A stretch of 59,390 nucleotides of DNA from Guillardia theta CCMP2712 (Eukaryota; Protista; Cryptophyta), in contig NW_005434496.1 of the NCBI RefSeq assembly GCF_000315625.1, positions 35,679-95,068 of the forward strand. The letters are read 5' to 3'. The translations under genes were made by a program, and so were the position numbers. Positions 1 to 59,390 of this stretch are shown here, in pieces (position 1 is the stretch's first letter; each line of letters begins with the position of its first letter). A model generated the notes under the pieces. The model was not told where the DNA came from. It saw only the letters and a list, made by a program, of their open reading frames with translations, and searched no databases.

Positions 1-440
1 GGAGAGGAGAGGAGAGGAGAGGAGAGGAGAGGGGAGGAGAGGAGAGGTAAGGAGAGGTAAGGGAAGAGGAGGAGAGGAGAGGAGAGGAGAGGAGAGAAGA
101 GGAGAGGAGAGGAAAGTGACTTACTGCAACGGAGACACTTGGTGCCCTTGCCAGTTGGACCTAACCAGTAGCGTGAGAAGAGAAGAAAAAGAATGAGGCA
201 AGGAGGAAGGAGAAGGGAGGAGAAGGGAGGAGAAGGGAGGAGAGGTTGGAGGAGAGGTTGGAGGAGAAGGGAAGAGAAGGGAAGAGAGGTTGGAGGAGAA
301 GGGAGGAGAAGGGAGGAGAAGGGAGGAGAAGGGAGGAGAAGGGAGGAAGGAGAAGGGAGGAGAAGGGAGGAGAGATGCAAGTTAAGAGGAGTTCCAGGTA
401 AGGAGAAGGGGAGGGAAGGGAAGTGAAGGAGAGTAGAGGA
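1..440. repeat. Purine-rich (GGAGA)n and related low-complexity repeats in carrier introns
   Basis: Visible GGAGA and GGAGAAGG tandem units flanking the 125-161 exon. Confidence 0.9.
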
Positions 441-1842
441 TGACACTACCATTTCTTCTTGAGACCCTCGTAGATGGGAAACTGAATCAAAGAGAACGGA
501 ATCTCTCTCATAACAGTGGTGAAGTATCCGACATAATATCTTCCCTCTCGTCACGTTTCATAACATCACGAAGTGCAGAATCGTCACCCGGAAAACCCCT
601 GAGTTGAGTTGATTCCCCTGATTGCATCCATGGTTGACTTGTACATCCCGGCCTGTTGAGAAAGAACAAGAATCAGCAGTCAGCGTGATGGAAGAAATTG
701 AAGGGGAAGAAAAGAATCGGAAGGGAGGAGGAGGAACGAGATGGATGAGAGGGAGACAGGGAGGAAGCGAGAGGAAGGTGGCGGAAGGCGTAGGTGGGAA
801 GGGAGACATATGGAGGAAAGGGTTGAGGTAGAAGAGCGATGAACGTCAAGACGTCAGAAAGAGTCGGAGAACAGGAAGGAGGGAGGAGGGAGGATTGACC
901 TGCATCTTTTGCTTCACGTTCTCGGTAGGAACGCGAACTGAAAACAGGAAGATCAGCACAAGGCAAGTGATGATTGAAGGGTTTGAGAAGAGCTGGAGGT
1001 TTCTTTCAAGAATGAAACTTGACAGGTTGTGATGGTAGTGACCAAAGTCTGACCTACCCAGGCAAGCAGCGACTTCACCAGCAGAAGACGCCATCTGAAA
1101 CGCAGTCAGGACCTTGTCTCCACTCTATCTCAACCATGTCACCATGTAGCATCCACTGTGATACTTCTCATCGAAGCGCTTCAGCAGCACGTTCTTCGAA
1201 GTCTCGTAGCTACCAAGCAGAATCAAGGGGTGAAGGGTGAATGTGGGGAGGAGGAGGAGGTGTTCATGGATGTGATTGTAGTGATGATGGTGGTAGTGGT
1301 GGTGATGGTAAAGAGAAAGAGAAAGAGAAAGACGCTGAAGAAGGAGAGGAAGAGGAAGAGGAAGGAGAAGAAGAAGGTGGTGGTGGGGATGATGATGTAG
1401 TTGATGTTTGTTGTGATGATAGTTGTGAGGAACATGATTATGCGTCAGATGTCAGACGAGCGAGCATCTTCTTACGTAGAGAAGAAGAGAGCTGCTCCCG
1501 GCGCAGATCCTGCTGCAGCAGACGCCAGCCCGTTGTAAACTCCCTTGAAGCCTCCTGCTGCCATGAAGCCTTGAGGCGACTGCAAAGATGATCCATGAGA
1601 AGACAAGGAGGGAATGAGCCGGAGGAGGAGGAGAAGTAGGAGGAGGAGAAGTAGGAGGAGGAGAAGTAGGGTGAAGGATGATCATGGAAGGCGGGAGGAA
1701 GGAAGTGAGAGAAGGAAGTGAGATCAACCTGTAGCCTCGTCTTGATGGTGTCGATGGGGAACAACGCAACATCCACGGCCGTTCCTGCGCATCCGCCCGC
1801 TAGCAGAGCTACAACGAAAGGCGTCTCCTTCTGTTCACTCAT
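125..1842 (-). CDS. SAMC: Mitochondrial carrier, S-adenosylmethionine carrier-like (SLC25A26/PET8); multi-exon, runs off the window start
   Basis: Exon 1 [38 protein letters not shown] contains the carrier signature PxDxxKxR. Later exons give [13 protein letters not shown] (~900-945) and a [18 protein letters not shown] exon (~451-526). The last visible exon is 125-161 with a GTAAGT donor. Confidence 0.9.
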
Positions 1843-2759
1843 CTTCTGCGCACGTGCTTCAGTTCTCAATGCCCTTCAGACGGCGGTTTCATCTTGCATT
1901 ACACGATACAGCATGGAAGAGCGAAAGAGAATGCTACATGATCAATATGTGAAATACTCTCTACCATGCTAGACACTTTACAACCATCCTTCTTGCACCT
2001 TCAGTCTTCGAACATCCCTGTCAACTATATAGTCCTCTCCATCATCTCGCACTAATGTAACAATTGAAGTTCCTCAAACAAGATCTCTGCCTGGTTGATT
2101 ATCCTCATGCTTTTTGCTCCTCGTGCTACTTCTCGTCCTGCTCCTGCTCCTGCTCCTGTTCTTGATACTCACCATGATCCTAATCCTACTGTTATTGTTG
2201 TTGTTGCTGCTGCTGCTCCTCCTCCCGATCCTCCTCCTCCTCCTCCTCCTCCTCCTTCCAAGCGTCCCTGTACTTCCAGGATCAAGGCCATTGCCCAGCC
2301 TCCATGGGCTACCCCACCCCAGCCCTCATCCATCCTGTCATCCATCTAACAAGGGGTAATCAACACTAACTTGTACAAGGGGGGTACTTGACCCCAACAT
2401 TTCATTCTAAACTTAATCACTCAAAAGTTATGTGATACTACTAAGTTGTAGTGACTAAACTTTTCGTTTGACCATCGCGAAGTTGTACCCCATCATGGTC
2501 AAGTGTACCCTTGCAATTGCAATGAACCCCCTATCTTCATATCAAATATACCGGTCCTCTTAGAAGAAGATTACTACCCCTCCTTCAAACACCCTACCTC
2601 ACACGGTCCCTACCCACAAGTCAGTGTGCCCCGTGTAAAGCATGTCCCAAGCATAGTTGGCGAACAATTTTTGAAATCGTTTTGATTATATCCTTGGTAT
2701 TTCAAAGTTTGTAGAGACTTTCAAAGCCTATTCAGCCATTTTTCCTAAATGTCTCGCAG

Positions 2760-3140
2760 GGTCACGCGCAGACGATGGGCCAATGCCGCCGGAGGGCCCT
2801 GGGCCCGCCGGGCTGTTTTTAGAAAAATTCCGCCGTTACAGACGCCGTTATCAAAATCTCCGTCAGCCGCCGGCCCGGCGCTCCGAGCTCACAAGTTACG
2901 ACGGCGAAGTGACTCGGAGGCTAAACGTGACGCCCCCGGCGGCCGCCGGGGCCCGGCGGCCGGGCGAGAGTGTGGCCGTCACTGGATCACTGTCATGCAT
3001 GGCATGCTGACGGTCGCCGCCCCCCCGGCGGGCGGCCGGCCCGGCCGGGCCGGGCCGGCCGCCATGCATTGCGGCCGCTGTACTAGTGACGCGGCCGCGG
3101 TGACGGTGCGGTGACGGTGACGGTCACCGGGTGCCAGGCC
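2760..3140. other. GC-rich, palindrome-dense intergenic island between divergent genes
   Basis: Dense GGCC/CCGG/GCGGCCGC and GTGAC/GTCAC words; flanked on both sides by TACCC-rich DNA (~2300-2650 and ~3200-3700). Confidence 0.6.
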
Positions 3141-4137
3141 ATGTATGATCTGTAACGGAAAAGAACGGCTATTCAATGAGGACCATTTGTGCCAAAAATA
3201 TATTCCGAGGCCCACCTGCCTGTTCACTACCCCACCCTAATCGTACCCTACCCCCAATGTTTCGTCAATTTAACGAAGAGATTATATCAAAGCACCCCTG
3301 TCAAGTACTACCCTACCCCCAAGTTTGAACATACCTTTATCATTCGGAATATCGGAATATCTCACTACCCCCCATGGGCCCCAGCCTTCACCCACCCTTT
3401 CACACCACCCTACCCCCTATTTCCTCGCTCTTATCTTTACATCCTGCATTGCCATCATTACATTCACTACCCTACCCATACATATATCCTCAGTTAGACC
3501 GTAAACGCACGGGTATGGAGTAGGACCCCACCCTGAATATTGAATTGAGAGGCAATAATAGTTCCGACTTTTACTTGTATTGGAAAAACATCGTACGGTA
3601 GTGAATCTCAGTACCCCCCAACCCCGGATATTTCCCCAAATTAGTACCCCTCCCTCCCCATGTGACTACCCTACCTGAGGTAGAAAACTCCGACTGGGTA
3701 CAGGCGCTATGCGGCGTGTGTAGGCAACCAGGAAGGGGTAGAGAAGGGAGAGGAGGAGGAGGATGGGGGGAGAGAGTGACAGGGATAGAAGCGACGACAG
3801 ATCACGGAGAGGAGCATGTACGAGGGACAGAGACAGAAGATCAAGAGAAACACACGCGAATTGAGGGGACTAGGAAAGGCAGGAAGTTTACAAATGCTCG
3901 CTTGTTTAGTGTTATGGAGGACAACAAGGTCTTTAGCCTGCAGACGAGTTTTGATGTGGATTCTACTAATCCGAGTCTCTAGAATATCCCGAACATTTCT
4001 GAGATGGAATGTGCCCGACTCGTTGATACATTAGCACTGTTTCATTATTTGTTTCACTCACACTTACAAGTTCATCTCAGGATACCTACCAGCATGTCAG
4101 ACCTCGGCATCAGACGTCGGAGCGGAAAGCACGATGA

Positions 4138-7100
4138 ATGAGAGAGCGAGAGAGCAACGAACCAGCCATGAAGGCAGTTGATGTGCAGGTCCTTAGCCAC
4201 GAAAGGCCTGAACCTGTTGTACTGCATACGCCATCAGACTCTTCGGGTAGCAAGATGAGGTTTTCCCATACCGCAGAGAGAACTTTACCCTTCGCAAACC
4301 AGAAGCTCTGCTCGAAGAGCGAGTACTCGGAATGGTTGAGAGCAGAAGAGCTTTCCCAGCGGCACAGGCACAAACAGGTGTACAACTTCATGAAGCTGTT
4401 CGAAAAGGACCAAGGCGAGAAGAATGCGTTTCGCAATTCAATTTTCTCTTCAAAGCTTGCAAGGGATTTCTGTTCTGGAATCAACATCCCCACTCTTGCG
4501 TCAGGCATGCTGATCTCTGATATCATCTCACTGCTCCATAAATGCCAGCACTTGATCGTCAGGATGGAGCACGGAGCTGACGGGGATCCTGAGGAGAATG
4601 GCGCGAGGGAGATCCTGTGTTCAGTGTTTGACCTGTCTTGTCATATCGTCCAGCTGGAATCTTTGTCCATTCCGATGTACACCATCATTCACAAATTCAA
4701 CAGCTGCTTGACGATGCCAGCAGACAGCACTTGCGAGGAGGTACTGAGAAACATGTTCTTGACGCAGCTGCAAGACATTGGGTTGCGAGACAAGGACGGG
4801 AGTATCGTAGGAGTTGTGAAGTTTCAGGCGATCTTTGAGCTCGTTGCCGAAACGAAGGAGTTTGCACAGAAAGATCAGATCTTCCGCTTCTCGAACTATT
4901 ACAAGCTGGATGACGACGACGATGAGGATGTTTTCGATCCTAACGAGAAGGAGACCGAGGCTGTACTGATAGACAATAGTGGGACCACACTGCAGTCGAC
5001 GTTGAAGAAAGCTGCGTTCGAGTGGCTGAACAGTCTCTTCACTGAAATCCTGATCCTTTCTCTGCTCCTCCTGGACGGCATTGTGAATGTATCCGCACTC
5101 TTCATTGATCCGTCTTCGGACGGATGCTCTTACCTGATCACCCCCAAGACAACAGTGACATGCGTTGCTATGTTTGTGTTCATGTATGAGACAGTGATCA
5201 GACTGATGGTGTACAATCGCAGCCTGCTCGCCTTCCCGATCGAGACTCTAGACGTCTCTGTGGTGTTGATCTCGTGCGTGCTGCTGGCAATCTCCATCTT
5301 CGTCCAGAGTGTCCATTCAACCATTCACATCATGATCATCGTTGCAAGGGTTGTCCGTGGACTGAAGCTCCTCAAACTGACGAAGCAGATGCGGCTGATT
5401 GTCAGCAGGCACAAGAGCAGATACAGGGAGGATGGTTTTGACCTGGACCTGACGTACATCACACCCAACTGCATCGCTATGTCCTTGCCCGCAAGCGGAG
5501 CAGAAGCACAATACAGGAATCCTATCATGGAGGTTCAAAGATTCTTTGAGACCAAGCACAGCAATCGGTATCTCATCTTTAACCTCTGCGCCGAGAGATC
5601 ATACGACAAGGCGTTGTTCAAGGGACAGGTCTGTTCTTGTTCTTTCTCTTTCTCTTTCTCTTGTTCTTGTTCTTGTTCTTGTTCGTGTTCTTGTTCTTGT
5701 TCTTGTTCTTGTTCGTGTTCGTGTTCTTGTTCTTGTTCTTGATGATAATTACGGTGATTATAACGAAGACGGCGATCATGACCACGACGATGATGATCAT
5801 GTTCCAAACAAAATATCCATATGCAATCATTGTTCTATACCAGCTCATTGTGTTAGATGTCACTTCAAGTCTTGCAATGACAAGATGTCGTGGTAGGTTG
5901 TCAGAATCAAGGTCCATGATCACAATCCCCCTCTGCTAGACCAGTTGCTGGAATTTCTTGATCGTGTCACCAAGTGGATAATCTTAGACAAGGAGAATGT
6001 GATTGCAATACATTGCAAGGGAGGAAAAGGGCGAACAGGGACCTTCATCTGTGCGTGGTTGTTGTACTCGTCGATCGTTAGGACAGGTGAGATGCTTGTC
6101 AGAGGTTGTTGGAGGAGGTGACAAGATCTTGACAGCGGAGGAAGCGATGCAATGGTTCTCATCGCATCGAACGGGGATGGTGATGATGATGATGTTGTTG
6201 TGAGACTGGGGATGATGTTGTTTGAAGGGGAGGAGGTCAAACCAAGGTGTTACAGCTGCAAGTCAGAAGAGGTATGTGAGCTATATCGAGAGGATCATTC
6301 GAGATGGCGGCCATGCCACAAGGACTTTGCTGCTGAAGAAGGTTATTATGCACACTTGTCCAAAGGTGAGAAGTTTGGGGTGAAAAGAAGAGGATTTCTG
6401 GGAAGAAGATTGTGATGTTGCAACTGATGCGAGGTGTAAGGAGATATGTGGCAATGTTTGATTGGCAGAGATGAAGTGAGGCGATATGAGATGAGAGCAT
6501 GAGACGAGATGGAATGAGATAAAGAGTTGCAATAGGAAGGGCAGGGCAGGGAAGGGAAGGGAAGAGAAGGGAAGGGAAGGGAAGGAAACAGAATTGAAGA
6601 GGAAAGAAGAGGAGAGAAGAGGAAAGCAAAGAAGAGAAAGAAGAGCAGATCTGCAATGGGAGGCGATGTGACGCGAGATATGATGTGAGTTGTTCAGATG
6701 GATGTCGATGGAGGTTGCGACCCCTGGTTTCAGATCGAGAAAGATGGCAAGAAGATTTACGACTCGAGCGTTGCAAACAATGGCAAAGTGATCAACATGG
6801 CGAAACGCCAGGAGCTGATGCAGTTTAACAACATCGACGTCAATCTTCACGGAGATGTTTGCTTTCGATTCTTTGACAGAGACTACGTGCCTCCTCAGGT
6901 GAGATAACAGAGGAGAGTGAAGCGAGGAGGGTAGGAAATCAAAGAGAGGAGGAGGGAGGATGATGATGGGAGAAGAGTGAGGATAATGGTGGGAGAGGAG
7001 AGAGGAGAGGAGGGAGGAGAGAGGAGAGAGGAGAGGAGAGGAGAGTGGAGAGTGGAGAGAGGGAATATGAAAGGCTGACAAGGGTGACATGTTGGTATCA

Positions 7101-9174
7101 AGAGGCATTCAGATTTGGTTGTGACGTTCCTGTAGGATGAACTTATTTGCTTCTTCACCTTTCACACCGGGTTTGTCGATACCAGGAGGACAATTTTCTA
7201 CAAGGACGAGATTGACATAGCAAGTTCCGACCACTCCTGCAAAATTTTCCGGTCGGACTTTGCCATCGAGCTGATCTTCTCGTCCGACAACAGCCGGCAC
7301 GGCATCTCAGACACAGTTTCAGGTGTCATGTCAGATGCCTCATTCATGACCTGGAAGACTTTTTCAAAAGCTCCCATCAGCATCTTGGAGATGTCGCGGA
7401 AGATCTGCAAGGAGAAGGACCGGGCAGTAGAGTGCGGCAACTTTGCTGTCAACGTTGAAGTTGATAGGGACGCTTCAAGAGTAGAGGAGTCGCGACTCGA
7501 CTGGTTCGTTCCAACGGGCCCGAAGATCGACTTCGGCTCAGTCAGCCTGTTCTGTGACTCTGAGCTGGGAAGGGGAAGGCACAACAGCTCCATTTGCTTC
7601 CCTCCCGTCCACCAGCACAAAGATGAAGAACTTGTGAACGAGGACGCAGCTCAGACTGTGCGGTCCAACTTCATAGACTGCAGGTATATCACAGCGAGGA
7701 TCCTCGCGTTCTCGACCAAGAAGATGTCGCAACGCATGTTCGGCAAGCATCACACGGCGAGGGTGAGCCATTTTTTCAGCGCAGACACTTCAACCGTCTG
7801 ATGGTGCTTGAGCTCGACGACGTGCTGCCGTCATCAGTGCAAGACGATCTCTTCCTCAAGAGAGTTGTCAATCACTATCCTATCAGACAGGGCGATCCTC
7901 CTGCCATGGAGTCGATGCTTACCATATGCATGAAGTTGCACTCCTTTCTGCAAGAAGATTCCAACAACGTGATCGCAATGGGGTCCAAGAACGGGCTGGC
8001 AAGGCCAGGATTTGTTATCATCTGCTACCTGCTCTTTTCAAGGTTTTGCCCGGATCGGGAGACAGCAGTGAAGTACTACAACAAGATGACAGGCTGTGAC
8101 AAGCACCATCCCTTCTCGAAGGCTCAGTTGAGGTACCTGATCTACTTTGAAAGTCTGCTCCAGATCCTATCAGACCGAATCCCGTTCTACCATCTTGAAG
8201 AGAACAAGTCGCCAGCATTCGCCATCTTTCGCATCCGCATCTCTTCTGTCTCGAAGCATCAGATGTGGTCAGACTCGACCATGCAGGTTCACATCAACGT
8301 CGTCGATCATCTCTACCATCAGAAGCACGAGGTGTACTCCTCCTCCCGCTTCGAGTCCTCGCAAGTGAGCAAGGAGATTGTCTGGGACCTTGACATCAAA
8401 CCCGCTCTGCGAGTGGCTGGAGATGTTCAGATTATCGCGTATGATTACAAGTACTTTGGCACAACTCAGGTGTTTGCGTATTGGTTTCATTCTACTTTCT
8501 GGATGCAAGAGTTGTCGGCTGAGAGCTCTCAGTTTGCTCCGATCGACAACACAAATCTCAACCTGCCGGGGCATGCGAGTGTGATCAAACTCAACGTCGA
8601 CGAGCTTGACTTCGCTGAGGGAATTGACATGTCGGAAGATAAGTTCGATGTGGAGATCTTCGTTGCTCCTCTTCATGAGACCTATGGCACTGGACCCAAG
8701 ATGAAGTCGGTGAGATATGATGGAGATGATGATGAAGATGATGAAAATGATGGAGGAGGAGGAGGAGGAGGAGGAGGAGGAGGAGGAGATGTTGATGGGG
8801 ATTCCGAGAATAGAGGGGATCATGAATATGATAACTTGAACGTGTAACTCCTCCGTTTCACTGTTTGACTTTGCTCGCAGCGGATGAGCAGGAGTACAAG
8901 CCGCCCTTCGGCCTTTCAGCAGGAATTCTACAATCAGAAACGTTACTTTGAGCAAACTTTAGCAAACCTCGGAAACAGTTTCACTTTCGAAGCATGGCAG
9001 CACGCAAACTTGACTGAGGACAAATCTCTCCTGCACGGGAGCTCGAAGGGCCATGAATGTCCATCTCCCAAACATTCTTATGAGGATTCTGTTGATGAAG
9101 ACAGCTCTTACACAGAGCCAGTTCCTCTCCGCCCGATTCTGAGTGTTGACATACCAAAGAAATCGGTTGTGTGA
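4138..9174 (+). CDS. VSP: Voltage-sensing phosphoinositide phosphatase (VSP/TPTE-like): VSD + PTEN phosphatase + C2, followed by a second pseudo-PTEN + C2; multi-exon
   Basis: Four TM helices with S4 [14 protein letters not shown]. Linker [21 protein letters not shown], then NLCAER, HDHNPP, active site [10 protein letters not shown] (6011-6040), SQKRYV and C2 motifs [15 protein letters not shown]. The second unit has [39 protein letters not shown] and YWFHSTF. Exact start and last exon are tentative. Confidence 0.88.
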
Positions 9175-9198
9175 ATATTCAAAAGGTAGTTGTTATGT

Positions 9199-9374
9199 TA
9201 TTTATTTACATTTTAAGGTTAATACATGATATTCACGTTCACAATTTCTGTTTGATGTTGTATGACATGGAAGGGATCCTAGCTGTAATGTATTTATTTA
9301 CATTTTAAGGTTAATACATGATATTCACGTTTACACTTTCTGTTTGATGTTGTATGACATGGCAGGGATCCTAG
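9199..9374. repeat. Imperfect ~85-bp AT-rich direct duplication between two convergent 3' ends
   Basis: tatttatttacattttaaggttaatacatgatattcacgtt...gggatcctag occurs at ~9199-9282 and ~9291-9374. Confidence 0.9.
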
Positions 9375-9402
9375 ACTCGATGACAACTTGTCTTTCTTTC
9401 TA

Positions 9403-11867
9403 TCATGAGATATCCGACCGGCAGATTGGGCAGTGTGCTGAGGATCGGTCTTCTTTCTCCATGACCCAACTTGGTAAAGTCAGCAGGAGGAAGGTCGAGG
9501 GAGGCAAGAGGCAGGAGAAAGAAGAAGCAAATCAAGAAGGGAGGGAGTGAAGGAGGAAGATAGGGAGGGAGGGAGGAAGAGAGGGAGTGAAGGAGGAAGA
9601 GAGGGAGTGAAGGAGGAAGAGAGGGAGTGAAGGAGGAAGAGAGGGAGTGAAGGAGGAAGAGAGGGAGTGAAGGAGGAAGAGAGGGAGTGAAGGAGGAAGA
9701 GAGGGAGTGAAGGAGGAAGAGAGGGAGTGAAGGAGGAAGAGAGGAGTGAGAGAGAGAGGAGNNNNNNNNNNNNNNNNNNNNNNNNNNNNNNNNNNNNNNN
9801 NNNNNNNNNNNNNNNNNNNNNNNNNNNNNNNNNNNNNNNNNNNNNNNNNNNNNNNNNNNNNNNNNNNNNNNNNNNNNNNNNNNNNNNNNNNNNNNNNNNN
9901 NNNNNNNNNNNNNNNNNNNNNNNNNNNNNNNNNNNNNNNNNNNNNNNNNNNNNNNNNNNNNNNNNNNNNNNNNNNNNNNNNNNNNNNNNNNNNNNNNNNN
10001 NNNNNNNNNNNNNNNNNNNNNNNNNNNNNNNNNNNNNNNNNNNNNNNNNNNNNNNNNNNNNNNNNNNNNNNNNNNNNNNNNNNNNNNNNNNNNNNNNNNN
10101 NNNNNNNNNNNNNNNNNTCTTCCCATCCTCTCCTCCCCTACTCTCCATCTCTCTTCCCTTTTCCCTTCCTCTCACCTCTCGTTCCGAAACAGTTTTCGAA
10201 CAAACTCCTCGCTTCCCGTAGTCGCGAATGTGCGAGTCGACGTACCTGGAGTGCAGCTCAGCTCAGCTCAGCTCAGCTCAGCTCAGCTCAGCTCAGCTCA
10301 GCTCAGCTCAGCTCAGCTCAGCTCAGCTCAGCTCAGCTCAGCTCAGCTCAGCTCAGCTCAGCTCAGCTCAGCTCAGCTCAGCTGCCCGCATGACAAAATT
10401 CTGTACCTCTTCCGCACCATCTGCGAACATCGCGGACATCTCACAAACTCCAGACCTCCCGGGTCGAACTGACTTTTGAGCAAACTAGAAGGTGTAGCAG
10501 GAGGGTCGGAAAGTGTTGTTGACGTCTCTCGAACAGGCTGTCTGTTAGCTGACAACATCTTGTCCCTGTTCCTTGTGATCTGATCAACACTGCAGAAGGT
10601 CGTGGCGCTGCCAGAGTTGTCACAAGAACAACTTCGCAACGACTTTACACTCACTTTCCAAGGAACTTCCTGATCAAGTTGGCTGTGAGGGGAACATACT
10701 TGTTAGGAGAGGACTTTGAATTCCTGTTGACATGCGTCTGACTTTGGACGACTTTAGCGGATGAAGTGCTTGAGCTGTTTGGAAAGCAATCATCACAACC
10801 ACATTGCAACACAACAGGCATCATGTTTGTCGTTCAGACGTTGCTATCTCTCATCATTTCATCTCTCATCTCAACAACCCGCAAACTCATCATTTAACAC
10901 CTCCACCAACAACCTGTCTTCATCTTGAGCTTGGAAACCTCTTTCTCGGCTCTGAACGGCCCACTTTCCACCCCAATTTCCATCCTGCATGGCTCGCAGG
11001 CAACTGCCGAGCATGTCAAAGTGTCTTAATTTCATCATCATCATCATCATCATCATCTCACCCTCCGCAGAACCACTGGCCCTCAGGGACTCGTGGCAGC
11101 GGCGGCTTCAGACAGTACAAGTGATACCCATCATTACACCGATCACACTTCGAGACAAAAAATCAGTCAGCTCGAGAGGCAGCCGCTTGTTTCTACCAGC
11201 AGCATCTTCGCTTCATCTTCTGGACTCTCACAGACCTGTCGAGCTTGTCAGGAAACAAACTCTCTGAAACATCAAGTCTTTCCTGGCACATGTGCTCTGA
11301 TGAGACCTCTGCGCCGTCGGGCACGTTTGCGCTGGCAGTTTGTCTGTTTGAGATTATCAGGTCGAGATTGAAGAGAGAAACTATGATGTGACGAGACAAA
11401 GATTGATGACATGAGCGAGAAAGGAGTGAGAGAAGCTGGTAAGATTGAGATGACAAGGCTTTAAACAACTTACTCGTTGGTGAAATCGTCTGACAAGATC
11501 TGATAACTCGATGTGGCACTTTTCCTGCCACAGAGGTTGGTGATTATCATAGAAATCTTTGTTGGTATTACTGCTCATCCGGATTGAACGACGGATCCTC
11601 CGACTCTTCCTCTACACTTGGCGACCTTGGCAATCTTTGAGCAGATTTTGTCGAACGGTCTTCAAAGATCAAGTAGAGATGTCAAGTCACCAACAAACTC
11701 ATACAATCGGATCTCATACCTGATGCTCTGTGTTGTACATCTCGATTCTTACAGCGAGAACAGAACCAGTCGGTGTCAGGAATGCTTGCAAACTTCTTTC
11801 AGAGATGGGGAGTGGTGACAGCACAAGACTAACGCGTTGAGCGCTGGTCGTAGGCAGTAGATGTGAT
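9403..11867 (-). CDS. PHD-finger x2 + C2HC-like zinc finger + C-terminal RING protein (chromatin reader / E3 ligase-like); interrupted by both N gaps
   Basis: Spliced exons give [11 protein letters not shown]|[11 protein letters not shown] (PHD1 C-half), MCQ|[13 protein letters not shown]|[29 protein letters not shown]|C (PHD2), [11 protein letters not shown]|[15 protein letters not shown] and terminal [21 protein letters not shown] (RING C-half). None of these is shown intact in the ORF track. Linkage of the RING exon across the 9762-10117 gap is inferred. Confidence 0.8.
9541..9745. repeat. 20-bp tandem repeat (gagggagtgaaggaggaaga)n, intronic, next to an assembly gap
   Basis: About 10 visible copies before the N run. 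Confidence 0.95.
9762..10117. other. Assembly gap
   Basis: Run of N. Confidence 1.
10256..10380. repeat. (GCTCA)25 microsatellite inside the minus-strand intron 10246-10406
   Basis: 25 perfect pentamers between the GTACAG donor at 10406 and the CTCCAG acceptor at 10246. Confidence 0.95.
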
Positions 11868-11967
11868 NNNNNNNNNNNNNNNNNNNNNNNNNNNNNNNNN
11901 NNNNNNNNNNNNNNNNNNNNNNNNNNNNNNNNNNNNNNNNNNNNNNNNNNNNNNNNNNNNNNNNNNN
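11868..11967. other. Assembly gap (100 N, probably of unknown size)
   Basis: Run of N. Confidence 1.
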
Positions 11968-12039
11968 AAAAGAAAAAAAAAAAAAAAGAAAAGGAAGAAA
12001 AGAAAAAGAAAAATAGCACGCAATTCAAGGACTTCAAGT

Positions 12040-13331
12040 CACCTGGCTGACGACGCTGCTGTAGATGTTCCGTGCTTGGGTCTAGGACCATCATGAGCTG
12101 ACAGCCAACACATCTCAACCAAACTTACATCGACAAGTTCACAACCCTCTCATGCAGAATGTCAAGGGGTCTTGCAATCATCGTGAGTTCGATACGCACT
12201 CAACACCGCAACCTGTCACCTGTACTCCTTCAGAACAGTTCCGTTGGCCCTCGCAGCATCAGTGATGTTGCTAGGCAGCTGCTGTTTTGAGGGAGGTTGA
12301 GAGTTGAGATAGTATGGAGGGAGGACGCGGGTGCTGTTTCCTTGTAGTCCCACATCGAAACCCTCGTGAGTCAACTTCTGACGTTTGACTTCTGCGGTAG
12401 CTGCAGTTGACGATCTTGATGGAGTTGCGTCGGGAGATTTGGGAGGCTCGTCAAGATCTGATAGCGTTCTCTTGACAGCTTGTTTCTCCTCATTCGACGC
12501 TCCTTCAACGCTCAACTTGCTTGGCTCTTGTGCGACTTTCGACAACACCCACTCTACCCGTCCACCAAGTTTCTGCAAGCAGGGACATTCATCATGAGAA
12601 GGGGCAGGAGGGGAAGGAGAAAGGCGAAAGCATCAAGAGGGGAGGGAACAAAAGAGAGTGAGGGAAACAAAAGGAGAGGGAGAGGGAGAGGGAGTGCGGG
12701 AAGGAGAGGGTGATGGAGAGGGAGTGCGGGAGCGGGAGCGCGAGGGAGAGGGCAAGGGAAAGGGCAAGGGAGAGGGAGAGGGAGAGAGAGAGGGAGAGGG
12801 CGAGAGGGAGGGGAGGAGGATGGGGAGGGAGAGAGAAAGCGGGAGGGAGGAGAGGTCTACCTGGCATATACCAACAGAGCATGCACACCACGAGAAGCTG
12901 CTGGAGCTTGACGCCAGGAAGATGAGCTTCTCGAGCGAGGTGAACTTTGACTTGCGAGCACGTAAGACAAGGAGGGAGGCAGAGCTAGCAGACCTTGTCT
13001 TCAGGAAGCTGTATGTCAACGCAACACACAGCATGATGAGACGCATCGGAAGGGAAACACTGGGACCAGTCAGCCACAGCAGCATGCCATGGTTGGTAGG
13101 GTGAACCTTGGAGGTCAGAGGGCTGTTCAGGTCAAGGGTGCCGCACTGCAGTCCTCCTCGCAGCGCCTCTCGAGTCTCCTCTTGCCTTCTTCCCATCCAT
13201 GAGCTATCTCTCCACCTTGTGTATCCCACGGATCGATCTGCTTCCTCTGCCTCCCCCCATGAGGTTGAACGCGCCCATCGGTGCTGTACCAGGGCAAGCA
13301 ACATGAAGACGATGAGGACAGTCCTGGTCAT
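12040..13331 (-). CDS. Predicted secreted or organelle-targeted protein with signal peptide, LRGG motif and a small Cys-rich domain; multi-exon, 3' end uncertain
   Basis: MTRTVLIVFMLLALVQHRWA signal-like start, then ALRGG, then spliced LQCGTLDLNSPLTSK|CFPSDASHHAVCCVDIQLPEDK|...FSWCACSVGICQ|..KLGGRVEW, joined by GT-AG introns (one with a GCTGAC branch point). Confidence 0.6.
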
Positions 13332-13889
13332 GATAGGATAAGGTGCTGTGTGCGTGCTCTTGAAGCCAAGGGTGCCCCGCAACCAAACTCTCTCATCATA
13401 ATGAGACCTGGAAACAATTTCAGTCTGCTGGTATGAATCAGCCATATCTTGTCTCCACCTCACCCTTCATGTTCTGCTCTCCCGTGATGTCATTTTTTCT
13501 TTCCCTTTCCCTCTCTCCTCCCTTCCTTTGCACATTCACCAATCCATTCACATCCTATCCTTTCCCCTCTCCTTCCCACCCCCCTTAACTCCCCTACTCA
13601 CTTCTCCTATCTTCTCCTCTCCCATCGCTCTCCTTATCCTCCCCTCCCCTCTCCTTCTCCCCTCTCCTCTCCTCTCCACTCCTCTCCTCTTCCCTGTGCT
13701 CTTTCTCCCTCCCTTGACCTGCTTTGAGGCTACTCGCCATTTCTCTGTTCACCCCACCCCTTATTTTCAAGTAAAGACTACCGGTAGTATCTTTTAAATG
13801 TTTACTCAATTTCCCTTCCTCAAGATTTTCTTCAGGGTCAATCTGTGTCCACGACCTTTCCTTGCTCATCCTCCGGCTCCTCCTCTCCC

Positions 13890-14120
13890 TCTGCCTCCTT
13901 CTACTCTCCTCCTCTCCTCCTCTCCTCCTCTCCTCCTCTCCTCCCTCCTCTCCTCCTCTCCTCCTCTCCTCCTCTCCTCCTCTCCTCCTCTCCTCCTCTC
14001 CTCCTCTCCTCCTCTCCTCCTCTCCTCCTCTCCCTCTGCCTCCTCTCCTCCTCTCCTCCTCTCCTCCTCTCCTCCTCCTCTCCTCCTCTCCTCCTCTCCT
14101 CCTCTCCTCCTCTCCTACGC
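13890..14120. repeat. (CTCCT/CTCCTCCT)n pyrimidine repeat
   Basis: Visible low-complexity tandem repeat. Confidence 0.9.
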
Positions 14121-14370
14121 CCCTACCCCCCACTCTCCTACTCTCCTACGCTCCTCTCCTAGCTCTGTCCTACCCTCTTTCCTCTTACCTCGAATCTTTC
14201 GCCTTTCACCTCTCGTATCTCGAGTCTCCTCATCTGAATCCATAAGGGATCTTCAACTCAGTGTCACAAATCAGAATATCTCAGTGGGGAAGGGCAGTAT
14301 CAGGAAGGCAACGAGTTCTGGAGGACGACAGCAGGAGGGGAACCAATAGGCTCAAGTCACAGGAAGGCGA

Positions 14371-14445
14371 GGTGAGAGCAGGAGAACAGAAGTGAGAGCA
14401 GGAGCACAGAAGGTGAGAGCAGGAGCACAGAAGGTGAGAGCAGGA
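14371..14445 (+). repeat. ~21-bp tandem repeat (gtgagagcaggagcacagaag) just upstream of the fucosyltransferase ATG
   Basis: About 3.5 copies. Confidence 0.85.
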
Positions 14446-14469
14446 GAGGGGTGTTCTTCACACCCTACC

Positions 14470-17400
14470 ATGGGAACTGTTGCTAAGACAACATTCTTCA
14501 TAATCTTCTTCTGCCTCTTGGACTCTTTCCTTGCCAAGGGCGAGGAGGAACCAGGGGATCTGTTTGCTCGCTACGTGAAAAGACTGTGCTCGATATGCAG
14601 CAACAGGCGAGAAGACTGCGGTTGCGACGAGACCCTACATGGCAGCGCGGGAGGCTTCCGCCTCCTCCACGAGTACGCTCTCAAGTACGAGGGATGGGCT
14701 GAGGAAGTGAGGAAAGGAAGAGCACAAGAGCTGAGGTTTGTAGTGGCGGACGTGACGGGAGGAGGGTTCGGGAATCAGATCTTTCAAGCCATTCAAGGGC
14801 TGCTGGTGGCTCTCGAGCTTCAGATGCCGCTAGTCGTGATGGGAGTGCATACACGAGAGCAGACAGCAAGGCTGGGGATGACGTGGCACCCAAACCTCGA
14901 GCAGCACTACGTGTTCAACGCTGTCCTTCCCCTCATTGATGAGAACGTGCTGGAGGAGCTGAGGTGGAGAGAGGGGAGGTTGACGAAGATGGTATACACG
15001 CATGACGCGGAAGGAATCGAGTTCTTGACGTGCAGGAACTGGCACGAGGAGGCAGCAGGGTATCAGTTCTTGCGGATCCATGGCATCACAGATGTACACA
15101 TGGCGGAGCTTAACGTCTACCATGGAAGAAGCATCAAGGAAGCTTTCAGAGGAAAGACTTTCTTTTGGTTGTCACACTTCCTATGGGACAGAGATCGATG
15201 GGTGCAGGAGGTCGTTCAGGTAGAAACTTCTCCTCCCGCCCCCTGGGATGGTCTGCGGACAGTCCAAGAGCTCGGCACCCTCCTTCCGGCGTCTCCTCAA
15301 GCCCTGAGAGTTGGGCTTCACCTCAGATTGGGAGGTCACTTCTTGCACTTCGACCACAGGCACGCGTTCAAGGAGGGGTCGGACGTGCTCGACGGCCTCG
15401 ACCCGCTGCAGTTCTACTGTGGTGGGCATGCAAACTCCGTCAAGACTGTGGGGCCCTGTCTGAGGACGATCATAGCAAGACACGGGGAGGGCCACGAGAG
15501 GATAGTCGTGCTGTGGTCGTCTGACAATGGGAGGATCTCTGAAAGATTCATCGAGGAGGTCGTCAGGATCCCGCACGTGAGTGTTGTTCGCATCCTCCAC
15601 AAGGAGGAGGAGAGGTATGACCACCCCGAGATCAGGTACGCCATGGCAGACGTCGCACTTGTGTCGCTGTCCGAGATGTTCCTCGGCACTGCGCTCTCAT
15701 CCTTCTCCTTCTACATGCACGCTTCCTCCCTCATCGTCCCCTACTACATGGGCCACGTGCCTGGATCAGGCTGCAAGAGAGCGGCGAGCAGCGAGGCAGG
15801 GCTGGTGACTCACAGCGTCGGCTCTATGCATGTGTGGTCTTCTTGCTTCGAGGACGAGGACGAGGAGGGAGGAAGGGAGAGAGGAGCAGCGTGCGAGATC
15901 GCTGACAAGGAACTAGAGGAAACCATGAGAGGCTGCACTGCGGTGTTCGAGATCTTCCGTCATAACTGCCTGCAACGAGCTGTAACGTGTGTCTCTGACG
16001 CAGACATCAAGAACTGGTCGAGCAGTCTCAATCTCGAGACCGACATGGGAAACTTTTACAACCTGCGATGGTCGCGCGATGGTTTGAGGTGGCACTACCT
16101 CGTCCCTGACCTCATCGACTGCCACTCGTACCGGGAAGCTAAGAAACTTGCTGCCAGTGAGCTGGAGGACAACGACAGGAACGACTCAGTGCAAGAGCAG
16201 TCAGAAGTGCGTTCACGTCAGGATGTTGTTGCAGAAGAGTCAGATTCCCTCGATCGTCGCTTCAAGGCGTTTGCACAGGCTGTTTGCCAGAAGTGTAAGG
16301 CCAAACAAGAAGACTGCGGTTGTGAAGAGCTGCTCTCCTCGGATCCTTTTTTCACCCTCCACAAGTACGCGAGCAAGTACGAGGAGTGGTCGCGGAGGCA
16401 GGACGACAGGGAATACATGAATACCCTAAGGTGGGTTGTCGTCGATGTCAACGGAGGGATCGGAAATCAACTGCTACAAGCTGTCCTCGCACTGATGATC
16501 GCCATCCGGACTGACCGCGTGCTAGTTGTCAACCTGATGACTCCGGTGGAGTACAACCTGTCGCACGTGCTCCCCCTGCTCCCCCTCGAGGTACCAGCAA
16601 GTCTGGGATGGCCGAGAGTCTCTACCCGAGAGATCGCGACTGATCATCGGGATGGGAGGGATGGCGTGCAGTTCTGGACGTGTGGAGACTGGCGAGAGCT
16701 CGACGGTGTCAAGTTCCTGCACATGATGGGCTTGTCAGACGTTCACCTGCCGCTGCTGCATCCTGTGCATGGCTGGTGGTTCAGCAAGACATTCAGGGGA
16801 AAGCCCTTCTTCTTCCTGTCTTACTTGCTGTGGACGGGGGAGGAGATGATGGAATATCCTGTGGTCGTCAAGACCTTTCCTCGCTCTCAGCTCTCAGGGC
16901 CAGCCAGCATGCAGGCGCTCGTTGCGAAGCTCCGACACCTGACCGAGAGAGAGTCAGTGGGGATACTCGCCGTGCACATGAGGATGGGAGGGTACATGAA
17001 GAAGAAGTCGCAGGCGTACAGCCCGGAGGCTGGCAAAGGGGACGACTTTCTGCTCTTCAGCCATAAGAGCATCTTAACGCAAGACTGGGATGGAGAGGGC
17101 CTTTCCCCCCTCGAGCGCTACTGTCTTGGCGACGAGGCGTCGCTGCAGCCTGCGCTCGCATGTCTGGGGAGGCTTGTAGAGCAGATGAGGAGCTCGCAGG
17201 GCAAGGAGAAAGTGCTGCTGCTGTGGGCGACGGAGCGAGCGGACATGCTCGAGAAGATCGCTCCCTCCTTCTCCCAGGTGCACAACGTCACCATCCTCAA
17301 GGTCTCTCCCGACTCGCAGGCGCTGGAGGAGACGTGCTCCTCGTCTGACGTCATGAGGAGGCGCTGCCACTCGCTGGTCGGGCTGACCGACTTCTTCCTC

Positions 17401-17913
17401 CTAACTCAAGTCCACGACGTCTTTGTTGGTACCGCACACTCCACCTACACATACTGCATTCACAGCAGAAGCCTTTCGGTCCCTGTATACGTTGGGCTGT
17501 CGGCAGGAAGCTGCTCGGTAGGAAGCGGACATCAGGCCGGACTTTTCTCTCGCGGATCTACCCCAGCTGAGGAGCAAGTCCCGCTGCATTCCCAGCTGGG
17601 GGACATGGAGGTTGACAAGTATCGCAACTGCACCATGGGCTACTACATCGCGATGCACGGCTGCATGGAAGAGATCGCTACCTGTGTGACGGCAGAGCAA
17701 GTCAGGACGTGGGCTGCTCCCCTCCTGATTGGGCTTAACCATGTCGAGCTGTACGAGCAGCTCTGTGCTCGGGTGGGATGGCGGGGGCTGCGATTCGTGC
17801 CTTCAACTGGCATCGTCTGCAGCGAGATCCTCGATAGTCATCTAGAGAGGCTATGGGGAGAGGAGGGGAAGGCTGACGAGCACACTGCCGAAGGAGGGAA
17901 GGGAGGCGTCTGA
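14470..17913 (+). CDS. Intronless 1147-aa protein with two tandem GDP-fucose fucosyltransferase-like (GT23/GT37/NodZ-type GT-B) domains and an N-terminal signal/anchor
   Basis: Each half carries GGxGNQ (GGFGNQIF / GGIGNQLL), motif I (GLHLRLG / AVHMRMG) and motif III (DVALVSLSEMFLGTALSSFS / DFFLLTQVHDVFVGTAHSTYT). Each is preceded by a CxxC...DCGC segment. Hydrophobic N-terminus TFFIIFFCLL. Confidence 0.8.
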   Translation: MGTVAKTTFFIIFFCLLDSFLAKGEEEPGDLFARYVKRLCSICSNRREDCGCDETLHGSAGGFRLLHEYALKYEGWAEEVRKGRAQELRFVVADVTGGGFGNQIFQAIQGLLVALELQMPLVVMGVHTREQTARLGMTWHPNLEQHYVFNAVLPLIDENVLEELRWREGRLTKMVYTHDAEGIEFLTCRNWHEEAAGYQFLRIHGITDVHMAELNVYHGRSIKEAFRGKTFFWLSHFLWDRDRWVQEVVQVETSPPAPWDGLRTVQELGTLLPASPQALRVGLHLRLGGHFLHFDHRHAFKEGSDVLDGLDPLQFYCGGHANSVKTVGPCLRTIIARHGEGHERIVVLWSSDNGRISERFIEEVVRIPHVSVVRILHKEEERYDHPEIRYAMADVALVSLSEMFLGTALSSFSFYMHASSLIVPYYMGHVPGSGCKRAASSEAGLVTHSVGSMHVWSSCFEDEDEEGGRERGAACEIADKELEETMRGCTAVFEIFRHNCLQRAVTCVSDADIKNWSSSLNLETDMGNFYNLRWSRDGLRWHYLVPDLIDCHSYREAKKLAASELEDNDRNDSVQEQSEVRSRQDVVAEESDSLDRRFKAFAQAVCQKCKAKQEDCGCEELLSSDPFFTLHKYASKYEEWSRRQDDREYMNTLRWVVVDVNGGIGNQLLQAVLALMIAIRTDRVLVVNLMTPVEYNLSHVLPLLPLEVPASLGWPRVSTREIATDHRDGRDGVQFWTCGDWRELDGVKFLHMMGLSDVHLPLLHPVHGWWFSKTFRGKPFFFLSYLLWTGEEMMEYPVVVKTFPRSQLSGPASMQALVAKLRHLTERESVGILAVHMRMGGYMKKKSQAYSPEAGKGDDFLLFSHKSILTQDWDGEGLSPLERYCLGDEASLQPALACLGRLVEQMRSSQGKEKVLLLWATERADMLEKIAPSFSQVHNVTILKVSPDSQALEETCSSSDVMRRRCHSLVGLTDFFLLTQVHDVFVGTAHSTYTYCIHSRSLSVPVYVGLSAGSCSVGSGHQAGLFSRGSTPAEEQVPLHSQLGDMEVDKYRNCTMGYYIAMHGCMEEIATCVTAEQVRTWAAPLLIGLNHVELYEQLCARVGWRGLRFVPSTGIVCSEILDSHLERLWGEEGKADEHTAEGGKGGV

Positions 17914-18058
17914 AGGGAGGTACGAGGTGAGACATCGAGCAAGATTGACACTGCAGGGCAATAACAACGAGCAACATGTTCATCAAAATTCATTCGATCA
18001 TTCATAGAACAAAAAGCTCAACACCGCCTCCATTCTTGATCCTTGTCCTTCTTCACGC

Positions 18059-20802
18059 TTAGCTGTCCCCCTTGCCATTCTCAGGAGACGAGTTGTCCTG
18101 GAACTGAATGTTCGGCCAGGGGTCGGTGGCCGAGGCGTCTCCGGTGAAGCGCATGATCCGGTCCGGCACATACCGAGGACAGTCGTCTCTCTCGATCGCC
18201 TGACAGCGCCTAAGAGATCCGCAAGAGTTCAAATCCTACACGCCTACCTGCACGCCTCCACTGGGCCCCTCATCGCTTTCAGAGAAGGCCAGGGGCATGT
18301 GGAAGCCAAGGTCGCAGAAGATTTTCCTGGAGGCTCAGAAGATCAGGAAGAGAAGCGTGAGCTGCAGCAGAGAGACCTTCTCCAAGACATTGGGATGAAA
18401 GACTCGATCTCCAAACACGTGCTAGCTCTGCTCCCTAGCTCACGACAACAGCGTTGAGGGCAGCAAGCGCTCACCGATGCTTCATGGCGAAGCCCTCCTT
18501 GTCAGCCGAGAGCTTGTCGTAGGTGATGGTGAGCTGAGCGATGAGGATGTTGAGCATCCCGATGGTGACGCAGCTGGAGAGTTTCTGTCACATCCGATCT
18601 ACTAGCAGGGGGCGAGAGAAAGAGATGGTGAACTTACGTTACAAACACAAGCAGGAGGAAGCGAGTAAGAGAAGAGATGTCTGAGTAGAGAGGCTGTGCT
18701 ACACCAAGTACCTGCCATACAGCTGTCAGCCTGCCCCTCAACTTCATCGCAACATGTGCCAAATTATCATCACGCATGAATCCATCGCATGTCAACATCG
18801 CTACATGTCTTTTACCTCTTGAAAGAGCAGCACGACTGTCTTGTCCCATCCCTGGTCGAAGGGAACGTCGCCTAGAATGGTCAAAGCGGAACCGAAGCCT
18901 GCGACTCTCTCAGGGTCGAGGCGATGACGTCAGCAGCAGAATGACCGGCGATGAGGATGAGAATCATGAAGAGAGAATGATAGAGATCTCCGAACATGAT
19001 GCCGATGGTGTAGGTGAAGGCTGCCATAGGAGTCGACAAGATGCTGATCTGCAAAAGGCAACGTCACCAACAGACAAGAAGAAGATACAACTGGGAGAGA
19101 ACCACAAGCTTCTCCACTGCCTCACCTGAAACATCTGAGCCCATAGCAGGACGGCAACGATCGCCTTCGAGGGTCGTCCGGATGTCGAGGAGGAGGCAGA
19201 TGTTGCGGCCCCTGACGTGTCTGACTTGGCCTTGGAAGCAAGCAAGGTCCATGGGATTCCTCCGTTGAAATCTGTTACAGTGCGGTCAGATGTTACGGTG
19301 TACAACATCTGGCTAATATGGGACCGTTGAAGGCTCGGTTGCCGGTGGTTGAGTTGGTGCAATCAACACAAGTGGTGTCTCCGCATGACTGCGATGAAAT
19401 GTTGAGTAGGAAGACAAGACAAGCTAGGACAGTCGGAATTACATGAGTCGCATATCCGTACAAGATTAGCGCAAACGACGTCATTCTAAGAAGATTCCAA
19501 ATGCTTACAAGCCCCCTGCAGCCCCACGAGCTCAATCGCTGCATACACACATGCCGTCAAGTCACCTTGGAAGGCTAATACTGAAAGTTCCCAAATTAAT
19601 CGGGACGAGAATGCTCCGTTGGAGCTGCAAGAAAACGACTCCAAGCTGAATGCAAAGAGAACAATATGGGTCAGTTGAAGAGAGTTGCCAGGTCAGACCA
19701 ACAAGACACGGAAGTAAACAACAAAGAGGTGGGATACATTCCCAAGATGTACAACCTGAAGGGCCAAAGATGCCGCGGCTGTGATCAACAGTAGGATACG
19801 AATAGGCTAGCAACAACACGAGAGTCAGAAGACTGATATCGCTTCTGTTTGCTTTGAACCTCCAGGTCAGGTTCGCATCCCGACGGATCTTGAACATATC
19901 CCAGCATGAAGAAGAGCAGCAAGACCAAGTATCCCAACTCCTTGATGCAGAACGTCTTCAACCCAAATTTCTTCCACTTAAGCTCGAGCACTTTCCGAAC
20001 AGCAGGGTGCTTGAAAGACTCGTTGTCATCTACGAAATGTCTTGATCACAACCATGAGCAAAAACAGAAGGCAGTCATACCGAGATTGACTAGCCATCCC
20101 AGAGGCGAATTCCAAGGGTCTTCCACAAGGTCTGGGTCTCCATAGAGTTCGCGAATGTAATAGTTGACTCTGATCTGCAACCATGTAAACTCAATTGACT
20201 AGCGTTGATCGCCATGCCCGATATCGCTATTATGGTTTTGGGTCATCGTCGTGATTACACTGCTCTCCATCATCATCATCAGCATCATCATCACCATCAC
20301 CATCACCATCACCATCATCACCATCACCATCACCATCTTTTTTTGGAATCTCATCGTAATCGTAATCGTAATCGTAAATGAGCATACTTTTCGTCCAGGA
20401 AGTTTCTCCTTGGAATGCCAAAGAAGGCCATCGAGAAGGACCGGCATCAGGTCAATACATTCTTTTCCAAGAGTCCCTATGATGTCGCGATGGTATTGAA
20501 ACAATTCCTTTGACAACTCCGTGAATGATCCAACAACGCAAGACATATCTTCGTCTACCTCTCGTCCGTACCAGTAACCATGAATGTCTGCCCGAATGGT
20601 CAGCAGGTCACTGCAAAGAATACGTCAATGTTTCGAGGCGACATCTGCTTGTGAGTTTACCTCAAGATGAATTCAACGATAGCGAACTTCCCATCATGCA
20701 GTGCCCAGTAGAGGGGGCTGATGCTTGCTCCATTGATGTCAACCTAATACAAGTTGTAATGCACTGATGCACATCCCAAGTAGACATTATCATCATCATC
20801 AT

Positions 20803-20833
<31 letters not shown>

Positions 20834-23800
20834 TCCATCTCCTCTTTGTCCTTCTCATCACAATCACGAGGCATACATCTCGGCAATCAACGAAATCTTA
20901 ATAACTTCCTCCACAACGACCATCAAATCATTCTTCCATAATCACAACTGTCAACATCAAATCATTCTTCCATAATCACAACTGTCAACATCAAATCATT
21001 CTTCCATAATCACAACTGTCAGCATCAAACAATCCTCTAACCTGACACAACCATTTCGCCCGAGCGTTTCGGGGCGCACATCCTATCGATAACTGAAGCG
21101 ATTCGACATTCCCCTCAACCAGCGCGTGCGTGATGCCATTGCCTCCCATGTTCAACCCGCGGGACATGCTGTTTGCTGCTCGCTTCCACATCTGCAGAGA
21201 ATGAGAACCAGACAACGAGCATCGTCCCTTGCCCTCCCTCTGCCTCTGCCTCTGCCTCTGCCTCTGCCTCTGACTCTCCTTCTATCTCTACCGCTGACTC
21301 CCCTACCCAACGAGTGCTCTACCTCTTTCCAGAGCGCTTCTGATTTGGGACACCAGGATTCGCCGAGCACCTGCGATTCGATGAGGAAAAATCGAAAAAC
21401 AAGAAGGCAAATCAGAATATCAGGGGAGAGAAAGATGATTGAAAAGAAAATTTTCAGACGGAGCAGAGGACGAGCTCGATTTGAAGAAGGGCGTGATGAT
21501 TCAGAGAATGATTGAGGAGAAGATACAAGACGTAGGATAGTAGCGGGTACCTCTTCCAGAGTGAGGATCATGGCTTGACCGAAGGGACTGATATATTCTG
21601 ATCTCACGCCGTAGCGGATGTGTCGGATAGTAAGGTGGAAGAGTTGTTCGAAGAACTCCTGCAGAAAACGCACATGCCAATGAGAAACGGAGTGAGAGAC
21701 AGGAAGGTAATCAACATATCAAGATGACATGGCTGGTAAACAAGCAAAGAAGAAACGAGAAGCACAGCTTGCAGATTTTCCAATCGGAGAGTTACAACCT
21801 CGGGGTCTGTGACGCTCAAAAGTAGCATGTTCATGATGTGATGAATCAGAAGTCCCCACCTACAGGAAGACAACAAACGCAGGAAGAAGGTCACAACACT
21901 TCAAAAACTAGATTGCAATCAACGAACATCTTGATAGATCTTCTGAAGAGATGGGTTTGCTCCGGGGACTGTAGCGAACCCATCAGACCGCAATTCAGAT
22001 ATTTTCACAAAGTAAATAGTCAAGAAGTGAAAGTAAGTGGCCAAGTGTTGTCAGATGGATTTAAGATGATTGGGAAACACAATGCAACAGATTTGATCAT
22101 ACCACATCGTTCAGATGCTTCCAAAACACAGTTCCAAGTCGCTGTCAAAAGTACTTCGGTCAGGAGGCTGGTACATGGCAAACGATCACAAGTTTTCAGA
22201 CCTCTTCATCGCAGCATCCTTTCAGGTTCTCCCAATCTTTTATGACAAGGTCGTTGCGCCCATTGTTTAGAGCCTCAAGCTCAGTGGTCAAGGACTGTTG
22301 CATGCAGATGTCATGTGTGGGAGATGATTGATGTGTCAACAAGTGTAGCAAGTTGAGAGTTCGACCTCTGATACCAACCTCCACAGCCATCGGAAAGAAT
22401 CGCTCATATGATCGCCCCACCTGCTCCTTCATCACATCGCCAAACACTACAAGGCATAGTTCTACTCTTCAGCTAGGGCGATCCTCACTGCATTCTCGAA
22501 TGCTTTCCCGATGTTCTTGATATGATCAGGTCTCATGCCGCTGACATCAACATTGGTCAGAACTGTCGACCTTGCAATCATCATGAGCACCTTTCGTGGA
22601 ACTTGGGAGCAAAGACGTACACGTTCTCGATCTGCTTCTCAGGCTCCCAAATCATCTCGATTACATTCATGACGAAATCATAGATATCATCTACAATGAC
22701 TTTGTGCTGTTCATTGTCAACATTTCTCACTCCCGACAACACCTCACTCTCTTACATCAGGGCGGAGATTCTTCGGATCATTCGGCACGCTCGAGCCTCG
22801 CAACCCCGCCACACTCCCCCTTCCTGCGACGGAACAGAGTCAGAGCCGTGCCTTCACATGCTAACGGTCAACGTGTTGAGGTGTTGGAATTTGAGTTCTC
22901 CGAGCTTGTGCTCTTGTTGAGCAGGTATGAGACCTGCCTTGCAGGCTTACTGGGATCCTTCCGATACACTCACTCACCCCTTGCTCTGACTGGTTTGGCA
23001 CCAAACTTGACCGCCGGATGCGATCGGCGCTGCTGGCGTTGGACTGATGACTCTGCAGGCGATCCATCGCATCCTTATTCTCCTCCGATGATTCTCGTCG
23101 CTTCTCGAACATGGAAGGACACAGAGTCAGCAGCTCTGCCTCCAGGTTGTTCTTGAACGTCTCAGAGTCGATGTGCTCTTTTAGGTAACTCCCCGTGTGC
23201 TCTAGGGACGAGGCGTAATCTTCTCCATCCTGTATGGCCTCTGACATGTTCTCACAGACCATGCGGAAGACAACTCCCCAAGACTTCTCAACTTCGTGTG
23301 TCCACTCCTCTCCGGATACCTCAGCGAGCACGTTCATGAAGACAGGGCCGATGAGAGGGATGTGATGGGGTCGAACGTTGTAGTTCACGTGCCGCAGCCC
23401 CAGCCACGTCACCTGCTGCTTCATGTTCTCTGGGTCGTCAGCGAAGGAAACCAGCATGCCAAGGGTGTCGCCCATCTTGACTGCCATGTACTCTCTCGGC
23501 TTTGTGAAGAGGCTTGCCACGTTGGGAGCAAGGCGGAAGAGACAGTCGTACACCATCTCGCCGAGTTCAGCTGGGATATAGTGTTCGAGGATGGACTCCC
23601 ACGAGTCTCTAACGATTCCCAAGGTGGATCCTACCTCTACGAGAGACTGATCGAGGGCTTTGGACAGGTATTCCCATATCCAGATCCACGCTTTCAGCTC
23701 CTCCGTCTTCAGCTCGTCCCCGAGGCTGAGGCGGAATACGTTGAGGACGATCTCTTGCATCTGAGGCATGTGCGATGCCTTCACTCCCTTGCGGTGATGC

Positions 23801-25350
23801 ATCGGAGCTAGATCCGCTATCTTGAGATATATCTCGTTCGGAGAGTCGATGTTGTCCACGATGCTCGACAACATGTCGACGAACTTCGTTCCCTGCACGG
23901 CACGGTTGGTAAACCTGAAGAGCGGCTCGAGCACCTCATTGTCTCGAACGGATTCGTAGATTGCGTTTCCAAGGTCGGAGTATGTGACTTTCTTCAAGAG
24001 AGCTTTCCACGAAGACACAATGAACTGGGAGTGATGCTTCCACTCATCGAGATTCACTGAGAGTGACTTGCTGAAACGATGGTTGGTCTTTTTCTTCCTC
24101 TGGTGATGCCCTCGGAAAACTCCTCCTGCTGATCGCAGGTTGGTACCTTGTATAGACCTCCGAGATCCGATTCTGTAGCTGCCGTCAATCCCAGTATTGA
24201 CCGTCGAAGTCTTGCGGGAGGATGAGACGACCGAAATGTCCCCCTTCGACCGGATCGATCGGGGAGACTCTAACGCGAGACCGGGATTCGCGTAGAGTTG
24301 AGCGTAAGAACCTGAAGCAAAGGAGCCAAAGCCCTTGCTGCCCAACCTCGATGATCCTTGAGCTCTGGCTCGAGAAGGCTTCTCGCTGACTTCTGCATCC
24401 CTTGTCGCAAGGTTGGAAACATCCTTGTCACTCCCTTGGATCGCCGTCAAGGCCAGGAAAGGACAACTTCCTGAGTCCAACTTGTCTGCCTTTGGGGCAG
24501 GGTGTCCCAAAGGCAGAGTCGGTAATTTAGATCTTGCATGCCCATTACTTTCCTTGAGGCAAGGCACTTCCTCTGTAAGTGTGAGATCGGTTTGCGAGCC
24601 ATTGGAGTTGCCTTGTTCAGCCTTGGCGCCTTCTCGCTCTGCTTCTTCTTCGAGCTCAGGCTCTTCTTGCAAGACATCCAGGTGCCCCTGCATCCCATGG
24701 TTGACGTACGGAGAGTCAGGCTGCAGGTCAGCGCTGGGAAAGGCACAATCATCCCATCTTGGGTCGTTGTGTTTCCTCACAGGAAGTTCGTCAAGGGAGT
24801 TCTTGTCAGAGAGCTTCTGATCGAGAAGAGAAGCATGCATTCCAAACTGAATGCTCTCGATGGATATCCCCGAAGACATGGTGATGGCTGCCTCGGAACC
24901 CACGGGTCTACTCTGCTCAGCCGCTGGTCTTGGCGACAAGGTGAGTTTGAACGAACTATTCTCGATGCTACCAGCGTTGTCATTGGTCTGGACCAAGTCA
25001 CCAAAGAAGTGCTGGGCGAGGATGAAATGAGCCTTCTTGGAATGCAGCTTGAAGAATTGCTCGGATGCATCCTTCCCTGAGAACCGCTTGATGACATACT
25101 CCCCTCCCGGGTGCTGCGAGAGATACGGGAATAAATCGAAGATCATCGAATCGACTATCAAGGGAATGAAGGTCTGAGACTTCATGCTCTGAACTTCAGA
25201 TAGGGTGTACTTTGGAAACCCCATTTCTTTCTTGCGCCGATTCATGGCACAGAGCACGTCCTCTTTGAAGCAAGAGTCCTCTTCCTTGACCATGATCAGA
25301 TAGGGGATTTGAAATCTATCTGCAACAAAATCAGTACGTTTTGAAAGCAT
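18059..25350 (-). CDS. Cytochrome b5 / multi-globin / TRPV-like channel fusion, paralogue A; multi-exon
   Basis: Cyt b5 (FDLFPYLSQHPGG...GKDASEQFFKLHS). Globins with LAPMHHRKGV, LGLRHVNYNV, degenerate APKFHE.GMR and LTIRHIRYGV. Ankyrin-like ISPLYWALHDGKFAIVEFIL. Pre-S1 FKHPAVRKVLELKWKKFG, pore VLLFQE|VLGVAQP, S6 IGMLNILIAQLTITYDKL and TRP-helix-like FAMKHRASTCLEIES. Stop TAA at 18059-18061. Confidence 0.85.
20923..21030. repeat. ~34-bp intronic tandem repeat (tcaaatcattcttccataatcacaactgtcaaca), about 3 copies
   Basis: Visible direct repeats in an intron of paralogue A. Confidence 0.9.
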
Positions 25351-26425
25351 GTAAAAACGAGTTAGATTGAGCGAAATGGAATCGTCAATGCTCTATAACA
25401 ATGAAATCTCTTCACCTTTCATGCCACAGGCTGTGATCTATTGCTGTGTACCTCTACCTTGACGTCGTATCTCCTCATATCTCCCACCCTTTCAGCACTC
25501 CCCGGTACCATTTCAATCCATTCTCCTCCTCCTCCTCCTCCTCTTCATCCTTTCCATCTCCTTCTCCGTCCTCTCCCTCTGCTCCTTCATCCTTTTCATC
25601 CTGTTCCTCCTCCCTCTCCTCCTCTTCCTCCTCCTCCTCCTCCGCCTCCCCTCAGGTCTCACACCAATAACCCCTACCCACTCATTCACCACCCCTGCTT
25701 CTCCCACATTTGTACCCACCTTTGAACACTTCCGCACCTACCTAGCACCTTGTGGTCATCGACCCCCAACGTGTTTAAAATGATACGAAAAAACGTGATT
25801 TCGATGCTGTTCCACTAGGGAAGTCACACGGGATCAACGAAACGATGTGTTCTGATAATTTATATAACTCTCGTTTAAATCATCTTTACAGGATATATCG
25901 ATCGACAGAGTATTGGAGCACCTCAATTTTTGTTAACTCTGTTTGACAGTACCAGAATTTAAAAAAAGTATTTATGAGCGGAGAAACAAGTACAAAAAGA
26001 GTACTGGTCACACAGCTAGTAGAAGCCAATACAAACATCCCGAGTTAAGTTAAATATTGTACCATGATCGACTTTGTTGAGCAGCAGATGTATCACCACC
26101 CTACACCTCCACGAAAAGTATTATAAAATGACTAAACCTGCATTTCCATTTTCAGTCAATAAAAAATCTCACCAGTATCTCACCATCTCCACCTGAGCAT
26201 GCGGGAAAATCGAGAAGCGGGGGAGGGGGAGGACGATGAGGAGGCGGGAAGGTACCCTCTTAACTTAAGAATGCATGGACAAGATGTCTTGCTGGCCGAC
26301 TCACGAGGATAAGGTTGAAAGTGTTGACAAAATCGTTGCACCAAACAAGACAACGCCTCCTGTACAATAGAACCAAACCACTGCAAATAAAATAGTATCA
26401 AAATTGACCCGCGTGAGAGTGACTT

Positions 26426-26697
26426 GAGAGAAGAAGTGAAATGCTGAGAGAAGAAGTGAAATGCTGAGAGAAGAAGTGAAATGCTGAGAGAAGAAGTGAA
26501 ATGCTCACGAGAAGAAGTGAAATGCTGAGAGAAGAAGTGAAATGCTGAGAGAAGAAGTGAAATGCTGAGAGAAGAAGTGAAATGCTCACGAGAAGAAGTG
26601 AAATGCTCACGAGAAGAAGTGAAATGCTCACGAGAAGAAGTGAAATGCTGAGAGAAGAAGTGAAATGCTCACGAGAAGAAGTGAAATGCTCACGAGA
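26426..26697 (+). repeat. Minisatellite of mixed 20/21-bp units (gagagaagaagtgaaatgct / cacgagaagaagtgaaatgct)
   Basis: About 13 contiguous copies of two variants with no unique spacers. Confidence 0.95.
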
Positions 26698-26737
26698 ATG
26701 AAGTTGTGAATTTCAAGCAGGAACGACCAATCCAGGA

Positions 26738-28271
26738 ATGTCTTTGATAGTCCATGTCTTCGACCTTTCAGTTGATTCAAAGTCTGAACGGAAAACCCTC
26801 GGCGATGAACATCGTCATTTCCGAGCATTGCTCTCTCAACCGATTCTCGCCTTCCTCGCACAGCATGGCGTAATCTCCTCACATGTTACAGAGATCACTC
26901 TCAACATTGCAGAAGAGTGTGGTTTCAAGTACAAAATGCTTGTTAACAAGGATGTGACCTTCCAGGAGCTTGTCCGCCGCTACAGAATCCTCTGTCCAGT
27001 CTTGGCAAGTCAGGCAAGCTACTCTTGTCGTTGTTGTATCGTGACTGACGCAACGAGAGCAGACGCTCTTCGTCTGCATGTTGAGCAGTGATCAGACCAT
27101 GGTTGAGGTAGGACTTTTGTTTCAGAACAAATACTTTGAAGGGAACTACGTTATCATTGGCAGCTTAGCTGCCAGAAGAGAAGGGGCGGAAATTTGTAGA
27201 ATACTGCAAGTCTTCCAGCCAGAAAAACCTCGCAGCCATACTCTCGTCTACTGGATCAAAGTATCCTTGCCCAACGACAAGGTCCAATACTTATCTACGA
27301 GAAAAGATGGGTACGTGAAAACCTTGGGACCCAATCACTCTGAGTATGTTAAGACGCCTAAAGTACAAGTCAGTCCGAGTGGCCAGCTCGACATTAGTGG
27401 TCGAGCAAAGAGCCACTTTGCCGGACAAGGATCGCACATCACAGCTATCTCCTTCCCCCAGAAGTACCTGAAAGCTATGTACGACAAGAGGAGTCTAGTG
27501 GGCATCGTCGACTACATCTGTCGTATCTCAGTCTTCCTTCCGGAGTACGCCAAAGACCTTTCCGACGGCAGAGGATCGCTCCCCGAAGATGGGGGAGAAT
27601 ACAAGTACTGCAAAGAAGCTCTCGAAAACCAGCTCATGAACGTCTCAACGACGCGAGGGTACGATGGAGTGGTGGAGCAGCTGGCTAAGATAGCTCTCGT
27701 CTTCTATCAACGAATCGAGGATATCACTGTAGATATCAACAAAGTGGTTGGCTGTGACTGCAGTAAGGCTGGCAGCAACACACCCAAGAATGCCTCCAAG
27801 TCCTGGCAGTTTATCGACTTTCCAGCCATTCTCGTGCACGCGGCGGCGTCTGTGAATCCTTCTGATCCCAGCAAGAGCATAGGAGACAAGGTGAAGGAGA
27901 TGCTGGCCCGGCATCTCTTTCTCTGTCCGCATGGCATCAACGGCAAAGACCTCAAGGTCCTGGGCATCGAGAAGAGCGACGTCGACGTCGAAGACATCAA
28001 GAGGTTCTTGCAGGAAGTGAAAGACTCGTTTGAGAGTAGGCATAAGAGTATCACACCCTTGGTGAGACTGAGCAGGGGGGTGCAATGCAACAAGAATCTG
28101 ACAGGATGGAGGGCAGAGAGCGGACCATCCCAAGAAACTTCTTCTCACCAAATCGTGGGAGACGTACACGAGCAAGGAAGTGGAGGAGACCCTGGGGGAC
28201 AAGGAGGTAAGCGTGGGAGCGGCGGGTATCGAGGAGAGGAGTGGGAGAAGCAGAGGCAAGGATGGCGGTAA
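26738..28271 (+). CDS. Hypothetical protein; multi-exon, probable GC-AG intron near 27013; 3' end uncertain
   Basis: Two complex ORFs (117 aa and 397 aa) can be joined by a cag|GCAAG...agcag intron. No family recognised. Confidence 0.5.
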
Positions 28272-28399
28272 ATTGAGTCTAACTTGATATTTGAACTGAG
28301 CAGATAGCTGAGAAACTCATGGGTCTGATAGAGGAGTGTTTCCAAAAATGTCAACGCGACAGCCAAGACATCAGAACAAGAATAGTCGCTGCTCTCAAT

Positions 28400-28880
28400 G
28401 CTGCCTGGCCCCCCGGCCCTCCACCATCTGAATCACTGCACGGCAATGACGGTGCCAGCGATCAGACGGCCGCAGCTGAACTGTTGAGCTGCCAGGCGGC
28501 GAGAGGCTCCGTGGCAGCGGCCCGGGCCCCGGGCCCCGCAGTAAACTCTGTCGTGGTAAATTGTAATTAAAAGTCTTCACGTTGAGGGCAGAGAACCGTG
28601 TCTTGAATGACTCGCACTGGCCTTACATGCCGCAGTGCATGATCCATCACTGATCGGACCGCCGTCCGACTCTAGTGAACTTCTACTACTAGCAAGCCTC
28701 CACTGTCACTGAGTGCTGGAAGGTCGTGCCGCTTCAACCGGATCCAAGACCCGAGAAGAGAAGAGCTGGGGCCCTTATTCTCAAGCCTCGGATGAAGAGA
28801 GTCCCTCAGTGGGCTGACTGCCGGGCCGCCGGGCCCACGCCGCGGCCCGGCGGCCGCCGTCACTCAGGCTCGGCGATTGT
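28400..28880. other. GC-rich palindrome-dense intergenic island
   Basis: Includes cggcccgggccccgggccccg and gccgggccgccgggcccacgccgcggcccggcggccgccgtcactcagg. Confidence 0.55.
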
Positions 28881-28936
28881 GACTGTACACTGTTTCGGAA
28901 CATCGGACCGTTTTATTATATCGAATATTGTAACCG

Positions 28937-29435
28937 ATGACCGCAGAAGCTCTATTTTCGGCTTTACTCACGGCAATCATGTTTGGAATGTTGTTGGCAA
29001 GCGGCGCTACGCCCTCGATGGCGATGGGACCTGGCGGAACCTTCGGCTATGCTGAGGTGAGGCGATGAAAGATCTCAACTTCCATGAGAGGGCTGTGGGT
29101 GGAGAAGAGGATGCAGACGAGGTTGCGATGCGGAACCCGGCTCACCTCAAGTTCTGTTCAGGTCAACATGCAGGGGCACCCAGCATGCATTCAGATCGGA
29201 ACTCACGGCTCCTTGACCAAGGCAGAGTTGGAAGAGATTGCCTCTGGTAAGGTTTGTAGTCCAGTTTGTTCTCACTAATTCTTTCTGCTTCCAGGTGGTC
29301 CTCATGGTGAGATTTGAGATGACGGGTTGCTATGCTTTTCATCATCTGATCCATGTTTCAGCATGGACGCCTGGCGCCTGCCCAGCAAGATACTCCAAGT
29401 TGGACTACGGTGTTCATGTTCTGTCCGCCCCTTAA
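28937..29435 (+). CDS. Small (~100 aa) predicted secreted protein, 4 exons
   Basis: MTAEALFSALLTAIMFGMLLASG signal-like start. GT-AG splicing gives ...YAE|VNMQGHPACIQIGTHG...ASG|GPH|AWTPGACPARYSKLDYGVHVLSAP*. Confidence 0.5.
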
Positions 29436-30018
29436 GCAAGTTTAAAGGTGGGAATTTTCCGAATCATTGTGCTGAAACTGAACACGAGGAGTAGGTGGGA
29501 ATCAGTCTCTATCGTTGTGAATTTTCGGGATTAAACTAGCAGGGGTGAATGTGGGAGCACCAGTCTAGATGCTTGACTGTAAAGCTTAAGACTTAGCGGA
29601 TTCATGTTGTCACTCGCATATATGATTCTGTTCATTCTGTTTGCGCCTGACAGACTTGTTTGAACTTCCTCGTTTGTGGAGCTTCTCAGCAACGAAGGTA
29701 TGTCTTGAAGAAATTCTATCTCGGATTAGAAGTGCTTGAAGTAAGACAAGACGTGGCATGAGTAGCAGCTATCCAATTGAGATGAACCAAGGAAGTGTCA
29801 AAGTTGAGAAGCAAGTTTCAGTGACCTTATATACCTGCCTCCGGGGCAACAAGGGTTTGTGTTTGGACGACAAGGGTACCATTTGGGAAACATACATGAA
29901 AACCATGATGTTTGTTGAGAGATTGGAAAGAATTGCGGTAGAGAGTTTGTAGAGATCCTCGAGGAATGATGATCTTTGTTCAGACGGGTCACCTTCCCTC
30001 CACCCATGATTGTATCAT

Positions 30019-31620
30019 CTATTTTCGTAGAAAGAGAGAGCTCATAAAGCTCTTGAGCCATTCCGACGTCTGACCATACCGCAAGACGTGCATCAACAAG
30101 TACACAACCATCACGCTGATGACGTCGAACGCGATCGAGGCGACTCGTTTGAACCTGCCAGCATGTGTCAAAGGTACTGATGATACATGTTACCATCTAG
30201 CGGCTCGCAGACCTGGGCTGAAGTTCGAGCTTGCTGAGAGCCCACGACTTGAGTCCAACTTTGCTGATCGACGGATTCTTCGAGCTCAGCCCCTTCTTGG
30301 TCTTGCTCGATACCTTCTGCCCAGACTTCTTCATGGTCTTGCTCTTGTTGTGCGAGGCATGTGGCGTCTTCCTTGTACGAAGCGTCGCCCAAGTCACCAT
30401 GGACGGGTATGCGGAGAGATCCTTCAGCCGATTCTGGACCAGGGAGTCTCTCCTGACCTGTCGGAGAGTCAGATCAAGCATGACACGAGGGGAAGGATAC
30501 GTTGTGGATCAGGCCTGACGCAATGAACTCAGCTGCTTTCTCCACCATGTCAACTTGTTCCATGCTGACATTGCCCGGCGATTTCCTGGCGAGGTCCAAC
30601 AGCACCACACACCGCCTGTGCAGCTTCTGCCTTGCCAGATCCATGGCAGTCTTGTCTCCTGCTCGCCATGGTTGAGATGAGTCGGGCAGGCATCTCAGAG
30701 GAGAGGTACCTTGTGCTGGCAAGGAGAGGTCTGCCCCGAGTCGGATAAGACGAACCAGAGCTTCTTCGTGTCCTTGTCCTGCAGCAGGTAAACGATGAGA
30801 CTGGGATGAAGATGCTGGTAAGGAGGGGAATGCATCTACCTGCCGCCAAGTGGAGGGCAGTGCAATTGTCAACAGTCTGTCATAAGATGCATCAGGCTGA
30901 AATCAGTAAAAGAGGAGGAACAAGGCATGCTGAAACTGACCTGTTGTGCGTTGATGTCGGCGCCCTTCTCAACCAACAACGTGATGATCTCTGGAAGTCC
31001 CCGATATGCTGCGTTATGTAGAGGTGTCGACCCTGGCAAACACGCATGAGAATTCTTGACACTGACAACTGCTATAAATCTTGCCGACCTTCATGATCGA
31101 CCGCTGACAAGTCAGCGCCGCTTTCAATCAGAAAGTTGACGACGTCGCGGAAGCCATAGTACACAGACAGATGGAGGGGAGTCGAGCCATCCCCTGCGGG
31201 GCAGGAGAGATCCTTGCACTCCTCGAAGATGGTCTGAGCTACCTCAAGATGTCCCGAGGCGCAGGCGAGATGGAGGGAGTTGAGGCCCTCCTCGTTCTTC
31301 TGGAGAAGGTTGGCTCCAGAGCGGTACGCTTGCATCACGAGCATAGCGTCTCCCTCACTTGCTCCCTCCCACAACATCTGCTGCAGCTCCTGCTGCTTCT
31401 TATCACCGTCCTCCTCCTTCTCTTCCTCCACCTTCTCCTCTGCTTCCTTGGGCGTTGTCTCTGTGGGCTGTTCGCCATCGTTGCCGCCCCTGAGCCTCAT
31501 GGATGCTCTTCCGCTCCTCCCCAAGTGTCTCCCAACGATGTGAAGGTGTGAAGGCGATAGAGCTGACAGCATCTCGAACAGACAACAGAAAAAGACGCAT
31601 ACGAGAAGAATTCTCCCCAT
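30019..31620 (-). CDS. Ankyrin-repeat protein with N-terminal signal peptide, RLRGG motif and possible C-terminal TM; multi-exon
   Basis: Ankyrin repeats GLNSLHLACASGH, GSTPLHLSVYYGF, STPLHNAAYRG, CTALHLAA and KTAMDLA. N-terminus MGRILLVCVFFCCLFEMLSA...SMRLRGG. Confidence 0.85.
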
Positions 31621-32717
31621 TCTTTGCTTGTGCTTCTGAATTACACTGCTCCCCTGCTTCTCCGTTATTGTCAGTTCTCAAGACTGCAAGTTTTCCGCAC
31701 TTGACACTTCCAGTCAACCAGCCCCCTTCCCCACCTCCTCCTCCCACCCACCCACCCACCCACACAACATCCGTTATGCTCGTAGTATCCTATCTAACTT
31801 GATGTCTTGTCCCAGCAATAGCCTCACTCCTGCTCTCCTCTTACACCCCCTCCCCATTTGTCTGATCATTTTCACGCTTTGGGGCTCGATTCCTTGAATT
31901 GCACCCACCACACTTCCTGCCCCATTTTCTCTGCATGAAATTCTTTCCTCGTCACGCTTTTGTGCCTCGTTTTTCGATTTCTCTCCCTTTCTAATTTTGT
32001 TTCCCTGGCATCTTCACAACAATTTCCTTGCATCTTGCTCGGTCTTCCTCAAAATTTGCTCATCTTAAATTCTATCCCCGTGCCATCTCACCGAAATGTC
32101 GTCATCGCCTGATTGACCTTCACCTGACATCAAACTGCGTCCTATTCCGATCTGAACAGGACTTGTCTCAACTCTTATCCATCCTCCGATCATGTACATC
32201 ATATCTATCTCTACCTTCACGTCGCATGCATCATCGCTATCGCCATCGCCATCCCCACCCCCATCGTCGCACACGCACTTACCTCCCTTTCGTCGGCATT
32301 CCTTGCAAGCGCACTCCCTCTAAGCCCGTCACAATGTCCGTTACAGTCTTTTTACGAATTGAAACGGAAAACTTCTATGACAGATCTAGAACAGATCTAG
32401 GGCAATTCCAGTTCTGCAGTAGATCTAGAACAAGTCTAGAGCAGGTTGCTATTTGCTGGAATGTTCAACGGGCGGGTGAAGCCATGGGTGCGATGAGACC
32501 ATGGCACGAAGAGGAGAGAGAGAAGAGGAGAGGAGGAGAGAAGAGGAGACAGGACAGGACAGGACAGGAAAGAAGGAAGAGAGGATCGAGGATGTGTGGG
32601 AAGGTGAAGGAATACAGCTGGACTTAAAAGGCTCAAGTACCATGCAGCCAATCACTGGAGTATGACACGAACATGCTGCACTACCAAGAGTGACAACAGG
32701 TAGCCATAGCTTGGGCC

Positions 32718-33758
32718 ATGCGCGGATATCACCGGGATGCTACAACTTCGCCTCTTTCCAGAAAGCAGACAGGATCTTACGAGGTCATCCCGGAGTCAGT
32801 GCAGTACCTCTACCGCCTGTACTCCAAGGAGGTGGTGCACTTGACCAAGGAGCTGTGCCTCAAAGAGGAAAAGCTTACCTCCATCCCACTGGTAATGAGA
32901 AACTTCAAGCATCTCCACAAGTTGGATCTGAGCTACAACTTGCTCACCTCTCTTCCTGTAAGAGCATGCTTCACCTCCTATGCTGCTCTACCTGTCTACT
33001 GCGTTCGTCTCACCTTGTTGTGCTCAGGTCAAGATTCTTGATGAGTACTTCCCCCATCTCACCTCCCTCGATGTCTCCTACAACCGCCTTGGCTCGATCG
33101 AAGACATACAGCAGCTCGGAAAGCTCCCCCTCCTCCAGGAGCTGAACGTGCTCGGCAACCCTCTGCTCGCTGTCAACCAGCGCCCTCTGCTCCTGAGCCT
33201 CTTGATCTTCAATCAGAGTCGTCCGACCCGAGAGCAGCTGGAGGGGATGCTCGGGTACTCTGACGCCGCTGGGAGGGGTACCACCAAACAGGATTCCAGC
33301 GGTAGCATCCTGGCCTCAGAGTCGATCTCGAAGATGTTGGTTGCTGGACTTCAGCCCGGGAACGTGCTCCCGCGCGTGGCGGTTGCTCGGCTCTCGCGAG
33401 CTGGGCTGCGAGCTACTTCCAGGTTCGCCGTATACTGCGACCTGTCGGCTGCTCCAGTCCCTCGCAACTCTCCCTTCCCGTTCCTGGTCGTGCTGAATGA
33501 GCTGGAGATCACCAAGGAAGACTTGGATGCGGCAGCAAGGATGGCGCCGAGGCGGAGTCCCCTCCAGGCGAAGAAGGCCAAGGCCAAGCGGCTGATGGGG
33601 AAGAGGAGGATGGAGGAGCTCGAGCGGTTCACGGATGCGGTGCAGAATGCGTACCGTGAGCGAAAGATTGAGCACACGCTGAAGAAACTCCTGGAGGAAG
33701 GCGTCATCGATGATGGGTCTTCTTTTGAGGAGGAGGGAAAGGAGGAGGAGGAGGGAGA

Positions 33759-33789
<31 letters not shown>

Positions 33790-35665
33790 GATCTTATAGA
33801 GAATGGAAATATGGGAGATGAAGAGGATGTTCTGTCGGAAGTTGCGCAAAGGACTTACAAGTTGAGGTCAGTGTCGTCCATGCTGGAAAACAGGCTGAAC
33901 AGAATGGAAGACAACAGCTCAGATGGAGTAAGTGACAACTCTTTCCAGTTATCCATGTCCAGACCCAAGACAGGCACGAGGCAGAGGCAAACAACATGTC
34001 CAGCATCCTGGTGGGACCAGGAATGGATGCTCAACGATGGGGGCCTTCAAGAGATTGACCTCCCGACGAGGCTGTCTGTGGTGGACCAAGGGGCAGAGGA
34101 GCTCGAGAGGACGAAGAGAGCGGTGGAGAAGCTGACGGAAATCGGGCATGCAGAGACCTCTCCTTCAAGGAGCTCGACGGAGAACGTGGCGATCGAGTCG
34201 AAGTACCAATCTTTGAGAGAGGAGGTGGACGATCTCAGGAAGAAAGAGACTGCGTCCAATCTGAAGATGCTCTCCTCCTCCACGCCCTCCTCCTCCTCAG
34301 CTGCCAGGGCGAAGCAGCTGAACAAGTTCAAAAGTCGCTTCGAGTTCTCAGATATGCTTAGGTGGGAGCTCAGCATTCAAAAGGATAGGGACAGCACGTT
34401 CCTCACCCGCGACCTCCCTGGATCTGTGAAGCGCCTCAATGTCGACGAGTGGATGCAGCAAGGAGTAGACGAGGCAGTGCAGGCGGAGGAGATCGACCGA
34501 CTGTTTACAGCGACCAACATACAGAACAAGGTCGACACGCACCAGGTCAACAAGATGAACCGCGAGACTGTCTTCTTTCAGCGGAAAATGGCGTTCCAGA
34601 GCCAACAGCAGAACTTCGTCGAGAAATGGCACAATCACCGTAATCGTCTCAGCCTCATCAGAGCTGGTAAGTACCCCACAGACACGCCGGCGCGCCGCTC
34701 GACTTCCAGCAGGTCCTGGAGGGATGCTGGTGGGAATCAGAAGGGAGATGACAGGGAGGAGAGGAGAAGAGAGGAGAGAGGAGAGGAGGAGAGAGGAGTC
34801 GTGCAGGAAAGTAGCAAGGCGAACGTATCTGGTAAGGCAAATTTCCATGTGGTCCTGTCAAGAGCGCTTGACAAGCTGGAACGAACTCTGATGAGTCCTA
34901 CTGAGGAGACTGCCGACGTCAGCCAGGGGTCAAAGGCGGCGGGTTCGGGGTCAGATGTACAGCCAGCGTCCAAGGGGACAAGAACACAAAAACATCGCAA
35001 GGCCGAAGATTACACCAAGATGTTCGATCTTGGCATCAATCGGATCCTGCAGACGAAGGTGCTTCTGGTCACTGCAGCTCAATATTTCCGATTGACGCTC
35101 AGTCAGGATACACGACAGCAAGACGATAGGGCCGCCGCCATGCTGATCCCTCGAGCAAACCTCCGGGAGGTAAGCGGGAAGAGATTGAGGAGGAGGAGAA
35201 GAGGAAGAGGTTGGAGAGAGGGAAGTAGGGAAGGGAAAATAGGCGGGGAAGGGATGGAGAAGGAGCAAGAAGAAGAGATAGAGGAAAGATGCGGGAAGAG
35301 ACAACAAAGAAATTATCACAAGGAAGATTTTTGGAGGGGAGGGGGGAAGGGGGGAGGGAGGGGAGGCGGAAACGAAGGGAAGAGACGGGAAGGAGAAACA
35401 GAAGAGGGGCGGAGGATAAGTACCCTGTGGATGTAATCAAAACTGGCAGGTCCGTCGTGAGCTGAAAGAGTACCACGATAACTTCGTCTCACAGCGTCTG
35501 CGGTTCTTTGAGGTGAATCGTGCTGAGGGGAGGGCAGGGAGGAGGTTGCTCTGACCCACGAGCAGGAGAGAACGGACATGGAAGCGATGGTAGATAAGAT
35601 TATCGTCGCCAACAGGTCCCGACACCCTCCTCCTGTTCACCATCTTGCGATGACATCGCCTCAGG
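32718..35665 (+). CDS. Leucine-rich repeat (SDS22-like) protein with acidic and coiled-coil C-terminal region; boundaries uncertain
   Basis: LHKLDLSYNLLTSLP|...LTSLDVSYNRLGSIEDIQQLGKLPLLQELNVLGNPL, followed by a long ORF. Confidence 0.75.
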
Positions 35666-35856
35666 TTCGGACAGTTTGGTGCGAGGAGGATGCAGGTGGC
35701 AGGAGTGGAGTTCGAAGAGGACTCTTAGTCTGTCTTGTTCATAATTTGTACAGCAAACAACTCAAGGTTTTACCCCAGCTTCATCCTCCCCTGCTAGCAC
35801 AGGGCTACACACACGTCACACGCACACACACCACAGAAAGAGGAAAAACAAGCTCA

Positions 35857-36471
35857 TCACATCTTCCAACCCGATGTCACACAGCACATCATCGCGACAC
35901 CCATCACCGCCGCCATCACCCACTCCCACCCTCCTGGCACTCTCCTCGATGCTGCTGACGTTCCTCCGGTGCTCCCTGTGCTCGTGCCGGTACTGCTGCT
36001 CGTCCCCGTCCCTTGCACGCTGTAGCTGCATGCTGCCGTCGCCATGATCCCGTTCCTCCCCGTCGCCCACGCCGCCTGCACCGTGACGCTTCCCGAGCTG
36101 GGCGCGACGACCTCTGGCGACGTCGAGCTGATCGTGCGGGAGTTGCTGCAGGCTCCTCCCTGGACGCCCCAGCTCCCGCTCCCCGAGCTCGACGTCGCCT
36201 GCACGACGTACTGTGCGTCTTGAGGAGGAGCGAAGCCGGAGACGGCGAGCTTCTCTCCGGGCTGGAGGGTGGAGCCGCAGCTGAGCTGCTGGCCGGCTCT
36301 GGATAGGTAGATGGACTGCTGGGAGGACTGCTGGATGGCGCCTCCCATGGCGGGGTAGTTAGTGCCAGGGGCGATGGACTTACTGCAGCCAGAGCCGATC
36401 ATATTGGAGGAGTAAGCAGAGACGAGGGGGAGGGAGAGGAGGAGGAGGGGGAGGGAGGATAGGGAGTACAT
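35857..36471 (-). CDS. Secreted or GPI-type surface protein with Reeler-like beta domain and S/T/G stalk (copy 1)
   Basis: Signal peptide LPLLLLSLPLVSA, Cys-containing domain ending VVAPSSGSVTVQAAWATG, ST-rich stalk and hydrophobic tail. The Reeler assignment is by resemblance only. Confidence 0.7.
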   Translation of the reverse strand: MYSLSSLPLLLLSLPLVSAYSSNMIGSGCSKSIAPGTNYPAMGGAIQQSSQQSIYLSRAGQQLSCGSTLQPGEKLAVSGFAPPQDAQYVVQATSSSGSGSWGVQGGACSNSRTISSTSPEVVAPSSGSVTVQAAWATGRNGIMATAACSYSVQGTGTSSSTGTSTGSTGGTSAASRRVPGGWEWVMAAVMGVAMMCCVTSGWKM

Positions 36472-38715
36472 GTCACAGAAGGATAACGCAGTGTACACGT
36501 GCACCTAGAGTGCGCCGAGAGGAGGAGGCGGAGGAGGAGGAGGAGGAGGAGGAACTTGGACGTATAAGGAGTTTGGAAGATTGGTTCCCCTGACTACCCC
36601 CACCCTCTCAATCACTGGTAAGTGAGGGGGTGATCCAGTGGTCGTTTCTGTCAACAATATTAGTTCCTCGGAGGTGTAAATGGCCGTCCGGGCCTTCACA
36701 ACTTGGCGCTGAGTACTACTGGACTGAGTAAAGTTACCGTACTAATACGGTCCTGGCGGCCGGGCTCGGATCCGTCCCAGGCCCGGGCTGAGAGGCCCCG
36801 GCGACTCGGCGGGCCCGGCCCGGCAGCGGCCCCGCCGGTGCCGGGCGGCGCCGCCACTCACGGCTCGGTACTGAGCGAACCGTTGAACGGTGGACCAGCC
36901 CGCGGCCTGTCTCTCCCGGAGTCCGAGTCCGAGTCAGTGGCTCAGTCGGCGCTGAGCCTCGGAGCGGCTGCCAGCCGGAGGCTACCAGCCCCGCCTGGGA
37001 TCAATTTTTTCTTAGTCGACCGAGTCATTGCATCCGCTCGCCAGGCATCTCCCCTTATCTCTGTGCCGCACATCTAACAGCCCTGCATGAAAATCTTCTT
37101 CAGAATGGACAATCCTTGAATAGTTATTGCCCACTCAGCATGACTGTGAACTTGACGTTGTATCATCGTATCTTGACTTGGATCTGCTGACATTCTTGTT
37201 TGCGTGACTTTCTGACGTCCGATGTAACGTACTATTTCAGAAACTCAGGGGGAGGATGGAACGTATGCCAGCCGTGCCAGTCAGATAGCGCCGAGTTAAC
37301 AAAAACTCTCCTGTAAACTAAGACGACTTACGTGTTTCGAGGCGGCATGTAGCGTGTGGGGCTTTCCTAGCCGTCTTGCTAAGGTCCTCTCATGTCTGGA
37401 TGCTTGGGTTTCACATCCTAGCATACAGTCTATCTCTCATGTGCTCCTCAATTCTGGTTTTGTGTGCATTAAACTCGGTCTTGAGCAAAAACTGTCTTGT
37501 TACAACTAAGGTCGATGTGCATATCGGATATCTGCGTGACTTTGGACTAGTACAAGTCTAACAAACTTGTATTCCGTCAGACATGCCGCGTGGTCAATGA
37601 TTCACTGTCAAGTTTTCAACTTATCCAACCCGGACAAGGGCCGGGCCGCTCCGGGCCATGGCAGCCACCCGGCCGGATCTAACTTGGCAGTGAGGGCAAC
37701 TGAGTCATCCGATTATATACAGAGCGACGGCCGGACAATGATGGCCCGAGCACAGGGAGCAGCGGAGGAACGTCAGCGGCATCGAAAAGTGCTTTTGCAG
37801 GAGACCTCTTGTTCTTGTTTGGTTCAACTTGTTCTCACTTTCTTCCTTGTCTTACTTGTTCTCACTTTTCGGGCTTCCTTGCCACGGTCTTATGTTATTC
37901 CATTCACTTGCAACATTGTTACCTGCCATCTGCTACTCCTCCCCACCCCTTCCCCCTCCTCCTCCCCCCCCCCTCCCCTCCTCCCCTCTTCCTCTTCCAT
38001 CAGTTCGTCTCCTTTTCCGCCGCTTGCCTTCGTTCATTCACCCAATGCTCCCATTTTTGGTGGCAAAGGGGATACCACCCCTACCCTCCTCGCATCGAAT
38101 GTTGGTGGCTAACCTAAGGGGTAGTCGGATACAAATCGAGCCCATAACTATTCCATGCCTCGCCATCCTCCTCCTCCTCCTCCTCGATGCCGACCTCCAC
38201 CATGTACTTCCTCTCCCCCTCCTCCCTCCCCCTCCTCCTCCTCTCCTCTCCTCCCTTTCCCTCCCCCTCGCCTCTGCTTACTCCTCCTACATGGTCGGCT
38301 CTGGCTGCCATCGCCCCTGGCACTAACTACCCCGACATGGGAGGCGCCATCCAGCAGTCCATCTACCTATCCAGAGCCGGCCAGCAGCTCAGCTGCGGCT
38401 CCACCCTCCAGCCCGGAGAGAAGCTCGCCGTCTCCGGCTTCGCTCCTCCTCAAGACGCACAGTACGTCGTGCAGGCGACGTCGAGCTCGGGGAGCGGGAG
38501 CTGGGGCGTCCAGGGAGGAGCCTGCAGCAACTCCCGCACGATCAGCTCGACGTCGCCAGAGGTCGTCGCGCCCAGCTCGGGAAGCGTCACGGTGCAGGCG
38601 GCGTGGGCGACGGGGAGGAACGGGATCATGGCGACGGCAGCATGCAGCTACAGCGTGGAAGGGACGGGGACGAGCAGCAGTACCGGCACGAGCACAGGGA
38701 GCACCGGAGGAACGA
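35958..38715. repeat. Inverted repeat, arms ~35958-36330 and ~38350-38715
   Basis: The arms are reverse complements with very few mismatches by eye. Confidence 0.9.
36700..37000. other. GC-rich palindrome-dense island between the inverted gene pair
   Basis: Rich in ggcccggcccgg, gagtccgagtccgagtca and ctgagt words. Confidence 0.55.
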
Positions 38716-38960
38716 GTACCGGCACGAGCACGGGGAGCAGTACCGGTACTGGCACAGGAACAAGCAACCCTTCGGGCTCCGAGGGCGAGACAGGGTCACA
38801 CGACTCAGAAGGAGGTTCAGAGGACAGCGAGACGAGCAAGAGCGTTGGAGGAGTCAAGATAAGCGGAGCTGTTTCTGCTGCTGTGCGACGAGAGCGTGAG
38901 GGAACCTGGTTGACCATGCTGTTTGCATCTGCACTGGTCTGGATCGTGCGCTTCAATTAG
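38202..38960 (+). CDS. Reeler-like surface protein, inverted copy 2, with compensating frameshifts in the N-terminus
   Basis: Core nearly identical to copy 1 (IYLSRAGQQLSCG...ACSYSV). Longer stalk and a different hydrophobic tail (WLTMLFASALVWIV). Confidence 0.7.
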   Translation: MYFLSPSSLPLLLLSSPPFPSPSPLLTPPTWSALAAIAPGTNYPDMGGAIQQSIYLSRAGQQLSCGSTLQPGEKLAVSGFAPPQDAQYVVQATSSSGSGSWGVQGGACSNSRTISSTSPEVVAPSSGSVTVQAAWATGRNGIMATAACSYSVEGTGTSSSTGTSTGSTGGTSTGTSTGSSTGTGTGTSNPSGSEGETGSHDSEGGSEDSETSKSVGGVKISGAVSAAVRREREGTWLTMLFASALVWIVRFN

Positions 38961-39304
38961 TGGAGTGAGAAGATAAGATGCTAGTCAACAAGGATAAACT
39001 TCTGACTGTACTGAGTCAAACTCTGATAGGATTGCGATGAAGTCCTGTCAAAGCACGTGTTAGGCTCGCAGGTCCTTGAAAGCCGTTGCTCCCGGTCTCG
39101 ATGCCGCCGTAATGCTCAATGTACTGTCTGGCGCCGGCGGCATGAAGCAGCGAGAGAGAGAGATCCACCCCAGCGGCCGAGTCAGAGACCTGCGTCGAGT
39201 GACCAGCCGTTGAAGTGCCGGGTCATGGCGAGATGGAGCTTACAAGCTAGACTGATCAGATCCACATCCGAGGGCTTCTCGGAATCTTGACATCTAACAC
39301 ACCC

Positions 39305-39397
39305 AGTTCATGTTTTCTCATTTCATGTTTTCTCATTTCATGTTTTCTCAGTTCATGTTTTCTCAGTTCATGTTTTCTCAGTTCATGTTTTCTCAGT
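39305..39397. repeat. 15-bp tandem repeat (ttcatgttttctcag), about 6 copies
   Basis: Visible; the KHELR repeats in the ORF track derive from it. Confidence 0.9.
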
Positions 39398-39513
39398 CCT
39401 GCAAAGTCTACCAGAACATTCAGAGGTTGTCCCTTGTAAGGCTGATGTAGAGACATAGCAGATTGCGGGAAAACTTTAGACATTACATGAAGGCATACAT
39501 AACAAAATCTATT

Positions 39514-42178
39514 TCAACTCTCTGCTGATGCGATTCTGTTCCTCTTGGCGGCATTGAAAGCCCTCTCAGCTATCTCGCTCAGTCCCTTCCTTTCGTCAAC
39601 GCCACCATCGTCTTCTGAAGATTCTTCTTGCAACAGCCTCGCAGCTTCCTGAATACTCGATCTCAGCCAAACCCTCTTCCACCAACATCTCTCCGACAAT
39701 CTACCTGAGAAGCAAAGGTGCAATGCACTGTTCCCCTCCTGGCGACGTCTGGCAGCTCTACAACGCCCGTTTCCTCGCAGGATCTGTACAACCAAGTCAG
39801 CGCACTAACAGTGACAAAACTCTCCGACAGCGGCCGGTCTGAGTTCCTCCACTTGTTGCCCTTGATGACGACTCCTGCACGAGCGAGAAAAATTTCAGAC
39901 AGAGGAAGTTGGATGAAGGATAGAGAGAGGAAGTAGGTGAAAGATAGAGAGAGGAGGTTGGCGAAGGAGGTGGTGAGGTGGGGTGAGGACCTTGCAGTGA
40001 GATGCTGGCAGACTTTGGGGCAAGGAAGCCAGCTTCGAGAGCAAACTCATTCGATTCGAAGGAAGAGTTTGCAATGGACAGTTTTCCTCCTCCGTCCACT
40101 GCAGTTTTCACCATGTTTTCAAACAGGTCAAGGCGGAGACAGGAAGGGAACCTGTACATCCTACGAGACAGGTCGAGATGGAGCTTTCCTCGAGGGCTAC
40201 TGTTGCGTCCCCTACCACGGCCACTCCACTCTCCTTGCAGTACAGGACACTAAGAATCGTTCAGGCTCCTGCTCCCATCCCAAATCTGCAACCTGCACAG
40301 CTTCAACTCCGCCTTGCTCTCTGCGCAGCAGAAGAGTCCCCAGGATGCCTCCCGGGCCTGAGCGCGGCAGTCAAGGGAGGGGATGGAGGGGAAAAGGGAA
40401 CGAGTGGGGGCAAAGGGGGAGAAAGAAGATCGGGAGAAGGTAAGTGGGAAGTAAGATCAAGGGATGGCGGAGAGGGAGAGAGATGGGATGATGAGGGGGG
40501 AGAGGAGGGAGGAGGGAGGAGGGAGGAGGGAGGAGGGAGGAGGGAGGAGGGAGGAGGGAGGAGGGAGGAGGGAGGAGGGAGGAGGGAGGAGGGAGGGAGG
40601 GAGGGAGGGAGGGAGGGAGGGAGGGAGGGAGGTAGTAGAAGGGAAGAGAAGGCAAAGGATTTGGAATCATCGGGCTACCTTGCCAAGGCCTCCTAGGCTA
40701 CTCCATTCTACTTGCACCCTGGCATCACTACGGCAAGTCAGATGAGATGAAGGAACTGCTGAAGATAGTCGGTCTTACCATACGCAGTACAGCGCCGTGT
40801 TGATTTTCTGGTGTGAGAGCTGATCAGGATCTTGTATTGCAGGCTGTCCGGAGCTCTGGATGGAGCAGTTGAAGATGTTCCAGGCTCCACCGCTGACCTG
40901 AGACGGACGAGGAGGGAAGGGTAAGGCTGCTAGCAGGATCTCTATCCTTACCGTGACGCAAGAGTCGTGCTCGTTGACAAGAAACATCCCCTCTAGCAGA
41001 CCCCCCGAGGTCGCCAACAAGTCCCATGCTCCTGCGGAAGCGACACGTTCAAGATCGCCAGCTCCAAACTGGCTGGCGCTACCTGACATGACTGGCGACC
41101 TCACGCCTTGGACCGAGAGGGGGGTACGGAACGCAAGGACGCCCGACCAGTCATGCAGCTTGCTGGCATGTACGATGATGCTGTGCGCTTCAGAGACGTT
41201 CCTCCTCCGATGAGCTTTCAGAACAGCTTCCTGGAAGGATTGAAAGTCCCCCGGGACCTGAAAGCCACCTCAGCCTAAAACTTCGTTGACAGTGCGTATC
41301 ACTGTAGTCTTGACTTTGCTGTGCTTGTGCCTTCCTGCGCTGCTCTGGTATGTTATCCTCCTCGTGCTCCCATCTGAGCGCAAGAGATACAAGCAAGAAG
41401 AGCCTAGCGGGAACGAGATCTGTTCCATAGACTCAGTTCGGCTCGCTCGTTACCCTCCTCATACCTTCTCGTCGGAACCAAATCGATTGTTCGCCGGCAT
41501 CGTCAGGAAGTGTGAGGCAGTCGGTGCCATCTGGACGGCGCTGAGAGAGGCCTGATGAGAGACATCCTTCATGACGTTGACGAGAGTGTCTTTATCGAGC
41601 ATGTCCTCGCACGAGCTTGACGACCGCTGTTCGTCATCTTTGAACTCGTCTTCAACGTCCATGTGCTCAGAGATGTTGTTGAAGAAGCTGAGCTTGCGCT
41701 TTCCTGTCTCCTTCTCGAACGGCGTTCCTTTCGTCTGATCCTCGAACTGCTTCCAACGTGACGCCATCTCGCCAGCAACATACTCTGACGGTCGCTTCGG
41801 CCCAAGGAATTGTTCCATGGTGCTCTGCCTTCCTAACTTGACGTCGTGGGCTGCCGCCAGCTTCCGATTCTCATTCCTGAGCTTGTCCACCTCCTCCTGC
41901 AGCCGGGCTGCCCTCTCCTCCCAGTTCACCGTCCCTGATCTTGACGCTTGATCTCGTGAAACCCCCACCGGCCCGTCTGCGGTCTGTTGGAGGGGCGGGG
42001 CAGAAGCATGAGGAACGGTGCTAGAGGAGGAGCAGCGGGAGGGGCGACGATGAGACAGAGGAAGAGGAGGAGAGGAGGAGGAGGAGGAGGAGGAGGGAGG
42101 GAGCGGGAGGGAGCGGGAGGAGGCGAAGAGGAGCAACAGCAGCAGCATCGTGCCTGCCCGGGAAGGCATTGAAGCCAT
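39514..42178 (-). CDS. Protein with N-terminal signal/targeting region, coiled coil and C-terminal right-handed beta-helix (pectin-lyase-like) domain; multi-exon
   Basis: MLLLLLLFASS start, coiled coil ARLQEEVDKLRNEN, VPGDFQSFQEAV (typical beta-helix N-cap) and repeats such as GAWNIFNCSIQS and KLSIANSSFESN. Exon joining is tentative. Confidence 0.55.
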
Positions 42179-42239
42179 GGGCCTTCCGAAGATTAGTGGA
42201 CCCCATCCCCACTCAATCTCCCCAAAGCCCCTCATTCAG

Positions 42240-42530
42240 TCCGCACCGGGCCTTTGGGAACTCGGAACTGAACTCGGAACTTCGGGTTCAAAGAAGGGCG
42301 GGCGTGTCACTGGCACTGATTTTTTTTTTTGCCCGCGGCCGGGCCGGCCGGGCCGCCGGAACCTCTCGAGCAGCAGTGGCACTCAGGTGAGTCTGAGTCC
42401 AATCTGTCATTCAGCCTTTACTCAAAGTTAACTGGCATTGCTCTGGCAACGATCCGACATTACTCAGCTCGTTTGAAGCACAGTGCGGCATGCGATCAGC
42501 CCCGGGGGGATTCATCCGGGGCCGAATGAT
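42240..42530. other. GC-rich island upstream of the beta-helix gene
   Basis: gcccgcggccgggccggccgggccgccgg, tgagtctgagtc and gaactcg repeats. Confidence 0.45.
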
Positions 42531-42582
42531 GGCGTTATAAGGACCGTGTCAGGTTATTGACAGTAATGCTACAACAGAAGTT

Positions 42583-44843
42583 TCACTCATCGGCTTGCTG
42601 CTGGGGGCTCGTGTTGCTCTTTTCCAGCTGTGAGATGTTGGGCCATGGATCTTTCGGGGAGGCATCACCCGTGAAGCGCATGACACGGTCGGGAACGTAG
42701 CGAGGACAGTCGTCCCTCTCCAGCACCTTGCGAGGACCTGTCAGACTTGCTACTCCTTCTCTCTATCAGGAAGACCTGGATGCCTCCGTCCGGGCCGTCG
42801 TCGCTCTCGGAGAAGGGCAGAGCTTCGAAGAAGTTGTGGTCGTTGAAGAAGCGTCTGTGGGAAGATGCAGGTCAAGGGAACGAGGTGGAGGCTGAACTTC
42901 AGTACCGCCGCCAAGACATGGGAAGGAAAGACTCGATCTCGATGCATATGGTTGCTCTGCATGGAGGATAAGCCGAGATTGAAGGAGGAGGAAATGAGTT
43001 GGGGTCAGGGATGGAGGAGGAGAGCAGAAACATAGTTGAGTGAGAGAGGGAGGACGAAGAGGAAGTGGAGGGAGAGGAGGAAGGGATGGAGGGGAAGGAG
43101 GAGTAGGAGGAGTTTGAACAACCTGTACTTCATGGCGAAGCCCTCCTTGTCAGCCGTGAGCTTGTCGTAGGTGATGGTGAGCTGAGCGATGAGGATGTTG
43201 AGCATCCCGATGGTGACGCAGCTGCAGTGGAGGTGAGAAGAGGCGAGCAGGTGGAGGAGAGGCTGACAGGACGAAGACGAGGAGCATGAAGCGAGAAAGT
43301 GCAGAGATGTCTGAGTAGAGAGGCTGCGCAACTCCGAGAACCTGTTCATTGGGATGAGGAGAGTGAAAGTGCTGCGGCTTAATCGACCTCTTGGAGGAGG
43401 AGGACGATAGTTTGATCCCATCCTTGATCGAAAGGAGAATCGCCCAGGATGGTCAAGGCAGAGCCGAACGCTGGGAAAAGTCAGGAGGGAGGGAGGGAGG
43501 GAGGGAGAGGGTAAGGGATGTTGGAGGATCAAAAACTAGGGGAGGAGGGAGGAGGGAGGAGGGAGGAGGGAGGAGGGAGGAGGGAGGAGGGAGGATGGAC
43601 AGTACCAGCCATCAGGATGAGAATCATAAAGAGAGAGTGACTGAGGTCGTTGAACATGATGCCGATGGTAAAGGTGAAGGCTGCCATAGGAGTCGACAAT
43701 ATGCTGATCTGAGAAGGCAAGGCCAGTCAGATCGCAATGCTGAAGATGGTGGAGGAGCCGCGGGCTGAGACAAGTAGGAGAGAAAGGAAGGAGAGAATGA
43801 AGTAGGGGAGGGTCGGGGTCGAAGTCAAATTGAGGGATTGTGGGGAGCAGGGAGAGTGGGGGTGGGAGATCGAGGAGGAGAGGGAGGAAGAAGAGAGGTG
43901 AAAGAAATGAGGACGAGCTTCAAAAATGGGTGGAGGGATTGCGGCATGCCCGTGGGCGGTTGGGAAGGAGTATCGGTGACCTGGAACATCTGGACCCAAA
44001 TGAGCACAGCGAGGATGGAGCGAACTGTGCGTTGGCTGGCAGGAGCGTAGATTGCGGTCGTTGTTGTTGTTCCTCCGTCCGACTTGGCCTTGGCGGCGAG
44101 CAGGGCCCGAGCACCGTAGGAGACGTCTGCTCAAACTCTTTGAGAGGAGGAGGTGGGTAACGAGGAGGGAGGAAGATGAAGTGAGGAGGAGAGGAGGAGA
44201 TGGAGGAATGAAGAGATTGAAGATGAAAATAATGGAGACGATGAGGGTGTTGATGATCATTTGATATCGTCAATGGAAATGGAGATTTGAGAGATGACGA
44301 TGATGCAGATTATGATGACTATGCAGATCATGATGATTATGCAGATCATGATGATTATGCAGATGCTGCTGCAGCTGCAGCTGCTGCTGCAAATGATGAT
44401 GATGATGATGATGATTTAGACCTTGATAATCAAATGATCGGGTTCCATTGTTGAGGTAGCAGTCTGTGCTGTTTGTAAGCAAGCTGCAGTCGAAAGAGCA
44501 ATCCTGGCGGTAAAAGATCACGAAAGGAGCAAAAGGAGGAGCAAGTAGCTACGTGGCTTGCGGCGTTGACAAGTATGAGAGCACATGAAGTCATACGGAG
44601 GATGTTCCATAGCCCAGTAAGACTCCTGCAGAGGTCCAGGTGACTTGACAGCTAACTTTGACGTTTGACAGCCTCACCTCGGCAGCTCCACAGTGAAAGG
44701 ACCAAAACCAACGACCTTTGTGATCCGTTTGCGGATCTGACGGAAGACAACGTAGAGCTGATGGGAAAAATTAGTATGAAAAATCATATTCGATGGTGTT
44801 GTTGTCGTCGTGGTATTCACGATCATCATCATCATCATCATCA

Positions 44844-44876
<33 letters not shown>

Positions 44877-44894
44877 TCGTCATCGTCATCATCG

Positions 44895-44932
<38 letters not shown>

Positions 44933-47900
44933 GTTGTTGTTGTTGTCAATAATATTCTTCACCAAGATTACATCTGCAACTGACCTGTACAAGCAAGCTC
45001 ATAATCGCCACTGCTGTGAGGAAGCTTCGAACATTCTGAGATGTCATCAGGAAACGATCTAACTGCATGCATTGCTTACATTATGGCTAGAATCGCAACC
45101 AGTCGGATCCTCAACATGTCCGAACATAAAGGCAATCAACATCACAAGGTACGCCGTCTCTTTCAAGCAGAAGATCTTGAGCCCGAAGCTCAACCACTTC
45201 AGCTCGAGTGTCTTCTTGACAACTGGATGCTTGAACGACTGGTTGTCATCTGTCATACCGTCAAGTCAAACTCTGCAGTGCGCTCGACTCACCAAGGTTG
45301 ATGTAACTTGCTAACGGGGAGTCCCAAGGATCTCTATAAGAGTCTGGATCGCCGTAGAGTTCGCGGATGTAGTAGTTGACCCTCACCTTGGATACAATCA
45401 TCAGCAGCCACCCCAGCTAGCTTCCCACCACAACTCAGTTTCTCACCTTCCTCCCTGGCAGCTTCTCCTTCGAATGCCACATCAATCCATCCAGCAGCAC
45501 CGGCATCAGGTCCAGACATTCCTTGCCGAGAATTTGTACGATGTCGTGGTGGTGTCTGAACAAGTTCTGCGAGGAGAACATGAGCACATATCGAATCGCA
45601 TCTGCGTCTGTAACCTCTCTCCCGTAGTAATAACCGTGAATGTCAGCGCGGATTGTCAGGAGATCACTGTGAATTGAGAGTTCAGTCTTACACTTGTCGC
45701 ATCAAAACATCGCAACCTCAAAATGAACTCAACGATGGCAAACTTCCCATCATGCAACGCCCAGTACAAGGGAGAAATCGAAGCTCCATTGATGTCAACC
45801 TGGACAGAACGAAAATGTCTACATTAAAGCTTTGATTGCATACCCAACTTGTTTACCTGACACAGCCAATCTGCTCTTACATTCCTGGGTGCACAACTGA
45901 TCGCTGCTTGCAACGCAAGAGCGTTTCCCTCCACCAGGGCATGAGTGATGCCGTTTCCTCCCATGTTCAGCCCCCTTGTCATGCTGTTTGCTGCTCTTTT
46001 CCACACCTGACAGCCTCTGAGTTGCAGAGCAGAGGGAGTGTTTCCGACTCATCACCTCCTTCCACAACTCTTCAATCTTTGCCGTCCAAGAATCCTGAAG
46101 GATCTGCACGAGAAGAAGACACATCATAAGGGCTGAATTTGACATGATCGAAGTAGCAAACCTCCTCGAGAGTTAGAATCATCGCATGGCCGAAGGGGCT
46201 GAGATATTCTGATCGAACCCCGTATCGGATGTGTCTGATTGTCAGCTCAAACAGCTGGTCGAAGAATTCCTATTGCGCGATCACACAAGTTGAATTGAAG
46301 GTTGAGATGTTTGCCTCCGGCTCTCGAATACTGATGAGGAGGGTTTCAACGATGTGCTTGAGCAGTTTTCCCCACCTTTTACACTGACATCAGTTCACAT
46401 GTATACACGTGGTAGACTGTACATCGTCAAGGATCTTCGAAAGATGTGCGTTTGTTCAGGAGACTGTATCAAACAGTTTAGCAAATTCTTGCGTCACCAA
46501 TAACACGATTGAACAACGATAAAATAATTTCATTACCACGTCATTCAAATGTTTCCAAAATATTCTTCCCATTTCCTGTCCCAGTGTGTGAGGAACTCAT
46601 AAACATCAACCCTCTGATGCTTCGCACTTACCTCTAATTCACATTTTTCTTGCACAAGTTCCCAATTTGCTACGATCATAATGGCACGATTGTCATCGAT
46701 TGCATCGAGCTCTTTGATCAGCACCTGACAAAACAAACATTAACTTCACTCATCGAGGTGCTAACTATCATTGTCACATCTGCAATCATCCTCCACATCC
46801 AACGAAAGGAATCACTCATATGCTCCGCCCACCTTCCACAAAGTCAGAACAATCGAACGATTCGTGAAGTCTCACTCGTCGCCGAGGGAGTGTTTCATGG
46901 CTGACTCAAATGCTTTCCCAATCGACTTGACATTTGCGCTTCTCATACCCCTGCGACCATGGTTATCCTCGCTTGAGACGACGATGACTATGATGACGAT
47001 GACGGAGAGAGAGAGAGTGAGAGAGAAAGAGTTGATAGAGATGAAAATTGATTTCGATAACGTCAGTGATGGTGGTAGAGGTGAAGGCGCAAACAATGAT
47101 AGAGCAAAACACTTACTGCTCATAAAACTTAGGCGCATAGATGTAGATGTTTTCCACTTGCTTCTCAGGTTCCCAGACCATGCTCGAGGTGTTGAGGACG
47201 AATTCAAATATCAACGAGACCAACGCGTCCTGAGACAGAAAAGCAGGAGGGAATACATTCGGAAAGATCGATGGAGAAAGAATGGGAGGTGAAGAGAGGA
47301 GAGGCGAAGTGAAACAAGTGGACAAATGACACAAGGAGTGAGAAAGAAGACGAGATGTCAAGATCGACTCCAAAATTTCAACCAGCGACTTCACCTCTGC
47401 TCCAACATGAAGTTCACCTTCCACCGTCTTACGGAAAGCCTGGGCCTTCTTCATTGTAATTATACTTCCCTTTCCTGTAAACCTCTCATCATGCACAATC
47501 ATGATATTGTTTCATAATGAGATCTCACGCTGCAAAGCAGCTCCCACGTTCTCATTCTTAGAGGATTTGTTGGCCGATTGTGCGCTGACATGTAGCAGAT
47601 GCGAGAAAACCTAAGAAGACGGAGTGAGCAGCAGCGCTGGACTTGTCTACAGTCTTACTCCTTGCTCGTTGGTGGTGATCGAGTTCCTGTGCCCCCCCGA
47701 ACTTAATGCGCTCTGGGTCCTGACAGCTGATCCGCTGTCACTCATCATGGTGTCCGACTTGGGTCGATATTGGATAGTGCCGTTGTTCTCGAACAGGGAC
47801 GGGCAGGAGGTGCTGAGCTCCGTTGCGAGGGTGCGCTTGAGAAGCTGGATGTCGCCGTGCTCTTCTATGAACTCCGTGGTGTGTTCCAGCGAGGAAGCAA

Positions 47901-50190
47901 AGTCTTCTCCATCCTGTATGGCCTCTGACATGTTATCGCAAACCATCTTGAACACGATTCCCCAGGCTTTCTCCACGTCCTCTGTCCACTCCTCTCCGGA
48001 TACATCAGCGAGCACGTTCATGAAGACAGGACCGATGAGAGGGATGTGATGGGGTCGAACGTTGTATTGTACATGTCGGATTCCCAGCCAGCTCACCTGC
48101 TGCTTCATGTTCTCTGGGTCGTCAGCGAAGGAAACCAGCATACCAAGGGTGTCGCCCATCTTGACTGCCATGTACTCTCTCGGCTTTGTGAAGAGGCTTG
48201 CCACGTTGGGGGCTAGCCGGAAGAGGTGATCATAAACCATCTCTCCCAGCTCTCCTGGAGTGTACTTCTCCAGCACAGCCTCCCAAGAGTCTCTAACGAC
48301 ACTCAAGGTCGATCCTACCTGCTTGAGAGTCTGATCCAAAGAAGTTCCCAGGTAAGTCCACATCCAGATCCAGGCCTTCGTCTCCTCTGGTAGCATGTCG
48401 TCTCCGAGAGATGTCCGGAAGACTGCAAGCACGATTTCCTGCATCAACGGCATCTGCGATCCCTTCACTCCTTTGCGGTGATGCAAAGGAGCAAGATCAG
48501 CTATCTTGACGTAGATGTCGACCGGGTTTTCAATGTTTTCAACGATGCTCGACAACATATCTACAAACTTTGTTCCTTGTACTGTCGGGTTGGTAAAGCG
48601 GAAGAGGGGTTCGAGGTACTCGTTGTCCTTCACAGATTCATAGATGGCCGTTCCAAGATCTGCGTATGAGACTGCCTTCAACAATTTGTTCCACGATGAA
48701 ATGATGAATCTTGAATAATATTTCCATTCCGACATGTCGACTGGAGGGGCGTTGCTGCGGCGGATCGGAGCATGTTTCCTCCTATTTCTCGTTCGATAGA
48801 CTCCGCCATTAAGCTTCAAGTTTGTACCTTGCAGCGCCTGAGACCTCTGAGCAAAGCTCTCTCCCGCTGTGAAGACGGTAGACGCATGTCGCGAGGAGAT
48901 GGATACGTCTTCCCTCGATCTCATCGACCTTGGCGACTCGTACGCCACCCCGTTAGGGACGTAGAAGTTCTTGTAGGAGGTAACACCTCCCGCACCTGAC
49001 TTCTCACTCTTGAATGAATGAAACGACCCGGTGAGTTTTCGGTTCGATCCCCTCTTAGCATGCAGAGGCTCTTCATGCCTGGAATGTTTGAACGAGTTTG
49101 ACAACCCAATCTCACTATCTTCACGACCGTGTTCACTGCCAGCCGACCGGCTTCTCGTGAAGTTATCCGATGGTTCTTCTGCATTCTCAGGAAATTTGGG
49201 CTGAAGTGAGCCAATCTTGTCCAACGGCAGCTTAGTGAGGGCCAAGAAAGGGCAGCCAGCGCAGTTGTCACCGTTCTTGCTGATGTCCGGATGGCCTGGG
49301 ACAGGAGGATGATTCTTGGGCATTCCATGCTCGCTGCCCATGGCCCCGAATGGAGACCTCTTAGGACTACCTGAGTCAGACGACCTCCTCGGTTGAGAGG
49401 CTTGATCAGTAGGTTTGTATCCAAGCGAACGTTTCGGGGAAGCAGGTTTATCGGAGATGCCTTCCTGCTGAGCCTTGGGCATCGGTAACTTCTCAATCAT
49501 CTGTTTTCCGTCTTGCTGACCGCCAGCTTCCAGGCTCTTCGTCTTTCCTTCATCTTCCTTCCCAACTTCATCTTCCTCCTGCTCCTCCTTCAGGATGTCC
49601 AAAGGAACGAAGGGATGTGCGTGCATGTGGAAGGCTTTTGCGGCAACTTCTGTATCGCCGACTATAAGGTTAGCTTTGATCTCATGGGGATCAATGGAGT
49701 ATTGAACATCTAGTGTCGGCTTTGATAAATCCGCCTGGTGCTCGTAGTACTCGCCAAACCTCGGGGAGTGTAAGTCCCCTGCAGGACCCGGCGCTTGAAG
49801 GTCAGGCTCGTTGACCCTATGGACTGACTGCTCTGCTTCCTTTCCTGTATGCTGTCCATCGCCATTCTGATTGGCTGAATCTGCAACATCTCCAATGTAG
49901 AATCTAGCGAGCTCTTGATGGGCATGCTTGCTGTGTATCCTCAAAAATTTCTCGGATGAATCTCTCCCATAGTTGTTCTTGAGGATGAAAGCACCGCCCG
50001 GGTGTTTGTTGATATATGTCGACACGTCAAAGACCATCTCTTGGATGATAATGAGAGCATCTCCTGCTCTAACCCTCTTCTCAACCTCTGACTTGTGGAT
50101 TGTGGGGTTTCCTAGTGCGTGCTTCTTCTTCTCAACATCTCTGGTGAACTTCTGGTCGAGCTGCTGCTTTGAGTCTTCACTCTTAGACAT
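42583..50190 (-). CDS. Cytochrome b5 / multi-globin / TRPV-like channel fusion, paralogue B; multi-exon
   Basis: Cyt b5 (FDVSTYINKHPGG...GRDSSEKFLRIHS). Globins LAPLHHRKGV, LGIRHVQYNV, degenerate APKFYE.GMR and LTIRHIRYGV. ISPLYWALHDGK, DLLTIRADIHGYYYGRE, FKHPVVKKTLELKWLSFG, pore LLQE|VLGVAQP, S6 IGMLNILIAQLTITYDKL and FAMKYRATICIEIES. Stop TGA at 42583-42585. Confidence 0.85.
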
Positions 50191-52163
50191 GCTTGAAAGG
50201 ACTCAATGGCAAATTTCAATGCAGTGTTGCTTCATTCCTGCGAAACCATGTGTAAAGAAACACCTTTGGGTTCGTTTTGCAGCTATCTAGCACGTTGAAT
50301 ATGCGTTGCAGTTTTGGAAGAAACTGTTGGGTAGAGAGAAGATGACAGTAACAGTGAAACAATAAAAATCTTCTGATCATGAATAACGATCAAATCTTTC
50401 ATCGCAAAAGCAAGAGGCGTCTCTAATCAGGAAGAAGATGCTACTCAATCTAGCAGGGCTATGGTATTTCTCTTGCATCCCATGTGGGGTTTGGGTTCGT
50501 TGAACTGCCATTGCGGACAACTGGAGAGTCTAGTGCAGCATGGGAGCGAATCAAGAAGACACCATCATTCATCATGAAGGATAAGAAGCGTGAAATAGAT
50601 GCAGGATTGGCACCAGGGGAAGTAACAAACAGGGAGTTTAGACGAGCAGTAGATGAGCTCAGCAAAATCCTCATGAACCGGATCGGAACAGCTAGTATCG
50701 CATCCCACGACCAATACTTCAGCCCTTCCTGCATATCATCTACACGACATCCTCATGCTGCGTTTCTGAAGCCTACTGACAGCCCTCATCCTCTCCCTGG
50801 CTCCTCCCATGCACATTTTTCCAAGTCGCATCCCTTGTTCATTCCTGTACCCCTAGTACCCACCCTCCCACAAGGACTCTAGTAATCCCCTGGGAGCAAG
50901 AACCCTCCCTCAATATACCCCTACAATTCCCCCGAATATACCCTCCCTTTCCCGCAAGAGGCTTCTTCTTTCCCTACCCCCACCCCCTTTCTGGTGTTAC
51001 CACCCACCCCCTGAATCTCTCCGATAATGAAGGTCAATACGGCCCCACTACTCGCATCATCAGCCTCATTCACACCCACCCCACCCCCTCTGTAGCCAAT
51101 TTCACTACCCCAGTACCCTACCCTGGTCTGCTCCAATTTTTTTACTCCATGGATCCTACTTCAGAGGGTTAATAGGTATAGTTCCCAGTGGGTGAGGGTA
51201 GGTACCCCCCTCTGAAACAGAGGGTGATTTGGTACTTACACAGAGAGGGATTGAGGCTAAAGGTAGGTGGGGTACTCGGTGCCATGGGAGGCCAAGTAAA
51301 GTAGTACCGCTGGTAAAAAGTACTTTTACCAGAACGGTACTGATATGAAAGCAACGGTACTGATATTAAAATAGTATTGTAGCCATAGTTTTATCCTGGT
51401 ACCAGACGTTATTATTTTCAGTCACTCAAGACGTGAATAAAAGAACCCAATTACAAGATGGTTCCATGCAGAACTGCGGCCGCACTGCGAGGAGGGTAGG
51501 AGGTTCAACAAACATGTCGGGCAAGGACCAGGCGAGACCAGCTCCCTGTGGCGGATCAAGGTCAGAGACAGCAATCTAATCATGCAGATACTTGACAGGG
51601 TAGCACTGGGAGTATAGCGACACACTGAAGAATCAACCTTACAAGGAGCCTCAGCTGTTGGGAAAGAGGCAGATCCTCGACGCAGTGTTGAGCACTAGCA
51701 GCGTATGGATGTGAAGAAAGTAAGACGAACGACGGATATTCTCCCGAGCCTGCCACGGATCAACAGTTTGCGCTTGAAGGTGAAGAGATCATCCTTGGTG
51801 AAATTTCCTGGTGAGGACAGAGAAGTATGGGAAAGATTTCATCGACGACAAGGAGAAAGAGCTTATAGCTGAATTGAAACAGTTGAGAACAATCTCCAAC
51901 GGCTAAGGGGCTGCAATAGCTGCTAGATGGATACATCGGGCATGAACAGCAGCTCACTGCAAGCGCTATGACTGGGCGAAACTCTAACAATCTCCGTGCT
52001 AAGGTGTTTTAGTGCCGGGTCTCAGCAAGCTCCTTACGGTGTGTCACAGAGGGCCGGGCCTGACTTTGACAGCTCAATTCAGATAGTGCTCTATCAGACC
52101 TTCTCTTGCCTACTCGAAGCTAGCCATCTCCTTCAAGATAAAGATAGTTACCCTTTGCGACTT

Positions 52164-52741
52164 CTACAGGTATGATGATTCCCATGAAGATTGCAGCTCA
52201 AATGAGCATGAACTGATGGGCTGTAAACCAACATCACTTTCTATACATTTTGCAGCACAATCTTTCACATTGCAAACAACATTCACTGAGAGGCCCCGCT
52301 CTTTCAGCTCAACCTCTGCTCTCTCTACAAGGCGCTCCATGATCGCTCTCACTCGTACGCATATCAGCTCGTGATTTCCTCCATCATGAGACGCTTGCTG
52401 GCTGCATCCTCCACTGGCTCCTTGAAGAGCTGGACCGTCTCCTCGACGTGGCCCTGAGTAGTCACGAGACAAGATCAAGGTCGCCAGTGACCGAGGGATA
52501 CGGAAGATACATTGAAGCTGCTCTCTGATGCGAATAGCAAGGGCTCTCATGTGCATACCGTTGCCTGCTTATGATGTTCTCCTGTACAAGGGATGATGCT
52601 GCGGCAGGCATCTGTTCGGCATGTAGATGACCATCTACTGCAAGGATGCTCAAATGTTGTCTCCGATGATGTTTCAGTAGAGTCCAAACCTTCCTCGCAT
52701 CTGTTTTCCTCAGCGATAGAATGCTTGTTTGTACTGAAGCC

Positions 52742-52774
<33 letters not shown>

Positions 52775-52910
52775 ACGGCCAACCCCCTTCTGCTGGTTCT
52801 CCTGTGCTCCTTACTGCATGTATTGGAATTGCATTTGCTGTTTGCTAGAGGAAATCTGCTGTCATTCTTATCCTTGCGAGGTTGAGAAGAGCCTCGTCAA
52901 CTACTGACAT
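52164..52910 (-). CDS. Hypothetical protein, possibly multi-exon
   Basis: Adjacent complex ORFs with a (CAG)n tract. No recognisable domain; boundaries uncertain. Confidence 0.3.
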
Positions 52911-53212
52911 GCTCTCCTACATCATCGCTGAGAGGAGGACGGAGTGGTAGGGATAGTATTCACAACAAACAAAACGAGGAGGTCAAATCATACATAACAA
53001 AAGAAACAAACAGATGAAATTTACTCACATACATCAAAATTAGCAAACATTCCTCGACCTCACATGGTCGTACTCTCTCTTCTTCTTCTCCATCTTCCTT
53101 CCTGCTGCCCCCCCCCTTCTTCTCCTTCTTGCTTCCTGCTGCCCCTGCTTATCGCTACAAACTTGACAGGGCGGACTTGGAGTCCTTGTAGGTCATCACC
53201 TCGTTCATGGGC

Positions 53213-55082
53213 TCATCCACACGCAGCAGCTTCAGCGACAGGAGCTGTCGATGCGTCCGGGAGGGTAGCCAGGACTTCAAACTGTTCTAAGGAAACAGTG
53301 GATGAAAAAACGAAAATCCTTGGCGGGGACCCTCCTGCTCTTTCTTCTCTCCATTCCCGTTTCCGATGTGAAATTTGTCCCTGGTCTTCGTATGCGCGAC
53401 CTTCGCTCGCTCCAGGTAATTCCCCTGTTGTACAGCAATAAGGAGCAAGAGGACAAAGTCGTCCAGTCACCTCATCCTTGTCCTCGCTGTTGTACATGTT
53501 CGTCTGATCGTTCATGAGTGAAACCATCTGTGACAGCACACAACTCACTTCCACCATTCTCTGGTAACAACTGCTTGACCTTCTTCGGTAAACTCCGGCA
53601 GAACTCGTTGAAATGCGTGACCTCTCGGTCGTTGGCAGGCTGAAGGTCCTCCTATCAACATGTCAGGGCTGCAGGTGAGCAGGAGATGTGACATTTACCC
53701 ATGAAGCGGCTGAAGCTTGCAGACCTCCCCATGCTGGTGGGTCGTTGAGGTTCAAGTCTGTGGTCTTGCGCAAAGAGAAGGACGTCCTTGGGTTTACAGG
53801 AGAGCGAGGAGGAGATCGAGGAGGAGAGGTCGGCCTCGATATACCCCTCAAGTCCTTTCTTGAAAGAGACTTGCGGATCATGGACTGCATTTTTGACTCA
53901 CCCTCGCCATTCATGTACACAGGTTCGTCGTAGTCCGACTCAGGATACTGCAACGAGTATCACGATGATGCAACCATGACAGAGATCGTGCTCACGCTTG
54001 AAGCTGTCTTTCGCCATGGCTTCTCTTCACGATGTTTGCTAACTTCTTTGCTGTACTCAGCGAATTCATCCTCGTGCACTCCAGATTCGAGGAGCTTCTT
54101 GTCGAAGTACATCTTGAAATGGAGCAGCACAAAGCCGAAACCTGCATGTACAGCATCCCAACGAACAAGTCAACAACTCAAACTGAACAAAGAGAAGCAT
54201 CTACAAGATTTGGCGATCACGTCCAAGATGCAGTGCAAGATGTGATTCGTGTCGTTCGATATGACATTTGCCGCTCTGTAAGAAAGAAGCCATAGAATAG
54301 CAAAGATGGGCCAAATTCCTGACATGCATATCAATCTTGAAATTTCTGACAGAATGAAAACTCACCAAAGTAGATAATGACAGCCGCCTTCAAGTGTCTG
54401 CAGCAAAAGGTCACCGGCGCGTCAATTCAGCAGGGAACAATCACTTGATGCTTCTCTTTGCATTGCTGTCATGAGCACACTGCGTAATAAATTCCAGTCT
54501 CTCCCTCACGATGGACAGCATCAAGACATATGTGAATATGAACAACACCATTCCCATGGCAAACCAGTAGAACGAGTAAGGGGCAACTGCAAGGCTGCAT
54601 GCTACTCCAGTGATCATGACCGTGAAGACCAGGACGGCGCTTGTGATCTTGTATGGGGCGTCCAGGCACCACATGAGATCCAACGTGAGCAACGGACAGG
54701 TTGTGGCGTAATCGAGGTAGGGGATCTTCGTCAAGGGCACGAATCCATCGTCGTCGGAGTGTGACTGCAGGACCTTTGCAAAATAAGCAAGAGCGCACCT
54801 GAACAAACAGATAATCACGTATCACATTCGAAACTCATCATGTTGTCTTTTGTCACCATAAGTTGATGATGACAGTCAACATGTTTTGTTCCCTAAAGCC
54901 ATTGTAGTAGTTTTCGTTTCCTCTGCGTGGTAGTAAGTCAGTTGATCCAGCATCCCTCTAACGAGAAAGACTTACCCAGGACCCTTGTATCTTAAAGAAA
55001 TGAAACACAAGACAACAAAAGATCCTGCGATTACAAGGAATGAAATCCAATTGGCTGCGATCACTGCACTGCTTTCCACCAT
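53213..55082 (-). CDS. CCR1: Bacteriorhodopsin-like cation channelrhodopsin (cryptophyte BCCR; resembles G. theta CCR1/CCR2) with long cytoplasmic tail; 3' end uncertain
   Basis: Exons 55082-54976, 54922-54857, 54798-54445, 54397-54366, 54318-54205 and 54141 onward give MVESSAVIAANWISFL...KIPYLDYATTCPLLTLD (D87-T91-D98 DTD motif, Pro84 at the BR Arg82 position, TCP motif) and helix 7 LDVIAKSCFG with the retinal Lys. The choice of CCR1 over a close paralogue is from memory and unverified. Confidence 0.92.
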
Positions 55083-55599
55083 TTCTACTAACAGGTTTCA
55101 CAGAGACACGGGGAGCAGCGAAGATAGGGAGGAAGAACCAGGAGAGAATGAGAGCCTTGAGAGGAGACGAGTAGCAGGACGAGGAAGGGGAAGAGGGGGA
55201 GGGGGAGGACAAGAGGGGGAGGGGGAGGACCGAAGGAGGAGGGCAAAGAGGAGGGGGAGGAGGAGGGGGGGAAACTAGTAGAAACCTGTGGAGGAATATA
55301 CCAGGGGGATAGGCAGGTCCTAGGATCTGCTTACCAGGCTGAGTTTTTGAGTTATATAATCTTTTTCTTTTGGTTTTTTAGGACTGTCTACCGGTCGTTC
55401 AGTCAGGGGAAGGACGAGGAGTCGAATAAACTCGCACTGTTTTGCTTCCAAACGTCGTGGTCATTCGGTAGGTTTAGTCCTACGGCGGTAAAACTTTGTA
55501 AAATCCGGGGATTGTCTCTGTTGACTGAATTATTTGTGCCAGGTTGCAGTCAGGTCATAGGAAGTAGGTCCTAGTAGGACCCGTAGGGGTCACTCCTCC

Positions 55600-56210
55600 G
55601 ATCATGTACCCTGATCACGTTACCGGCAGTCACCGGCTATGGGCTATGGGGGCGCAAAGAGCCTGGCTCCGACTCCCGGGCGCCGCCGCCGGGCCGCGGG
55701 CCGGCCCCCGGGCCCCCGCCAGCCAGCCTGGCAGCCTGGCAGGCTCACAGGCTCACTCGGAGAAACCGTGAGTTCGGAGGATGCGAAACGGTCACCGGGT
55801 TGAATGTTCGTGGACTTCGGAATTCGTCACAGTAAAATGAGAATCCTTCAACAAGATTGTAATTCTTTCCGCACCTGTAACTTGTGACATGATGCCGTCT
55901 GAATTCAACAGTCACGAGACTCGCAGCCCGCCGTTTCGGACTCCGGGAAGCCTTCACTCTCTGCAGGCTGGGGGGCAGCGCACTGCCGCTGCGGCACGCC
56001 TGGCCGGGCAGTCCGTTCAATTGGCGGGCGGGCCGGGCCCAGGGCCCACTGCCGGCCACTACCGTACGCGGCCGGCGGCCCGCGGCACGGTCACCATCTC
56101 AGTGACTATCGGCCCATGGCCGGGCTGCCGGGCCCCCGGGTTACGTATTTTGAAGTTCAATCGATGCGTTCGAATGAAGTTCGTCCCCCCCGGGCCTCCC
56201 TGCCATCAGG
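55600..56210. other. GC-rich palindrome-dense island upstream of the channelrhodopsin
   Basis: gccgccgccgggccgcgggccggcccccgggcccccg and similar runs. Confidence 0.55.
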
Positions 56211-56739
56211 GGAGATTCGCGATGACAGTCAACAAATCGGTAGTAAAAATGGGAAATGAAAGATATTTTTAGCTCCAAATACAAATATTTAAGTTTGAAA
56301 ACACATCATGCAACGACTTGAATTGTTTCAAGACTTGCGAAATTGAATTTGACCTGCGTTATTTTATTAGTCTCCCTAAGTAGTAACCGTTATGTAACGA
56401 ATCAACAACTTGGCGTGTAAATTCAAATGGCTGGCGGTCGGAACAGCGCAGGCGACCTGGATGGCAGGGAGGGAGAGACAGAGGAGGAGGAGTAGAGGGA
56501 GAGGACAGTGAGACAGAGGAGGATAGTACAGGGAGGGTAAAAGAAAACATTGGAAGACGTCAGACGGAGGAATGGGAGGTTCAGTACATTAGCCAAGACG
56601 GGTCTTGGGGATGGGCTTTTGGAGATAGGCACTGGGAGGGTTGGAAGAGATGCGAGTATGAAGAGAGCAAGCAGGAGAAGGATATAGTGCAGATGGAAAT
56701 CATTGGGCAGAGGCGGTGCGGCTTGTGAGATCTGGCAAT

Positions 56740-58600
56740 AGAATTCAGAAAACAAGTGTAACTGAGAACTTTGTCGTGTAGTTCTTCATACCATACTTCT
56801 GATGAGAGACTTCTGATAAATATTTGAGACTGTCAGGCGCTGTCATGTTCTCCGGGGTGGGTAGCGAACAGCTTCGACCCGTCACCTTGTGCGGGAGGAG
56901 GGACGTTGCGGGGATTTCAAGGTTCACCAAAGTACGTAACTGACCAGCTGCCAAATGTTTGATGCGAATTCAACTACTTCCTCGCTCCCGCTCCCGCTCC
57001 CGCTCCTGCCCCCCCTCCCGCTCCTGCTCTCACTCCCACGTTTTTCTTTTCCGTTCCTTGCTCATTCTCTTTCCATAGGTCACGCAAGCTTTCGATGAGT
57101 TGCAAGGGTCATCAGTATCAGGGAAGGACCTTGTGAGATCAGATTGCTCGAGCCCTTTGCAGAGAGACCCCAGGAAATTCGAGCGATGCTGCCCAAGTTC
57201 AAAGCTGACTCCTTCTCGTCAGCTCCACGGAAGAAAATTCTTTCATACGCCCTCGCACGAACTTTTTCGAGGTACAGAGGACGAGGAGAAGAGAAAGGGA
57301 GTGAGCAAAGAGCGGGAGGGAGGGAGAAGAGGGAGGGAGGAGGTGCTCTGTCTGAAGGAAAACGAACTTTACAGCTTGCGAAGCGACAAAAGCTTCTTTC
57401 TCCCTCCTGCTTGTTCAAGTCTCAACAACCCAAGACTAAGAGGTCTCAGTGATAGTACTTGTTGTCCAGTTCAGATGTCTCACTTGCTCTCTATCAACAG
57501 CGCGACGCTTGATTCTCCCTCACATGCGCAGGCTATCGCCTCCCTCAAGGTCCTCTACCTCCGCTCCTCATTTCACCCTCAACTTTGTGACCTCCTCCTC
57601 CGCCCCCCACCCCCCCCCCCCCAACCCCCACTCCGCTTCATCCTCAATCCTCCATCCTCCCTCCTCGCTCTTCTTCCTTCGTCTCTCGCCCTTGATTTTG
57701 CTCTCCTCCTTTCAATATCAACTGCTTTGTTTCTGTTGCTCGAACGATTTGGTTTGAATCGTCTTCAGAACAATCATCGTGTGAAAGTTTTGAGAGAAGT
57801 CCACAACAAGATCATCTCTGGATCCCAAGTCAACCCGGCAGCTGTCAAAGTCAGTAGAGACCCTCTGACTTGAAGTGACTTGAAGTGCTCAATCTTGTCC
57901 TCAGTGCTTCCCGGCCCTTGACCCGACCGTCCCTCCCAACAGCGATAGAGAAATTCAGCACAGCAAGGCTCCTCCCCCCGGTATGAGCTTACTACCCTAC
58001 TCAACATCATGCCCACACCTTCTCGTCTCTCCACTTCATATCTCTCCCACCCGTCTCTTCCCTCCCCTCTCCCCTCCTTGGATCTCTTACCTCTACCCTC
58101 CTTGACTCTGTCTACTCCCCTCCTCCCTCCCCTCTCTCCGCATCTCCCCCTCCCTCCCATCTCTCCGCATCTCCCCCTCCCTCCCCTCTCCCCGCATCTC
58201 CCCCTCCCTCCCATCTCTCCGCATCTCCCCCTCCCTCCCCTCTCTCCGCATCTCCCCCTCCCTCTCTCTCCTCTTTGCCCTCCTTTCCTCGCTCCTGCAG
58301 CTGATACCGTTGCTCTGTAGAAGTTACTCCCAGGAAGTCGCATGAAAATTCTACATTCACCGATGACTCTATCGACTTGTAAGAAGAGGAGGCAGCGGAT
58401 GGCAGAAGGCGGGAGAGGTGGAGGGAAGGGAGGAGAGAGGGAGGGGAGGTAGCGAGGTAGCGAGGAGAGTTGAGGTGGGCAGGACATGGTAGTAGCTGAT
58501 TGAGGAGCAGGAGGGGTGGGGAGGACGCTGCCTTCCTCGCTCGCCTGAGAGCCTCAACCGGCATGGCGACTCCAGGTGAACTTGAAACTAAGAGATTGAG
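56740..58600 (+). CDS. Probable multi-exon gene of unknown function; strand and structure uncertain
   Basis: Complex segments alternate with low-complexity tracts. Plus-strand acceptors (ttccatag at ~57078, cctgcag at ~58300) and donors (gtcagt, gtatga, gtaaga) are present. Confidence 0.3.
58120..58262. repeat. ~27-bp tandem repeat (ctctccgcatctccccctccctcccat), about 5 copies
   Basis: Visible direct repeats. Confidence 0.85.
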
Positions 58601-58955
58601 AGGAGGGGGGAGGGAGAAGGACGGACGGACGGACGGAGAGGGAGGGAGCGAGGGGGACGGACGAACGGAGGGAGAAGGAGGGACGGATGGAAGGAGGAGG
58701 AGGATTGAATGGGGGAGGGGAGAGACTTATCAATTTCCTGCTTCACTTTGGAAGGGATAGGAGAGGAAGGTAAAGCGATGGCCGTGCATGGCTGAGATCT
58801 TGAACGATCCGTCATGCTCCTGCCCTCTCGCATGCTCCTGCCCAATCTCGCGCCTCATCCTCCTCTCACGCTGAACCTGCAGTCACTCCCATCCTAGCAG
58901 TCAACTCTCCCAACCGGAGGTCTGTCGCCTCTTTACCCGCCTCCCTCCTGCTCTT

Positions 58956-59080
<125 letters not shown>

Positions 59081-59390
59081 TCGTTCTCCTCCTCCTCCTC
59101 TTCCCCATCTCCTGAATCCCTTGTCCTATCTAACGCAGCCGAGCAGGAAAGCCTTTCAGGTCCAGGAGGAGGGAGAAACCATCGCCAAGAAGGTAGTAAG
59201 AGGATGGAGAGCGGGCGTAAGTGTGTTTTTTTGGGGGGGGGCGGGGAGCGGCAGAATAAGCGGGGGAGGGGGAGCAGGAGAGTTCTATTGACTGCCACCT
59301 GCCTCAGTTCTTTTACGGAGAAGAAAATGTGGACCCAAACGTCGAGAGAGATAGTATCCTCCTCCTCCTCCTCCTCCTCCTCCTCACCGC

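What the first reader, a model, noticed from the sequence alone, without database searches (positions are those of the whole stretch)
42583..50190. Second complete copy of the same heme-sensor channel 17 kb away (paralogue B)
Seen: identical domain order and many shared intron positions. Domains are conserved while linkers and introns have diverged beyond alignment by eye. Independent retention of the whole architecture is strong internal evidence that the fusion is real and under purifying selection, not a chance adjacency or misassembly. Inference: A and B may co-assemble as heterotetramers or be tuned to different ligand ranges. I recall the motifs ISPLYWA and DLLTIRAD..YYYG from uncharacterised dinoflagellate globin-rich predicted proteins; this is unverified but would imply a wider algal family.
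Basis: partly seen in the sequence, partly recalled or inferred. Interest (0 to 1): 0.9.

Follow-up and report, generated by a model that had tools for sequence, protein, structure and literature searches.

The report
Globin-fused TRP channel, second paralogue
This alga carries a second intact, expressed gene that joins haem-binding globins directly to a TRP-type ion channel, one of eight such genes in its genome; the protein looks like a channel with a built-in oxygen, nitric oxide or redox sensor, which I found described nowhere and nobody has tested.

Summary
Confirmed. The window is from the cryptophyte Guillardia theta. Gene B (50190-42583, minus strand) has 30 exons and 1686 codons without a stop. 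It encodes cytochrome b5, four globin folds (the third lacks the haem histidine), two ankyrin-like repeats and a TRPV-like channel. Spliced contigs from three studies join globin 2 to the membrane domain. All 29 intron positions match paralogue A, and dN/dS is 0.13-0.17. A and B are not fully independent, because globin 2 and the S6 gate exon appear homogenised by gene conversion. Their haem-pocket residues are identical, so different ligand tuning is unsupported. The family exceeds 100 clusters, including dinoflagellates and Klebsormidium; the channel-proximal histidine is invariant (111/111), and b5 sits at either end. A 2014 paper listed B's globin 2 as a 110-residue stand-alone globin and never mentions a channel. 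Most likely a haem gas/redox-gated cation channel (about 0.6); gating is untested.

The parts
42583..50190 (-). Gene B, 30 exons, 1686 aa. Exons (high-low): 50190-47659, 47610-47529, 47474-47395, 47229-47117, 46950-46876, 46832-46778, 46724-46632, 46575-46537, 46463-46423, 46375-46315, 46269-46162, 46103-46056, 46006-45857, 45799-45717, 45666-45615, 45566-45447, 45386-45293, 45249-45080, 45035-44985, 44757-44678, 44625-44553, 44503-44422, 44126-43981, 43708-43606, 43470-43388, 43341-43268, 43221-43123, 42956-42906, 42854-42776, 42726-42583
49888..50106 (-). Cytochrome b5 domain (aa 29-101) with both axial histidines, H63 (HPGG) and H86
   Evidence: Pfam PF00173 E 4.5e-16
48745..49875 (-). Low-complexity N-terminal linker with three islands kept in all eight paralogues: a Cys-Pro-Phe motif (C313, haem-regulatory-motif-like), SPRS, and GTN..GGV followed by a basic stretch
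48316..48714 (-). Globin 1 (aa 493-625): Tyr B10 (Y517), Phe CD1, Gln E7 (Q538), His F8 (H570)
47911..48312 (-). Globin 2 (aa 627-760): Tyr B10, Met E7, His F8 (H706). Identical to the published 'single-domain globin' EKX33440.1. Holds a probable gene-conversion tract with A (48213-48094: 118 of 120 nt identical)
46701..47910 (-). Globin 3: split pseudo-globin. Helices A-C (aa 761-801), a disordered insert of about 97 aa, then helices E-H (aa 899-987); Phe933 stands in place of His F8
   Evidence: hhalign to globin 4, probability 98.8, E 7e-17; model of paralogue P0013
45965..46694 (-). Globin 4 (aa 990-1123), channel-proximal: Trp B10, Phe CD1, Trp E7, His F8 (H1070), which is invariant in 111 of 111 family members
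45179..45964 (-). Two ankyrin-like helix pairs (with ISPLYWA at 45778), the DLLTIRAD..YYYG segment, the linker beta-sheet and the pre-S1 helix
43167..45178 (-). Six-TM TRPV-like channel domain, S1-S6; filter V-L-G-V-A-Q (no GYG), gate N1571-I-L-I-A
   Evidence: PDB profile search TRPV3 E 8e-23; Foldseek TRPV3/TRPV1/TRPV6
43123..43221 (-). Exon 27 (S6 gate and S6-TRP linker): zero synonymous differences among A, B and the unlinked C189 paralogue; probable gene-conversion tract
42637..43166 (-). TRP-helix equivalent (Ala1592 at the TRP-box Trp position, Arg1596 kept) and conserved C-terminal segment with a beta-strand
42350..42582 (-). Transcribed 3' untranslated region (contigs reach 42406; raw RNA reads pile up here)
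18059..25293 (-). Paralogue A, 30 exons, 1597 aa, same architecture and the same 29 intron positions; sister of B in the tree

Best explanation
B is one of eight G. theta paralogues encoding a subunit of a tetrameric TRPV-like cation channel whose usual ankyrin stack is largely replaced by a chain of globins. Shown: the spliced gene, the domain order, the haem-ligand residues, purifying selection and a TRPV-like predicted fold. Inferred: globins 1, 2 and 4 and the b5 domain bind haem b. Binding of O2 or NO, or a change of iron redox state, at globin 4 moves its H helix, which runs into the ankyrin pair, the linker and the pre-S1/TRP-helix module that gates TRPV channels. That opens or closes a probably non-selective, Ca2+-permeable pore. 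The b5 domain keeps the globin irons ferrous or relays redox state, and the haem-less globin 3 is a structural spacer. A and B arose by an old local duplication (before the Guillardia/Hanusia split) and are maintained by selection, while short conversion tracts keep globin 2 and the S6 gate alike.
For: Spliced contigs link globin to channel. A full-length cDNA contig exists for a paralogue, and an intronless 1256-aa single ORF for a relative. dN/dS is 0.13-0.17. His F8 of globin 4 is kept in 111 of 111 members spanning about 20% mean identity, and globin 4 directly precedes the ankyrin part in nearly all complete members. The AlphaFold model of paralogue P0013 aa 540-1582 has pLDDT 87 and pTM 0.83, i.e. 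a confidently packed globin-ankyrin-channel unit. The closest solved structures are TRPV3, TRPV1 and TRPV6, and 9 of 12 TRP fingerprint residues match. b5 is fused N-terminally in cryptophytes and C-terminally in a clade holding Symbiodinium and Klebsormidium members, which suggests a repeated need for a reductant. Hanusia orthologues of both A and B exist.
Against: There are no biochemical or electrophysiological data. Globin 4 has Trp at both B10 and E7 in G. theta, which could block gas binding. The filter lacks the acidic residue of TRPV1 and varies across the family. The conserved Gly563/Trp697 gating pair of TRPs is replaced (Ala/Ala), so gating may differ from TRPV. Most family members lack b5. 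I could not inspect model coordinates, so contacts between globin 4 and the gate are inferred from helix order only.
Confidence: 0.6

Rival explanations
1. Tethered enzyme or buffer: the b5-globin chain is a membrane-anchored NO dioxygenase, nitrite reductase or O2 buffer working like a flavohaemoglobin, and the channel is gated by something else (voltage, lipid, temperature, Ca2+).
For: Globin 1 has the Tyr B10/Gln E7 pair typical of bacterial single-domain and flavohaemoglobin-type globins (own knowledge). The nearest solved globins are 'haemoglobin-like flavoproteins'. A fused b5 would supply electrons for turnover. G. theta has no other Pfam globin match.
Against: Most members lack b5 and globin 1. 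The invariant globin is the one next to the ankyrin/gate module, and its position is fixed. A scavenger would not need 8 paralogues that vary mainly in S1-S4.
Confidence: 0.2
2. Redox or haem-availability sensor, not a gas sensor: the b5, globin 1, globin 2, globin 4 chain reports cytosolic redox poise or free haem (aided by the Cys-Pro-Phe motif), and the iron oxidation or coordination state of globin 4 gates the pore.
For: The Trp B10/Trp E7 pocket of globin 4 and the Met E7 of globin 2 may exclude or displace gases. The CPF motif is in all eight paralogues. b5 was recruited at either end.
Against: The CPF motif and Trp/Trp pocket are lineage-specific, and dinoflagellate members have neither. 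An electron-transfer chain would be interrupted by the haem-less globin 3.
Confidence: 0.13
3. Non-conducting or vestigial membrane domain: a multi-globin protein with a TRP-derived anchor that no longer passes ions.
For: Two TRP fingerprint residues are lost and the filter is divergent.
Against: S5-pore-S6 is among the most conserved parts (88% identity A vs B, dN 0.08). The NxLIA gate is kept across the family, and a full TRP linker/C-terminal fold is predicted.
Confidence: 0.05
4. B is a redundant recent copy, an assembly duplicate or a decaying pseudogene.
For: Short stretches nearly identical to A.
Against: Synonymous sites are near saturation elsewhere (dS about 2.1), introns are unrelated, the frame is intact, B-specific spliced contigs exist, and Hanusia has its own orthologue.
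Confidence: 0.02

Closest known systems
TRPV channels (TRPV3, TRPV1, TRPV6, Drosophila Inactive), group I TRPs
   Same: Ankyrin-linker-pre-S1-six-TM-TRP helix-C-terminal strand layout. Best sequence and fold matches (E 8e-23; Foldseek 4e-10). 9 of 12 fingerprint residues of PMC9242649.
   Different: Only about two ankyrin-like repeats, with four globin folds and a b5 in front. Gly563 and Trp697 equivalents are Ala. The filter is VLGVAQ with no acidic residue. About 15% identity.
G. theta chimeric globins EKX33177.1 and EKX39126.1 and 'single-domain' globins (Smith, Vinogradov, Hoogewijs 2014, PMC4101818)
   Same: These are paralogues of B (C189, C78c). EKX33440.1 is B's globin 2, and four other 'single-domain' entries plus one EST match globins of other paralogues.
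   Different: The paper counted three globins per chimera, treated the fragments as free globins, and never uses the words channel or transmembrane. It missed the pseudo-globin, the ankyrin/TRP half and paralogue A.
Bacterial globin-coupled sensors (HemAT, DosC, AfGcHK; own knowledge)
   Same: A haem globin placed N-terminal to an output domain that it is thought to control.
   Different: The known outputs are soluble enzymes or chemoreceptor domains. Here the output is an ion pore, the globins are 3/3 globins whose nearest solved relatives are haemoglobin-like flavoproteins, and there are several in tandem.
Haem-regulated animal channels (Slo1/BK, Kv1.4, KATP, EAG; own knowledge)
   Same: A haem or gas signal acts on an ion channel.
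   Different: They bind haem at short motifs or PAS domains and contain no globin or b5 domain; different channel families.
Algal NOS-globin fusions (PMC8728061)
   Same: Algal multidomain proteins with a globin, in KnNOS2 next to an ankyrin motif.
   Different: The partner is NO synthase, not a channel.

Membership tests
Group I TRP channels | Six-TM domain with pre-S1 and TRP-helix fold | tested here: met
   Model of paralogue P0013 and Foldseek; profile search. B itself was not folded as a joined protein.
Group I TRP channels | 12-residue fingerprint (PMC9242649; members carry 7-12) | tested here: met
   B: W1294, F1302, Y1309, F1512, F1561, N1571, L1573, I1574 and A1575 match. L1536 is hydrophobic only (Phe in A). 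A1485 and A1592 do not match.
TRPV subfamily | Six ankyrin repeats | tested here: not met
   About two helix pairs only, and no Pfam Ank hit.
TRPV subfamily | TRP-box Trp697 and S4-S5 Gly563 | tested here: not met
   Ala at the Trp position in 94 of 102 members; Ser or Ala at the Gly position in 96 of 102.
TRPV subfamily | Phylogenetic placement inside TRPV | not tested
   The tree held family members only.
Group I TRP channels | Tetrameric cation conduction | not testable with these tools
   Needs electrophysiology or cryo-EM.
K+ channels | TxGYG filter | tested here: not met
   No GYGD or TVGYG in any frame of the window.
3/3 haem globins | Myoglobin fold with Phe CD1 and His F8 (globins 1, 2, 4) | tested here: met
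3/3 haem globins | His F8 in globin 3 | tested here: not met
   Phe933; His is kept only in a few deep-branching members.
3/3 haem globins | Haem and gas binding | not testable with these tools
   Needs spectroscopy.
Cytochrome b5 | Pfam fold with two axial His | tested here: met
   PF00173 59 bits; H63 and H86.
Globin-coupled sensors | Ligand state of the globin controls the output domain | not testable with these tools
   Inferred only from architecture and conservation.

The most novel reading that the evidence does not exclude
A widespread algal and protist family of TRP-like channels is gated directly by O2 or NO through a built-in globin, with a fused cytochrome b5 as reductant. In G. 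theta, paralogues whose pore helices are kept identical by gene conversion co-assemble into mixed channels.
Probability: 0.45. Interest if true: 0.92.

Novelty: new variant of a known kind. Interest (0 to 1): 0.8.

Why it matters
No ion channel with its own globin sensor turned up in ten full-text searches of the open literature. If these channels are gas- or redox-gated, they give algae (cryptophytes, coral-symbiotic and free-living dinoflagellates, a streptophyte) a one-protein route from O2 or NO to membrane potential and Ca2+. That would offer a testable answer to what the globins of these protists do: all 16 Pfam globin matches in the G. theta genome lie inside these eight channel genes. 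It also corrects the published globin census of this alga and offers a possible genetically encoded O2/NO-to-current transducer. The paralogue pair adds a clean case of apparent exon-scale concerted evolution of a sensor domain and a gate.

Tried and rejected
Folding B exon 1 without an alignment failed (pLDDT 35). Pairwise BLASTP did not detect globin 3 as a globin; a profile comparison did. Ten literature searches found no paper on a globin-TRP fusion, but subscription journals are not covered. Codon bias as the cause of the identical exon 27 was considered: GC3 is 0.91-0.94 there. It was judged insufficient, with P about 3e-10 under 3'-end codon usage, and other paralogue pairs differ at 6-13 of about 25 synonymous sites in the same exon; an RNA-level constraint is not excluded. 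A spurious 87-nt intron in exon 1 of A from my spliced aligner was rejected because the frame is open. The last exons of the C189 paralogue could not be found (N gaps). The 'G4 E7' rows are offset by one residue and were not used. As the operators asked, the joined B and A proteins were never sent to a search or fold tool; they were used only in local scripts, and paralogue P0013 (61% identical) stood in for structure work. Ten other window ORFs gave no Pfam hit.
Full report
Organism. The window lies on contig C178 of an 87-Mb, 669-contig assembly. Two other contigs of that assembly have lengths (419,931 and 90,164) equal to those on record for Guillardia theta CCMP2712 proteins P0014 and P0003, and my gene model of locus L014 reproduces P0014. 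The organism is therefore the cryptophyte G. theta. The nearest foreign relative is a Hanusia phi protein, 95% identical over globins 1-2.

The observation. Gene B runs on the minus strand from ATG 50190 to TGA 42583. A 30-exon model gives 1686 aa with no stop, 28 GT-AG introns and one GC-AG intron. Contigs of three independent studies skip 15 listed introns exactly (12 more joints were not printed; the remaining exon borders rest on contig pieces, splice consensus and homology). One 2460-nt contig runs from the end of globin 2 to S4, and a 2026 RNA-Seq run gives 136 reads piled at the 3' end. The runs with contigs are only guessed to be RNA, but intron-free contigs make that likely. Paralogue A (25293-18059) has 30 exons, 1597 aa and the same 29 intron positions and phases. 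The introns do not align. Nei-Gojobori dN/dS over the folded parts is 0.17 (bootstrap 0.14-0.22), or 0.13 (0.11-0.16) without the near-identical tracts, where dS is about 2.1 and close to saturation.

Anatomy. Exon 1 holds a cytochrome b5 domain with both axial histidines, a low-complexity linker with three conserved islands, and globins 1 and 2. Globin 3 is a split pseudo-globin: helices A-C, a disordered insert of about 97 aa, then E-H with Phe in place of the proximal His (profile match to globin 4, probability 98.8). A few deep-branching members keep the His, so it appears to be a degenerated true globin. Globin 4 follows, then two ankyrin-like helix pairs, a linker sheet, pre-S1, six TM helices, a TRP-helix equivalent and a conserved tail. 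An AlphaFold model of paralogue P0013 (aa 540-1582, 102 sequences) has pLDDT 87 and pTM 0.83. Sequence and fold searches both give TRPV3, TRPV1 and TRPV6 first. B matches 9 of the 12 TRP fingerprint residues of PMC9242649 but replaces Gly563 and Trp697, an interacting pair, with Ala, as does almost the whole family. It therefore looks and probably works like a group I TRP channel, but fails two TRPV-defining features.

Not two copies but eight. The genome has eight loci (C178 x2, C78 x3, C189, C192, C29). All have b5, the globin chain and channel exons; C189 is interrupted by assembly gaps. All 16 Pfam globin matches of the genome fall inside them. Smith et al. 2014 (PMC4101818) described two of these as b5-globin chimeras and listed seven 'single-domain' globins. 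Their EKX33440.1 is residue for residue globin 2 of B, and four more entries plus one EST match globins of other paralogues. The paper never mentions a channel. One paralogue is on record as a full-length 4.9-kb intron-free contig.

A and B are sisters but not independent. They group together in the tree, and each has its own Hanusia orthologue (P0006 and P0001), so the duplication is old. Yet 118 of 120 nt are identical at 48213-48094 in globin 2, and four-fold sites there differ at 0.20 against 0.53-0.91 for all other paralogue pairs (permutation P 2e-4). At two diagnostic positions both G. theta copies read Ser and Thr where both Hanusia copies read Thr and Asn, the pattern expected from recurrent conversion within each species. 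Exon 27 (the S6 gate) has no synonymous difference among A, B and the unlinked C189 copy, and exon 24 (S5) differs at 1 of 30 between A and C189, while the flanking introns are unrelated. Codon bias does not account for this. Gene conversion is the best reading (inference); an RNA-level constraint remains possible. Identical pore helices would permit mixed tetramers but do not show them. The haem-pocket residues of A and B are the same, so divergent ligand tuning has no support; divergence sits in b5, S1-S4 and the linkers.

The family. A profile of the globin 4-to-C-terminus core finds 472 clusters at E below 1e-30 among 1.84 billion representatives; nearly all of the best 150 have this architecture or are fragments of it. 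The commonest core is globin, pseudo-globin, globin, ankyrin, channel. His F8 of the channel-proximal globin is present in 111 of 111. b5 is N-terminal in cryptophytes and a few others but C-terminal in a separate clade. A metagenomic eukaryote encodes globins and channel in one uninterrupted 1256-aa ORF. The ESM Atlas holds two unnamed eukaryotic clusters of this shape.

How it most likely works. Four subunits form a TRPV-like cation pore. The haem of globin 4 sits where TRPV channels have their distal ankyrin repeats, and its last helix leads into the ankyrin-linker-TRP helix gating module. Gas binding or iron redox change there opens or shuts the pore, b5 keeps the irons reduced, and globin 3 is a spacer (0.6). 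Rivals: a tethered NO-scavenging enzyme with independent gating (0.2), a redox or haem sensor without gas binding (0.13, favoured by the Trp/Trp pocket of globin 4), a non-conducting anchor (0.05) and a redundant or decaying copy (0.02). Everything about ligands and gating is inference.

Novelty and verdict. Ten searches of the open literature found no description of a globin-TRP fusion; subscription reviews of protist globins could not be checked, and public records already carry the Pfam labels. The scan has noted the same family on paralogue A and others; I had reached the same reading before that look-up. A word search of earlier notes for gene conversion returned nothing. I class it as a new variant of a known kind (a TRP-like channel with a new sensor module, or a globin-coupled sensor with a new output), which would become a new category if gas gating is shown. 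Interest 0.8.

Noticed in passing
P0002 (MMETSP transcript): Mosaic: its front half matches paralogue C78b (260/268, 217/226 aa) and its membrane half matches C189 (112/130, 97/101). Either a chimeric assembly or a real recombinant.
   Followed up: partly
L010, L018 (G000:C189): N gaps cover the ankyrin exons and probably the last three exons, which explains why the public model EKX33177.1 stops at 1060 aa.
   Followed up: yes
L014 7600-7900: The public model P0014 (EKX39126.1) skips the S6 gate and TRP-helix exons, which are present in the DNA.
   Followed up: yes
P0145, P0146, P0148, P0151, P0152, P0155, P0165, P0166, P0168, P0169: Clade with cytochrome b5 at the C-terminus, including Symbiodinium natans CAE7570961.1 and Klebsormidium nitens GAQ91211.1; in several members the globin 3 position keeps its His.
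   Followed up: partly
P0029, P0030, P0033: Proteins with two globin-channel units in tandem: two-repeat channels or merged neighbouring genes.
   Followed up: no
P0092: A 2461-aa protein of 14 tandem His-bearing globins related to this family's globins, with no channel.
   Followed up: no
window 7627-8844 (+) and L017 14051-18231: A PTEN-like phosphatase/C2 gene lies about 9 kb from A, and one also neighbours the Klebsormidium member; probably coincidence.
   Followed up: no
window 35959-36466 and 38714-38213: Inverted repeat of 522 bp at 92% identity between A and B, with no Pfam hit in its ORFs.
   Followed up: partly
window 14350-17910 (+), 32962-35433 (+): A 1187-aa open frame without Pfam hit converging on A's 3' end, and an 824-aa frame with a weak LRR match.
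   Followed up: no
window 46314-46270: GC-AG intron in B where A has GT-AG; spliced in all three contig sets.
   Followed up: yes
L015/L016 6233-11771: Nearly intronless family member with an upstream b5 reading frame on eukaryotic metagenome contigs; sister to the Guillardia clade.
   Followed up: partly
window 9762-10117, 11868-11967, 26428-26704: Two N gaps and a short tandem repeat array upstream of A.
   Followed up: no
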